Shown piece after piece: positions 1 to 27,386 of a stretch of 27,386 nucleotides of DNA. Both the position numbers and the translations under genes were made by a program. Below the pieces are notes generated by a model. The model saw nothing but the letters and a program-made list of their open reading frames with translations. It was not told the DNA's origin and made no database searches. The stretch covers positions 1 to 27,386 of the forward strand of contig JBMFJD010000009.1 in NCBI GenBank assembly GCA_049974095.1, written 5' to 3'. Within the stretch, counting starts at the first letter, position 1. The number at the start of each line of letters is the position of its first letter. This DNA comes from Nanopusillaceae archaeon. GTDB lineage: Archaea > Nanobdellota > Nanobdellia > Nanobdellales > Nanobdellaceae.

Positions 1-1
1 T

Positions 2-340
2 GTAAAGGTAAATGGGAAAATAGTATTATGGGATGATAAGGTTGAGAGAGTGGTTAAGGTAGAGAATGGATGGAATAATAAAATATTGAAAGAATTGAAA
101 GATAGGGTAGGTTATGGGGGTACAATAATAAAGGAATTCTTTAATAAAGCTAATGAGTTAGTAAGGAATAAGAGAAATAGTTATTTGATAATATTAACTG
201 ATGGAGTACATGAGATAGTAGAAAAAGAATGGGTTAAGGATTATAAGAAAGTATTATTTGTTATAAGTAAGAGTGGAAAGGTTGAAAGTTTGATGGGAAT
301 AAAGGATATGAAAAATGTATATATTACTTTTTTAGAATAA
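2..340 (+). CDS. 3' part of a vWA-like domain protein (N-terminus lies upstream of the window)
   Basis: The frame is open from nt 2, with no in-frame stop before the GTG at 50 used by the ORF track. Stop is TAA at 338-340. GYGGTIIKEFFNKANELV...NSYLIILTDGV resembles the distal vWA pattern (GGT plus helix, then a hydrophobic strand ending in TDG). Confidence 0.45.
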   Translation, partial: VKVNGKIVLWDDKVERVVKVENGWNNKILKELKDRVGYGGTIIKEFFNKANELVRNKRNSYLIILTDGVHEIVEKEWVKDYKKVLFVISKSGKVESLMGIKDMKNVYITFLE

Positions 341-354
341 TTTTTTAAAAAATT
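339..354. terminator. Perfect 16-bp A/T palindrome (aattttttaaaaaatt) between convergent genes; candidate bidirectional oligo-T terminator
   Basis: The sequence reads T6 on both strands immediately after the stop codons of the 2..340 (+) and 353..1084 (-) genes. Archaeal termination typically uses oligo-T tracts. Confidence 0.45.
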
Positions 355-1084
355 AAAGTAAACCTGAATTATATAACCTTATTGCTTTCCTTATGCTTAC
401 ACCATCAGTAAATAGTTTTTCATATTTTTCATCAGGTAATATTACTCCTACCTTCCGTAAGATCTCTTTATATTTATTTGGGTCCATTTTTATTTCAAAT
501 CTTAAATCAAATCTATCTAGTATATACTTTGGTATTTTTGTTATATCATTTGCTACACCTATAACTTGGACACCCTCATTATATACATCTATTAATGCAT
601 CTTGTACTGCCCTAGCCATTTTATCCAATTCATCTATTAGTATACCAAAGCCGTATGGTTTTGCTACAGATTTATAAAATAGTAATTCATTCTTCTTTGT
701 TGTACTTCCTACTGTATATATGTATCTTTGTAATCTTGAAATTTCTTCCAATAGGAATGATTTTCCAATACCTGAACTACCTACTACTAATATCCATAGT
801 TTGTTTTTTAATCCTATTATGAATTTATCTCTATCATTATCATCTAATATTGTTAAATCTATATCATTTATATCTGCTTTACTATTTTCAAAATCTGTGA
901 TATATTGTTTTCCATCTTCAGTTATTCTTACATACATATGTCTATTTGATACACTTATCTCTACTAAACCCTCGCTATACATTTTTTTAAATAATTCCTT
1001 TATATTTCTCTCATATCCACTTACCTCTACATAGTCCCCCTCTTTTGCTATCTTCTTCAGCAATATGTATTTTAGTACGTCCAT
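353..1084 (-). CDS. N-terminal winged-helix-like domain fused to a compact AAA+ ATPase
   Basis: Walker A is VVGSSGIGKSFLL and Walker B is GILIDELDK. Sensor-1-like VIGVAND is followed by ILDRFDLRFEIK (Arg-finger/box VII-like). The first ~60 aa (LLKKIAKEGDYVEVSGYERNIKELFKKMYSEGLVEISV...) look like a MarR-type wHTH. Confidence 0.7.
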   Translation of the reverse strand: MDVLKYILLKKIAKEGDYVEVSGYERNIKELFKKMYSEGLVEISVSNRHMYVRITEDGKQYITDFENSKADINDIDLTILDDNDRDKFIIGLKNKLWILVVGSSGIGKSFLLEEISRLQRYIYTVGSTTKKNELLFYKSVAKPYGFGILIDELDKMARAVQDALIDVYNEGVQVIGVANDITKIPKYILDRFDLRFEIKMDPNKYKEILRKVGVILPDEKYEKLFTDGVSIRKAIRLYNSGLL

Positions 1085-1111
1085 AATATTATATTATCTT
1101 TAGTATTTATA

Positions 1112-1132
1112 AACATGTGTTTGACACATGTT
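1112..1132. promoter_or_regulatory. Inverted repeat aacatgtg-N5-cacatgtt abutting the TATA box of the 353..1084 gene
   Basis: 8-bp arms lie at 1112-1119 and 1125-1132. On the minus strand, TATA-like tttataaata (1104-1113) sits about 24 nt upstream of the ATG at 1084. The right arm overlaps the stop of the 1131..1691 gene, so this could be an operator or a terminator hairpin. Confidence 0.4.
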
Positions 1133-1691
1133 AATCATTAGTTAACTTTATAAATTCATTTTGTATGTTTGTTAGGTGTTTTAGTACTATTGATTTATCT
1201 AAATATGTATATGATACAATATTATGATAAAAGTCTATTGGGGCTGATCTATCAATTATTTTAATTTTATCCTCCTTATTTATTTTATTTGTAAAGAAAT
1301 CAATGAATAGTTTGAGTACGGGGGTATAATCATCAGCACCTATATATAACCATATATCTGTTGGTTTATCAGTATCCTCTACAGGTTCCCCATTTACCAT
1401 TACTGGCATACCATTTTCATCTAATAGTACATCATAATCTATTATCCATTTATAACCTGCCACTTCTTTACCTTCATGCTCTTTCAACATTTGGTTAATT
1501 TCCTGATATGGGAATACCAATGTATCTGGGTAATTTACTGTTAAATATATACCTCTATCACCTATAGCTACATCAGAGGTTAAGTAAAAAAATCTTAAGA
1601 GATCGTTAAATACCTCCTCTATTTTCTTATACTTACTGTGTTGGTTGTCTTTGCTCATACTGGTTTTGTAGGATTTGTAATAATAATTCAT
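1131..1691 (-). CDS. Hypothetical protein with an acidic central region
   Basis: Long ORF co-oriented with its neighbours. The start is uncertain: the Met at 1691 overlaps the upstream gene by 59 nt, and an internal Met (MSKDNQ..., nt 1658) overlaps by 26 nt. No recognisable motifs. Confidence 0.6.
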   Translation of the reverse strand: MNYYYKSYKTSMSKDNQHSKYKKIEEVFNDLLRFFYLTSDVAIGDRGIYLTVNYPDTLVFPYQEINQMLKEHEGKEVAGYKWIIDYDVLLDENGMPVMVNGEPVEDTDKPTDIWLYIGADDYTPVLKLFIDFFTNKINKEDKIKIIDRSAPIDFYHNIVSYTYLDKSIVLKHLTNIQNEFIKLTND

Positions 1692-2073
1692 TATCTGATA
1701 TTAAGTCTTTTAAGTCTATTGGTAAGCCTAATTCTTTCATATTATTAATTAATTGTACTGTTGTACTTTTATTAATCTTGCCTAATAGTGATAATGAGAA
1801 TATTATACCTTGATAGAAATTTTTGTTTAGATTTAATTGTACATCTCTCCTCATTATTATATATAGCGATCCTACTTTATTTATTATATATTTATCTGAA
1901 TTGCCTATTACCCTATCTAATAGTTTATAGTATATTACTTGTGCTACTGTTCTACTTACCTGTTCGTGCCTTACTACCTCAGGTATTGATAGGTGTAGTA
2001 CCCCTTTCTGATCTACCTCTTTTAATAAATTATCTACATGTTGTTCAACTTCTTCTTTACTTACCCTTCCCAT
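1633..2073 (-). CDS. Hypothetical protein, possible HTH DNA-binding protein
   Basis: 146-aa ORF. The segment LSIPEVVRHEQVSRTVAQVIYYKLLDRV looks helix-turn-helix-like, but this is weak. Its upstream region carries the 20-nt element also found in the origin palindrome. Confidence 0.5.
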   Translation of the reverse strand: MGRVSKEEVEQHVDNLLKEVDQKGVLHLSIPEVVRHEQVSRTVAQVIYYKLLDRVIGNSDKYIINKVGSLYIIMRRDVQLNLNKNFYQGIIFSLSLLGKINKSTTVQLINNMKELGLPIDLKDLISDNELLLQILQNQYEQRQPTQ

Positions 2074-2159
2074 AATATATTTTATCGATAAAAATGTTTT
2101 TAAATATTTGTTTTTATGTGTTATATTAGGTTTATAAAAATTGAGTATATTTATTATAT

Positions 2160-2327
2160 ATCGTTTAAAGAAAAACTAGAAGTATTGAAGGAAACGTAAA
2201 AATAGATCCGTTTAAAGTAAGCTAGGAGCTTTAATGAACCCGATAAGGGGGATCTGTTAAAACAAACCTAGGAGCCTTGAGGGATGTGGCTTTCAAAAAG
2301 CCGAATCTGTTAAAAACAACCTAGAAG
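2160..2327 (+). repeat. Four degenerate 23-nt direct repeats separated by unique GC-richer spacers of 23, 23 and 30 nt
   Basis: R1 2160-2182 ATCGTTTAAAGAAAAACTAGAAG. R2 2206-2228 ATCCGTTTAAAGTAAGCTAGGAG. R3 2252-2274 ATCTGTTAAAACAAACCTAGGAG. R4 2305-2327 ATCTGTTAAAAACAACCTAGAAG. R3 and R4 match at 20 of 23 positions. Confidence 0.8.
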
Positions 2328-2335
2328 GTTTTTTT
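2160..2335 (+). ncRNA. Candidate ~175-nt non-coding transcript covering the repeat locus, antisense in orientation to the flanking genes
   Basis: TATA-like tttataaaaa at 2131-2140 lies about 25 nt upstream of R1, and a T7 tract at 2329-2335 follows R4 directly. The locus has locally elevated G+C (gaacccgataaggggg, gagggatgtggc...gcc) in an AT-rich background. Small hairpins are present (ccc-gataa-ggg; ggc-tttcaaaaa-gcc; aagct-agg-agctt; aacct-aga-aggtt). No ORF. Confidence 0.3.
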
Positions 2336-3245
2336 ATTCTGTTTGTCCAAAGATTATTATTAATGGTTTTTGTAAATCTTTATCTTCTGTAAATACTTTT
2401 GCGTTTACTACAGATCTTAAATACATATCAATTAATCCTTGACCCTCATAGAATTTTTTAACACCTTCTCCCATTGTGTAATATCTCATACCCTTAGATG
2501 CTTCTCTTATATCTGACATAAATAGACCTGTGTTTAGTATTACGTATTTCCATGCATCATATACATATCTGTTTTCTGGTTCTTGGTCTATTCTTTTATT
2601 ATTAAAGGATATATAGAAGTCCCATGGTTTCATTACATATTCTACCTTATCAACACCTATTTTATATTTAAGGTCTAATTCTATATAACTACCATTATAT
2701 ATATGATTTTCACCAAATATTCTAATTAATTCATCTCTTACACTTGTAAATTCTTTTCTTGATAACCAAAGTATGAATTTATCATCCCATAATACTTTTG
2801 CATGTAAATTCGTTATTAATGATGTAATTAGTAAATTCCAATCATCATTTTCTTCCATTGATACATAACCATCATATCTGGCAGATACGTATAGGTTTTT
2901 CATTGTATTACCTATTGATATACCAACATCTGGTGTTATATAACATACGTTTTTACTACAGGTATCCTCTAATTCTTTTACTAATTCTTTTAATCTTAGG
3001 TTTCTATTATAGAAAGTATAATAATCGGAACCTGGGGTAAAATCATTACCTGTATTTCTACTAATTGCCCTTAATGATGCATCTGTAAATCTAAATTTTT
3101 TACCATCTCCGGTTTCACATGTATAAAAGTTATAACTTGCTCTTCTTGTTTCAAATTTGCATTTCATTTCATTTGAATTTTCAAATATTTTTCCTATTAC
3201 GTATAGGGAATATGTTGATGAATCTATTATATATGTATCTGTCAT
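2334..3245 (-). CDS. Hypothetical protein, paralog A of a two-member family
   Basis: 303-aa ORF colinear with the neighbouring 327-aa ORF. Shared blocks include Y(I/V)IDxxxYxxYV(I/V)GK(I/M)FE(N/R)SN, YTCETxDG(K/R)KFxFxD, LxELVKELE, NVCY(I/V), and YLRS(V/I)xNAK near the C-terminus. Confidence 0.75.
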   Translation of the reverse strand: MTDTYIIDSSTYSLYVIGKIFENSNEMKCKFETRRASYNFYTCETGDGKKFRFTDASLRAISRNTGNDFTPGSDYYTFYNRNLRLKELVKELEDTCSKNVCYITPDVGISIGNTMKNLYVSARYDGYVSMEENDDWNLLITSLITNLHAKVLWDDKFILWLSRKEFTSVRDELIRIFGENHIYNGSYIELDLKYKIGVDKVEYVMKPWDFYISFNNKRIDQEPENRYVYDAWKYVILNTGLFMSDIREASKGMRYYTMGEGVKKFYEGQGLIDMYLRSVVNAKVFTEDKDLQKPLIIIFGQTE

Positions 3246-3297
3246 ATATTACTTATTGTTATAGTTATTTAAAAAAGATTGTTTTATATTTCCTGAA

Positions 3298-4281
3298 CTA
3301 AACATTATATAAGTATATATTTTTTGGTTGTTCTTCACCAATTGATACTGCCATAGGCATTAATAGATCTTTATTATCAGTTAATATTTTTGCATTTGCT
3401 ATAGATCTTAGATATATTTCTGGGTATCCTTCAAATTCTTCTACAACATATGGTATTATATATAGATTACCAGATTCATAATCTTCTATTTTCTTTAATG
3501 ACTCATAGAAGTCTGCGAAATCTATTGTTCTACTACGTACCTCATCCCACATATGATATAATGCCATATCTTCTCCTCTTTGTATCTTTTTTCCATCTAT
3601 TATATTGTATTCTTCGAATACCCTTTCTCTTACCCCATTTGGATATGTTATATATTCGTTTGTTGGTTCTTGTATATCTTCATATGTATGGGATCCTACT
3701 TTATATTTTACATGTAATGCTATATCTTCACCTGCATCTATTCTATTAAAACCAAAAGAGTTAATTATGTTTTTTCCTATTATAAGATCATATGGATATG
3801 GAATGAAATGTGTTATTTTGATATCATATAATACTTTTGCATTTAGGTCATATAAATGATTTATTATTAGTCTATTAAATTCATCATTTTTATCTATTTT
3901 GTAAAATCTAACAACTGCAAATAAATTTCTTGGTGAACCCTTATCTATTACTGTAATATTTGGTGCTACATAACATACGTTATCTGGATTATTACATAAT
4001 TTTTCTAGTTCTTTTACTAATTCATTTAGTTTTTGATTTCTATTATATATGGTAATTTGTTTTTGATCTTGGTTAAATTCATTTCCTGTATATTTACTAA
4101 TTAATTTTATTGCTCCATCGGAAAATTCAAATTTTCTACCATCACTAGTTTCACATGTATAAACATTATGCCACCTTTCTTCTTTCTCAAAATTACAGGT
4201 TAATGTATTTGATCTTTCAAACATTTTACCTACTACATATTTTGTATATAGAGGACCATCTATAACATACCTTTCTACCAT
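3298..4281 (-). CDS. Hypothetical protein, paralog B of a two-member family
   Basis: See paralog A. The conserved blocks occur in the same order, and each gene has its own upstream TATA-like region. Confidence 0.75.
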   Translation of the reverse strand: MVERYVIDGPLYTKYVVGKMFERSNTLTCNFEKEERWHNVYTCETSDGRKFEFSDGAIKLISKYTGNEFNQDQKQITIYNRNQKLNELVKELEKLCNNPDNVCYVAPNITVIDKGSPRNLFAVVRFYKIDKNDEFNRLIINHLYDLNAKVLYDIKITHFIPYPYDLIIGKNIINSFGFNRIDAGEDIALHVKYKVGSHTYEDIQEPTNEYITYPNGVRERVFEEYNIIDGKKIQRGEDMALYHMWDEVRSRTIDFADFYESLKKIEDYESGNLYIIPYVVEEFEGYPEIYLRSIANAKILTDNKDLLMPMAVSIGEEQPKNIYLYNV

Positions 4282-4339
4282 ATTTGATATATTGATCTAC
4301 TAATTTAAAGAACTAGTTTTCAAAAATATTGAAATATAT

Positions 4340-6121
4340 TTATTGTTTATTCAATTTTTTCTTTTTCTTTCTACGTTTCTTTATAAATATTATTGAGGTA
4401 GGTATTGATACTAAGATACCAGATACTGTACCTGTGATTGTTATATAATTTAGTTTTATTGTTTTTGTTGGATATAATGATATTTGTATTGGTTGATTTA
4501 CAGTTATGTTTTCTGGGTCTATTGTATATATATTATAGTAAAAGAAACGGTCTTTTATTATTACAGATTTATGTATGTATATTGTTTGGTTTACAGGTAT
4601 GTAATCTGAATATGATGTTATATTTGTTATTGTAATACTTCCTATTGTTATATTTATTGGTAATTTAGAATTTATTTGTACATAGTATTCTGGTATACAA
4701 TAGTTTAATAATTGGATATTTTCTGGACCAGATACTGTTATATTTACCTGTCCTGGACATTCATATCTCAGATTATTATAGTAATAGTATTTGTTTAGGT
4801 ATATTGTTAGTGTTGTTCCATTTTCTACAGTAATTGTATTTTCACCAATATATTGTTTATTATTTACAAAATATTTGCCACCAGGTATGGTAAGATCAAC
4901 AAAATAATATAGTTTGTAATTTAGATTTATTGTATAATTTTTGTCTATTAGTAATGGTATTGATGAACTTGGGTGGAGAATGTTGTTTACATATATACCC
5001 ATTAATTTATAGTAACCACCAGGTACTGTTATAATTGGTGTAAAATTGTATACTTTGTATAGAATTATTGGGGATGTTTCTGTTTCATATTCTTTTGTTA
5101 TTGGGTTATATATTGTTACTGTATAATATGATATATTTTTACTGCCTAAGTAACCTGGATAAAAGTAACCTGTGGATAAATATGCTTCTGTTGATGATAC
5201 TAATAATGGGTTAATGTTTGTAGATTCTTCTGCAGTATTTAGTCCGTAATTAAATACATATGGGGCTGTTGATAAGTTACCGTTGTTATTATATAGTAAA
5301 GCCAGATATCCATCTATTTTATCTGCATATATACATTCGCTGTTTCCTGGTCCTCCTATTACTAATTCCAGATTTTTTACTGTGTAATCTGGGGTGTATG
5401 ATGGAGAAACTTGAAAATATGCAGATACGGAAGGTACTTCAACAGTTACATTATCATACCAGATTGTATTATTTCCATCTAATGAATACCCGAATTGAAT
5501 TACTGGATAAGAGTTATTATTTATATATACTTTCATTATTAAATATACAGCAATTGGGTATATTAGATCATAACTATCTGTTGAATATACATAAAATTTT
5601 GTTGTATGTGGGAAAGAGAAGTATGTTTTTATAATACCTCTACCATATACTGGATAGTTCTCTAATACGTTATCATATTTATTAGCATCCCAGATATTAT
5701 TAACAAATTCATAACTAAGATCTTCATTATTAAAATCAAGAACATTTTGCGCCCATAAATAGTATGTACGTCCATAATTTGAATTAATTGCTACAACACC
5801 ATTTAGTTGTACAGTTCCTGCATTTTCATATTCTGATGCGCATAAAGGACCAGGTTCTGGTTTTGTATCGAAGTATTTTAGATATACAAATCCTACTACC
5901 TCATCAGTATTATATGAATATTGATACACTTTATCGTTTATTAATGCAATACCATAATCTGCTATTCCTACTGGTAAATAAATTAATCCAGAATATTCTG
6001 TAGCATATAAATCTACAAGCGATGAGTAACAACCTAGACCATTTATATTACAAGCATTATATATTGAAAAATAAGATAGATTTGGTAAAGATACAGATAT
6101 AGGAAGACCAAAAAGGGTCAT
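4340..6121 (-). CDS. Large surface/envelope-type glycoprotein with a C-terminal membrane anchor
   Basis: 593 aa. There are many N-x-S/T sequons (NLS, NGT, NNS, NVT, NIS, NFT, NYT, NIT...). The composition is beta-rich and Y/N/T-rich. The C-terminal hydrophobic helix ITITGTVSGILVSIPTSIIFI is followed by the basic tail KKRRKKKKKLNKQ. Confidence 0.7.
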   Translation of the reverse strand: MTLFGLPISVSLPNLSYFSIYNACNINGLGCYSSLVDLYATEYSGLIYLPVGIADYGIALINDKVYQYSYNTDEVVGFVYLKYFDTKPEPGPLCASEYENAGTVQLNGVVAINSNYGRTYYLWAQNVLDFNNEDLSYEFVNNIWDANKYDNVLENYPVYGRGIIKTYFSFPHTTKFYVYSTDSYDLIYPIAVYLIMKVYINNNSYPVIQFGYSLDGNNTIWYDNVTVEVPSVSAYFQVSPSYTPDYTVKNLELVIGGPGNSECIYADKIDGYLALLYNNNGNLSTAPYVFNYGLNTAEESTNINPLLVSSTEAYLSTGYFYPGYLGSKNISYYTVTIYNPITKEYETETSPIILYKVYNFTPIITVPGGYYKLMGIYVNNILHPSSSIPLLIDKNYTINLNYKLYYFVDLTIPGGKYFVNNKQYIGENTITVENGTTLTIYLNKYYYYNNLRYECPGQVNITVSGPENIQLLNYCIPEYYVQINSKLPINITIGSITITNITSYSDYIPVNQTIYIHKSVIIKDRFFYYNIYTIDPENITVNQPIQISLYPTKTIKLNYITITGTVSGILVSIPTSIIFIKKRRKKKKKLNKQ

Positions 6122-6126
6122 GTTAA

Positions 6127-6693
6127 TTAGCTATTTAATATTCCTGTTGGGTTATTTGCTACTATTATAATTAATAATACTAAGAAGAGTAGTGATATAG
6201 ATATCTGTATTATTAGTAATAGCTCTATTTTTGATATTAATTTTTCTCTATCTTTATATTTTGAGTATATTACTAGTGCTATTAGTAGAAATATTATGAA
6301 GAATAAACCGTATGAGAATGCTCCGAATAATGAAGATAGATATATATCTTTAGTTTCTACGTAAGCAATCAGCACTACTATTAGTCCTATTATAATACTA
6401 ATTATTGACATTATTGAACCAGTTAATACTGCAAATAATAGGGCAAATAATAGAAATATTATTATTAGAGTTCCTACTATTAATCTTGATTTTGGCATAT
6501 ACCTTGCCATGATTACTAATACTAGTGTCAATATCGTTAATGTGAGTACTGCCGCATATGAAAATGCGCTACTTGTTGAGGATAATGCTAATGCTGTCAG
6601 GCTCTGGCTCATTAATACTCTTACCAAAATATATATTACTGTAATTACTAATATTCCGATAATTGTGTTTATTACTTTACTTACTTGTACCAT
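6127..6693 (-). CDS. Polytopic integral membrane protein
   Basis: 188 aa, almost entirely hydrophobic, with about 5-6 predicted TM segments. It ends 5 nt upstream of the glycoprotein gene. The conserved promoter motif lies at 6710-6728. Confidence 0.7.
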   Translation of the reverse strand: MVQVSKVINTIIGILVITVIYILVRVLMSQSLTALALSSTSSAFSYAAVLTLTILTLVLVIMARYMPKSRLIVGTLIIIFLLFALLFAVLTGSIMSIISIIIGLIVVLIAYVETKDIYLSSLFGAFSYGLFFIIFLLIALVIYSKYKDREKLISKIELLLIIQISISLLFLVLLIIIVANNPTGILNS

Positions 6694-6709
6694 TATAATA
6701 TATAGTATA

Positions 6710-6728
6710 ACAAATATTTATATGTGTT
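6710..6728 (-). promoter_or_regulatory. Extended TATA promoter motif (minus strand reads aacacatataaatatttgt)
   Basis: Member of the recurrent AACACWTATAARTATTTGT family. The TATA core is about 25 nt upstream of the ATG at 6693. Confidence 0.55.
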
Positions 6729-6944
6729 TTATAGTGGCATGGTAAAAAACTAGTTTTTCTAAATATATATATTATGAAAGTTATTACCGATTTTTGCATG
6801 TTGTTAGGTCTATATGTTAGGAAGCTATATATAAAACCTATGGAACGTTTGAAAATCATAGCTGTATGTTTTGAATGAGTTTATAAATGTTTACGCCTTA
6901 TAATTGGATTGATATTTTTTATTTTTTTTGAAAAAGAAAAATAA

Positions 6945-6962
6945 GGGGTAAGAGTATACCCC
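6945..6962. other. GC-clamped hairpin ggggta-agagta-tacccc at the outer edge of the left arm
   Basis: A 6-bp stem with a 6-nt loop is read directly from the sequence. A degenerate mirror copy lies at about 7570-7589. G4/C4 runs are conspicuous in this AT-rich DNA. Confidence 0.4.
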
Positions 6963-7277
6963 GTAATTATTTCTTACTCAAAAGTAGTAAAATTGTATAT
7001 TATATCATATCTTTTTAAAATATATGCAATATACAATGTAGTAAAAATTTATAAATTTTTTATAATATGTGTTAATATGTATAATATTTGTTTTTATGTG
7101 TTCACATATTTATATTTGTTATATGTATTATTATGTGTATATGTTATTATTATTACTAAGTAGTAGATATGTATATATATTTATAAATATATCTATAAAA
7201 AAGAAGATAATATAGAAATAATATATATTTAAAAAATATAAATAGCTAATAATATGGCAAAAAAGAGATGTTATCAC

Positions 7278-7378
7278 TTATTAATAATAAATAATAACAT
7301 AATAATTTAAATAATTTATTATTATTATTAATTATTATTTTTTAATAATAAATAATTATTAATAATAATTAATATAAA
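7278..7378. other. Near-pure A/T core; candidate DNA unwinding element
   Basis: About 100 bp contain a single C (7298). The tract is built of aataat/attatt units and includes a 15-nt direct repeat, ttaataataaataat, at 7281 and 7342. Confidence 0.5.
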
Positions 7379-7530
7379 CAACTACTGTACAGTGGTAGTA
7401 GTAAAAATTACACATATTATTATGTGTACACATATAAACACATATAACACATAAAAACACATATAAAGAAAAATTTATAAATATTAAGTACAATGCATAA
7501 TATATAATCGTTTTTATATTAGCAAATAGT

Positions 7531-7544
7531 TAACACATGTGTTA
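7531..7544. promoter_or_regulatory. Perfect 14-bp palindrome taacacatgtgtta inside the right arm
   Basis: The sequence is self-complementary as read. It shares the CACATGTG core with the 1112-1132 inverted repeat. Confidence 0.4.
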
Positions 7545-7786
7545 TCACTTTTGAGTAAGAAATAATTACGGGGTTGAACTTATACCTCCTTTTTTGCAAT
7601 TTTTTACAAATTAAAAAAATCAGGTGAAAATGATGGCCTTTAATTTTATAAATACATTCCAAAATATATAAATAACACTTTCCATAAGGGATACATGTTA
7701 CATTCATAAAAATTTATAAAGTCATGTAGAAAGTTCTATAATGGGATATAGAAATTCCTTTAAAGTTATCTAAAATAATATATTTT

Positions 7787-8368
7787 ATGGAAAACATCTA
7801 TAGGATAGTACAAGGAATACGTGATCTTTATGGTGGGGTACCACCATATGCTATTAGTTTTAGAAAGAGAGGTAAATTTCTAAAAGATGCGTTCAAAGTA
7901 ATAGAAAAGCTTTTTGAGGATGGTACTTATAAGGATATATCGAAAGCTGTAATTAATTTATTAGAAATATCAATAATGTATCATATTACAGAAAGAGCTT
8001 CCAGAGAATATTTGGATGACCTGTATTATTTGTTTGTTGATAAATCATCGAATAAAGAATATGCTTATTTTGATGACGAAAAGGTTGAAAAAAATAATAA
8101 TGGTTCTGGAAAAAAGGTTGAAAAAAAGGTCCGGGCTTTGAATATAGATATTAATAAAATAAAACGAGATATTGATACAACAATAGAGATGGCTAAAAAA
8201 TTATTAGATCAAGAAGGATCTTTTATATATAGATATACAGATTATTCTGTACCTAATAAATTTGTAGGAATTGTATTAGAAAAGGAATTTAAATTAACAC
8301 ATAAATTATATAAAATCGATTATAAAAAAGACGGCCTAATGAGATACGCTATTGTAATAACAGTATAA
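7787..8368 (+). CDS. Hypothetical protein, possible HTH DNA-binding protein (first gene right of the palindrome)
   Basis: 193 aa. The segment ISIMYHITERASREYLDDLYYLF fits the common HTH pattern (S/T-x-x-x-A-x-x-Y/D-L-x-x-L). A Lys-rich linker is followed by a beta-rich C-terminus. Confidence 0.55.
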   Translation: MENIYRIVQGIRDLYGGVPPYAISFRKRGKFLKDAFKVIEKLFEDGTYKDISKAVINLLEISIMYHITERASREYLDDLYYLFVDKSSNKEYAYFDDEKVEKNNNGSGKKVEKKVRALNIDINKIKRDIDTTIEMAKKLLDQEGSFIYRYTDYSVPNKFVGIVLEKEFKLTHKLYKIDYKKDGLMRYAIVITV

Positions 8369-8369
8369 G

Positions 8370-8921
8370 ATGGATGAACTAGAGATAGATTTAGGTAATC
8401 TATTATTTTATAGAAAGAATACATCTTTAATAACCGAATACGCTAATCAATTATCGAAAAAAGAGAAATTTATACTGTATTTAGCTGATGCACTATATTA
8501 TCTCCTAACCAAAGGTAATTTGATAATTTCTCCATATACAAAAACAAAAATATCAAAATCTCAGGTAATGCAGATGTTCGAAGTATCCTCTGAGACAGCA
8601 AAAGGGTATTTAGACATTGTTGATAATGAAATGAAAAATCTTGATCCTACTATATCTTATATCTACAATGGGACATTATATATATTTCTTAAGGCTTTAG
8701 AAGACAATATTAGAGTAGAGTTATACGAGTTAGACTTTAAAATAAGAACAGACGGATATATTTTAATTGCATATACAAATGATGATATAATAAATAACAT
8801 ACTAGTTCACTTCATTAAAAATGTTTACTCAGAAAAAGGTTATGAGATAATAGAAAAGCAAGTTACAACTACAACTGGAAAAAGAAAGAGGGTATTGCTA
8901 ATACTCAGACATATTATATAA
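8370..8921 (+). CDS. Hypothetical protein, possible HTH DNA-binding protein
   Basis: 183 aa, starting 1 nt after the previous stop. ISKSQVMQMFEVSSETAKGYLDIVDNEM is HTH-like, and the overall architecture resembles the preceding ORF. Confidence 0.55.
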   Translation: MDELEIDLGNLLFYRKNTSLITEYANQLSKKEKFILYLADALYYLLTKGNLIISPYTKTKISKSQVMQMFEVSSETAKGYLDIVDNEMKNLDPTISYIYNGTLYIFLKALEDNIRVELYELDFKIRTDGYILIAYTNDDIINNILVHFIKNVYSEKGYEIIEKQVTTTTGKRKRVLLILRHII

Positions 8922-8987
8922 AAGCAAATATATATTAATTAAATGTAGCAGGTTAAATATTAAAAGGATTTTTGGTAATACAAATAT

Positions 8988-11132
8988 ATGGCAGAAAAAG
9001 AGAAAAAAGAAAAAATTGTTTTTAGTGGAGGAGTTATACCACTACATACCAGAGAGGTATATATACCAGATAAATTGAAAGAAATGTATATAAACTTTTT
9101 GAAACAGAAGGCACAACAAACATTAACAAATATAGGGATAAATGATGAGTGGGATCTAAAAATAAATGAAGATTTTAAAAAGGTTAAACGTCAAGCTTTG
9201 GAAAATTTCTTTAAATTAGAAGATCCTGGATATACTATTGTAAATTTTGATGATTTATACAAATTCTTATCTTCTATAGGGTTAAGAGATGCTTTTAAGA
9301 AATCTGGGGGTATAATAAAGTATTTATTACCACATTATGTAAATGAAGAATTGAAAATTACTTGGGATCTTCCAATATATATAAAAAATATTCCAGAAAA
9401 ATTTACAAAAACTACAAAAGAATTTTTAGAGTCAGATAGTGACGATGTTGTTGTTTTAAAGGGATTTGTGGATTCTATAACATATATAAATGATATTCCA
9501 GTATTCTTTGTTGTTAGACATTCATTATGTGGAGGTACATTTTTGGTTGAAAATGATATTCCTCATAATAAAGGTTTGAAGAACATATTAAAAAATAAGA
9601 TAAATGCTTGCCCATTATGTGGATCATCTGAAGGTCAATTCGTTGTTGAGAAAATTATTGCAACAGATGCATATAAGTTAACAATAAGTGATATACCAAA
9701 AGATGAAGGAAAAAATGTAAAGTTTGTTGAGGCATATATATTTGGTAAGGCAATGGATTTGTATAGTATACCATCTGCAAGAATTGGTTTGGTTGGTATT
9801 ACTAGAAGGATATTTAATGGTAAAGAGATAGAATCTTATTTAGAAGTTGTTGGTATCGAACCTTTAGATAAAACAGTAGAAGAGATAGAATTAAAGGATG
9901 AAGATATAAAAGAGATTGTAAATACTGTAAGAGGATCTGGATACAATATAATTGATATGATTGCAGAATCTATGTTGCCAAATATAAAAGGAGATCAATA
10001 TAAATATATTAAAAGAGCTGTATTATTACAAGCAATGTCTGTTAGTCAACAAAAAGAAATTGATTTATTAGCAGATAGATTACATATAAATATATTATTA
10101 TTAGGAGATCCAGGTACAGGTAAATCCACATTATTGAGAACAGTTTCAAAACTAATACCTAAATCTAGATATGCTGTAGCTACTTCTTTAACAAAAGCAG
10201 GTTTGTTGGGTACAGTTACTAAATCTGAGGAGGGTAAATGGGTATTAGAAGTTGGTATATTGCCATCAGCATCTGGAGGATTATTATGTGTTGATGAAGT
10301 AAATAAGTTATCTCCAGATGATATAAAATCGTTAAATGAGGCAATGGAACATGGAACTGCAACAATTGATAAAGCAAGTGTACATGTTACATTAAGAGCA
10401 AATGCAGCAGTATTGGCAGCATCGAATCCAAAATATGGAAGATGGGATCCAAATAGAGAGTTAATAAACCAGATAGATATAGAACCAACAATGTTATCCA
10501 GGTTTGATTTAATATTTGTATTAAGAGATATACCAAACAAAGAACAGGATATTTTAGAGGCAAAAGAAATATTGGGAAAAAATAAAGTTGATAATTCATA
10601 CTTTAGTAAAGACTTTATATTGAAATATATAGCATATGCAAGGTCAATAAATCCAGAAATAAGTGATGAAGCAGAAACATATATTGCAAAATTATATGCA
10701 GATCTAAGAGATAAAACAAAAGATACATTTCCAATAACTAAAAGACAATTGGGAACAATAGAAAGATTAGCAATTGCAATTGCTAAAGCCAGGTTGAGTA
10801 ATGTTGTTACAAAAGAAGATGTAGATTATGCATGGGAAATAATATCAAATAGTATATATAGCATGGTTGGTAATGCTACACAGTTAGATTTTGGAGTTGT
10901 TGAAACTGGAGTAAAAAGTAGTGCAAAGAACAGATCAAAATTAGTAAAGGAGGTAATTGAGCAACTAAATAAAACATATGGTAAGGGAGTTACTTTCAAT
11001 GACATATATAATTATCTAAAAGATAAATATGGTTTAGATATATCACAAACAGAACTTAAGGATCTCATTTCGCTATTAAAATATAGTGGGGATATATATG
11101 AACCGGAACCAGGTTTGTACAATGTATTATAA
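8988..11132 (+). CDS. mcm: MCM replicative helicase, full length (N-terminal Zn/OB domain, AAA+ core, C-terminal winged helix)
   Basis: Walker A is ILLLGDPGTGKST and Walker B is LLCVDEVNKL. Sensor 1 is AVLAASNP and the Arg finger is MLSRFDLIFVL. The lid reads ITKRQLGTIERLAIAIAKARLSNVVTKEDVDYA. Zinc motif is HSLCGG...CPLCGS. The linker motif LPNIKGDQYKYIKRAVLLQ precedes the AAA+ core. Confidence 0.9.
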   Translation: MAEKEKKEKIVFSGGVIPLHTREVYIPDKLKEMYINFLKQKAQQTLTNIGINDEWDLKINEDFKKVKRQALENFFKLEDPGYTIVNFDDLYKFLSSIGLRDAFKKSGGIIKYLLPHYVNEELKITWDLPIYIKNIPEKFTKTTKEFLESDSDDVVVLKGFVDSITYINDIPVFFVVRHSLCGGTFLVENDIPHNKGLKNILKNKINACPLCGSSEGQFVVEKIIATDAYKLTISDIPKDEGKNVKFVEAYIFGKAMDLYSIPSARIGLVGITRRIFNGKEIESYLEVVGIEPLDKTVEEIELKDEDIKEIVNTVRGSGYNIIDMIAESMLPNIKGDQYKYIKRAVLLQAMSVSQQKEIDLLADRLHINILLLGDPGTGKSTLLRTVSKLIPKSRYAVATSLTKAGLLGTVTKSEEGKWVLEVGILPSASGGLLCVDEVNKLSPDDIKSLNEAMEHGTATIDKASVHVTLRANAAVLAASNPKYGRWDPNRELINQIDIEPTMLSRFDLIFVLRDIPNKEQDILEAKEILGKNKVDNSYFSKDFILKYIAYARSINPEISDEAETYIAKLYADLRDKTKDTFPITKRQLGTIERLAIAIAKARLSNVVTKEDVDYAWEIISNSIYSMVGNATQLDFGVVETGVKSSAKNRSKLVKEVIEQLNKTYGKGVTFNDIYNYLKDKYGLDISQTELKDLISLLKYSGDIYEPEPGLYNVL

Positions 11133-11188
11133 TAGTTCAATTTTTTTATACTATACCCTTTTAAATATGTATATTAATATTTACTAAT

Positions 11189-12106
11189 ATGAGAGTAAAG
11201 TATATCTTACCTCTTATATTAGGTGTATTTGCATTTAGTATATTCTCCCAACAACCACAATGGCAATTTGTTACTTTTGGTAGCCCTAACGGTGGACAAG
11301 TTACATTACCTATATATATGACACAATTAGTATATCAATTGAATGTATCTCAAAACACATCAGCACAATTTATTCAAGTAACTATTCCACAATCTATTTT
11401 ACAACAACAATTACAATATTGTAAAACTTATGATCCATTCATATCAAATAATATATCCTTATTACAATGTGCTTTTGCTTATCCAAGTATAGTGATAGTT
11501 TATACTATTTCTGGATCTACGCCAAATAATGCATATGAGATTCCATATAACATGATTATTATGAGTTATGATAATGTAACAGGTTTACCACAAACCTTCC
11601 AAATCTATTTGAATAATCACATAGGTGCTTTAAATCCAGGTTTATACTTTGTATATGTTTACTACGGGGGTCCTTACTACTTTCCATATGCATCAATGAC
11701 AAGTAATAAAATACCATCATGTCCTAGTTTAGGTACAATACAATATGCTACTCCATCAGACTTTGATGGTGGATGGTGTGGTGCTGGTGGTGGAATATTT
11801 TATTCATATCCATGGGGACAAGGATATAATACAGGTTCTAATACAGAGAGATATCTATTTGTAAAATTTAATCCTCAATATCCAGTATTAGTTGAATTAA
11901 CGTCTTCCAGTGGATCAGTTACAGTAGAAAATCCATCTACAGGTCAAACAGCAACGTTGTCTATTAATGGAGGAGTATTATATGATCTAAGATTATTGGA
12001 ACAACAAAATGGATTAAATCTATATCAATGGAATGAAATAGTAGACATTAACTTAGTATTTGGATGGATAAATGGTTTCTTCTTAATATATACACCACAA
12101 ACATAA
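11189..12106 (+). CDS. Secreted glycoprotein, paralog 1 of 3
   Basis: Signal peptide is MRVKYILPLILGVFAFSIFSQ. Family blocks are IQVTIPQSILQQQLQYCKTYDPFI, SYDNVTGLPQTF, CPS...FDGGWC, RYLFVKFNPQYPVLV, VTVENPSTGQT..LSINGGVLYDLR and QWNEIV. Multiple N-x-S/T sequons are present. Confidence 0.8.
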   Translation: MRVKYILPLILGVFAFSIFSQQPQWQFVTFGSPNGGQVTLPIYMTQLVYQLNVSQNTSAQFIQVTIPQSILQQQLQYCKTYDPFISNNISLLQCAFAYPSIVIVYTISGSTPNNAYEIPYNMIIMSYDNVTGLPQTFQIYLNNHIGALNPGLYFVYVYYGGPYYFPYASMTSNKIPSCPSLGTIQYATPSDFDGGWCGAGGGIFYSYPWGQGYNTGSNTERYLFVKFNPQYPVLVELTSSSGSVTVENPSTGQTATLSINGGVLYDLRLLEQQNGLNLYQWNEIVDINLVFGWINGFFLIYTPQT

Positions 12107-12159
12107 TTCAATTTTTTAGTACTATATCCTTTTAAATATGTATATTAATATTTACTAAT

Positions 12160-13182
12160 ATGAGATTCAAGTATATCTTACCAATTATATTTAGTATATT
12201 AGGATTTAGTATATTTTCTCAACCACCAATATGGCAAACTGTTAGTTTTAATACACCTAGTGGTCAATCTGTGACAATACCATTATATATGACACAATTA
12301 GTATATCAGGTAAATATAACACCAGGTACATCTTTGCAATACGTACAGATAACTATTCCACAATCTATATTACAACAAGAATTACAATATTGTAAAACAT
12401 ATGATTCATTTATAGCAAATAATATATCTGTATTACAATGTGCATATGCATACCCAAGTATTGCTGTAGTTTATAATAATCCATACTCTAATCCACCATC
12501 TATGGCAAATGGCAATTCATATGAGATCCCATACTATATGGATGTTTTAAGTTATGATAATGTAACAGGTTTACCACAAACCTTCCAAATCTTTATTAAT
12601 AATTATGTTGGAACATTATCTGCAGGTACTTACTATATATATGTTTACTACGGAGGTCCATACTATATGTCACTTGCATCAGTGACAACTAACAGCATAC
12701 CATCATGTCCAAGTGTTAGTTCTTTACCTTATGCTACAACAAGTAACTTCGATGGTGGATGGTGTGGAAGTAATGGTGGTGCAAGTTTCCCAGGATATTC
12801 AAAACCATGGGGACAAGCAATTACTACTACAGGTGGTGGAAGCTTTACCATAACAAGATACCTTTATGTAACCTTTAATCCACAATATCCAGTATTAGTT
12901 GGATATCAAAGAGCATATTGTGCTAGTGGTTGTTCAGATAGTGGATCTGTAACAGTAGAAAATCCATCTACAAGTCAGACACAAACATTATCTATTAATG
13001 GAGGAGTATTATATGATCTAAGAATATTAGAACAACAAAATGGATTAGATCCAGATCAATGGAACGAAATAGTAAATGTAAGTTTAAGCGCATCTCATCC
13101 TGCAGTTTATTGTTGGTATAGTTGTGAATATGCTGGTTCAGCTCTACCAGGTTTTTACTTACTCTATACACCACAAACATAG
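12160..13182 (+). CDS. Secreted glycoprotein, paralog 2 of 3
   Basis: It has the same signal peptide and conserved blocks as paralog 1. Longer insertions contain extra Cys pairs (YCASGCSD, YCWYSCEY). Confidence 0.8.
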   Translation: MRFKYILPIIFSILGFSIFSQPPIWQTVSFNTPSGQSVTIPLYMTQLVYQVNITPGTSLQYVQITIPQSILQQELQYCKTYDSFIANNISVLQCAYAYPSIAVVYNNPYSNPPSMANGNSYEIPYYMDVLSYDNVTGLPQTFQIFINNYVGTLSAGTYYIYVYYGGPYYMSLASVTTNSIPSCPSVSSLPYATTSNFDGGWCGSNGGASFPGYSKPWGQAITTTGGGSFTITRYLYVTFNPQYPVLVGYQRAYCASGCSDSGSVTVENPSTSQTQTLSINGGVLYDLRILEQQNGLDPDQWNEIVNVSLSASHPAVYCWYSCEYAGSALPGFYLLYTPQT

Positions 13183-13235
13183 TCCAATTTTTTTATACTA
13201 TATCCTTTTAAATATGTATATTAATATTTACTAAT

Positions 13236-14276
13236 ATGAGATTCAAATTAAGGTACATTTTACCAATTATATTTGCAATAATTGGATTTAGTATATTCTC
13301 CCAACAACCACAATGGCCAATGGGTGCATTATCAACAATAGGAGGAACTCAAACACAGATACCATTATATTCAACAGAGTTAGTATATCAGGTAAATGTA
13401 TCTCAAAATGCTACTTTACAATTTATTCAAGTAACTATTCCACAATCTATATTACAACAACAATTACAATATTGTAAAACTTATGATCCATTTATAACAA
13501 ATAATATATCTGTAACTCAATGTGACTTTGCATATCCAGCAATGGCTATAGTATATAATTCTACTTCTGGTTCACAGGTAGGATATGAAATATCATATTT
13601 TATAGTACCTGCTTCATATGATAATGTTACAGGATTGCCAAATACTTTTGATATCTTATTAAACAATCGTATTGGTGTATTAGGTGTAAGTAGTACTCCA
13701 TATTTTGTATATATATTGTATCCATCTCCATACTATTTATCTTTTGAATCACTATTTAATTCACAAAGTATGCCACAATGTCCAAGTGTTAGTTCTTTAC
13801 CTTATGCTACAACAAGTAACTTCGATGGTGGATGGTGTTCAGATACTGGAGGATTCGGAGCTAATTATCAACCAAACTCTTATCTATCTTATCAATATCC
13901 ATATGCACAATCACTTTATTATTCATCTTGTGCAAATGGTTGTATAGTTCTTGGTGGTGTTAATATAACAAGATATCTTTATGTAACCTTTAATCCACAA
14001 TATCCAGTATTAGTTGGATTTATGTCAGTAGGAACTGGACCTAATTTTGGTGGTTATGTAACAGTAGAAAATCCATCCACAGGTCAGACACAAACATTAT
14101 CTATTAATGGAGGAGATATATTATATGATCTAAGAATGTTAGAGTTGGGTCAAGGATTAAATCCATATCAATGGAATGAAATAGTAGATGTAAAACATGG
14201 TGATTCATCAGGTGTTTGTACTTTTTGTGGCGCTTTTGCTTCAACAGGTATATATCTACAATATGTACCGCAATAG
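13236..14276 (+). CDS. Secreted glycoprotein, paralog 3 of 3
   Basis: It has the same signal peptide and conserved blocks. Its variable inserts are distinct (SSCANGCIVLGG, GVCTFCGAF). Confidence 0.8.
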   Translation: MRFKLRYILPIIFAIIGFSIFSQQPQWPMGALSTIGGTQTQIPLYSTELVYQVNVSQNATLQFIQVTIPQSILQQQLQYCKTYDPFITNNISVTQCDFAYPAMAIVYNSTSGSQVGYEISYFIVPASYDNVTGLPNTFDILLNNRIGVLGVSSTPYFVYILYPSPYYLSFESLFNSQSMPQCPSVSSLPYATTSNFDGGWCSDTGGFGANYQPNSYLSYQYPYAQSLYYSSCANGCIVLGGVNITRYLYVTFNPQYPVLVGFMSVGTGPNFGGYVTVENPSTGQTQTLSINGGDILYDLRMLELGQGLNPYQWNEIVDVKHGDSSGVCTFCGAFASTGIYLQYVPQ

Positions 14277-14299
14277 TTTTTCTAAAATAATTTTTAATT

Positions 14300-14321
14300 A
14301 AACACATATAAGTATTTGTTT
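14300..14321 (+). promoter_or_regulatory. Extended TATA promoter motif aaacacatataagtatttgttt
   Basis: The TATA core is about 25 nt upstream of the ATG at 14335. An identical 22-mer recurs at 26735-26756. Confidence 0.55.
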
Positions 14322-14334
14322 GTAAATATGTATT

Positions 14335-15192
14335 ATGGATTTCCAAGATTTAGTGAATGGTCTATTCCCATCACTAAAGGGGAATGTTTACAAATATATT
14401 AGACAAGCTGTTGCATATCAATTAATCTCTATAGGAAAGACACCTTTCTTTAGAGATTCTATACATATATTATTATTAGGAGAACCTGGTACTGGGAAAT
14501 CTCATATGTTAAAATATGTAAGTATGATACCCGGAAATAAATATGTAAACGGGGAAAATCTAACAATTGCAGGTTTGATAGGATATACTAGTATGTATAA
14601 TGTACAGCAGGGTGTTGTATCTTTAGTAAATGGTATATTATGTATAGATGAGATAACAAAAGCAAATAAAACTGTAAGAGAAAGGATGAATGAATTATTA
14701 GAAGAGCTATCTGTTACTATTGCTAAAGCTGGTAAGATGGTAAAATATGATGTAAATCTTGCTGTACTTGCTGCTGCAAATCCAAAACATGGGGTATTTA
14801 AAGGTAAAGATATTATTGAACAGATAGATTTACCTCCAACAGTTGTTGACAGGTTTGATTTAATATTTGTATTAAGAACTCAAAATATAGATAAAATAGC
14901 AACGGAGAATTATGTATTTAATAATGATGAATTAGTAAAATATTTGAATGAAGTAAGGAGTATAAATCCAGATATTGGTATATTTGATTTAGGTAAATTA
15001 AATATAGCATTACCTACATCTGGTGTATATTTATCAGATAGAAGATTAATGACTATATTAAGATTAGCAAAAGCAATAGCCAGATCATATAAAGATAATG
15101 TAGTAAAAGATGAATATATTGAAGAGGCCGAAAAATTCTTTATTAAAGTAGTAAATAGATTATTCGGATATGATATACAAGATATTGACTAA
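14335..15192 (+). CDS. Stand-alone MCM-type AAA+ core (no N-terminal domain, no winged helix), catalytic motifs intact
   Basis: It starts exactly at the MCM linker motif (LFPSLKGNVYKYIRQAVAYQL, compared with LPNIKGDQYKYIKRAVLLQ in the full MCM). Walker A is ILLLGEPGTGKSH and Walker B is LCIDEITKA. Sensor 1 is AVLAAANP and the Arg finger is VVDRFDLIFVL. The lid reads LSDRRLMTILRLAKAIARSYKDNVVKDEYIEEA. A 28-nt identity to mcm links 14850-14877 with 10499-10526. Confidence 0.85.
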   Translation: MDFQDLVNGLFPSLKGNVYKYIRQAVAYQLISIGKTPFFRDSIHILLLGEPGTGKSHMLKYVSMIPGNKYVNGENLTIAGLIGYTSMYNVQQGVVSLVNGILCIDEITKANKTVRERMNELLEELSVTIAKAGKMVKYDVNLAVLAAANPKHGVFKGKDIIEQIDLPPTVVDRFDLIFVLRTQNIDKIATENYVFNNDELVKYLNEVRSINPDIGIFDLGKLNIALPTSGVYLSDRRLMTILRLAKAIARSYKDNVVKDEYIEEAEKFFIKVVNRLFGYDIQDID

Positions 15193-16972
15193 TAGGGATC
15201 CATATAATTTTGTATATAATAATAACCCATATGATGTAGTTGTAGGCTTATACTATAATAACTCATTAATTATAGATTTAGATCAATATAATAATATAAT
15301 ATCATCTGTTACTAATGATTATTTTAATTTACCAAAAACATTAGTACCATTTTCAACTATAACAAATGCTTTACTTAATTTACAGAATTCTTTGGATATA
15401 TTAGATACAGGTGCTATTATACAATTGCTATCTGGTAATGTAAAGATATCCTCAAATAAACCATTGATATTCTTCATAGTAAGGGATAGAAATAATCCTA
15501 TATATAATATATTAAAGTCAAAATATAATCTATATGAGGTACCTGTTAAGGATGCTAGTGTAAGGGATCATTCTATATATCTAAGAAGGGTTGTATGTTC
15601 AGCAGGTCATTATATAATAACATGGAAGAAATACCCTCCAATTGTATGTCCTATATGTTCTATGAAGGGACAGATATCTAAGATTGTTGGATTTACAGAT
15701 TTCATATATTCAGATAAGATGATTATATTATATGATGAATATGGTAAGATGAATATAATTGTAGATACAGATCTATATGATTTTATGAAAAAATTGGATA
15801 CAGATTATAAGTTAATAATAATGGATATTTCTCCATATAAATCTGAATTAAAAGAGACAAGAATTAATAGATTATTCTATGCTGTTGGATTATTAATTGA
15901 AGATAAGAGGACATATAATTATGATGAAATAATATCTTTCTTTAACCTAAATATTGATGATAAGATAAGATATATGCTAAATGCAAGTAAGATTGAGGAT
16001 CTGGTTATATCATTACCACTAATGTTTCAACAGATGGATAAATTTACAGTATTATATGTTGATATAAATCAGAAATATGTTCCATTAATATTTGAATCAT
16101 ATAGTAGATACAATAGTGCATCAGTAGAAAATATACTAGATATTGAAAATCCTGTATTGATGAATGTACAAGATTTGCCTGCAGGTATTAGATATAAGAT
16201 AAATGCTATGTTATTGAATCATGAGATAAATCTGGTAATGTTATTTAAATATTCATATGGAATGAGGGCTGTAGATTTTACATCATTTGACTCATTCTAT
16301 AATTCATTATCAAGATCTTTCTTAACATTCTTTGATAAGATAGACTTTATTGTACCATATATTATTGATTTTAAGTTTGAAGTAAGTGAAAGGAATATTT
16401 CAAACATATTTAATTTCATTAAACATCTATCAAGATCAATAAAGGTATATGATAAAAACTTTGAGAATATATTTTATTCAGAGGTTGAGAGGATAGGTAG
16501 AGTATATAGTCAATATAGTGATATACTTGCATATAAGAAAACAACAATAAATAAATTATCGAAATTGTTTGCTATATTAAATAAGAGGAATAGAATAGAG
16601 TTAGATGATATCAGATATGCAATAGGATATTATAGTGTAATGCATTTATTACCATTTGTTGTAACAGATGTAAAGGCAAAGGATGTATTGGATTTATATA
16701 AAGATTATATTAAGTTTATATATGACAGATACGTTAATGTACAGCAACAGAAGAGAGTAATATCTACTAAAAGAGATATTGAGGAACTAATATATGAAAT
16801 ATTAAGAACAGGTCCGAAAACAATAATAGAGATAAGAAAGGCTATTGAGAATATGAGGGATAAGATGATAGTTAAGAGTGGTATAAATCTATATATAATG
16901 ATTGAGAGGGTTTTGAATGAGCTAACATCTCAAGGTAGGATTAAATATAATAATGGTTTGTATTCCTTATGA
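15170..16972 (+). CDS. Full-length MCM-like protein with degenerate (probably inactive) ATPase motifs
   Basis: The N-terminal Zn/OB-like region reads VVCSAGH...CPICS, followed by FIYSDKMIILYDE. Where Walker A is expected, the sequence is EINLVMLFKYSYGMRAV, with no GxxGxGK(S/T). FDKIDFIVPY stands in place of SRFDLIFVL. A lid-like INKLSKLFAILNKRNRIELDDIRYAIGYY is present, and a wH-like C-terminus ends in GRIKYNNGLYSL (mcm ends GDIYEPEPGLYNVL). It overlaps the upstream ORF by 23 nt in the +1 frame. Confidence 0.65.
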   Translation: MIYKILTNRDPYNFVYNNNPYDVVVGLYYNNSLIIDLDQYNNIISSVTNDYFNLPKTLVPFSTITNALLNLQNSLDILDTGAIIQLLSGNVKISSNKPLIFFIVRDRNNPIYNILKSKYNLYEVPVKDASVRDHSIYLRRVVCSAGHYIITWKKYPPIVCPICSMKGQISKIVGFTDFIYSDKMIILYDEYGKMNIIVDTDLYDFMKKLDTDYKLIIMDISPYKSELKETRINRLFYAVGLLIEDKRTYNYDEIISFFNLNIDDKIRYMLNASKIEDLVISLPLMFQQMDKFTVLYVDINQKYVPLIFESYSRYNSASVENILDIENPVLMNVQDLPAGIRYKINAMLLNHEINLVMLFKYSYGMRAVDFTSFDSFYNSLSRSFLTFFDKIDFIVPYIIDFKFEVSERNISNIFNFIKHLSRSIKVYDKNFENIFYSEVERIGRVYSQYSDILAYKKTTINKLSKLFAILNKRNRIELDDIRYAIGYYSVMHLLPFVVTDVKAKDVLDLYKDYIKFIYDRYVNVQQQKRVISTKRDIEELIYEILRTGPKTIIEIRKAIENMRDKMIVKSGINLYIMIERVLNELTSQGRIKYNNGLYSL

Positions 16973-17228
16973 TATATATTTAGATGATGGAGTAGAATTA
17001 AACAAATTATTTAGTATGCTAAATGATGAGAATATTAAGAAAATTAGGGAATTTTTAATTAAATATGTAAATAGCAATAATTACTTAGAGTTAATAAATG
17101 ATACAGATATCCAAAATAATCAGGATATAATATATATAATGAAGTATCTTGGTATTATTACTGAAGTATCTGGTAAATACTATATAATTATACCTGTAGC
17201 GAAAACACTTATAAATATTTGTCAGTAA
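16953..17228 (+). CDS. Small hypothetical protein (possible winged-helix)
   Basis: 91-aa ORF overlapping the previous gene by 20 nt. No strong motifs. Its 3' end contains the promoter motif of the next gene. Confidence 0.5.
   Translation: MVCIPYDIYLDDGVELNKLFSMLNDENIKKIREFLIKYVNSNNYLELINDTDIQNNQDIIYIMKYLGIITEVSGKYYIIIPVAKTLINICQ
17204..17223 (+). promoter_or_regulatory. Extended TATA promoter motif aacacttataaatatttgtc
   Basis: The same 20-mer occurs at 18043-18062. The motif starts 33 nt upstream of the ATG at 17237. Confidence 0.55.
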
Positions 17229-17236
17229 TATATAGT

Positions 17237-17836
17237 ATGGAATACAAATTAGAAGTTTTATCTCCAATATTGTCAGGTTTATCAAACGATTATTTTAGCT
17301 TTAGGGTTTTTACTAAAATAGATTTTTCAGATTTTAGGGTAGTATCTAAGATTAAGTTAACAGCAGAAGATCTTACTGGATATGAAAAAGAGATGGAAGA
17401 AAAAGGTAGAGACGTTGTACTAAAGGAAATTTATGAGAAGAAAAAAGATGCCATAGAGAAAGAATTATTAAGATTAGGGTATGTAAAGCTTGGATATTTA
17501 TTTCCAAGAAAGCATTTTAATATAGATTCTATAAAGACAAAAGATGATTATGTTAATTGGATAGATTATATTGCATTATTTTCAAGAGGTATAGTATTTA
17601 CTTTAGAAAAAGAACATAAAATTAAGGCAAAGATAGAGGATATTAAACCAATTAATGTATCTTTAGGGGTACACTTATTATATTATGATAATGCAAAGAT
17701 TGTAGTTGCTTATGAAGCAATACTACCAGGTTCTTTATTCTCTATAACATTTGATTCTAAAATAGAACCAGATATTGTTGTTCGTATTGGAAGGTTAAGA
17801 AAATTCGGATTTGGTAGGGTTATTATAAAAGAATGA
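17237..17836 (+). CDS. Orphan RAMP/Cas6-like protein (candidate)
   Basis: I prefer the ATG at 17237 (MEYKLEV...) over the TTG at 17219 because of the promoter spacing. The N-terminal strand YKLEVLSPILSG, the internal YEAILPGSLFSITF, and the C-terminal glycine-rich loop VVRIGRLRKFGFGRVIIKE match the RAMP signature (hG-x5-GhG followed by a terminal beta strand). Confidence 0.45.
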   Translation: MEYKLEVLSPILSGLSNDYFSFRVFTKIDFSDFRVVSKIKLTAEDLTGYEKEMEEKGRDVVLKEIYEKKKDAIEKELLRLGYVKLGYLFPRKHFNIDSIKTKDDYVNWIDYIALFSRGIVFTLEKEHKIKAKIEDIKPINVSLGVHLLYYDNAKIVVAYEAILPGSLFSITFDSKIEPDIVVRIGRLRKFGFGRVIIKE

Positions 17837-17940
17837 AATTAAGATATATCATTTATGCGATATTGATTACATACTCAATAGTTGTTATATATTCATACCC
17901 ATTTACATTAAAAGCAATAGCAACAGTTATATACCCTTAG
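17833..17940 (+). CDS. Possible 35-aa hydrophobic micro-protein
   Basis: Its ATG overlaps the upstream stop (ATGA at 17833-17836). The product MKLRYIIYAILITYSIVVIYSYPFTLKAIATVIYP is largely hydrophobic. It falls below the ORF-track length cut-off. Confidence 0.25.
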   Translation: MKLRYIIYAILITYSIVVIYSYPFTLKAIATVIYP

Positions 17941-18042
17941 GTTAATATTATATTAGGATATAATGACTGTAAGTATGAGGATACAAGTAAAAATTAAAGT
18001 ATAGTATGTAATGTAAAGGTGAAGGTATCTAGTGCCGTACAT

Positions 18043-18062
18043 AACACTTATAAATATTTGTC
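18043..18062 (+). promoter_or_regulatory. Extended TATA promoter motif aacacttataaatatttgtc
   Basis: The motif starts 34 nt upstream of the ATG at 18077. This supports the ATG over the GTG at 18032 used by the ORF track. Confidence 0.55.
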
Positions 18063-18076
18063 TAATACGTATTTTT

Positions 18077-18709
18077 ATGGATAGGAAAAGTATTATTGCT
18101 ATTTCTTTATCTGCACTTATAGCAATATCTGTACTCTTATTTGTGATAACTCATAGGAATTCTGTTAATGAATATAAAATATTATATGAAATAGCGGCAA
18201 CAGGTAATACATATATACCTGGAGGTGATAAAATAATTACAGTATATTTCTCTCCAGAAGATCCATATTCAATCTTGTTTTTAGCTTATGATTTACCAAT
18301 ATACATGAAGAATAATTTTACAGTAATATTAAGACCTGTATCATCAGATAACGATTCTTTATTGATAGGATGTTATAATAGTATAACGTATGATCAGCTA
18401 ATGAAAATTATTGAAAACTTTACATATGCATATAATAATTCTCCAAGTTATGTAATCCAATGTTTCAATAATAATCAGTCTTATCAATATATACTAACCA
18501 ATTATGAGATACTCGTAGGGACTCATATGTTGGGAACACCAGCATACTTTTTAGTATTTCCATCAGGAAATATTACTGCAATAAATGATACTCTAAGAAC
18601 ACTGGATGTTATTGTAAATCCTATAAGATACGATAATGATTATATTATGTTGTTATATGGATACATACCAGTAAATGTTACAGAGAAAATAGTACAGGAG
18701 ATTCAATAA
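18077..18709 (+). CDS. N-terminally anchored membrane/secreted protein
   Basis: The product begins MDRKSIIAISLSALIAISVLLFVITH (signal anchor). There is a weak resemblance to a Cys-less thioredoxin/DsbA-like fold: ITVYFSPEDPYSILF where CPxC would sit, and LGTPAYFLVFPSGN. N-x-S/T sequons are present. Confidence 0.6.
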   Translation: MDRKSIIAISLSALIAISVLLFVITHRNSVNEYKILYEIAATGNTYIPGGDKIITVYFSPEDPYSILFLAYDLPIYMKNNFTVILRPVSSDNDSLLIGCYNSITYDQLMKIIENFTYAYNNSPSYVIQCFNNNQSYQYILTNYEILVGTHMLGTPAYFLVFPSGNITAINDTLRTLDVIVNPIRYDNDYIMLLYGYIPVNVTEKIVQEIQ

Positions 18710-18726
18710 ATATTTATAAGTGTTTT
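18708..18726 (+). promoter_or_regulatory. Inverted copy of the extended TATA motif (aaatatttataagtgtttt)
   Basis: This is the reverse complement of aaaacacttataaatattt (17202-17220). The TATA core is again about 26 nt upstream of an ATG (18742). Confidence 0.5.
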
Positions 18727-18741
18727 TTATATTCATATTTT

Positions 18742-20589
18742 ATGAAAAATGAAGTGTTTGATATAAAAGGTTTGATTAGAAAAATAGGTGTTAAAATAAT
18801 AACAGTATTATTAATAACCTTTTTCTTATATTCAGTAAATTCACAGCCAGCAATAACATTTCCAAATTGTATTCAATCAGCTCCTAATGCTTATTTATGT
18901 AATATAAATCCAAGTAGTCCTTTCGTATATTTTAATATTTATAATACGGAGATTCCATTTAATTTAACAATAGAATACAATGGTATTCCAGCAGCAATAT
19001 ATCAAGCGGGTACGTATATTGGAAGCGGGTCATCATTTACTACTAATACTACAATACCTGTTGGTACTACTCCATTCGAAATGTCTGTTACATCATCAGG
19101 ATCTTCAGTAATAACATTCTTATTTGCAGGATTTTCTAATGCTACTAATAGTACTATAACATATAATTATACATATGCGTTGTCGATAAACTTACAGTCA
19201 ACAACTACTACCACAACATCAACACAAAATACTACTACCACAACTACTACAACCACACCCCCAACTACAACCACACCACCACCTACAAATTATACAGGAG
19301 TGCCTGTTACTCCAATATACTCAACAATATACTTAACATTATATCCAAATCAAACATATCAATATCCAATAGGGCTAGTTGATACATCTCCTTATAATGT
19401 TACTGTTTTATCTGTAGTTATACAAGGATTACCTCCACAAAATGCAAATATACAAGGGGCATTTGGTACACTTCAACCTGGTCAAGTAGCATCTGGTGTA
19501 TTATATATTAATACTGCAGGTATGCAACCTGGTCAATATACATTCAATATAGCATACTCTGTTGAGGCAAATAATCAAGTATATAATGTACAAACAAGTG
19601 TTACTTTAACAGTTATTTCCCAATTATCTCAGCAAACATCTCAGACATCTCAAACAAATCAAACAACACTCCAGATAACGAGTCAAGGGTTACCATTATA
19701 TGTTAACTATTCTATAGTTGGTAATTATCTGTTTATTGGTGGAGCATATACTATATATAACGGAGAACAAATATATTTGTCTGGAGTCAATATTATGGTT
19801 ATAGGACCAGGTGGACAAGCATTAACATATTTATACCCAATACAGGTATATCCAGGACAAACATATTGTATATATGCATATGATCAAGGATTTGTTCCAT
19901 TCTTTACATGTCAACAGATACCACCAAGACCATTATGTTATATTTTGTCTCCACAAGGACAACAATATAATAATCAAACATTTTATCAGGATGGGACACA
20001 GGTTACTATAAAATCCATATATGATTGTCAAACACTTCAACCAGTATATGGTGTTGTAATATATTATGATAATCAACCAGTTAATCAACAGACATTTACA
20101 ATACAGGAGGGATCAAATAATATTGCAATATCTGCTCCAGGATATACATTAACTAATATAACATTATATGGATATATACCTGTACAGGTTAATAATTTAC
20201 CAAGTACTCCAGGTCAATATAATATTACTACTACAGGTACATTTGCTAGCCAAGCACAATTGCAATTATATACTTATGTTAATGGTACTAAGACAATATT
20301 AGCAACAGGTACAGGATTCTTATTCTATAACTTTACTAATGATACATATTATTTAGTATTAGATGCTCCATTACAAAATGAGGCAACATATACTATAACA
20401 ATATTACCCCCAATTATTCCAACACAGGTATCTTCATTTAATATAAACGAATTTATATTATCTAATATATGGTATCTTATAATAGGATTCTTGATATTTA
20501 CATTAATATCAATAATAATATATAAGAAAGGACATAAAGATGTATCTGAATTGGCTAAACAAATTGTAGAAGAATCTAAGAAACTATGA
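18742..20589 (+). CDS. Large Thr/Pro-linker glycoprotein with N-terminal signal and C-terminal membrane anchor
   Basis: 615 aa. The signal region is VKIITVLLITFFLYSVNSQ. The low-complexity linker TTTTTTSTQNTTTTTTTTTPPTTTTPPPT lies at about nt 19198-19290, and an SQQTSQTSQTNQTT repeat follows. There are many N-x-S/T sequons. The C-terminal TM is IWYLIIGFLIFTLISIIIY, followed by KKGHKD. Confidence 0.75.
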   Translation: MKNEVFDIKGLIRKIGVKIITVLLITFFLYSVNSQPAITFPNCIQSAPNAYLCNINPSSPFVYFNIYNTEIPFNLTIEYNGIPAAIYQAGTYIGSGSSFTTNTTIPVGTTPFEMSVTSSGSSVITFLFAGFSNATNSTITYNYTYALSINLQSTTTTTTSTQNTTTTTTTTTPPTTTTPPPTNYTGVPVTPIYSTIYLTLYPNQTYQYPIGLVDTSPYNVTVLSVVIQGLPPQNANIQGAFGTLQPGQVASGVLYINTAGMQPGQYTFNIAYSVEANNQVYNVQTSVTLTVISQLSQQTSQTSQTNQTTLQITSQGLPLYVNYSIVGNYLFIGGAYTIYNGEQIYLSGVNIMVIGPGGQALTYLYPIQVYPGQTYCIYAYDQGFVPFFTCQQIPPRPLCYILSPQGQQYNNQTFYQDGTQVTIKSIYDCQTLQPVYGVVIYYDNQPVNQQTFTIQEGSNNIAISAPGYTLTNITLYGYIPVQVNNLPSTPGQYNITTTGTFASQAQLQLYTYVNGTKTILATGTGFLFYNFTNDTYYLVLDAPLQNEATYTITILPPIIPTQVSSFNINEFILSNIWYLIIGFLIFTLISIIIYKKGHKDVSELAKQIVEESKKL

Positions 20590-21731
20590 GGAAGATATCT
20601 AATCCTTTTAAATCATTAATAGATGCATATAAATATACTATATCATATTTCTATAATTATTTAAAGTATAAATTAAGTAGAAGGGTATCTGATAAAAAAG
20701 AGATAAAGATAGATGTATCTCAATTACCAAGAGATGAACAATTAAGGATTCTTACAGAACAATTATTAAAAGAAAGACAAGATAAGATACTATATGAACA
20801 AAAATTAAAGGAATTAGAATCACAATTAACAGATATACAGGCAAAACAGTTTGCTAAGATATTAGAAGAATTATATAAAGAAGAAAAAGAAACTGGAAAA
20901 TTACCATTATCATTATATGATTTACTAAGGAAAGCTAGAGCAGCAGGTGCATTACCATTTAGAAAACCTCCGGTAGTATATGATATAACTATGCAGAGGT
21001 TAGGTAGATTATATGATATTGTTATTCATCCAGATGGTGGTATAGCATTTGTAATAAAGGCTGGTAAACAATTTATTATGACCCCCCCATTTGGATCTTT
21101 ATGGGATGCTATATTTCATCCAGAGAATTTAGCATCACAATTACCAGATTCTATAACATTATTAGTATATAAAGATCCTAATGGTAATGTGGTAAAGGTT
21201 CCATCAGTATATCTTAATAGATTATATGGAGGGGAACCCGTAGAGAAGATTGTTGCAGAGCTACAAACACAAATAAATAAGGTATTAAATGATTTAGAAT
21301 CTACTAAGGTAAATGCTGAGATGGTATCTTTACAAAATCAAATAGAGAAGGTATATAGATCTGTATCAGATTCTGTAAGTACAACCGCATTAAATTTATT
21401 TGAAAAGAACATGAAAGATTTGAAGAATGTACTAGTACCTACTACATTAGCAGCAGTAGAATCATCTACAACTATGCAATTAGATGTAGCTCAAGAAAGA
21501 TCAAAATCAGAACATTTACAAGATATATTAACACAATATTCAGAAAGATTAAAGACATTAGAATCTTCATTAGCACCAGAGAGGATAATATCTATACAAA
21601 ATGAGATTATTGATAGATTAAGACAATTATCTGCAGATTTAGCTCAAATAAGATCTGCATTACAAGCACCTCCATCAGTCCCTCCAGAACAAGCCCCACA
21701 AAATCAGCCTGAACAAGGTACTCAAGGATGA
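20586..21731 (+). CDS. Coiled-coil protein with a central globular domain and a Pro/Gln-rich tail
   Basis: It overlaps the upstream gene by ATGA. Heptad-like segments include EQLRILTEQLLKERQDKILYEQKLKELESQLTDIQ and the C-terminal LQDILTQYSERLKTLES...LSADLAQIRSALQ. It ends APPSVPPEQAPQNQPEQGTQG. Confidence 0.65.
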   Translation: MRKISNPFKSLIDAYKYTISYFYNYLKYKLSRRVSDKKEIKIDVSQLPRDEQLRILTEQLLKERQDKILYEQKLKELESQLTDIQAKQFAKILEELYKEEKETGKLPLSLYDLLRKARAAGALPFRKPPVVYDITMQRLGRLYDIVIHPDGGIAFVIKAGKQFIMTPPFGSLWDAIFHPENLASQLPDSITLLVYKDPNGNVVKVPSVYLNRLYGGEPVEKIVAELQTQINKVLNDLESTKVNAEMVSLQNQIEKVYRSVSDSVSTTALNLFEKNMKDLKNVLVPTTLAAVESSTTMQLDVAQERSKSEHLQDILTQYSERLKTLESSLAPERIISIQNEIIDRLRQLSADLAQIRSALQAPPSVPPEQAPQNQPEQGTQG

Positions 21732-22726
21732 CGTTATATACTAAAGCGATTAGAGATTTAATATATGAGAATCCTGATAAATATAGATTTTTAATATCAA
21801 CAGGTCTATATCATAGATATCTAGATTCAATAGTGCTATTAGATAAGATGAAACAATTATATGAAAATGAAGAATTGGAAGAATTAATAAAAAGAGGAAA
21901 TTGGATTGATATAATTAGAGCTACTGCTATAGATTATGTTGTATCATATATATTATTTAGGGATCCCAATAAAAAAGAGATGGCAGAGAAAGTAGCAGAG
22001 ATAATAAATTTACAGGTTACTGTTATTCAAAACTATATACAGGCGATATTAGAAACATTGTTAGTTAGAGCTAGAGGAGAATCGCCAAGGATTTTAGCTG
22101 TATCTCAGGCTTTATCATATTTTGGTGATCTAATATCTTTCTTTGAAGAAGTATTCTTTAGACCAATAGATGATGTATTATCATATGTATTATATAAGAG
22201 AAATTATATAAGGACATTAATAGAACAGAAAGCATCTGTTGCAAAGAAAGTAAAAGAGGTAACAAGATCTATGGAAGAACTAGCTGCTTCTCAAGAGCAA
22301 CCTGAAGTACCATCTGAAGAATTATCAAAAGCAGCTACTGATGTAAAACTTGAATATATATCATCGATATATGAAAGACCATTAATTAAACCAACTCCGA
22401 TATTCACTGATAAGGAGGTAGAATTGATTACTACATTGATACAAAGGGGAGCATTTTATCCTAAGTTATCTGTATCTGAAGATGACCTTGCAGCAACATT
22501 ATCTGTAAGCAAACAAGATCTGATGAAGATAATAAACTCTATATGGGGTAAATGTAAAGAATATAATATGGACCTATTTATTGTGGTAAGCACAGAGAAG
22601 GATCCTTCAGGCAATGAAATAAACTATATAAGTATAGATCCTAACCTATTTAGGAAGTCTACAAATAGATTAGTAAAGGCTCATCCAGATTTAGTGGAAT
22701 TATTCTTACAATTCTATGGTGCTTAG
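21728..22726 (+). CDS. Hypothetical protein
   Basis: 332-aa ORF with an ATGA overlap to the upstream gene. It is mainly helical, with a possible wH-like segment (LSVSEDDLAATLSVSKQDLMKIINSI). Confidence 0.6.
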   Translation: MTLYTKAIRDLIYENPDKYRFLISTGLYHRYLDSIVLLDKMKQLYENEELEELIKRGNWIDIIRATAIDYVVSYILFRDPNKKEMAEKVAEIINLQVTVIQNYIQAILETLLVRARGESPRILAVSQALSYFGDLISFFEEVFFRPIDDVLSYVLYKRNYIRTLIEQKASVAKKVKEVTRSMEELAASQEQPEVPSEELSKAATDVKLEYISSIYERPLIKPTPIFTDKEVELITTLIQRGAFYPKLSVSEDDLAATLSVSKQDLMKIINSIWGKCKEYNMDLFIVVSTEKDPSGNEINYISIDPNLFRKSTNRLVKAHPDLVELFLQFYGA

Positions 22727-23042
22727 ATTCTTTGTATCTGTGCCAGATCCATTTGTAGAATCATGGGTAGGAATATATGGAAATAACGAATTTAATAGAT
22801 TATTATACTTATATGAGATAAATCCTATTACAAAGAAAATAGAGTTCTTGGGTGTTGATAGAGATACACCAATAAATAGGAGAAAGTACTTATCTTATGG
22901 TTTTAGAGATCTAACAGATAAACTAAATGTTATATTAGATAAGAAGCCAACAGAGATAGATCTATTTACATATAAGATTACGGAAATGCTATATAAGTAT
23001 CCAGATCTGGCTAAAAAATTATCTAAATTTATAAGAAGATAA
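22716..23042 (+). CDS. Hypothetical small basic protein
   Basis: 108-aa ORF with an 11-nt overlap to the upstream gene, co-oriented within the operon. Confidence 0.55.
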   Translation: MVLRFFVSVPDPFVESWVGIYGNNEFNRLLYLYEINPITKKIEFLGVDRDTPINRRKYLSYGFRDLTDKLNVILDKKPTEIDLFTYKITEMLYKYPDLAKKLSKFIRR

Positions 23043-23043
23043 A

Positions 23044-23493
23044 ATGTGGATAACTAAGTTTGCTAAGTGGTGTCCTTTCTGTATGTATGCTAATAGTAGG
23101 TTAATTCAATTTCCGGGCTTTCAATATCAATTTAGGGTTAAATTAGATTTTTCCAATGAGCATTATGCTTTATCCAATATAACTACTAAGGAACCATTAT
23201 TTTATAATCCATTGACTAAAACATATGCTGTTGGTACAAAGATAGATCCTGTACTTGCAGATATGCAAATTGCTTTTTTAATGAGATATGATAGAGAAAT
23301 GACATTATATAAAACTAATAGATTACCTGTACCTGAATTAACTGGAATATATGATAGGATAATATCATCTAATGTTGAAAATGCATATAGGGTAATATAT
23401 AATAGAGCATATGAGGTTCAATATAAGTACCCTATAGGTACGGAATCTACTATAAGGGCTTTAGAAAGAATAGGTACTTTATTGGAGAGATGA
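23044..23493 (+). CDS. Hypothetical protein
   Basis: 149-aa ORF starting 1 nt after the previous stop. It has a single CPFC motif near the N-terminus. Confidence 0.55.
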   Translation: MWITKFAKWCPFCMYANSRLIQFPGFQYQFRVKLDFSNEHYALSNITTKEPLFYNPLTKTYAVGTKIDPVLADMQIAFLMRYDREMTLYKTNRLPVPELTGIYDRIISSNVENAYRVIYNRAYEVQYKYPIGTESTIRALERIGTLLER

Positions 23494-24107
23494 GCCCATT
23501 ACCTGTAAATGTAACTTCTTTACAAGGTACTATAACTTCTTTTTCTAATGTATTTCATAATTTTAGTATATCTGCTGTAGTAGCAATTGTATTCCTTTTA
23601 GTTGCATTTCTATTATTTTCTCTTATTATTAGAAATATACTATCATCGTTTATACCTAGGTTTTCTCTTCTAACTATTATATTGGTTGTATCTTACTTAG
23701 TAGCATTCTCATATTATGTACCAGTATATATACCACAAACATTTGTTACTGTAGTAAATAATACAACAGTAGTTAATACAAATGTGACATCTCATCTATT
23801 ATCAACATATAATTTTATTATAATAACTAAATTTTATGATAACCTATTATATTATATGGCACAGTATAAAGTATCGCCTTCAGATATTCTAGTACCTTAT
23901 GTTATACTAATACTATTTTACATATATTTTATCTATGCACTATACAATAGAATAGGAAAAATGGCAATACCTATTGCAGCACTCTTGCTCTTTGTAATTA
24001 CATTGGGAATGACGGGGCTAATGTTTGCTAGCATAACATATAGTACATTATTATATATGGACCTGTCTCTGGCATTATTATCTGCTATTGCATTTGTATT
24101 AGCATGA
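23490..24107 (+). CDS. Polytopic membrane protein
   Basis: It has ATGA overlaps at both ends. There are about 5 hydrophobic segments, with a luminal N-x-T-rich loop (VVNNTTVVNTNVTS). Confidence 0.65.
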   Translation: MSPLPVNVTSLQGTITSFSNVFHNFSISAVVAIVFLLVAFLLFSLIIRNILSSFIPRFSLLTIILVVSYLVAFSYYVPVYIPQTFVTVVNNTTVVNTNVTSHLLSTYNFIIITKFYDNLLYYMAQYKVSPSDILVPYVILILFYIYFIYALYNRIGKMAIPIAALLLFVITLGMTGLMFASITYSTLLYMDLSLALLSAIAFVLA

Positions 24108-25231
24108 GTGCTAGAGATTTAATAGATGATTATAAAAAAAGAGATGGATTGTTAGGATTGTTAAGAGAATTTAGGGATAAATTGATTAATGATTTTCAAA
24201 ATGAATTTACTAGAATATGGAAAGAGGCATTTCCAAGTTCTAATATAGAAGTTATACCATTAGAGGCTGTTGGAAGATTTCTTGGTGTATTTGTATCTGC
24301 ATATACTAGAGCTAGAAAAGATAGAAAAGCAAAATTAGATCCATATTTAAAAGAGTTTACAGATTTATATAATAGGTATAGGAATATAATGTCAAATATA
24401 ACATTTGGTCAATTATTAAGATTAATAGCTACAGGAGAGAGATTGAGAGAAACGATTAATGGTACTACATATATGGAATTCTTAGTAAGATTACATGATT
24501 GGATAGATGAGATAGTATTTATATTTAAGATGAGCGAACAAAATATAAGACCATATTTCCCAGATATCTATAATTATTACGATAAAATGGTTAAGGTATT
24601 AGTAGATGTATCTACCGATTATGTTGGAGGTGTATGGGAAGGTGCATTCGAATTTATATTTGGAGGGTTTATTCATCTTGATAACTTCATGTATGAGGTT
24701 ACAAATGATTTAGATATAGGTACCTGGGAACCTTTTGTATATTATATTGTTAAATTAATAAAAATATTAGCTATAGCTGCAGGATATGATGTTGTATTTC
24801 CACCAGACTTCTTTAGTCCAGAAGAATCAAGTTCTGGATATGGAGCTGCAGGGGATTGGGAATATCTATTAAGAGTATATCCAAAAGAAAGTATTGGTAC
24901 AGATGCTGCGAAGATAACTGAAGATACTTTATTATCTATGGCAGCTCAGGTTGGTGTTGATGTAAAAGATGATGTTGCTGAATTAAAGAAGGCTGATAAA
25001 GATCTTAGAAGGATGGTTGATGAATTTCCTGCATATTTCTATGTTGTAGCATTAACTGGAGGGATGTATAGAGAAAGGGTAGTATATAAAGGGTATATAC
25101 CATGGGATTTCTTAGCATATCCTATACAGGAAATAGCTAATAAGTTACAGAAGATTAAATATGCTGTAAGACCAAGGAGAAGAGGACATAGATCTCCAAG
25201 GAGACCTAGATATAGATATTGGACTTACTGA
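24104..25231 (+). CDS. Hypothetical protein with an Arg-rich C-terminal tail
   Basis: 375 aa. It ends AVRPRRRGHRSPRRPRYRYWTY, a possible nucleic-acid-binding tail. It is the last gene of the coupled operon. Confidence 0.6.
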   Translation: MSARDLIDDYKKRDGLLGLLREFRDKLINDFQNEFTRIWKEAFPSSNIEVIPLEAVGRFLGVFVSAYTRARKDRKAKLDPYLKEFTDLYNRYRNIMSNITFGQLLRLIATGERLRETINGTTYMEFLVRLHDWIDEIVFIFKMSEQNIRPYFPDIYNYYDKMVKVLVDVSTDYVGGVWEGAFEFIFGGFIHLDNFMYEVTNDLDIGTWEPFVYYIVKLIKILAIAAGYDVVFPPDFFSPEESSSGYGAAGDWEYLLRVYPKESIGTDAAKITEDTLLSMAAQVGVDVKDDVAELKKADKDLRRMVDEFPAYFYVVALTGGMYRERVVYKGYIPWDFLAYPIQEIANKLQKIKYAVRPRRRGHRSPRRPRYRYWTY

Positions 25232-25878
25232 GAGAATATATATACTGATGCAAATAATATAAGTAATCCTATTGTTGCAGATACTATAAATGTAGGTATA
25301 TATATTGTTGGTCCACTAGATATTGCAAACGGATATAAGAATGAAGTAGTTGCTAGGTGTCCTGTAACAAATCCTGCAGCTATACCAAAACCTGCCAATA
25401 TTGCTACTGTTGTTGCCTTATCTGATGTTATTTTTCCCCAAGCAACATTAACTAATGTATAGAATATCAATGCAATTGATGCACCAATAATAATAAATCC
25501 TAGCCATGCTCCTATAGTCTCTATTGGAGTACCATACTGACCTGTTAATAATTGTACAATATAAGATATTGCTGCAGTTGGTCCTTTTGCTCCTAATACT
25601 TCTAGTGTTGTACCTGTTACTGCCTTCTTAGCTAATGAGTATCCTAATGCTCCAATCAATGGGAAGAATAATAATAATGGATTGAACGGTTCTCTCCTTG
25701 CTATAAATAATGCTATATAATATAATAATAATAGTGACAGACCAAACCCTAATGCAAAGTCAATAAAACCTGCATATAATGATAGTACAGGATTTGTTGT
25801 TATACTATTGTATCCTATATATAATAATACCAAACCTACTACTAATAGGGCAATATATATCTTATTGATCTTATCCAT
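25225..25878 (-). CDS. Polytopic integral membrane protein
   Basis: 217 aa with about 6-7 hydrophobic helices rich in G/A/I/L. Its 3' end overlaps the convergent gene by 7 nt. Confidence 0.7.
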   Translation of the reverse strand: MDKINKIYIALLVVGLVLLYIGYNSITTNPVLSLYAGFIDFALGFGLSLLLLYYIALFIARREPFNPLLLFFPLIGALGYSLAKKAVTGTTLEVLGAKGPTAAISYIVQLLTGQYGTPIETIGAWLGFIIIGASIALIFYTLVNVAWGKITSDKATTVAILAGFGIAAGFVTGHLATTSFLYPFAISSGPTIYIPTFIVSATIGLLILFASVYIFSQ

Positions 25879-25911
25879 TATTTTATAATTATTTTTACGT
25901 ATTTTAAATAT

Positions 25912-26508
25912 ATGGACAACAAGTATTTGTATGCGTTGTATTTACACTATAGGGCACTATTTAATACATATAGTGATATGTATACAGCATATATGTATAT
26001 AGATATAGACAATGGTTTTATTAGATCTATAGCGATGTTAATTCCTAGAGATGAAATAAAACAAGAGAATGATGTTGTATATAGTGAAAGAATATTAAAG
26101 GAGACAATATTCTATGGTGAAGAACAAGGAATAGTCAATAGAATAGATAAATATGTGTATAATAAGATTGTTGGAAAACTTGTAGTGTACAATTTTGATA
26201 GCATAAATATATTAATTAATAAGGCAAAGTTGTATAATGCTAGTAATCTATATAAATTCTTAACTGTTCCAATAATTTTTGATCTATCATATCCAGTATC
26301 ATTATATATGTATAAAAAAAGTAATGAATTAAGATTATATACAATAGATGAAGCAATAAATGATATACTTAAAGAAAAAAATGAAGAACAAGATATTCCA
26401 AAGAGAAGCATAAAATATGTTAATTATATGAAAAAAATGTATGATATATTAAAAGAAGAATTCATGAATAGAGAGATGGCTACCTTATTTATTAATATTA
26501 GACTCTAA
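25912..26508 (+). CDS. Hypothetical protein
   Basis: 198-aa ORF, divergent from the membrane protein gene across a 33-bp A/T spacer. No recognisable motifs. Confidence 0.55.
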   Translation: MDNKYLYALYLHYRALFNTYSDMYTAYMYIDIDNGFIRSIAMLIPRDEIKQENDVVYSERILKETIFYGEEQGIVNRIDKYVYNKIVGKLVVYNFDSINILINKAKLYNASNLYKFLTVPIIFDLSYPVSLYMYKKSNELRLYTIDEAINDILKEKNEEQDIPKRSIKYVNYMKKMYDILKEEFMNREMATLFINIRL

Positions 26509-26718
26509 AATATTAAGTATTTTATCTAGCTTTTCTTTTATCTCTTTTATCTCGTTCTCTAAGTTAAAATTATTTGATTTATTTGACATCTTTGTTATTA
26601 CATCATAACCTAATAATATAAGATATGATAGCTTTAGATTTCTTCTTTTTATATCCTCATATACATCATATGGTATTGTCGTTGTGATATTCTTGAATTT
26701 TCTTTCTTTCTTGTCCAT
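26485..26718 (-). CDS. Ribbon-helix-helix (CopG/Arc-like) DNA-binding protein with a C-terminal coiled coil
   Basis: KFKNITTTIPYDVYEDIKRRNLKLSYLILLGYDVI fits the RHH layout of beta strand, helix, helix. The tail ENEIKEIKEKLDKILNILE is heptad-like. Confidence 0.55.
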   Translation of the reverse strand: MDKKERKFKNITTTIPYDVYEDIKRRNLKLSYLILLGYDVITKMSNKSNNFNLENEIKEIKEKLDKILNILESNINK

Positions 26719-26734
26719 AAGATATATTTAAATG

Positions 26735-26756
26735 AAACACATATAAGTATTTGTTT
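26735..26756. promoter_or_regulatory. Extended TATA promoter motif aaacacatataagtatttgttt (identical to 14300-14321)
   Basis: The TATA core lies about 26 nt from the minus-strand ATG at 26718, giving the same geometry as the inverted copy at 18708-18726. It could also serve the plus-strand ORF at 26808, but only with a leader. Confidence 0.45.
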
Positions 26757-26807
26757 CAAATATATTAAACAAATAATACATAAAAATGAATATTAAATAT
26801 ATTATTA

Positions 26808-27386
26808 ATGGATAGAAAAATTTTGGCTATGATACCATTGATGGGGGTACTGGCAGCAGTTCCAATATTTTCTCAAGGATTACAAGCACAACTAGTTGGT
26901 ATATATAATATACCACCAGTAGGAACTAATAGCTTAGTAATATCTAATGGATATGTTAACCTACCATTTATGACATCAAACGGGACATTGGTAGTAAAGA
27001 CAAAACATGGCAATTTTAATATAGTATTCCATGGAGAAATGACTGTTACAGAGAATGGAACAAATGAAACTGTAGTAGAGTTTATACATGAAAATAGAGT
27101 AACATATATTAGTATGGTTGTTTATGAAAATATGACAGGAATAACAGAGAAATTTATAGAGCATTATGTAAATACATATGGAGTAAATCTAACACAAAAT
27201 ATTACAATAGAACCAGTTGATAATGATACATTTGAACTAGAAACAACAGAGAATGCTACAGCAATGTTATTAGGATTTATACCAAAACATGTAGTAATAG
27301 GAGAACAAATGTATGTAAATGCAACAAACGGTGATATAGAACAAACAGTAGATATAAGGCCATGGTGGTGGTGGTTAATATTTGGT
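26808..27386 (+). CDS. Secreted glycoprotein, 5' part (runs off the window end; absent from the ORF track)
   Basis: From the ATG at 26808 there are 193 codons with no stop up to the window edge. The signal peptide is MDRKILAMIPLMGVLAAVPIFSQG. Many N-x-T sequons are present (NGT, NET, NMT, NLT, NIT, NDT, NAT). Confidence 0.65.
   Translation, partial: MDRKILAMIPLMGVLAAVPIFSQGLQAQLVGIYNIPPVGTNSLVISNGYVNLPFMTSNGTLVVKTKHGNFNIVFHGEMTVTENGTNETVVEFIHENRVTYISMVVYENMTGITEKFIEHYVNTYGVNLTQNITIEPVDNDTFELETTENATAMLLGFIPKHVVIGEQMYVNATNGDIEQTVDIRPWWWWLIFG

Follow-up and report, generated by a model that had tools for sequence, protein, structure and literature searches.

The window, by which we mean the whole 27,386-nt stretch of DNA analysed here (contig JBMFJD010000009.1 of assembly GCA_049974095.1, abbreviated C9), codes for three MCM-family proteins, one thermopsin and many orphan genes, has a GC content of 28% compared with 23-25% in the core contigs of its genome bin, and is paralleled by a syntenic second copy on contig C6. 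It is probably a virus or plasmid of Nanopusillaceae, which are tiny archaea of hot springs. Between two minus-strand genes, it carries a plus-strand locus (2163-2336) of four related units, R1 to R4, with start-to-start spacings of 46, 46 and 53 nt and three intervening segments that we refer to as pseudo-spacers:

1633-2073, minus strand: flanking gene of 146 aa, divergent from the shared intergenic region
2074-2159, no strand assigned: intergenic promoter region shared with the divergently read 146-aa gene; nothing else nearby is as well conserved
2131-2140, plus strand: TATA-like box tttataaaaa, read from the sequence, ca. 23-30 nt upstream of R1
2163-2191, plus strand: unit R1, GTTTAAAGAAAAACTAGAAGTATTGAAGG, a near-authentic CRISPR repeat with a handle-like ATTGAAG end
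2192-2209, plus strand: pseudo-spacer 1, 18 nt, 28% GC, of variable length
2210-2237, plus strand: unit R2, GTTTAAAGTAAGCTAGGAGCTTTAATGA, with hairpin AAGCT-AGG-AGCTT (2219-2231)
2238-2255, plus strand: pseudo-spacer 2, 18 nt, 56% GC, with hairpin CCC-GATAA-GGG (2239-2249)
2256-2283, plus strand: unit R3, GTTAAAACAAACCTAGGAGCCTTGAGGG, with 5' part GTTAAAACAAACCTAG
2284-2308, plus strand: pseudo-spacer 3, 25 nt, 40% GC, with hairpin GGCTTT-CAA-AAAGCC (2288-2302)
2309-2336, plus strand: unit R4, GTTAAAAACAACCTAGAAGGTTTTTTTA, with hairpin AACCT-AGA-AGGTT (2318-2330) running into a T7 run (2329-2335)
2334-3245, minus strand: flanking gene of 303 aa, its stop codon overlapping the T7 run

An earlier sequence-only reading of this DNA had described four 23-nt repeats with the same periods, and their recurrence is indeed well beyond chance: the core pattern GTTWAAANNNNNCTAGRAG matches three times in the window, each time inside the repeat locus, while 0.06 matches are expected from shuffled sequence and none of 100 shuffles reached a count of three. 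A hairpin-aware regular expression found three matches at the locus, three at the paralogous locus on C6 and only four elsewhere on both strands of the 764-kb bin. The repeat length has to be corrected, the natural unit being 28 nt; all units, which are 60-80% identical in pairwise comparison, fit without gaps into a 28-nt frame (consensus GTTWAAA...CTAGRAG followed by 9-10 nt) that is also the frame of genuine CRISPR repeats in nanoarchaea of the same family. The TATA-like box and the T7 run do lie where they had been placed; the former is a putative archaeal promoter of a plus-strand RNA, for which the R4 hairpin and T7 would form the terminator. Read on the minus strand, R4 presents a hairpin and a T5 run just past the stop codon of the 303-aa gene and can serve as the terminator of this gene.

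Judged by its sequence, R1 is a member of a real CRISPR repeat family of same-family nanoarchaea. It is identical to the natural repeats of genomes G013, G005 and G002 at 23 to 26 of 28-29 positions (25/29 for repeat variant A and 24/29 for variant B of G013, 23/29 for the type I-B repeat of G005), compared with a maximum of 22 and a mean of 16.1 in a null of 5000 random 28-mers from the window. BLAST aligns it to the G013 arrays with 92% identity, and Rfam returns a weak match to CRISPR-DR44 (19 bits) at a relaxed threshold; at the gathering threshold, the window has no Rfam match, and no tRNAs were found in it. Unit R2 is borderline against the same null (19-22/29 overall), though its first 12 nt in the homologous loci C6 and L029, GTTTAAAGTAAA, equal those of G013 variant B, whose array adjoins cas6 and csm3. 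Taken alone, R3 and R4 match natural repeats at 16-18 of 28 positions, no better than random AT-rich 28-mers, and their affinity to CRISPR repeats comes from being paralogues of R1 and R2. Repeats of the R1 family adjoin type I-B and III-A cas genes in relatives, namely a complete type I-B locus in G005 and both cas1 and cas6-csm3 in G013. R1 is oriented in the crRNA sense: its end, ATTGAAG (ATTGAAAG in C6), resembles that of natural repeats when these are read from the leader, and the TATA-like box lies upstream of it on this strand. The connection to CRISPR is thus much stronger than had been proposed. A 23/24 match of positions 2184-2207, which span the handle, to an ORF in G009 is probably due to chance in AT-rich DNA.

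The same features bear on the idea that the minus strand is functional, with read-through of the 303-aa mRNA carrying anti-repeats that pair with host pre-crRNA and block its processing by Cas6. All neighbouring genes lie on the minus strand, the T5 run would be a weak terminator there, and R1 is 86-90% complementary to natural repeats, yet it is the plus strand that is framed by the TATA-like box and T7 and that is predicted to fold better (-41.7 versus -32.8 kcal/mol). Since, in addition, the handle-like ends are sensible in the crRNA sense only and AU-rich 28-nt duplexes should be weak at hot-spring temperatures, we consider this explanation highly improbable.

We know five homologous loci, comprising those on C9 (the window), C6, L029 and L105 as well as a divergent one on G013:C69, and all share a plan of promoter, authentic-looking repeat, degenerate units and a hairpin with T-run. 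L105 was the single true homologue in a metagenome scan that gave 71 chance matches besides; scans of IMG/VR produced chance matches only, and a pattern scan across 401 genomes of the phylum recovered our own loci plus one probable chance match. The TATA-like box is kept in L029 and L105 and weaker in C6 (TTTATGAAAA). In G013:C69, a TATA-like TTTTTATAATAAAA precedes unit a, which matches repeats of its own genome bin at 23 of 28 positions; unit c (GTTAAATCAAACCTAGAAGGTTCTTTTTTT) has kept the hairpin and T-run, and the spacers are 5 nt long or absent. This locus sits at the same position although the flanking proteins have become almost unrecognisable (the 270-aa gene in the position of the 303-aa gene shows a weak motif match only, E 0.034), and its bin also contains matching CRISPR arrays and cas genes.

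Among the close homologues, the repeat locus (81% identity to C6 and 78.5% to L029) diverges faster than the flanking genes, with the intergenic promoter region at 91% and 98%, respectively. Compared to third codon positions of the flanking genes, the locus has changed faster in L029 and L105 and lies within their range (70-87%) in C6. Such fast divergence fits an element engaged in an arms race and also fits relaxed constraint. In each of the five homologues R1 has remained similar to natural repeats, and in L029 both changes in its stem, which replace a C-G by a T-A pair, turn it into the natural ATT-AGA-AAT form. Pseudo-spacer 1 has gained 6-7 nt in C6 and 16 nt in L029, where the insertion copies the pseudo-spacer 2 motif. 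The best conserved stretches of the locus are pseudo-spacer 2 and the 5' part of R3, which is invariant across the four close homologues.

The geometry of the locus had been likened to a mini-CRISPR array with unique, G+C-rich spacers, and this comparison does not hold. Real arrays in G005, G013 and G002 are built from essentially identical repeats, unlike R1-R4, and 64 spacers of related arrays measure 38-56 nt as opposed to 18, 18 and 25 nt here. The pseudo-spacers are therefore half the normal length or less; they resemble each other and fold on themselves, and they are nearly gone in G013:C69. Enrichment in G+C applies to pseudo-spacers 2 and 3 and not to pseudo-spacer 1, which is at background, and uniqueness has to be abandoned given that pseudo-spacers 1 and 2 are related and that L029 has an extra copy of the segment-2 motif. 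The suggested search of host and virus sequences for targets yielded none above chance in the own bin, the cas locus and leader of G005 or the cas contigs of G013. Specifically, pseudo-spacer 2 has no match of at least 14 of 19 nt outside the homologous loci, none of the pseudo-spacers matches the own bin (other element-like contigs included) or the homologous elements, and comparison to the G005 type I-B locus with its leader and to the G013 cas contigs, i.e., two related cas loci, gave matches of 8-12 nt at chance level. A 12-nt match between the tail of R2 and the G005 leader compares with around two expected by chance. Conversely, none of 82 spacers from G005, G013, G002 and two small arrays of the own bin matches C9, C6, C69, L029, L105 or L030. 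We thus rejected a canonical CRISPR array, with repeats that are not near-identical, spacers of neither unique sequence nor normal length and R1 as the only member of a known repeat family, and likewise a mini-CRISPR array of the kind used in inter-viral conflict, given the degenerate repeats and the lack of a full-length targeting spacer. Among the other possibilities raised at the time, a processed multi-unit sRNA comes closest to our own view, while a decayed array and a mere terminator of the 303-aa gene are minority explanations.

All four units can form small hairpins around an AGR loop, beginning with a mini-hairpin ACT-AGA-AGT in R1 (2175-2183), and the hairpins previously noted in R2 and R4 are real. 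The third stem pair of R2 is G-C in C9 and L105 and A-T in C6 and L029, a compensatory change. R3 forms a perfect AACCT-AGA-AGGTT hairpin followed by TTTGAAAG in C6, while changes to its 3' arm in C9, L029 and L105 allow pairing with the 5' arm of pseudo-spacer 3 instead. The stem of pseudo-spacer 2 is invariant in four homologues with an altered loop in L029, and pseudo-spacer 3 reads GGCTC-GATAA-GAGCC in the other homologues, involving another compensatory C-G to T-A change. Compensatory changes are seen in three stems (R1, R2 and pseudo-spacer 3) among the four close homologues. Across the alignment of 28-nt units, 78% of the cells in the hairpin columns are paired, and the covariation of these columns was reached in none of 500 shuffles and not equalled by slid controls. 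The fold of the whole locus is only modestly better than that of shuffled sequences (z = -2.2), and a covariance model of the units found only true arrays, a result that is partly circular, R1 units and one natural repeat being part of the model. By prediction, neither R1 nor the natural repeats are structured, and no unit hairpin is stable at 75 °C, so that hairpin mimicry may not be what Cas6 reads.

With its 5+3+5 inverted repeat centred on CTAG-R-AG in each unit, the locus could have a function unrelated to CRISPR, either as another structured sRNA or as operator or iteron sites in the DNA (13-bp inverted repeats at ca. 46-bp spacing) for a dimeric protein such as the 146-aa protein. It adjoins the promoter of this putative regulator, and a 20-nt element of the putative origin (7083-7102) recurs just upstream of the units at 2103-2122. 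However, the half-sites differ between units (ACT/AGT, AGCT/AGCT, ACCT/AGGT), which is tolerable for RNA stems and not for a single DNA-binding specificity, and G-U pairs of the predicted helices work on a plus-strand RNA only. A different sRNA would have to be reconciled with the lack of an Rfam family match, and the likeness of R1 to CRISPR repeats extends over all 28 nt rather than the palindrome alone, which makes a function outside CRISPR biology quite unlikely.

A decaying remnant of a captured host CRISPR fragment, serving no present RNA function and nothing beyond 3' termination of the 303-aa gene and spacer DNA, would account for the low conservation of the locus relative to its flanking genes, the frequent indels, the degeneracy of R2-R4 and the minus-strand hairpin and T5 placed right after the stop codon, and it would sit well with a carrier bin that has no CRISPR-Cas system to counteract. 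On the other hand, decay should not have left R1 near natural repeats in all five homologues, let alone have converted it to the natural form in L029, and three compensatory stem changes are unexpected. The plan from TATA-like box to T-run has also persisted in G013:C69 next to near-unrecognisable flanking proteins, and a terminator would need R4 alone and not some 150 more bases. We therefore regard simple decay as unlikely, though it deserves consideration before the other alternatives.

With no real spacers and no cas genes, the locus is most likely an RNA decoy against host CRISPR immunity. We propose, with a probability of about one half, that it specifies a non-coding RNA of the mobile element that mimics host CRISPR repeats and occupies Cas6 and Cascade in a manner similar to the Racr RNAs or Cracr arrays described below. 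Transcription would start near position 2161 at the TATA-like box and end at T7 (2335) to give an RNA of ca. 175 nt displaying the near-authentic R1 along with the degenerate R2-R4, all of which would retain a 5' GUUWAAA, the small AGR-loop hairpin and a handle-like 3' end. Host Cas6 might bind this RNA in place of genuine pre-crRNA, and cleavage at R1 could then lead to the capture of handle-binding and backbone subunits of type I-B and/or III-A complexes. The short self-folded segments are unfit as normal guides, so that such complexes would be unproductive and immunity against the element weakened. The window, in which no cas families were found, and the whole bin, with no Cas1, Cas6 or RAMP families found, are in keeping with a decoy. 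Counting against it, the bin carrying the element has no cas genes and no arrays of the R1 repeat type, and 0 of the 82 relatives' spacers target the element.

The closest precedents differ in whether a guide is involved. Racr RNAs are solitary repeat units encoded by viruses, e.g., RacrIF1 and RacrIC1 (Camara-Wilpert et al. 2023, PMC10651486), and our locus is like them in being close to the repeats of likely hosts, in lacking a functional spacer and in the proposed sequestration of Cas6 and backbone subunits. The stem pair of R1 that covaries with the natural repeat and the 23/28 match of G013:C69 unit a to repeats of its own bin extend this likeness. In contrast to the single unit of Racrs, there are four tandem units here, three of them strongly degenerate; the hosts are DPANN archaea that use types I-B and III-A, and no structure is predicted for their natural repeat. 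Cracr arrays are viral arrays of degenerate repeats with pseudo-spacers of 21-24 nt that match promoters of cas or creT (Liu et al., bioRxiv 10.1101/2024.10.29.618823). They share with our locus the multiplexed degenerate repeats, the short pseudo-spacers (18-25 nt here), the carriage by mobile elements (phages or plasmids in their case) and, in some of the repeat units, alterations that would impair Cas6 processing. Unlike theirs, the pseudo-spacers found here have no identified target, fold on themselves, are mutually related and are dispensable in one homologue.

These differences weigh against the possibility that our locus is itself a regulatory crRNA-like array (a Cracr array or viral crlRNA) which, once processed by Cas6, uses its pseudo-spacers of 18-25 nt to guide Cascade through partial complementarity and so represses a promoter of the host (of cas genes or a CRISPR-guarding toxin) or a rival element. 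Own promoter, mobile setting and absence of cas genes complete the shared architecture, R1 has a proper handle, and the high conservation of pseudo-spacer 2 and the 5' part of R3 also speaks for this possibility. No convincing complementarity was seen in the G005 type I-B locus and leader, the G013 cas contigs or the own bin, though with two related cas loci covered the targets may be unsampled. Pseudo-spacers 2 and 3 fold into self-complementary hairpins, and the compensatory changes in their stems point to conservation of structure and not of guide sequence; pseudo-spacers 1 and 2 are related, and G013:C69 does with 5-nt spacers or none at all. A guide function is thus rather unlikely.

Two further systems invite comparison with the proposed decoy. 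Mini-CRISPR arrays of archaeal viruses, e.g., of the Saccharolobus portogloboviruses SPV1 and SPV2, carry host-identical repeats and one or two full-length spacers against related viruses (PMC11656645). As in our case, array-like DNA without cas genes resides on an archaeal mobile element and would rely on host Cas proteins, but the repeats are degenerate here and the spacers are half as long or less and without targets. The CreA and CreR RNAs of CreTA modules, known from type I-B systems of Haloarcula and others, are encoded inside cas loci next to the toxin and protect the CRISPR system (bioRxiv 10.1101/2024.10.29.618823). They resemble our locus in having degenerate repeats around a short pseudo-spacer and a promoter of their own and depend on type I Cas proteins. 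Our locus is instead carried by a probable mobile element, where neither a cas nor a toxin partner was recognised, and we rejected CreA as an explanation given the absence of cas genes from window and bin.

Repeat mimicry is a known trick, and what is new here are the lineage and the unusual tandem form. To the best of our knowledge, experimental proof of repeat-mimic RNAs such as Racr and Cracr is so far confined to bacteria and their phages, and we are aware of hardly any viruses or plasmids of DPANN archaea. If true, the presence of such a conserved tandem mimic in Nanopusillaceae elements would widen this form of counter-defence to DPANN archaea and would allow orphan elements to be assigned to hosts from sequence; in the present case, nanoarchaea equipped with types I-B and III-A are indicated, and not their own crenarchaeal hosts. 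Judging by the architecture, one captured repeat may be duplicated into a tandem decoy, and the combination of one authentic with several degenerate units and short structured non-guide segments may represent an intermediate between solitary Racrs and guide-bearing Cracr arrays.

A RAMP-like 199-aa protein (17219-17836), which the earlier reading had put forward as a partner under 17237..17836, for which no match was found in Pfam, NCBIfam, PHROG or PDB sequences and whose AlphaFold model (pLDDT 43 from a 5-sequence alignment) is too poor for a structure search, accompanies the repeat locus on both C9 and C6. We consider it very unlikely that it binds a multivalent, structure-hardened decoy, i.e., a single transcript mimicking two co-resident repeat variants of the host (the type I-B-linked and the cas6-csm3-linked form of G013), and thereby makes up a self-contained anti-CRISPR particle of protein and RNA acting against type I and type III immunity simultaneously. 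Genes for the protein also exist on C13 and G001:C8, while a repeat-like locus was found on neither, and an obligatory partnership is thus not supported. The 146-aa protein belongs to no Pfam or PHROG family, and its gene is syntenic in C6, L029 and L105. For the 303-aa protein, a comparison with 21 genomes of the order gave no relatives; those found are limited to C6, L029 and L030 and to a tandem paralogue at 3298-4281 of the window.

The locus at 2131-2336 sits between the minus-strand genes 1633..2073 and 2334..3245, and its four related units form, as the sequence-only reading had proposed, a single four-copy family with start-to-start spacings of 46, 46 and 53 nt in a repeat search. The TATA-like box, the T7 run and the hairpins named in that reading are likewise all present, and its repeat length of 23 nt has to be corrected to a natural unit of 28 nt. 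R1-R4 align gap-free in the 28-nt frame of natural CRISPR repeats, with the TATA-like box on the 5' side of R1, which ends in ATTGAAG here on contig C9 and in ATTGAAAG at a paralogous locus on contig C6 of the same bin.

Features of the repeat locus
2131-2140, plus strand, TATA-like box
2163-2191, plus strand, unit R1, GTTTAAAGAAAAACTAGAAGTATTGAAGG
2210-2237, plus strand, unit R2
2256-2283, plus strand, unit R3
2309-2336, plus strand, unit R4
2329-2335, plus strand, run of seven T

All three matches of the core pattern GTTWAAANNNNNCTAGRAG in the 27-kb window fall inside the locus (0.06 expected from shuffles), and a regular expression with the added condition of an AGR loop closed by a 3-bp stem matches the locus three times, a second locus of the bin another three times, and the rest of the bin (1.5 Mb in total over both strands) four times.

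When the locus was compared by BLAST with 19 genomes of the family, it matched long arrays of G013, a genome of the same genus, with 92% identity to R1. Natural arrays of such relatives, including the complete 669-kb genome G005 with its type I-B locus of cas6, cas4, cas7, cas5, cas3, cas1b and cas2, have spacers of 38-56 nt and run from the leader toward ...ATTGAAAG; their terminal repeats, farthest from the leader, are degenerate.

Natural CRISPR repeats of related nanoarchaea
G013 variant A, GTTAAAGAAAAATTAGAAATATTGAAG, adjoins cas1
G013 variant B, GTTTAAAGTAAATTAGAAATATTGAAAG, adjoins cas6 and csm3
G005, GTTTAAATTAAATTAGAAATATTGAAAG, array after the full type I-B locus
G002, GTTTAAACTAAATTAGAAATATTGAAAG

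R1 agrees with these repeats in 23-26 of 28-29 positions and is oriented in the natural crRNA sense; for 5000 28-mers drawn at random from the AT-rich window the maximum was 22 and the mean 16.1. The first 12 nt of R2 in C6 and in the homologous metagenome contig L029 are identical to G013 variant B. Judged from these sequence comparisons, the locus is genuinely linked to CRISPR. Taken singly, R3 and R4 (16-18/28) resemble natural repeats no more than random sequence does and therefore owe their CRISPR affinity to paralogy with R1 and R2. A role outside CRISPR, whether of the RNA or of the DNA, appears quite improbable. Run on 19 genomes, a covariance model trained on 12 units plus the G005 repeat recovered nothing beyond true arrays, the units of C9 and C6 and a single new locus; since R1-type sequences had gone into the model, this specificity is in part circular. 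In G002, two single repeat copies also occur off-array (G002:C41:5347-5374 and G002:C14:7086-7113, loci L360 and L361), each preceded by one shared leader-like sequence of ca. 40 nt (GATAGAAATAGATA..TAGTAAAACTAAG); these could represent either orphaned leader-repeat units or more solitary repeat units.

The suggested geometry of a mini-CRISPR array does not hold: with 28-nt units, the intervening segments measure 18, 18 and 25 nt, half the normal spacer length or less. Their reported G+C richness applies to two of the three (56% and 40%) but not to segment 1 (28%), and they are not unique, with segments 1 and 2 being alike and the segment-2 motif occurring once more in L029, inserted into segment 1. 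Segment 2 is a small hairpin, CCC-GATAA-GGG, and so is segment 3, which reads GGCTC-GATAA-GAGCC in three homologues. Searches for segment targets in the bin itself, the G005 cas locus and leader and the G013 cas contigs returned only chance matches of 8-12 nt, and the 82 spacers of related arrays gave 0 targeting matches against these elements. The locus is not a working mini-CRISPR array, its segments being short, in part mutually similar or self-folding, and without targets in these sequences. The R1 handle plus segment 1 (2184-2207) matches G009:C1:577268-577291 at 23/24 positions, inside a 199-aa ORF of a same-genus genome without cas, which is probably chance in AT-rich DNA. The locus has the same outward architecture as viral Cracr arrays, crRNA-like arrays of degenerate repeats with pseudo-spacers, whereas guide function is without support here (bioRxiv 10.1101/2024.10.29.618823). 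A genuine guide array of the Cracr type, its targets lying outside the sampled sequences, is unlikely.

We instead put at roughly 0.5 the probability, based on sequence, that the locus specifies a mobile-element RNA mimicking CRISPR repeats, a putative transcript that would occupy host Cas6 and crRNP subunits. Repeat mimics on mobile genetic elements have become known over 2019-2026. Compared with Racr, the solitary repeat units of viral RNA anti-CRISPRs (PMC10651486), the locus would be a tandem, degenerate relative. What is new is where the locus occurs, on elements of DPANN nanoarchaea whose hosts are of type I-B and III-A, and how it is built, from a single authentic unit joined to degenerate ones by structured non-guide spacers.

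The C6 locus is 81% identical over its length, and the metagenome contigs L029 (GCA_023270135.1, NCBI) and L105 (ERZ1669248) share the gene-locus-gene arrangement of C9. The covariance model detected a fifth, divergent and nearly spacer-free locus, G013:C69, whose own bin includes cas genes as well as matching arrays. A TATA-like box is followed there by GTTAAAAATAAATTGGAAATCTTGAAGG, which agrees with natural repeats at 23/28 positions, then by AATAA, GTTTAAAGAAAAATAAACCTAAAAAAACC and GTTAAATCAAACCTAGAAGGTTCTTTTTTT; like that of C9, the locus lies antisense between one gene's stop and the next gene's start, with flanking proteins that share at most a short motif match with those of C9 (E 0.034). 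All five loci keep a putative promoter, a single repeat that looks authentic and, beyond a variable middle, a last unit whose AACCT-AGA-AGGTT hairpin leads into a T-run. Window positions 2086-2103 and L365 (G013:C69) 1191-1208 have a common 18-nt stretch, ATCGATAAA[A/C]ATGTTTTT, which belongs to the non-coding leader of the 146-aa gene in C9 and to the opening codons of its positional counterpart, a 192-aa gene, in G013:C69.

Comparison of the four close homologues shows three compensatory changes: in the R1 stem (ACT/AGT vs ATT/AAT, the latter being the natural-repeat form), the third pair of the R2 stem (G-C vs A-T) and the segment-3 stem (C-G vs T-A). The five stem columns are paired in 78% of cells across 16 units and repeats, with a covariation score of 0.267 (shuffles 0.096, 0/500 as high; slid controls <=0.08). 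The locus is less well conserved than the neighbouring genes, with identities of 81% vs 83-91% in C6, 78.5% vs 94.6% in L029 and 88.7% vs 94% in L105, and the intergenic stretch with the putative promoter is 91-98% conserved. Rapid divergence with retained stems suggests an arms-race RNA; partial decay would give the same pattern. That a captured fragment is decaying here, its last unit serving only to terminate the 303-aa gene, is rather unlikely, set beside the constants kept by five loci. On the minus strand, the stop codon of that gene is immediately followed by R4 (2309-2336), read there as the hairpin AACCT-TCT-AGGTT and then GTTTTT; R4 may be a bidirectional terminator.

The whole locus folds at -41.7 kcal/mol on the plus strand (z = -2.2) and -32.8 on the minus strand (z = -1.5); an anti-repeat RNA from the minus strand is very improbable with R1 in the crRNA sense. 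According to fold prediction, R1 and the natural repeats lack structure, and at 75 C none of the unit hairpins would be stable. Some Cas6 enzymes recognise unstructured archaeal repeats via the repeat's 5' part, so that, by analogy, a repeat mimic may plausibly be recognised by Cas6 through the conserved 5' GUUWAAA segment and not the hairpin.

The bin (764 kb, 48 contigs, 93% complete) is bimodal in GC, with large core contigs at 23-25% and C6, C9, C11-C13, C16 and several small contigs at 28-31%, which suggests that the nanoarchaeon's bin also took in a number of mobile elements or foreign contigs. C9, most of which is the window, encodes three MCM-family proteins, a thermopsin and otherwise mainly orphan proteins; no cas family was found on it, and no Cas1, Cas6 or RAMP family in the whole bin. 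The RAMP-like orphan protein (17219-17836), put forward as a partner of the RNA, ends in a glycine-rich GRLRKFGFG motif and had no family or PDB sequence match, and its AlphaFold model (pLDDT 43) gives no support for a RAMP fold. Its copies lie on three other element-like contigs (G000:C6:21836-22429, G000:C13:8971-9552 and G001:C8:11737-12324; 65%, 44% and 33% identity), of which C13 and G001:C8 showed no such repeat locus. Two small CRISPR arrays of the bin, at C21 2523-2827 (GATTCCGAAGTACTAGTTAGTATGGCAG, reverse-strand reading) and C44 1-150 (GAATCCATGAAATGGAATTGAAAG, Sulfolobales-style), have unrelated repeats and lie on contigs of 28-30% GC, which may come from other community organisms because the bin lacks those families. 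The locus neighbourhood has a second, syntenic copy on C6. The 303-aa gene (2334-3245) and its upstream neighbour (327 aa, 3298-4281) are tandem paralogues with 39% identity, of a family known solely from these elements and two metagenome contigs.

Follow-up and report, generated by a model that had tools for sequence, protein, structure and literature searches.

Organisation of the locus

The window, which is the whole stretch of 27,386 nt of DNA that was analysed, contains at positions 11133-14276 three consecutive ORFs arranged in tandem on the + strand (Table 1). These form a cassette of paralogues, with pairwise identities among the three copies of 61-67% for the proteins and 70-77% for the DNA. 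The cassette is flanked on both sides by replication genes, with a full MCM helicase of the type carried by elements upstream and, downstream, an MCM paralogue that has the AAA+ and lid domains only. The latter is 36% identical to residues 325-632 of the MCM and has a promoter motif that differs from that of the cassette. A 600-aa ORF considered as an MCM N-terminal half was rejected, the similarity not being significant. The order of MCM and then cassette is also present in a related contig (L002).

Each cassette ORF is preceded by a unit of 53-56 nt that begins right after the preceding stop codon, and the final 36 nt through ATGAG (positions 11158-11193 in unit 1) are 100% identical across the three units, a stretch matched three times in the window against none expected. 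The TATA-like sequence of unit 1, TTTTAAATA, lies ~27 nt upstream of the ATG and marks the promoter of an apparently leaderless mRNA; the T7 run of the unit is a probable archaeal terminator. Each cassette gene would accordingly be a transcription unit of its own, with its own promoter and terminator. An earlier note on this DNA had described three consecutive related genes lying between replication genes, each behind a near-identical promoter or leader of ~55 nt, and this description holds in every part.

Table 1. Positions in the window of the cassette, its intergenic units and loops, and the flanking genes
Feature	Position	Strand	Description
Upstream flank	8988..11132	+	element-type full MCM helicase, 714 aa
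Intergenic unit 1	11133..11188	+	T7 run directly after MCM stop codon, then TATA-like TTTTAAATA
Copy 1	11189..12106	+	305 aa, short-loop form, 4 Cys
Copy 1 signal peptide	11189-11251	+	
Copy 1 loops	A 11780-11848, B 11894-11917, C 12050-12073	+	
Intergenic unit 2	12107..12159	+	T6 run and identical promoter
Copy 2	12160..13182	+	340 aa, 8 Cys
Copy 2 loops	A 12766-12855, B 12901-12948, C 13081-13149	+	B with YCASGC, C with YCWYSC
Intergenic unit 3	13183..13235	+	T7 run and identical promoter
Copy 3	13236..14276	+	346 aa, 8 Cys
Copy 3 loops	A 13839-13970, B 14016-14057, C 14193-14246	+	A (44 aa) with SCANGC, C with VCTFC
Downstream flank	14335..15192	+	285-aa MCM paralogue, AAA+ and lid domains only

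Features of the encoded proteins

The cassette proteins begin with MR[VF]K followed by ~15 hydrophobic residues and then I-F-S-Q, and this N-terminus has the features of a Sec signal peptide, namely a basic N-terminus, a hydrophobic stretch and a short polar end. Signal peptides of the same design are found in the cellular thermopsins of Nanopusillus (..FNIYSQNY), and similar endings occur in proteins that are otherwise unrelated to the cassette, these being a 615-aa ORF (...YSVNSQ), a 499-aa protein in the related contig L003 (...YNIYPQ) and a truncated ORF at ~26805 (...PIFSQ). The cassette proteins would be exported by the Sec route, with a probable cleavage site behind the I-F-S-Q region. 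They contain 6.2-6.9% charged residues (K, R, D, E) as opposed to 22-34% in the MCMs and other cytoplasmic-type ORFs, and the membrane-anchored 615-aa ORF is similar to them at 5.7%. A local drop in GC skew at the cassette is due to this low-charge composition. N-X-S/T sequons are present, and from these and the composition the proteins are probably glycoproteins. Taken with the type of signal peptide, the low charge and the cysteine pairs in the loops, the sequons make an extracellular location likely, and the signal peptide and the 6-7% of charged residues point away from the cytoplasm, a location that the earlier note had named as incompatible with its reading.

Seven blocks are invariant across the copies (QSILQQ.LQYCKTYD, SYDNVTGLP, FDGGWC, FNPQYPVLV, VTVENPST, LYDLR and QWNEIV). 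Set against this scaffold are three indel-rich segments, loops A, B and C, with lengths in copies 1, 2 and 3 of 23, 30 and 44 aa for loop A, 8, 16 and 14 aa for loop B, and 8, 23 and 18 aa for loop C. Four cysteines are conserved in all copies, and the additional ones of copies 2 and 3 come paired within the loops. Thus the shared ..FSIFSQ signal peptide, the long and nearly invariant blocks and the extra cysteine pairs were all correctly recognised from the letters of the sequence in the earlier note. Its claim of three discrete variable positions stands for these segments, but it had overlooked three further, milder variable stretches at the mature N-terminus (approximately residues 22-44), at residues 101-126 and at residues 142-175. 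In five relatives the cysteines are divided oddly between the loops, with three in loop B and one in loop C (P0003 and P0005) or with one each in loops A and C (P0007, P0011 and P0017). The even totals of these proteins need disulfides between loops, which suggests that loops A to C adjoin one another.

Predicted structure and fold relationships

AlphaFold2 models of two family members, copy 1 being one of them, are almost entirely beta (pLDDT 68.6 and 69.6, pTM 0.63 and 0.67) and have the variable segments between strands of the C-terminal half, where pLDDT is 52-58 compared with 75-90 in the core. Outside the cell, the proteins would consist of two beta-sandwich domains with two conserved disulfides and probable N-glycosylation, and the C-terminal domain would bear loops A, B and C, often stapled by disulfides of their own or shared between them. 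No sequence or profile match to the cassette proteins was found in Pfam (even at E<=10), PHROG, NCBIfam or the PDB. Fold searches of the PDB and BFVD returned a local match to a CBM16 domain (2zey; target-length TM-score 0.53, probability 1.0, rmsd 5.0 Å over 157 columns) and weaker local matches to a mannanase CBM, the phage K2-2 tailspike, the HFTV1 turret, GH12 proteins and Cry-toxin domains; the copy-1 model gave different top matches, of the bicupin type with two jelly-roll-like barrels, at TM-scores <=0.25. As the global TM-scores of all fold matches are <=0.29, a lectin-like reading of the proteins is weak.

Given GH12 glucanases, an endo-arabinanase and enzymes with CBMs among the local matches, the proteins could be taken for secreted beta-jelly-roll enzymes, for example hydrolases of glycans or the S-layer that serve entry or exit and whose loops shape a substrate groove. 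In hhalign the proteins also show a weak motif likeness (NxxYPV.. / VTVExPS / LE) to the thermopsin domain of a 593-aa neighbour. Homology to thermopsins was rejected, however, when an hhalign comparison with an alignment of 20 thermopsins covered the signal peptide only, at a probability of 2.8%. A conserved acidic pair is lacking, the only invariant charged residues in the family being D128, R221 and R268 with no invariant Glu, and together with the empty Pfam search these points make an enzymatic role very unlikely.

Family distribution and the carrier element

The protein family to which the cassette belongs is previously undescribed, and has ~20 members among billions of proteins, with 17 matches among 5.8 billion clustered proteins and 8 true matches when 1.84 billion representatives were searched exhaustively by HMM. 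The only match of the latter search from outside the family, a 5,599-aa cadherin-like repeat protein, was judged to be a summed weak match to 11 repeats of a generic beta-sandwich unit rather than a relative. The family is confined to elements of this kind that are binned with Nanopusillaceae. Contigs of 18 kb and 59.9 kb from Nanopusillaceae MAGs hold between them three family members and relatives of the MCM and the thermopsin-like gene, and one JGI metagenome that was scanned has a single family locus. Protein and DNA searches of the GenBank phage collection gave no relatives, IMG/VR gave no matches with either of two family profiles, with the MCM as a single sequence or as a profile, or with the 615-aa protein, and two profiles found no family matches in the GTDB species representatives.

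Joining the window with a JGI contig gives a contiguous element of at least 35,551 nt with ~27% G+C. No tRNA, rRNA or housekeeping genes are present in these at least 35,551 nt, and housekeeping genes are likewise absent from every fully read contig; in a check for circularity, the ends of the reconstructed 35.5 kb showed no overlap. Identity of the MCM is 64-79% with three element-type MCMs but only 36-38% with cellular Nanopusillaceae MCMs, and the relationships of the thermopsin-like gene follow this pattern too, the nearest relatives of both genes being from Nanopusillaceae. The ATPases found on the element are all AAA+ proteins of the MCM or MoxR-like type, and none of the FtsK/HerA packaging type was found in the window or in the part covered of the ~7.6 kb of the source contig that lie outside it. 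Hallmark genes of viruses (capsid, packaging ATPase or integrase) were not recognised on the element. The locus belongs to a mobile element of Nanopusillaceae (Nanoarchaeota/Nanobdellota) living in acidic hot springs, which is probably a virus or else a plasmid. As neither IMG/VR nor the GenBank phage collection has a member of the family, the term virus is used here on the grounds of gene content and of the description of Nanoarchaeota virus 1 (NAV1), with a genome of 35.6 kb.

The proteins may act on the cell rather than on the particle. In this case they would be secreted or displayed at the surface by the nanoarchaeal carrier, and would alter attachment to its crenarchaeal partner or block superinfection by related elements. 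Pointing in this direction are the secretion signal with no membrane anchor and the extracellular type of composition, the restriction of the family to such elements of Nanopusillaceae, and the other surface-type genes of the element, which encode a thermopsin-like protein, several polytopic membrane proteins and the anchored 615-aa protein, itself rich in N-X-S/T sequons. The reliance of Nanoarchaeota on cell-cell contact (PMC4935971) also counts in its favour. These features are nevertheless equally compatible with a particle protein and, as the cassette proteins have no recognisable motif for attachment to a cell wall or S-layer, we consider an action on the cell rather unlikely.

Sequence divergence and recombination between copies

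Non-synonymous change is concentrated in the loops, where pN/pS is 0.87-1.54 as opposed to 0.31-0.47 in the scaffold, although the loop values rest on saturated, indel-rich alignments. The contrast has a Fisher p<0.05 in seven of the nine pairs having loop changes to compare. The excess in the variable segments that the earlier note called for is therefore there. Positive selection is not established by it, since a loop pN/pS near 1 fits relaxed constraint equally well. The loops would gain amino-acid changes and indels at an approximately neutral rate or faster.

Along the genes, the closest relative of each copy switches. Exact runs extend over 61 nt between copies 2 and 3, 43 nt between copies 1 and 2 and 41 nt between copies 1 and 3, dS between blocks of the copies spans 0 to 1.9, and the site patterns are clustered, with 144 runs against 199 +/- 8 expected over all informative sites (runs test, p<1e-4) and 66 against 81 +/- 5 at third codon positions only (p=0.002). 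This switching pattern indicates gene conversion, and the mosaic patches of identity that had been noticed between different copy pairs are thus upheld by a formal test. Related loci show the same mixture: copies A and C of L003 share 63 codons with no difference, yet their loops are ~80 non-synonymous changes apart; P0010 and P0011 have an identical N-terminal stretch of ~95 aa; and copy A of L002 combines a copy-1 scaffold with loops of the copy-2 type. Short-tract conversion would homogenise the promoter and scaffold and shuttle loop modules among the copies.

The number of copies also changes, close relatives having two or more, three, or three and an extra gene. In one comparison, 2.6 kb comprising copy B and the 499-aa gene of L003 are absent from L004, while the flanks are otherwise 99.5% identical. 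Such differences between related contigs come about by recombination between copies, and unequal homologous recombination would gain or lose units. As to the sequence microdiversity that the earlier note proposed to look for, two element contigs that are 99.83% identical differ by 31 SNPs of which three fall in the cassette, which is 17% of the length, arguing against strain-level hypervariability. Between the window and L002 the omega of the cassette (0.34-0.54) is slightly above that of the MCM (0.32), and a 183-aa neighbour, at 45% protein identity, diverges more radically than the cassette.

Variation focused in the C-terminal loops of a surface protein and gene conversion between copies could also be produced by programmed hypermutation or switching, with the cassette as the target of a diversity-generating retroelement (DGR), as an invertible shufflon, or as an expressed gene with silent donors. 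Nanoarchaea are known to carry DGRs. However, none of the ORFs of the 35.5 kb has a domain of a reverse transcriptase, invertase or integrase, nor is there a non-coding template repeat or a pair of inverted repeats flanking the cassette, the only repeats being the paralogues themselves. Indels are numerous among the differences, in place of substitutions specific to adenines, the two near-identical contigs show no hypervariation, and since each copy is a full-length ORF behind the same 36 nt from promoter to start, none of the three is a silent donor. On present data such a system is largely excluded and seems hardly plausible.

Proposed role of the cassette

The reading that we prefer, with a probability of about one half, is that the cassette encodes secreted, N-glycosylated attachment, receptor-recognition or other surface proteins of a nanoarchaeal virus-like element, held as a tandem triplet of loop variants. 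The proteins would serve as attachment or receptor-recognition subunits displayed either by the particle or at the surface of infected cells, and the three loop variants would be produced simultaneously. The earlier note had proposed a diversifying receptor-binding or adhesion family, and of this the constant scaffold and the loop-focused variation are clearly present, while binding is a candidate function suggested by these patterns and the fold matches are weak and local. In the databases searched, no annotated homologue connects the family with virions or with a binding function, and the proteins have neither a membrane anchor nor a motif recognisable as an anchor to a particle.

Alternatively, the particle could have a coat built mainly from these proteins, as heteromeric subunits of a capsid or coat whose loops vary because they are exposed and unconstrained rather than recognising anything. 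Archaeal viruses commonly have adjacent paralogous capsid genes, as in lipothrixviruses and sphaerolipoviruses, and the two beta-sandwich domains per chain, the bicupin-type top matches for copy 1, the strong canonical TATA in the separate promoter of each of the three genes, the acid-stable composition and a loop pN/pS of ~1, compatible with neutrality, would all suit such a role. A cleavable Sec signal peptide is unexpected, however, if capsid proteins are assembled inside the cytoplasm, a packaging ATPase of the FtsK/HerA type was not found in the part of the element covered, and a fixed capsid stoichiometry is hard to reconcile with the variation in copy number between close relatives. No double-jelly-roll capsid protein is among the best 50 listed PDB or BFVD matches of either model, nor was any other capsid protein matched, and the double-jelly-roll fold that the bicupin matches had prompted was supported neither by the second model nor by the viral fold library; with model confidence moderate (pLDDT ~69), this exclusion is not firm. 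On balance a coat function appears rather improbable.

Within the preferred reading of attachment or surface proteins, a more specific and rather improbable proposal is that the cassette is the host-range determinant of a virus of a cell-attached nanoarchaeon, in which three co-expressed loop variants, reshuffled by conversion and by unit gain and loss, would track variation of the host surface or even recognise the envelope of the partner crenarchaeon and thereby exploit the cell-cell junction. If true, this would be the first attachment-protein family identified for any virus of Nanoarchaeota, with a fold that has no recognisable relative. Should the proteins be no more than coat subunits or relaxed paralogues, the locus would amount to an ordinary expansion of a gene family on a mobile element of archaea.

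To our knowledge, almost nothing is known about recognition and entry by the mobile elements of the ultra-small, host-dependent Nanoarchaeota. The locus offers three concrete, expressible candidates with clearly bounded variable loops, within a family of ~20 sequences that is a small and well-defined set for structural and binding studies. It is also a clean natural case of loops that remain distinct although gene conversion homogenises the scaffold and the promoter, and the I-[YF]-S-Q ending on unrelated Nanopusillus proteins may aid prediction of the secreted proteome in this lineage.

Comparison with known systems

The virus NAV1, reportedly described by Munson-McGee, Rooney & Young in 2020, is said to have a circular DNA genome of 35.6 kb, most of whose genes are unknown, and to be linked to Nanoarchaeota of acidic springs in Yellowstone. 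Compared with this description, the element studied here is alike in size (at least 35,551 nt) and in its inferred host, and it combines genes that have no known relatives with host-derived genes closest to Nanopusillaceae.

With the thermopsins of Nanopusillus (PF05317), one of which has a counterpart on the cassette's own element, the cassette proteins share the hydrophobic stretch followed by I-Y/F-S-Q and a low-charge composition rich in Asn, Tyr, Ser and Thr. They differ in that domain homology and a Pfam hit are absent and the signal peptide alone aligns. The likeness to CBM or lectin-like receptor-binding domains, such as CBM16, the distal domains of tailspikes and tail fibres and domains II/III of Cry toxins, would lie in a predicted extracellular beta-sandwich that has a conserved core and, at one end, variable loops between strands, these domains being the best local fold matches, and the difference in the low global TM-scores and the empty sequence searches of Pfam, NCBIfam, PHROG and the PDB reported above.

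Closest in genetic behaviour are the tail-fibre cassettes of phages and the adhesin arrays of bacteria, which also show tandem paralogues, mosaic exchange, changes of copy number by unequal recombination and variation in loops. In contrast to these, the cassette has copies that are all intact and of one promoter type, with no silent cassettes, recombinase or invertible segments, and it sits on a mobile element of a nanoarchaeon.

Organisation of the cassette

Three open reading frames lie head-to-tail on the + strand at window 11133–14276 of this AT-rich DNA (G+C about 27%), sharing 61–67% identity as proteins and 70–77% as DNA, so that the earlier note of three tandem genes was accurate in both position and description. 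Each is preceded by a unit of 53–56 nt, which begins directly past the preceding stop codon and contains a run of six or seven T and then CC/TCCTTTTAAATATGTATATTAATATTTACTAAT-ATG, with a TATA-like TTTTAAATA about 27 nt 5' of the ATG. The promoter/leader, described as near-identical, is completely so in all three copies over the 36 nt ending at ATGAG (three matches against zero expected by chance), and the TATA-to-ATG layout recurs at several further genes in the window. Judging from general archaeal promoter geometry, each unit can be read as a putative T-run terminator followed by a leaderless-mRNA promoter, an arrangement from which three separate transcription units would result.

The cassette does sit between replication genes: a complete MCM helicase lies upstream, and an MCM paralogue and an uncharacterised 600-aa ORF lie downstream. 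The helicase is 64–79% identical to three element-type MCMs, followed by cellular Nanopusillaceae MCMs at 36–38%. The element as a whole has three MCM-related ATPases, the 714-aa MCM, the 285-aa paralogue and the 243-aa AAA+ ORF, and the cassette is exactly between the first two.

Features of the cassette, its carrier element and related loci (window positions unless a locus is named)
Feature	Position	Strand	Description
Cassette copy 1	11189–12106	+	305 aa
Cassette copy 2	12160–13182	+	340 aa
Cassette copy 3	13236–14276	+	346 aa
Loop A	after FDGGWC		23/30/44 aa in copies 1/2/3
Loop B	between NPQYPVLV and VTVENPS		8/16/14 aa in copies 1/2/3
Loop C	before final G-F-x-L-x-Y-x-P-Q		8/23/18 aa in copies 1/2/3
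Full MCM	8988–11132		714 aa
MCM paralogue	14335–15192		285 aa, AAA+ and lid domains only; 36% identical, DNA patches 77–88%
AAA+ ORF	353–1084	-	243 aa, weak MCM P-loop match
Second tandem pair	2334–3245; 3298–4281	-	303 aa; 327 aa; 36% identical
Thermopsin-family protein	4340–6121	-	593 aa
Non-coding kilobase	6700–7780		about 20% G+C
Inverted repeat, 111-nt arms	7023–7133 / 7396–7506		
Inverted repeat, 33-nt arms	6958–6990 / 7542–7574		94% complementary
21-nt motif AAACACATATAAGTATTTGTT	6709–6729 (-), 14300–14320, 17203–17223, 18705–18725 (-), 26735–26755		
615-aa ORF	18742–20589		signal ending ...YSVNSQ
375-aa ORF	24104–25231		
ORF cut by window end	about 26805–27386		signal ending ...VPIFSQ
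499-aa protein	L003 1887–3386; L005 84–1478		signal ending ...YNIYPQ in L003
VWA/DUF2201 metallopeptidase-like protein	L006 10745–12076		upstream of window position 1

Signal peptide and composition

All three proteins begin with MR[VF]K, about 15 hydrophobic residues and I-F-S-Q, the common signal peptide that had been proposed. About 20 cellular Nanopusillus thermopsins begin with the same signal design (..FNIYSQNY), and similar S-Q or P-Q endings are found in three proteins otherwise unrelated to the cassette family (the 615-aa ORF, the ORF cut by the window end and the 499-aa protein); the cassette N-terminus looks like the usual Sec signal of the lineage. Protein composition in the window is bimodal, with K+R+D+E at 22–34% in the MCMs and other soluble-type ORFs. 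The cassette proteins have 6.2–6.9% charged residues, S/T/N/Q/Y/P making up 47–51%, a composition like that of the 615-aa ORF (5.7% charged), a protein with both a signal peptide and a membrane anchor at its C-terminus; the cassette composition also accounts for a local drop in GC skew. Each contains four to six N-X-S/T sequons, of which that in YDNVTGLP is almost invariant throughout the family. The cassette proteins very probably function outside the cell.

Variable loops on a constant scaffold

The three variable positions named in the earlier note are real and rich in indels, as their lengths across the copies demonstrate (loops A–C in the table), and three further, milder variable stretches occupy residues 22–44, 101–126 and 142–175. 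AlphaFold2 models of copies 1 and 3, built from the 17-sequence family alignment, are nearly all beta and of moderate confidence (pLDDT 68.6 and 69.6, pTM 0.63 and 0.67), and in them the loops sit between strands of the C-terminal half, with pLDDT of 52–58 as against 75–90 in the flanking strands. Four Cys are conserved (C78, C94, C178 and C197, copy 1 numbering); copies 2 and 3 do carry extra Cys pairs, four more residues each, always paired inside the variable segments. Five relatives have odd Cys counts in two loops at once, either three in loop B and one in loop C (P0003, P0005) or one in loop A and one in loop C (P0007, P0011, P0017), and, since the even totals need inter-loop disulfides, this parity argues that loops A–C are neighbours in space. 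A concentration of variation in three neighbouring loops on a constant beta-sandwich scaffold is supported.

Overall omega among the three paralogues is 0.43–0.65 (Nei–Gojobori). Sites were divided into scaffold and loops A–C for ten pairs, copies from related contigs included; one pair, copy 3 and the truncated copy B of the related locus L002, has zero loop changes to compare. Over the remaining nine, pN/pS is 0.87–1.54 in the loops, the non-synonymous excess that had been suggested as a check, and 0.31–0.47 in the scaffold, with a significant difference in N:S ratio in seven (Fisher p from 0.03 to 3e-5). Amino-acid change is thereby shown to concentrate in the loops; the pattern fits relaxed constraint too, and positive selection is not proven by pN/pS, because values are near 1, sites are saturated and loop alignment is uncertain. 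Two comparisons qualify the label 'hypervariable': between the window and a second contig of the same element, 99.83% identical, 18.7 kb of DNA contain 31 differences, of which three are in the cassette (one non-synonymous), and against the more distant L002 cassette omega is 0.34–0.54, slightly above the 0.32 of MCM. A 183-aa neighbour, at 45% protein identity to its L002 counterpart, is more diverged than the cassette.

Segment exchange and copy number

The nearest pair of copies shifts along the genes, being 1 and 3 at codons about 55–80, 1 and 2 at about 130–145 and 296–315, and 2 and 3 at about 186–202 (a 61-nt exact run) and 251–267. When the three informative site patterns are put to a runs test, 144 runs are counted where 199 ± 8 are expected (p<1e-4), and at third codon positions alone 66 where 81 ± 5 are expected (p=0.002); dS by block ranges from 0 to 1.9. 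The mosaic recombination suggested earlier withstands this check, and the cassette copies exchange segments with one another.

In related loci this exchange is seen at larger scale. L002 has the gene order of the window, MCM and then cassette; its first copy joins a copy-1-like scaffold to copy-2-type loops and the next is copy-3-like, leaving one unit fewer ahead of the copy-3 type. In L003 the order is copy A, copy B, the 499-aa secreted protein (same signal peptide) and copy C, and in L004 copies A and C only, with downstream DNA 99.5–100% identical to L003. Copies B and C of L003 are identical over about 95 N-terminal aa, the likely site of a 2.6-kb deletion or insertion. Between copies A and C of L003, 63 codons are without difference and the loops contain about 80 non-synonymous differences. 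Taken together, the mosaic genes and these rearrangements indicate that conversion keeps scaffold and promoter alike across copies and that unequal recombination alters copy number, and the loops remain distinct. The data now available exclude programmed diversification systems, since no reverse transcriptase, recombinase or template repeat was found in the element and no inverted repeat flanking the cassette, and since all copies are intact and their promoters identical.

The 499-aa protein (5% charged residues, 15 sequons) is part of the cassette in a more distantly related lineage, has the signal peptide alone in common with the cassette family and is encoded by a gene missing from L004, which is near-identical in other respects.

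The carrier element

With an overlapping JGI contig the element extends to at least 35,551 nt, in which no tRNA, Rfam hit or housekeeping gene was found. Its recognisable genes encode the MCM relatives, an AAA+ ATPase, a VWA/metallopeptidase-like protein and a thermopsin-like protein; the remainder are without known relatives, and several of their products are membrane proteins or low-charge and sequon-rich. The thermopsin-like gene has element-type relatives at 55–89% and then cellular Candidatus Nanopusillus at 36–40%. One Nanopusillaceae MAG has element-type MCM and thermopsin together on a 59.9-kb contig, while its 18-kb contig carries three genes of the cassette family. The lack of housekeeping genes and the affinity of MCM and thermopsin to Nanopusillaceae form the pattern that a virus or plasmid with genes acquired from a Nanopusillaceae host would show.

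The 593-aa thermopsin-family protein starts where the mature part of the cellular Nanopusillus thermopsins starts, and so is without their signal peptide; at its C-terminus are a membrane helix and a KKRRKKKKK tail, and its gene is preceded, after a 5-nt gap, by that of a 188-aa polytopic membrane protein. Between divergently transcribed gene blocks lies an AT-rich non-coding kilobase with nested inverted repeats, which may be a replication origin or control region. The motif AAACACATATAAGTATTTGTT occurs five times in the window (zero expected), four copies being directly upstream of genes and that at 18705–18725 overlapping the 3' end of ORF 18032–18709; it looks like a second promoter/operator class, separate from the cassette promoter. 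One copy precedes the ORF cut by the window end, which has many sequons and a WWWW stretch at its end. The second tandem pair is of cytoplasmic-type composition, with four Cys apiece, and had no family match. The 615-aa ORF has a poly-Thr/Pro linker and 17 sequons; searches of IMG/VR and the phage collection gave it no relatives, and it is a candidate for an anchored spike or surface glycoprotein of the element. The 375-aa ORF, with an Arg-rich C-terminal tail RPRRRGHRSPRRPRYRYWTY and no family match, may bind nucleic acid or serve in packaging.

Function and comparison with known systems

The cassette family is small, with 17 matches among 5.8 billion clustered proteins and eight true matches when 1.84 billion representatives were searched exhaustively by HMM; the sole other HMM match, a 5,599-aa cadherin-like repeat protein, is regarded as a summed weak match and not a relative. 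The cassette proteins had no sequence match in Pfam, PHROG, NCBIfam or the PDB, and a motif-level resemblance to thermopsin was lost in profile–profile comparison. Fold searches with the copy 1 model rank bicupins first, weakly (TM 0.25 or less), and the viral fold library gave no convincing match. Copy 3 gave weak local matches to CBM16 (TM 0.53 on target), a mannanase CBM, a phage tailspike, GH12 enzymes, Cry-toxin domains and a haloarchaeal virus turret. The observation in the earlier note is confirmed in every point, and its interpretation is supported in part, namely for the very probable extracellular location, the loop-focused variation and the segment exchange. That the proteins bind a receptor is unproven, though it fits best, and we would give it roughly even odds. 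Rival readings make them coat subunits, modifiers of the cell surface or enzymes.

The VWA/DUF2201 protein adjoins the 243-aa AAA+ ATPase, a pairing that resembles MoxR–VWA modules. Nanoarchaeota virus 1, absent from the GenBank phage collection and IMG/VR copies searched, reportedly has a genome of 35.6 kb, and the element resembles it in size and inferred host. What is new here is a protein family in a poorly known Nanoarchaeota mobile element; in kind, as a tandem family of variable surface proteins, it is already familiar.

Follow-up and report, generated by a model that had tools for sequence, protein, structure and literature searches.

Archaea and eukaryotes replicate their DNA with the MCM helicase, and the way in which rings of specialised, in part inactive subunits evolved from its homohexamer is an open question of evolution and mechanism. 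A small DPANN element bears directly on this matter, as purifying selection maintains three MCM derivatives in it, one complete, one reduced to the motor and one ATPase-dead. Since the element has a complete MCM, its need for a second helicase is not obvious.

The window, that is the whole stretch of 27,386 nucleotides that was analysed, belongs to an uncharacterised, virus- or plasmid-like element present in Nanopusillaceae (DPANN) metagenome bins; gene content and missing host markers point to this viral or plasmid nature. Nanopusillaceae are tiny hot-spring-type archaea, and the element itself is little known. A second copy (P0002/P0011) was seen in the same MAG on a 59.9-kb contig. The locus opens a conserved operon of four genes whose reading frames overlap, and its first two genes, called here mini-MCM and pseudo-MCM, lie exactly where the first-pass annotation had placed them. 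The features of the locus are as follows.

14277..14334, + strand: upstream spacer, 58 nt, AT-rich and intergenic; the preceding ORF stops at 14276
14335..15192, + strand: mini-MCM ORF, 285 aa; AAA+ alpha/beta domain and lid
15170..15192, + strand: overlap of the mini-MCM 3' end with the pseudo-MCM 5' end, 23 nt; pseudo-MCM is in the +1 frame
15170..16972, + strand: pseudo-MCM ORF, 600 aa; full MCM-like architecture without ATPase motifs
16953..17228, + strand: ORF91, small conserved protein, C-terminus winged-helix-like; third operon gene
17219..17836, + strand: ORF205, conserved protein with a C-terminal G-rich loop IGRxRxxGFG; fourth operon gene
8988..11132, + strand: full-length MCM, 714 aa; near the mini-MCM/pseudo-MCM pair wherever the contig reaches

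Position 14335 is the first start codon that follows an upstream stop. The spacer that precedes it is a likely candidate for the operon promoter, and the 23-nt overlap is consistent with translational coupling of the first two genes. ORF91 overlaps the 3' end of pseudo-MCM by 20 nt and has conserved homologues in the related loci L001, L002, L003 and L005; ORF205 gives weak RAMP/Cas6-like signals, and its synteny is conserved in relatives. Three inserted genes separate the full MCM from the pair in the window, and the relatives mostly carry the full MCM on the opposite strand. Among the window ORFs scanned against Pfam, no Orc1/Cdc6 was recognised. An AT-rich inverted-repeat region at 6694-7786 could be an origin. 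A 593-aa ORF at 4340-6121, considered as a paralogue on account of its length, was rejected and is a thermopsin.

Five further assemblies likewise have the pair next to a full MCM, at 30-93% identity. On all mini-MCM contigs with enough flank, pseudo-MCM lies directly downstream with an overlap of 7-23 nt (23 nt in the window, 14 nt in L001, L003 and L005, 7 nt in L002; two frame offsets) and is followed by homologues of ORF91 and ORF205. The AAA+ gene precedes the one for the N-domain protein, whereas in a conventional mcm the N-domain comes first. A profile search of 1.84 billion representatives returned only 4 family proteins, and a scan of metagenomes contributed nothing beyond short contigs. 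IMG/VR, INPHARED viruses and PLSDB plasmids yielded neither family, and the GTDB representative genomes held no family member, the only matches there being unrelated MCM-like proteins of Nitrosocosmicus.

The gene at 8988..11132 had been described as a canonical mcm. Its 714-aa product matches Pfam MCM (2.4e-61) together with the lid and the archaeal MCM winged helix; the N-terminal 320 aa gave no Pfam match, although the orthologues in related loci match MCM_OB. Outside the element the protein is closest to cellular MCMs of Nanopusillaceae, at 36-38% identity.

Mini-MCM is an MCM cut down to the AAA+ motor, and all its catalytic motifs are intact. The Pfam MCM P-loop domain (PF00493) is matched with 132.6 bits (gathering cutoff 23.3, E 1.5e-38), residues 4-183 corresponding to profile positions 16-207, and the protein is 36% identical to residues 325-632 of the 714-aa MCM. 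It extends from AAA+ profile position 16 to past the lid, with neither an N-terminal Zn/OB domain nor a C-terminal winged helix. Family alignments place its P-loop as follows.

14479..14502, + strand: Walker A GEPGTGKS, mini-MCM residues 49-56

Besides Walker A (G49-S56), the motifs comprise Walker B (D105/E106), sensor 1 (N149), the Arg finger (R173, in DRFD) and sensor 2 (R236); they are invariant in the three most divergent members and retained in the five aligned mini-MCMs. The pre-sensor-1 segment VTIAKAGKMVKY aligns gap-free with full MCMs, and in the alignment the helix-2 insert is some 6-9 residues shorter than theirs. The protein is conserved at 55-59% identity, with a dN/dS of 0.09-0.12. 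In a neighbour-joining tree the mini-MCMs are monophyletic (100% bootstrap) and fall in a clade with the element MCMs and the Nanopusillaceae MCMs (89.5% bootstrap); mini-MCM goes back to an old duplication inside this Nanopusillaceae/element MCM lineage, and its identity to host MCMs in the AAA+ region is now only about 33%. Pfam and the family alignments are thus in line with the first-pass description of an MCM core that keeps its motifs without a Zn/OB domain or winged helix.

Pseudo-MCM gave no match to Pfam (MCM, MCM_N, MCM_OB, MCM_lid) even at E<=5, none to PHROGs or to PDB sequences with phmmer, and nothing significant in a BLASTP comparison with the element's MCM. Its relationship to MCM was found at the level of fold and of profiles. 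Two AlphaFold models, one of the full length and one of residues 1-420, were computed separately on 5-7 sequences; they are of modest quality, with mean pLDDT of 64.6 and 55.7 and Foldseek TM-scores of 0.2-0.36. The full-length model gave 223 Foldseek matches at E<=1e-3; against the PDB (E 2.5e-8), MCM accounted for all 50 of the 50 matches listed. The shorter model, which is without lid and winged helix, gave an E of 1e-6 and only MCM at ranks 1-23, and it matches the isolated PfMCM N-terminal domains 5iy0_A, 4pof_A and 4ywm_A. These alignments to MCM span about 500-700 columns, gaps included. Among the top Foldseek matches there was no competing protein combining AAA+ with a winged helix. 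An Orc1/Cdc6-type initiator was likewise rejected as an identity for pseudo-MCM, with 0 of the 50 listed matches of either model and with a Zn/OB N-domain present.

A profile comparison gave a congruent picture. An initial hhalign run, with only three sequences on the MCM side, reached a probability of 5.5%; the pseudo-MCM and MCM profiles were then found collinear over 527 columns with a score of 38.7 (E 0.001, probability 21.6%). Column-shuffled controls scored 16.4 ± 2.2 and block-shuffled controls 20.5 ± 2.9, shuffled maxima were 21-26, and the true alignment exceeded all shuffled and reversed controls by at least 4 standard deviations. In the models, pseudo-MCM has an MCM-like fold over its whole length. 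It is a very divergent MCM paralogue that keeps the whole MCM domain order, with the following parts.

15467..15904, + strand: Zn-ribbon and OB-like beta region, residues ~100-245; pLDDT 74-89 (second model)
15596-15658, + strand: predicted zinc ligands C143, H147, C160 and C163; invariant in the family
16043..16369, + strand: reduced, degenerate AAA+ core, residues ~292-400; from secondary structure, hhalign register and family alignment
16397..16669, + strand: lid-like helical bundle, residues ~410-500; pLDDT 76-95, >85 from residue 430
16757..16969, + strand: winged-helix-like domain, residues ~530-600; pLDDT 80-95, helix-helix-helix-strand-strand

The zinc motif C143-x3-H147...C160-x2-C163 is invariant in 7 pseudo-MCM sequences, down to 30% identity, and its CPIC aligns with the CPLC of MCM; the four residues are the predicted zinc ligands of an N-terminal subdomain B. 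Further on, residues 456-489 align in hhalign with the MCM lid helix, an invariant K457 occupies the sensor-2 position, and the C-terminus aligns with the MCM winged helix. The Zn/OB-like N-terminus and the lid-like and winged-helix-like parts had all been recognised on first inspection, and Foldseek, hhalign and the invariant zinc motif bear them out. Foldseek finds in the 600-aa product both an MCM N-terminal fold and an AAA+ fold, so that these matches, together with the Pfam and motif alignments of the 285-aa protein, agree with the derivation of both ORFs from MCM.

The AAA+ core of pseudo-MCM has boundaries that are approximate because pLDDT is low there. The consensus GxxGxGK[ST] is absent throughout the sequence. 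The segment equivalent to Walker A reads approximately FTVLYVD-INQKY-VPLIFESY (residues 292-311) and in one hhalign register is deleted altogether; neither register contains a P-loop. The Walker-B equivalent reads MN or VN with no acidic pair, the sensor-1 Asn is absent from the family, and the Arg-finger position varies between K, R and Y. Both the helix-2 insert and the pre-sensor-1 hairpin seem to be missing, and pseudo-MCM has thus apparently lost both DNA-translocating hairpins. The first-pass annotation had read LFKYSYGMR as a ruined Walker A, which proved to be the wrong register: these residues (358-366) continue the strand 354-360, lie after the Walker-B-equivalent segment and align with the sensor-1 strand. 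Its placement of FDKIDFIV held, as hhalign aligns this segment with the SRFD Arg-finger strand. Both ends of the protein are basic, with a pI of 8.5 for the N-terminal and 9.6 for the C-terminal part, which is consistent with DNA binding. With a family dN/dS of 0.056-0.16, pseudo-MCM is a pseudo-enzyme under strong purifying selection.

We propose, with a probability of roughly 0.5, that mini-MCM and pseudo-MCM form one replication complex of the element, built of a scaffold and a motor. The two proteins would be produced together and take part jointly in replicating the element, pseudo-MCM supplying a DNA- or origin-binding collar, ring organisation and the winged helix, and mini-MCM supplying ATP hydrolysis. 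The assembly would most likely be a mixed MCM-type ring or a scaffold-plus-motor arrangement, possibly also including the element's full-length MCM. The complementarity of domains agrees with this proposal, as the N-terminal domain and winged helix missing from mini-MCM are retained by pseudo-MCM, and so do the constant linkage of the two genes and the mei-MCM precedent described below; the pair suggests a natural split between helicase engine and scaffold. A partition of scaffold and ATPase functions had been put forward from the start, and of the two ORFs only the 285-aa one carries catalytic motifs. In its simple form the picture is incomplete, because pseudo-MCM retains its own degenerate AAA core and lid, and is therefore neither merely an N-domain donor nor simply the missing half of mini-MCM. 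Moreover, the K, R or Y at its Arg-finger position makes canonical completion of the mini-MCM ATP site in trans probably impossible. Isolated archaeal MCM AAA+ domains are able to unwind DNA alone, and mini-MCM might therefore act alone as well.

More tentatively, the two proteins, perhaps with the full MCM, may form an obligate hetero-oligomeric MCM ring, or else pseudo-MCM may be a helicase-derived loader. Such a ring, if real, would be an independently evolved counterpart, in the prokaryotic world, of the functional asymmetry of eukaryotic MCM2-7, and a natural experiment on the number of active sites and N-terminal collars that MCM rings require.

It is somewhat unlikely that pseudo-MCM instead regulates, chaperones or loads a genuine MCM ring, that of the 714-aa protein or of the host, with mini-MCM a separate ATPase or helicase that merely shares the operon. 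By analogy with MCM-BP or a helicase-derived loader, pseudo-MCM would then use MCM-type interfaces to bind either MCM subunits or origin DNA. A full architecture devoid of catalytic residues, as in MCM-BP and MCMDC2 (for MCMDC2 and MEI-218, PMC6553819), would suit such a role, as would the constant proximity of a full MCM, the lack of a recognised Orc1/Cdc6 among the Pfam-scanned window ORFs and the possible origin in the AT-rich inverted repeats. The tight overlap and strict co-occurrence, however, tie pseudo-MCM to mini-MCM and not to the full MCM, which in most relatives is encoded by the other strand and in the window lies beyond three inserted genes.

We consider it improbable that the pair acts against the host, with the dead MCM, the motor-only MCM or both joining the Nanopusillaceae MCM of the host in mixed assemblies that poison or hijack it, so that host replication is shut down or redirected. 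ATPase-dead subunits are classic dominant negatives, and mini-MCM and the element MCM come from the Nanopusillaceae MCM lineage, so that interfaces could in principle fit. Yet pseudo-MCM has diverged past sequence recognition from any MCM, and the ~33% identity of mini-MCM to host MCM is poor for a heterologous interface. Nor does a decoy need an intact ATPase partner, conserved at 55-59% identity and with invariant catalytic motifs.

That the 600-aa ORF is not derived from MCM at all, and encodes an unrelated DNA-binding protein whose generic OB, alpha/beta and winged-helix elements produced artefactual fold matches from low-confidence models, is very improbable. The failure of Pfam, PHROG, PDB-sequence and BLAST comparisons, the hhalign probabilities of 5.5-21.6%, the mean pLDDT of 55-65 and the low TM-scores are what such a reading would lead one to expect. 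Against it, the top matches of two models (50 listed; ranks 1-23) are all MCM, the shortened model still finds isolated MCM N-terminal domains, the zinc motif and the C-terminal wing align with their MCM counterparts, and the collinear profile alignment is independent of AlphaFold and stands at least 4 standard deviations above its controls.

There is next to no probability that an assembly indel disrupted one gene here, that the ORFs are a decaying pseudogene, or that one conventional mcm was split in the manner of Nanoarchaeum. Overlapping ORFs in different frames superficially resemble a frameshift, and Nanoarchaeota are known for split genes. Yet the pair occurs in six independent assemblies (that of the window and five others), in which the overlap measures 23, 14 or 7 nt and the frame offset varies. 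Purifying selection acts on both ORFs (dN/dS 0.056-0.16), their order is reversed relative to mcm, and the second product is itself a complete MCM-like architecture.

With pseudo-MCM, a protein family that has no Pfam model joins the MCM superfamily, which indicates that replication proteins recognisable only by their fold can be concealed in archaeal mobile elements. If mini-MCM and pseudo-MCM do form a complex, they would offer a compact, heat-stable system for separating the MCM functions that need the N-terminal collar from those that need ATP sites.

Archaeal MCMs, such as those of Saccharolobus solfataricus and Pyrococcus furiosus (PDB 6mii, 9nuk) and of M. acidophilum (8q67), have the AAA+ module and catalytic motifs in common with mini-MCM, and their domain order and fold (Zn/OB, AAA-like core, lid, winged helix) in common with pseudo-MCM; unlike in these proteins, the functions of one polypeptide are spread over two in the element. 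The first-pass annotation was not aware of such an arrangement for MCM, but it has a precedent: in the dipteran mei-MCM complex of Drosophila, MEI-217 (MCM N-domain) and MEI-218 (AAA-like) are split and act with a bona fide MCM, REC (MCM8), and it takes structure-based methods to detect that the split protein resembles MCM (PMC6553819). Both systems consist of two MCM-like polypeptides, interacting in mei-MCM, and one bona fide MCM. The mei-MCM split, however, separates an N-domain from an inactive AAA-like part, whereas in the element the AAA-only protein is intact and its partner complete but dead. The former acts in eukaryotic meiotic recombination and the latter belongs to an archaeal mobile element, and their origins are independent.

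MCM-BP and the mammalian MCMDC2 are ATPase-dead MCM paralogues, and MCM-BP, highly divergent and without functional Walker motifs, binds MCM subunits. In contrast to pseudo-MCM, MCM-BP is eukaryotic and has no dedicated motor-only partner, and it is not known to be homologous to the pseudo-MCM family. The likeness of mei-MCM, MCMDC2 and MCM-BP to the element pair is one of functional analogy only.

Mini-MCM also has parallels among mobile elements. BcMCM, from a Bacillus cereus prophage, is reported to have an MCM AAA+ region whose N-terminus is replaced by a primase-like segment in the same polypeptide (PMC2715239). A protein of Thermococcus prieurii virus 1 (TPV1) annotated as 'C-terminal part of the MCM2-like helicase' was matched at 29.5% identity. 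Like mini-MCM, both are MCM AAA+ proteins of mobile elements without the canonical N-terminal domain. We know of no MCM of the BcMCM or TPV1 type whose gene is reported to share a transcript with that of a full-length but ATPase-dead MCM paralogue. Thermococcus kodakarensis and Methanococcales also possess extra MCM paralogues from integrated elements, and these resemble the element in being additional MCM copies tied to mobile elements; to our knowledge they are full-length, keep their ATPase motifs and include no pair of a motor-only and a dead protein.

Examination of the locus (window G+C about 27%) recovered, with exactly the coordinates of the first-pass annotation, two open reading frames of 285 and 600 aa, here called mini-MCM and pseudo-MCM, which overlap by 23 nt, the second being in the +1 frame. 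The genes in and around this pair are as follows.

8988-11132, forward strand: full MCM, the 714-aa MCM of the element
11189-14276, forward strand: tandem array of three paralogues (305, 340 and 346 aa) whose N-termini look like signal peptides and which have motifs in common
14335-15192, forward strand: mini-MCM
15170-16972, forward strand: pseudo-MCM
16953-17228, forward strand: ORF91, overlapping pseudo-MCM by 20 nt
17219-17836, forward strand: ORF205, overlapping ORF91 by 10 nt

The last four genes look like one operon, and their overlapping stop and start codons are consistent with translational coupling. The signal-peptide paralogues separate full MCM from mini-MCM in this window only; in the related loci L001, L002, L003 and L005, full MCM and mini-MCM are divergent and separated by no more than one small ORF (62-68 aa). 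ORF91 is conserved in all related loci and its C-terminus, LGIxxExxGKxYIIxP, resembles the wing of a winged helix. ORF205, with homologues at L001:10182-10805, L002:6378-7001, L003:6797-7417 and L005:6259-6882, carries a conserved G-rich loop (IGRxRxxGFG) at its C-terminus. Pfam and PDB searches gave no match for ORF205; weak RAMP signals were obtained with PADLOC Csm3 (3 of 5 members, E 0.006) and Cas6e (2 of 5, E 0.001), together with a weak NCBIfam CasE signal in 2 of 5 members (E 0.004). Judging from its sequence, ORF205 may bind nucleic acids through an RRM/RAMP fold and be linked to the MCM module.

On sequence criteria, the 285-aa ORF encodes an MCM consisting of the motor only. Residues 4-183 match the Pfam MCM P-loop domain (1.5e-38, profile positions 16-207), a weak lid match is also found, and the protein shares 36% identity with residues 325-632 of full MCM. 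Motifs were read from alignments with its relatives and cellular MCMs, in which all its catalytic residues are present and invariant.

Residues 49-56: Walker A, GEPGTGKS
D105/E106: Walker B
N149: sensor 1
R173: Arg finger, DRFD
R236: sensor 2

The pre-sensor-1 segment aligns to MCMs without gaps, and relative to full MCMs the helix-2 insert is shortened by 6-9 residues. The reported lack of both an N-terminal domain and a winged helix was borne out; no upstream extension of the ORF is possible.

Structure models, resting on five to seven sequences, indicate that pseudo-MCM is an ATPase-dead and highly diverged paralogue of MCM. The full-length AlphaFold2 model (five-sequence alignment) has a mean pLDDT of 64.6, with values above 85 across most of residues 430-600. 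When it was searched with Foldseek against the PDB, the best 50 matches were all MCM subunits, in alignments spanning about 600-700 columns, gaps included, and 223 matches were obtained at E<=1e-3; examples are human MCM5 8s0a_5 (E 2.5e-8), M. acidophilum 8q67 and Sso/Pf MCM 6mii_E (E 5e-8, TM 0.36). Residues 1-420 were modelled separately from seven sequences, which excludes the well-predicted lid and winged helix as sole driver of these matches. This second model (pLDDT 74-89 across residues 100-245) again retrieved only MCMs at ranks 1-23 (best 7pmn_5, E 1e-6), among them the isolated P. furiosus MCM N-terminal domains 5iy0_A, 4pof_A and 4ywm_A, the first over 250 alignment columns against a 253-residue chain. 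The MCM-like fold first suggested for the 600-aa ORF is recovered from both models. Its motifs can be located as follows.

C143-x3-H147...C160-x2-C163: zinc motif, invariant in the family down to 30% identity
Strand 292-298 and helix 305-312: Walker A equivalent by secondary structure, FTVLYVD-INQKY-VPLIFESY
Walker B equivalent: MN/VN in place of DE
Arg-finger position: K, R or Y
Sensor-2 position, lid helix: invariant Lys K457

A GxxGxGK[ST] P-loop occurs nowhere in the family, and the claim of a destroyed Walker A stands, although the LFKYSYGMR segment assigned to it was a register error: this segment continues strand 354-360, and its counterpart in MCM is the sensor-1 strand. FDKIDFIV was correctly placed at the Arg-finger position, where it aligns with the SRFD strand. 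The core comprises about 110 residues versus about 190 in MCM, in a low-confidence stretch of the models, and would leave no room for a helix-2 insert or a pre-sensor-1 hairpin.

The two genes overlap in the style of co-transcribed genes, co-occur strictly, complement each other in domain content and are under purifying selection. We propose, with a probability of roughly 0.5 for the model as a whole, that mini-MCM and pseudo-MCM form a complex of ATPase and scaffold serving replication of the element. Pseudo-MCM, whose N- and C-terminal parts are basic (pI 8.5 and 9.6), would bind DNA or the origin and organise the ring through its Zn/OB collar and winged helix, ATP hydrolysis would come from mini-MCM, and the assembly, possibly including full MCM, would serve the element's replication. 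The simple partition of scaffold and ATPase functions envisaged at first agrees with the complementary domain content but is weakened because pseudo-MCM retains an AAA-like core of its own, because its Arg finger is not conserved and because the element already encodes a complete MCM. Pseudo-MCM could instead be a regulator or loader of a real MCM ring, comparable to MCM-BP, an ATPase-dead MCM paralogue of eukaryotes; we consider this possible but rather doubtful. A role as an anti-host decoy is improbable.

Slightly less probable still is that pseudo-MCM is not derived from MCM at all. On the side of that reading, Pfam gives no match for pseudo-MCM, PHROG and PDB sequence searches are equally negative, and BLASTP against the 714-aa MCM found nothing significant. 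On the other side, and independently of AlphaFold, hhalign of an eight-sequence pseudo-MCM family alignment against 32 MCMs yielded one collinear alignment of 527 columns (query 25-606, MCM 11-685; E 0.001, probability 21.6%). Its score is 38.7; the controls reached 16.4+-2.2 (maximum 21.3) with column-shuffled and 20.5+-2.9 (maximum 26.3) with block-shuffled queries, and 17.0 when the query was reversed. It pairs the family CPIC with the MCM zinc-motif CPLC, and the C-terminal GRIKY-NNGLYSL with the wing of the MCM winged helix; its register differs from that based on secondary structure, strand 1 and the P-loop being taken as deleted in pseudo-MCM.

The pseudo-MCM family is tiny (five clusters in a word-indexed search, with a Nanopusillaceae archaeon MAG given as source in the annotation; four proteins in a profile search of 1.84 billion representatives), as is that of mini-MCM (279-285 aa). 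In all contigs of sufficient length (L001, L002, L003, L005, L006, L008 and L012), a pseudo-MCM homologue of 593-623 aa directly follows mini-MCM and is itself followed by ORF91 and ORF205 homologues; these contigs also have a full-length MCM close by, mostly divergently transcribed. The overlaps between the first two genes measure 23, 14 or 7 nt, with a different frame offset in L002, and the order from AAA+ to N-domain protein is the reverse of mcm. Nei-Gojobori dN/dS is 0.09-0.12 for mini-MCM, 0.056-0.16 for pseudo-MCM and 0.16-0.25 for full MCM. Because of this synteny, these junctions, selection and gene order, an assembly indel, a pseudogene or a simple split gene is ruled out, the two ORFs being real and recurrent, and an artefact is exceedingly improbable.

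Outside the element lineage, full MCM is closest to Nanopusillaceae cellular MCMs (36-38% identity). In a neighbour-joining tree (279 AAA+ columns, 200 bootstraps), which is crude and has long branches, mini-MCMs are monophyletic (100%). As to an origin from the element's own mcm, mini-MCMs fall inside a clade with element and Nanopusillaceae MCMs (89.5%); support is lower (65%) for a group of mini-MCMs with element MCMs in particular. The tree supports a putative old, rather than recent, duplication within this lineage. Across the deepest split, mini-MCM is better conserved (55-59% identity) than either full MCM (28-35%) or pseudo-MCM (30-38%). For residues 1-320 of full MCM (8988-9947, forward strand), Pfam gives neither an MCM_N nor an MCM_OB match, even with the cutoff relaxed to E<=5. 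MCM_OB is matched by the orthologues in L001, L003 and L005, and the zinc motif H178/C181/C208/C211 is conserved; the MCM N-domain is unusually divergent in this lineage. A 59.9-kb contig of the same MAG carries a second copy of all three genes (P0002, P0011 and P0037, 75-86% identical), an indication of either a pair of related elements or a free copy alongside an integrated one.

What kind of element this is, whether virus, plasmid or integrated, we infer only from its gene content and from virus, plasmid and reference-genome collections, which contained no relatives. Its other genes and regions are these.

353-1084, reverse strand: 243-aa protein whose N-terminus resembles a winged helix and whose AAA+ core is compact (Walker A GSSGIGKS, Walker B IDELD, ILDRFDL)
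4340-6121, reverse strand: 593-aa protease of the thermopsin family (PF05317, 1.5e-51), membrane-anchored at its C-terminus and with a lysine-rich tail
6694-7786: 1.1-kb intergenic region, about 80% A+T, between divergently oriented gene blocks
6958-6990 / 7542-7574: 33-nt inverted arms, 94% complementary
7023-7133 / 7396-7506: 111-nt inverted arms, 77%
7314-7373: central AT palindrome
7428-7467: four ACACATATAA repeats
18742-25878: conserved block of uncharacterised genes (also L001:11239-18343 and L003:7811-14767), beginning with a membrane-anchored protein of 615 aa rich in Thr/Gln, followed by proteins of 381, 332, 108, 149, 205 and 375 aa, and including, on the other strand, a membrane protein of 217 aa

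The 243-aa protein matches the Pfam MCM P-loop (1.9e-7, residues 92-135 only), shares 23% identity with the mini-MCM core (pairwise E 1e-5) and has marginal matches to MCMs in the PDB; possibly the element has in it a fourth ATPase that is MCM-related or initiator-like. The region 6694-7786 is a candidate replication origin. The 381-, 332- and 375-aa proteins have no PHROG or virus-database match, and their block is probably a morphogenesis or transfer module of an undescribed Nanopusillaceae element.

MCMs with a truncated or remodelled N-terminus are known from mobile elements, examples being BcMCM (PMC2715239) and a TPV1 protein, found by database match, that is named "C-terminal part of the MCM2-like helicase". 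Among eukaryotes, MCMDC2 and MEI-218 are ATPase-dead paralogues (PMC6553819). To call the arrangement undescribed for MCM was too strong, the Drosophila mei-MCM complex being, by analogy, the closest conceptual precedent: MEI-217 has an MCM N-domain recognisable by structure prediction only, MEI-218 has an AAA-like domain with degenerate Walker motifs, and the two, which jointly look like a single complete MCM, interact and act with the bona fide MCM REC (PMC6553819). A literature search, covering nanoarchaeal-virus work in part, returned no account of a pair like the present one. In contrast to the degenerate AAA-like part of MEI-218, mini-MCM is catalytically intact by its motifs and its partner is complete but dead; such coupling of an intact motor-only MCM to a complete dead MCM in an archaeal mobile element appears to be new, as does the pseudo-MCM family itself.

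Follow-up and report, generated by a model that had tools for sequence, protein, structure and literature searches.

Gene content of the element

The window, by which we mean the whole 27,386-nucleotide stretch of DNA that was analysed, is an unclassified archaeal mobile element with a G+C content of about 28%. It encodes a full MCM helicase, an MCM AAA+-only protein, a third AAA+ protein and a thermopsin-family protease, and a gene for a solo RAMP-like protein directly follows genes for 600-aa and 91-aa proteins (Table 1). Comparison of the window DNA with phage and plasmid records yielded no match. The window MCM matches known proteins only at about 30% protein identity, and two other window proteins searched in the same way gave nothing. 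A JGI metagenome contig of 28,986 bp overlaps positions 1-20821 at 99.8-99.9% identity. To the left it continues for another 8.1 kb, and to the right the window outruns it by 6.5 kb; the element would therefore measure at least about 35.5 kb if both assemblies derive from one element. The window also holds tandem paralogous genes, an AT-rich inverted-repeat region and a Thr/Pro-rich protein whose hydrophobic C-terminal segment resembles a membrane anchor.

Table 1. Positions of genes and sequence features in the window
Feature	Position	Strand	Remarks
Third AAA+ protein	353-1084		
Degenerate repeats	2160-2335		Four units of about 25 nt, period 43-53 nt, no stem-loop
Thermopsin-family protease	4340-6121	-	
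AT-rich inverted-repeat region	6745-7786		
Full MCM helicase	8988-11132		
MCM AAA+-only protein	14335-15192	+	Pfam MCM match
600-aa protein	15170-16972	+	Weak, collinear, non-significant MCM-like hints
91-aa protein	16953-17228	+	Directly precedes the RAMP-like gene
TATA-like 19-nt motif AACACTTATAAATATTTGT	17204-17222	+	Putative promoter element; ends 14 nt 5' of the ATG at 17237
Gene for the 199-aa solo RAMP-like protein	17237-17836	+	Stop codon included; supported by ORF, homologues, dN/dS and model
N-terminal strand motif LEVLSPILSG	17249-17278	+	Residues 5-14; family consensus LEVxTPILAG
Motif (Y)EAILPGSLFSITF	17714-17752	+	Residues 160-172, with invariant E160; AILPGSLFSITF is residues 161-172
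Basic glycine-rich loop and last strand RIGRLRKFGFGRVIIKE	17783-17833	+	Residues 183-199; G191 and G193 invariant

Profile searches with Pfam, NCBIfam, PADLOC and PHROGs detected no Cas family in the window, the scan covering ORFs of at least 70 aa outside larger genes. There is no cas10 gene in the window, no known acr or aca gene was found there (AcrIIIB1, AcrIIIB2 and AcrIII-1 homologues included), and Rfam returned nothing above gathering thresholds. A repeat scan of the window and of every homologue-bearing locus identified no CRISPR-like array, and neither cas genes nor arrays were found in the fetched homologue loci (L001-L003, L006-L012 and L015-L019). The statement of an earlier note on this DNA that its 27 kb contain no cas neighbours and no canonical CRISPR array is thus borne out by both the profile and the repeat scans. 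The degenerate repeats score 19 bits against one CRISPR-repeat Rfam model with a gathering threshold of 35. Given this single sub-threshold match, the degeneracy of the units and the lack of a canonical array, the region was rejected as a substrate array for the RAMP-like protein.

The RAMP-like gene is conserved and under purifying selection

The RAMP-like gene starts at the ATG at 17237, ends with the TGA at 17834-17836 and encodes 199 aa (MEYKLEV...GRVIIKE), in agreement with the product of about 200 aa described in the earlier note. A mechanical ORF list runs the same ORF back to a TTG at 17219. This is unlikely to be the start, because all six close homologues identified among 5.8 billion proteins are 199 aa long and begin with MEYKLEV. 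With dN/dS values of 0.10 and 0.19 against homologues that are 81% and 65% identical, respectively, the solo RAMP-like gene is real, conserved and under purifying selection.

An alignment of 23 homologues, with identities down to 28%, showed that R91, E160, G191 and G193 are invariant and that P10, R23, F89, P90, I109 and S166 are nearly so. The three motifs on which the RAMP assignment had originally been based (residues 5-14, 161-172 and 183-199) are all present and represent a conserved core instead of chance strings, since they contain invariant or near-invariant residues across these homologues. Basic residues precede the invariant G191 and G193 of the glycine-rich loop, and the family is uniformly basic (pI 7.8-9.6). 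No histidine is invariant; H93 is kept in the closer clade only and has been lost in half of the family.

The TATA-like motif AACACTTATAAATATTTGT occurs six times in the window (0.16 copies expected), and all six copies lie directly upstream of gene starts, namely those of the RAMP-like gene and five other genes. It is unchanged upstream of the homologues in L003 and L015 (65% and 81% identical homologues), and the copy that belongs to the RAMP-like gene is conserved even though it sits within the 3' end of the preceding gene. Based on the position, number and conservation of these copies, and on archaeal promoter geometry, transcription of the RAMP-like gene very probably starts from a promoter of its own and yields a leaderless RNA. 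This putative promoter is common to the RAMP-like gene and five others, which fits a criterion published for the recognition of anti-defence genes in archaeal viruses, namely the sharing of a strong promoter motif (PMC11065993). However, the motif is also found upstream of an MCM-like gene, and it may therefore simply mark early genes in general.

Structure prediction and sub-profiles point to a RAMP fold

An AlphaFold model built from the 23-sequence alignment is a single domain of high confidence (pLDDT 94.5, pTM 0.87), in which strand 1 comprises residues 2-7. The distant members were needed for this, as the seven closest sequences alone gave a pLDDT of 34.5. A Foldseek search of the PDB with this model returned no match at E <= 0.001, yet CRISPR RAMP subunits accounted for 48 of the 50 best matches. 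Rank one was taken by Cmr3 of two archaea (E 2.6e-3, probability 1.00, about 84 columns, rmsd about 3.2 Å), where identity in the alignments was 24-26% for the Pyrococcus chains and 15-16% for the Archaeoglobus chains. Cmr3 was followed by a chain of a type IV-B complex and by Cas7-like subunits of types I-D and VII, and further down the best 50 by subunits of the Csm and Cmr complexes, including Cmr4. These matches are local or low-scoring, with TM-scores of about 0.3.

Sequence searches gave a more restricted signal. Neither the window protein nor its 23 family members matched a RAMP or Cas family in Pfam, NCBIfam, PADLOC or PHROGs, the full-length 23-sequence profile returned only noise from the PDB sequences, and an N-terminal sub-profile found nothing in the PDB. 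A profile of the C-terminal 72 residues, constructed from 13 diverse members and searched against the sequences of the whole PDB, placed Pyrococcus Cmr3 first (E 0.0087). RAMPs made up six of its seven matches with E < 10, and these were aligned at their glycine-rich loops in a register defined by a pair of motifs, 'A-I-P-x-G-S...F' and 'G-basic-x-basic-K-x-G-[FY]-G'. In this way, the RIGRLRKFGFGRVIIKE segment aligns with the glycine-rich loops of Cmr3, of a III-D Cas7-Cas5-Cas11 fusion and of III-E RAMP-superfamily effector chains. HMMER and hhalign both align AILPGSLFSITF...IGRLRKFGFG of the window protein to AIPPGSVLFVEF...LGKLKKLGYG of Pyrococcus Cmr3. The same register was recovered by hhalign against a four-sequence alignment of Cmr3 C-termini (P 0.013-0.035), whereas single Thermus sequences of Csm3, Csm4, Csm5, Cmr1, Cmr3, Cmr4 and Cmr6 scored no better than non-RAMP controls. 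A significant profile match to a RAMP family, as called for in the earlier note, is therefore borderline, as Pfam and NCBIfam gave nothing and the sub-profile reached E 0.0087 against PDB sequences.

Foldseek against predicted viral structures ranked A7WKN2 first and a phage protein annotated as RAMP superfamily second. A7WKN2 is a hypothetical protein, ORF161 (gp13), of a cultured virus, Acidianus filamentous virus 7 (AFV7; Betalipothrixvirus pezzuloense). When the family profile was compared by hhalign with all 56 AFV7 proteins, ORF161 outscored every other protein by two orders of magnitude (P 6.2e-5 across 55 columns of the C-terminus; runner-up P 0.0089); the same comparison with 19 selected AFV3 proteins of 140-211 aa identified no relative. 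The N-terminus of ORF161, IIIEILTPVIAPS, resembles the family consensus LEVxTPILAG, its YEYLIAGS aligns with the E160 motif EAILPGSLFSITF of the window protein, and its IGAKKNKGFGIIKL aligns with the glycine-rich RIGRLRKFGFGRVIIKE. Pfam matches of ORF161 are sub-threshold (RAMPs, E 0.052; Cas_Cas6_C, E 0.082, with nearly the whole model covered), and a profile of ORF161 and its homologue from Los Azufres archaeal virus 2 touches Csm5 at 'IPgSsLKGAlR'. Both viral proteins (AFV7 gp13 and Los Azufres archaeal virus 2 orf18) are, like the window protein, small solo proteins, are encoded by crenarchaeal viruses and are annotated as hypothetical. They share with the window family an N-terminal E-[IV]-L-T-P-[VI] and a C-terminal YE..xGS ... 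IGxKKxKGFG, at an identity beyond BLAST detection. At 161-166 aa, they are without the helical insertion of about 40 residues seen in the window family and carry an additional IPxxxxxGALR motif that matches Csm5. Their carriers are filamentous viruses as opposed to MCM-carrying elements.

Together, these results support a single-domain, RAMP-like fold for the window protein, as judged from the model and from sub-profiles, though not from curated profiles. It is improbable, in our assessment, that the protein is instead an unrelated small beta-rich protein whose glycine-rich C-terminus and local fold have converged on those of RAMPs by chance. The silence of the curated profiles, the lack of a Foldseek match at E 1e-3, the low TM-scores, a profile-profile P against Cmr3 of only about 0.02 and the dependence of the model on the 23-sequence alignment would all be compatible with such convergence. 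However, three independent methods, namely Foldseek, HMMER against PDB sequences and hhalign against AFV7 ORF161, all single out one region and one class of protein, and RAMPs at 48 of the 50 best structural matches cannot be chance. The best reading is shared ancestry with, or derivation from, the type III crRNA-binding RAMP subunits, where the C-terminal half is most like Cmr3.

Cmr3, a type III-B subunit of the Cas5 family, is the best match both in structure and in sequence (Pyrococcus furiosus 3w2w, 4h4k and 3x1l; Archaeoglobus fulgidus 9l7c). The likeness comprises the C-terminal A(I/V)PxGS..F, the (I/L)G+x+KxG(F/Y)G that follows it and the last strand, all with equal spacing. Nevertheless, Cmr3 has 320-360 aa and two RAMP-like domains, whereas the window protein has 199 aa and one domain, and the N-terminal PxDxLxFRxxRPF of Thermus, Archaeoglobus and Pyrococcus Cmr3 is absent from the window protein. 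In addition, and unlike Cmr3, the window gene lies on a mobile element with neither a cas10/cmr2 partner nor a cas operon.

The earlier description of the protein as RAMP/Cas6-like is supported in so far as it names an orphan, single-domain RAMP-like protein, based on the fold and the C-terminal profile, but the Cas6 label is not supported, as the only Cas6 among the 50 best Foldseek matches is at rank 46 with an E-value of about 1, and the best matches are Cmr3 and Cas7-like subunits of types III and IV. Cas6 shares with the window protein a RAMP fold and a C-terminal glycine-rich loop. Cas6 is usually a protein of 240-260 aa in which two RAMP domains are present, compared with one domain and 199 aa here, and the window family is without the conserved catalytic histidine of Cas6 and without a repeat array to process. 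These differences bear on the possibility that the protein binds or cuts RNA for the element itself, for example as a minimal Cas6-like endoribonuclease or as a chaperone for RNAs of the element, such as one from the degenerate repeats, or of its host, in a role unconnected with CRISPR inhibition. We consider this rather unlikely, although it would be in keeping with a RAMP/RRM-like fold, a basic glycine-rich loop, basic isoelectric points throughout the family, the sub-threshold Cas_Cas6_C match of AFV7 ORF161 and the presence, at 2160-2335, of four degenerate repeat units, each about 25 nt in length. A conserved His/Tyr/Lys catalytic set is missing, Cas6 is a remote structural neighbour, and the units are degenerate, lack a stem-loop and score far below the Rfam threshold. 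Furthermore, no repeat travels with the RAMP-like gene, because distant carriers have no other sequence in common with the window.

A rare accessory gene of unrelated elements

When 1.84 billion cluster representatives were searched exhaustively with HMMER, only 17 members of the RAMP-like family came to light, 16 of which are more distant; the family is therefore rare. All members are encoded on metagenome contigs rich in A+T (27-33% G+C), and the source metagenomes include JGI 3300041912, SRR25937769 and SRR6344961. Scans of 185,579 species-representative genomes detected no relatives, and a tblastn search of phage records with the window protein gave nothing. In IMG/VR, only two giant-virus contigs were matched, and these partial matches (32%, residues 9-86) were judged to be spurious.

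In the closer clade (42-99% identity), the RAMP-like gene follows genes for an MCM AAA+ protein, a 600-aa protein and a 91-aa protein, an order that is retained in L009, where the homologue is 42% identical. This gene order is not kept in L006, L012 and L018, and the neighbours of the distant members are entirely different, although in L006 an MCM gene is located about 3 kb from the RAMP-like gene. An all-against-all BLASTP comparison showed that the window has the RAMP-like gene alone in common with L012 and L018, and only the RAMP-like gene and MCM in common with L006. The RAMP-like gene is always solo and is carried by unrelated elements. As the sole gene that such elements have in common, it behaves as an exchangeable accessory gene and, to judge by this pattern of sharing, as one whose product would work alone or with host factors. 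The idea that the 600-aa and 91-aa neighbours are the large (Cas10/Cas8-like) and small (Cas11-like) subunits of a minimal effector complex was rejected as unsupported: nothing beyond weak hints of MCM was seen in the 600-aa protein, and distant carriers have neither gene.

These gene neighbourhoods can also be read as those of an accessory to MCM-based replication, such as an origin-, primer- or ssDNA-binding protein with an RRM-like fold, whose likeness to RAMPs would extend no further than a shared ferredoxin-like fold. The position directly after the MCM AAA+-only, 600-aa and 91-aa genes, which is kept down to 42% identity, the MCM gene near the L006 homologue and the promoter-like motif in front of the MCM-like gene all argue for such a role. 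We nonetheless regard it as unlikely, since none of these neighbours is present in L012 and L018 and those of L006 are different, the structural neighbours are RAMPs and not replication proteins, and AFV7 has no MCM yet carries the distant relative gp13. The motifs of primases (AEP) and HUH Rep proteins are not conserved in the family either, and identity with a primase or HUH Rep was rejected because the family keeps none of their catalytic motifs.

A candidate Cas-derived anti-CRISPR

The genomic context of AFV7 gp13 provides a possible link to anti-defence functions. It sits between three such genes, gp11, gp12 and gp14: gp11 is a DUF1874/STIV_B116-like protein of the AcrIII-1 family, gp12 is an AcrIIIB1 homologue and gp14 is a predicted anti-defence gene, ADG.05 (PMC11065993 supplementary data for gp12 and gp14). 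The gp13 gene itself is absent from the list of predicted anti-defence genes (PMC11065993). The tie between gp13 and the RAMP-like family is remote, and this is circumstantial evidence from an association one step away, but what it singles out is type III CRISPR. A decoy role for the window protein gains circumstantial support from the anti-type-III genes in this neighbourhood.

We tentatively favour the reading that the window protein is a RAMP-derived decoy against type III CRISPR, and hence a candidate Cas-derived anti-CRISPR. The RAMP-like gene would be transcribed from its own strong promoter on a hot-spring element that has no CRISPR-Cas, and its solo RAMP product might then bind host crRNA, or dock onto a Cas10-Cmr/Csm complex of the host in place of the genuine RAMP subunit. 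Incorporation of such a faulty or decoy subunit would lead to defective complexes and could blunt type III interference against the element. Binding to RNA or Cas proteins and inhibition of CRISPR are functions that we infer for the protein.

There is a precedent for such a mechanism in AcrIB3, a Cas5 homologue from a Listeria prophage that acts as an anti-CRISPR because the Cascade into which it assembles is defective; the study in question also lists 358 orphan cas genes of viruses (bioRxiv 10.1101/2023.06.24.545427). The parallels with the window gene are an orphan gene for a Cas5-type RAMP, a mobile element that has neither array nor operon, and proposed poisoning of an effector complex. 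AcrIB3 is bacterial, acts on type I-B, has been shown experimentally and retains 38% identity with its cognate Cas5; the window protein is archaeal, its resemblance is at the level of motifs and fold only, and its putative target is likely type III. Because Cas-homologue anti-CRISPRs such as AcrIB3 have already been shown in bacteria, the assertion in the earlier note that any of its three proposed roles for a lone RAMP protein on a mobile element would be new biology was overstated.

The decoy reading, which we hold to be possible and no firmer than that, draws on the fold, the C-terminal profile, the solo status and mobility of the gene, its putative promoter, the gp13 locus and the AcrIB3 precedent. 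Weighing against it are the silence of the curated RAMP profiles, the weak hhalign scores against Cmr3, the empty N-terminal profile and the local nature of the Foldseek matches. In addition, the fixed position after an MCM-related block in the closer clade, kept across 42-65% protein identity, would be expected of a core gene more readily than of an anti-defence gene with a fast turnover. A very improbable alternative is that the protein is a minimal, self-sufficient RAMP that goes beyond a passive decoy and captures host crRNAs or Cas10 complexes for the benefit of the element, whether to direct host type III immunity at competing viruses and plasmids or to silence host genes, or that it descends from a free-living RAMP lineage that predates CRISPR and persists among archaeal viruses and plasmids.

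If the decoy reading is right, the window protein would, as far as our searches show, be the first inhibitor of type III CRISPR that mimics a RAMP. Few anti-CRISPRs are known from archaeal viruses and none has been reported as Cas-derived. AcrIIIB1, AcrIIIB2 and AcrIII-1 share with the window protein the proposed target, type III CRISPR, and the kind of carrier, but differ in that no sequence relationship to it was detected. To our knowledge, their mechanisms (complex binding and ring-nuclease activity) involve no Cas-like fold. Cas homologues with which mobile elements counter CRISPR are already known from bacteria, the only organisms in which such anti-CRISPRs have so far been shown, and these were found because BLAST still recognises them. 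What is new here is an archaeal family that resembles type III RAMPs, a divergence that is visible only by structure prediction and sub-profiles, and the tie to an unannotated gene within the anti-type-III locus of AFV7; literature searches, whose coverage is incomplete and cannot prove absence, found no description of this family. A confirmed decoy would also be a tool to probe the assembly of Cmr and Csm complexes and would argue for structure-based over sequence-based searches for orphan viral cas genes, and the RAMP-like protein is a concrete candidate that is testable in Sulfolobales genetic systems. These findings indicate that solo genes derived from RAMPs, and so divergent that standard Cas profiles miss them, are in circulation among archaeal elements of hot springs; the two traceable sequencing runs that carry homologues come from hot springs in Kamchatka.

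A shared 19-nt motif

The 19-nt sequence AACAC(T/A)TATAA(A/G)TATTTGT was found in six copies in the window, compared with 0.16 expected; the copy at 18706-18724 is inverted. Five of the six copies end 14-17 nt upstream of a gene start, while no gene start was identified for the copy at 26736-26754. The motif is probably a common promoter and regulatory element of a co-regulated gene set, possibly one of early genes.

Features of the window
Feature	Position	Strand	Details
Third AAA+ protein	353-1084	-	243 aa
Thermopsin-family acid protease	4340-6121	-	Pfam E 1.5e-51
19-nt motif	6710-6728	-	
Inverted repeat, 33-nt arms	6958-6990 / 7542-7574		94% complementary; in non-coding region
Inverted repeat, 111-nt arms	7023-7133 / 7396-7506		in non-coding region
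Full MCM	8988-11132		
19-nt motif	14301-14319		
MCM AAA+-only protein	within 14335-16972		285 aa
Protein with Zn-ribbon	within 14335-16972		600 aa
19-nt motif	17204-17222		
19-nt motif	18043-18061		
19-nt motif	18706-18724	-	inverted orientation
19-nt motif	26736-26754		

Distant relatives of the RAMP-like protein

The product of gp13/ORF161 of Acidianus filamentous virus 7 (AFV7) is a small RAMP-like protein; it gives sub-threshold Pfam matches to RAMPs and Cas_Cas6_C and also matches a Csm5 motif. The gene is flanked by ORF109 (an AcrIII-1 gene), ORF223 (an AcrIIIB1 homologue) and ORF117 (the predicted anti-defence gene ADG.05), and a homologue, orf18, is present in Los Azufres archaeal virus 2. 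AFV7 gp13/ORF161 is absent from the published anti-defence list (PMC11065993). The locus lies on the minus strand of the AFV7 genome (AM087122, 6199-9013), where gp13 is annotated as a hypothetical protein.

A further contig, L018, carries a distant RAMP-like homologue (36% identity) and also codes for a glycosyltransferase-like membrane protein. From motifs recognised by eye, its positions 58-1182 appear to encode an E1/ThiF-like protein next to a JAB/MPN-like one, which together would form a ubiquitin-like conjugation pair.

Replication genes and non-coding repeats

An approximately 1 kb non-coding region with a G+C content of 19.6% (6745-7786) features nested inverted repeats and numerous AT-rich tandem repeats, and is flanked by divergent gene blocks, with an MCM-containing operon downstream. 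This region is probably the replication origin. Alongside the full MCM, the AAA+-only protein, the third AAA+ protein and the 600-aa protein may represent a split or degenerate second MCM; the likeness of the 600-aa protein to the Zn, lid and winged-helix regions of MCM is collinear, weak and non-significant.

A second set of repeats, bordered by two minus-strand genes (2160-2335), consists of four degenerate copies of a ~25-nt unit (ATCyGTTwAA..AAnCTAGrAG) that recur every 43-53 nt. They do not make up a canonical CRISPR array. The single Rfam match, to CRISPR-DR44, was sub-threshold, scoring 19 bits where the gathering threshold is 35. The repeats could conceivably be iterons or sites for a regulator, or belong to a small RNA.

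Element extent and gene content

Positions 1-20821 match positions 8166-28986 of the JGI metagenome contig Ga0453806_32047 with 99.8-99.9% identity. Each sequence runs past the end of the other, and the element is therefore at least ~35.5 kb long if both derive from one element. Genes in the additional portion of the JGI contig code for a VWA/DUF2201-type protein and for further proteins of unknown type. The thermopsin-family protease gene is unusual cargo for the element and suggests a thermoacidophilic host.

Two arrays of tandem paralogues, one of three genes (11189-14276; 305, 340 and 346 aa; 68-80% nucleotide identity) and one of two (2334-4281, minus strand; 303 and 327 aa; ~70-77% identity across matching stretches), returned no database matches. 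Such recent expansion of gene families suggests surface or host-interaction proteins.
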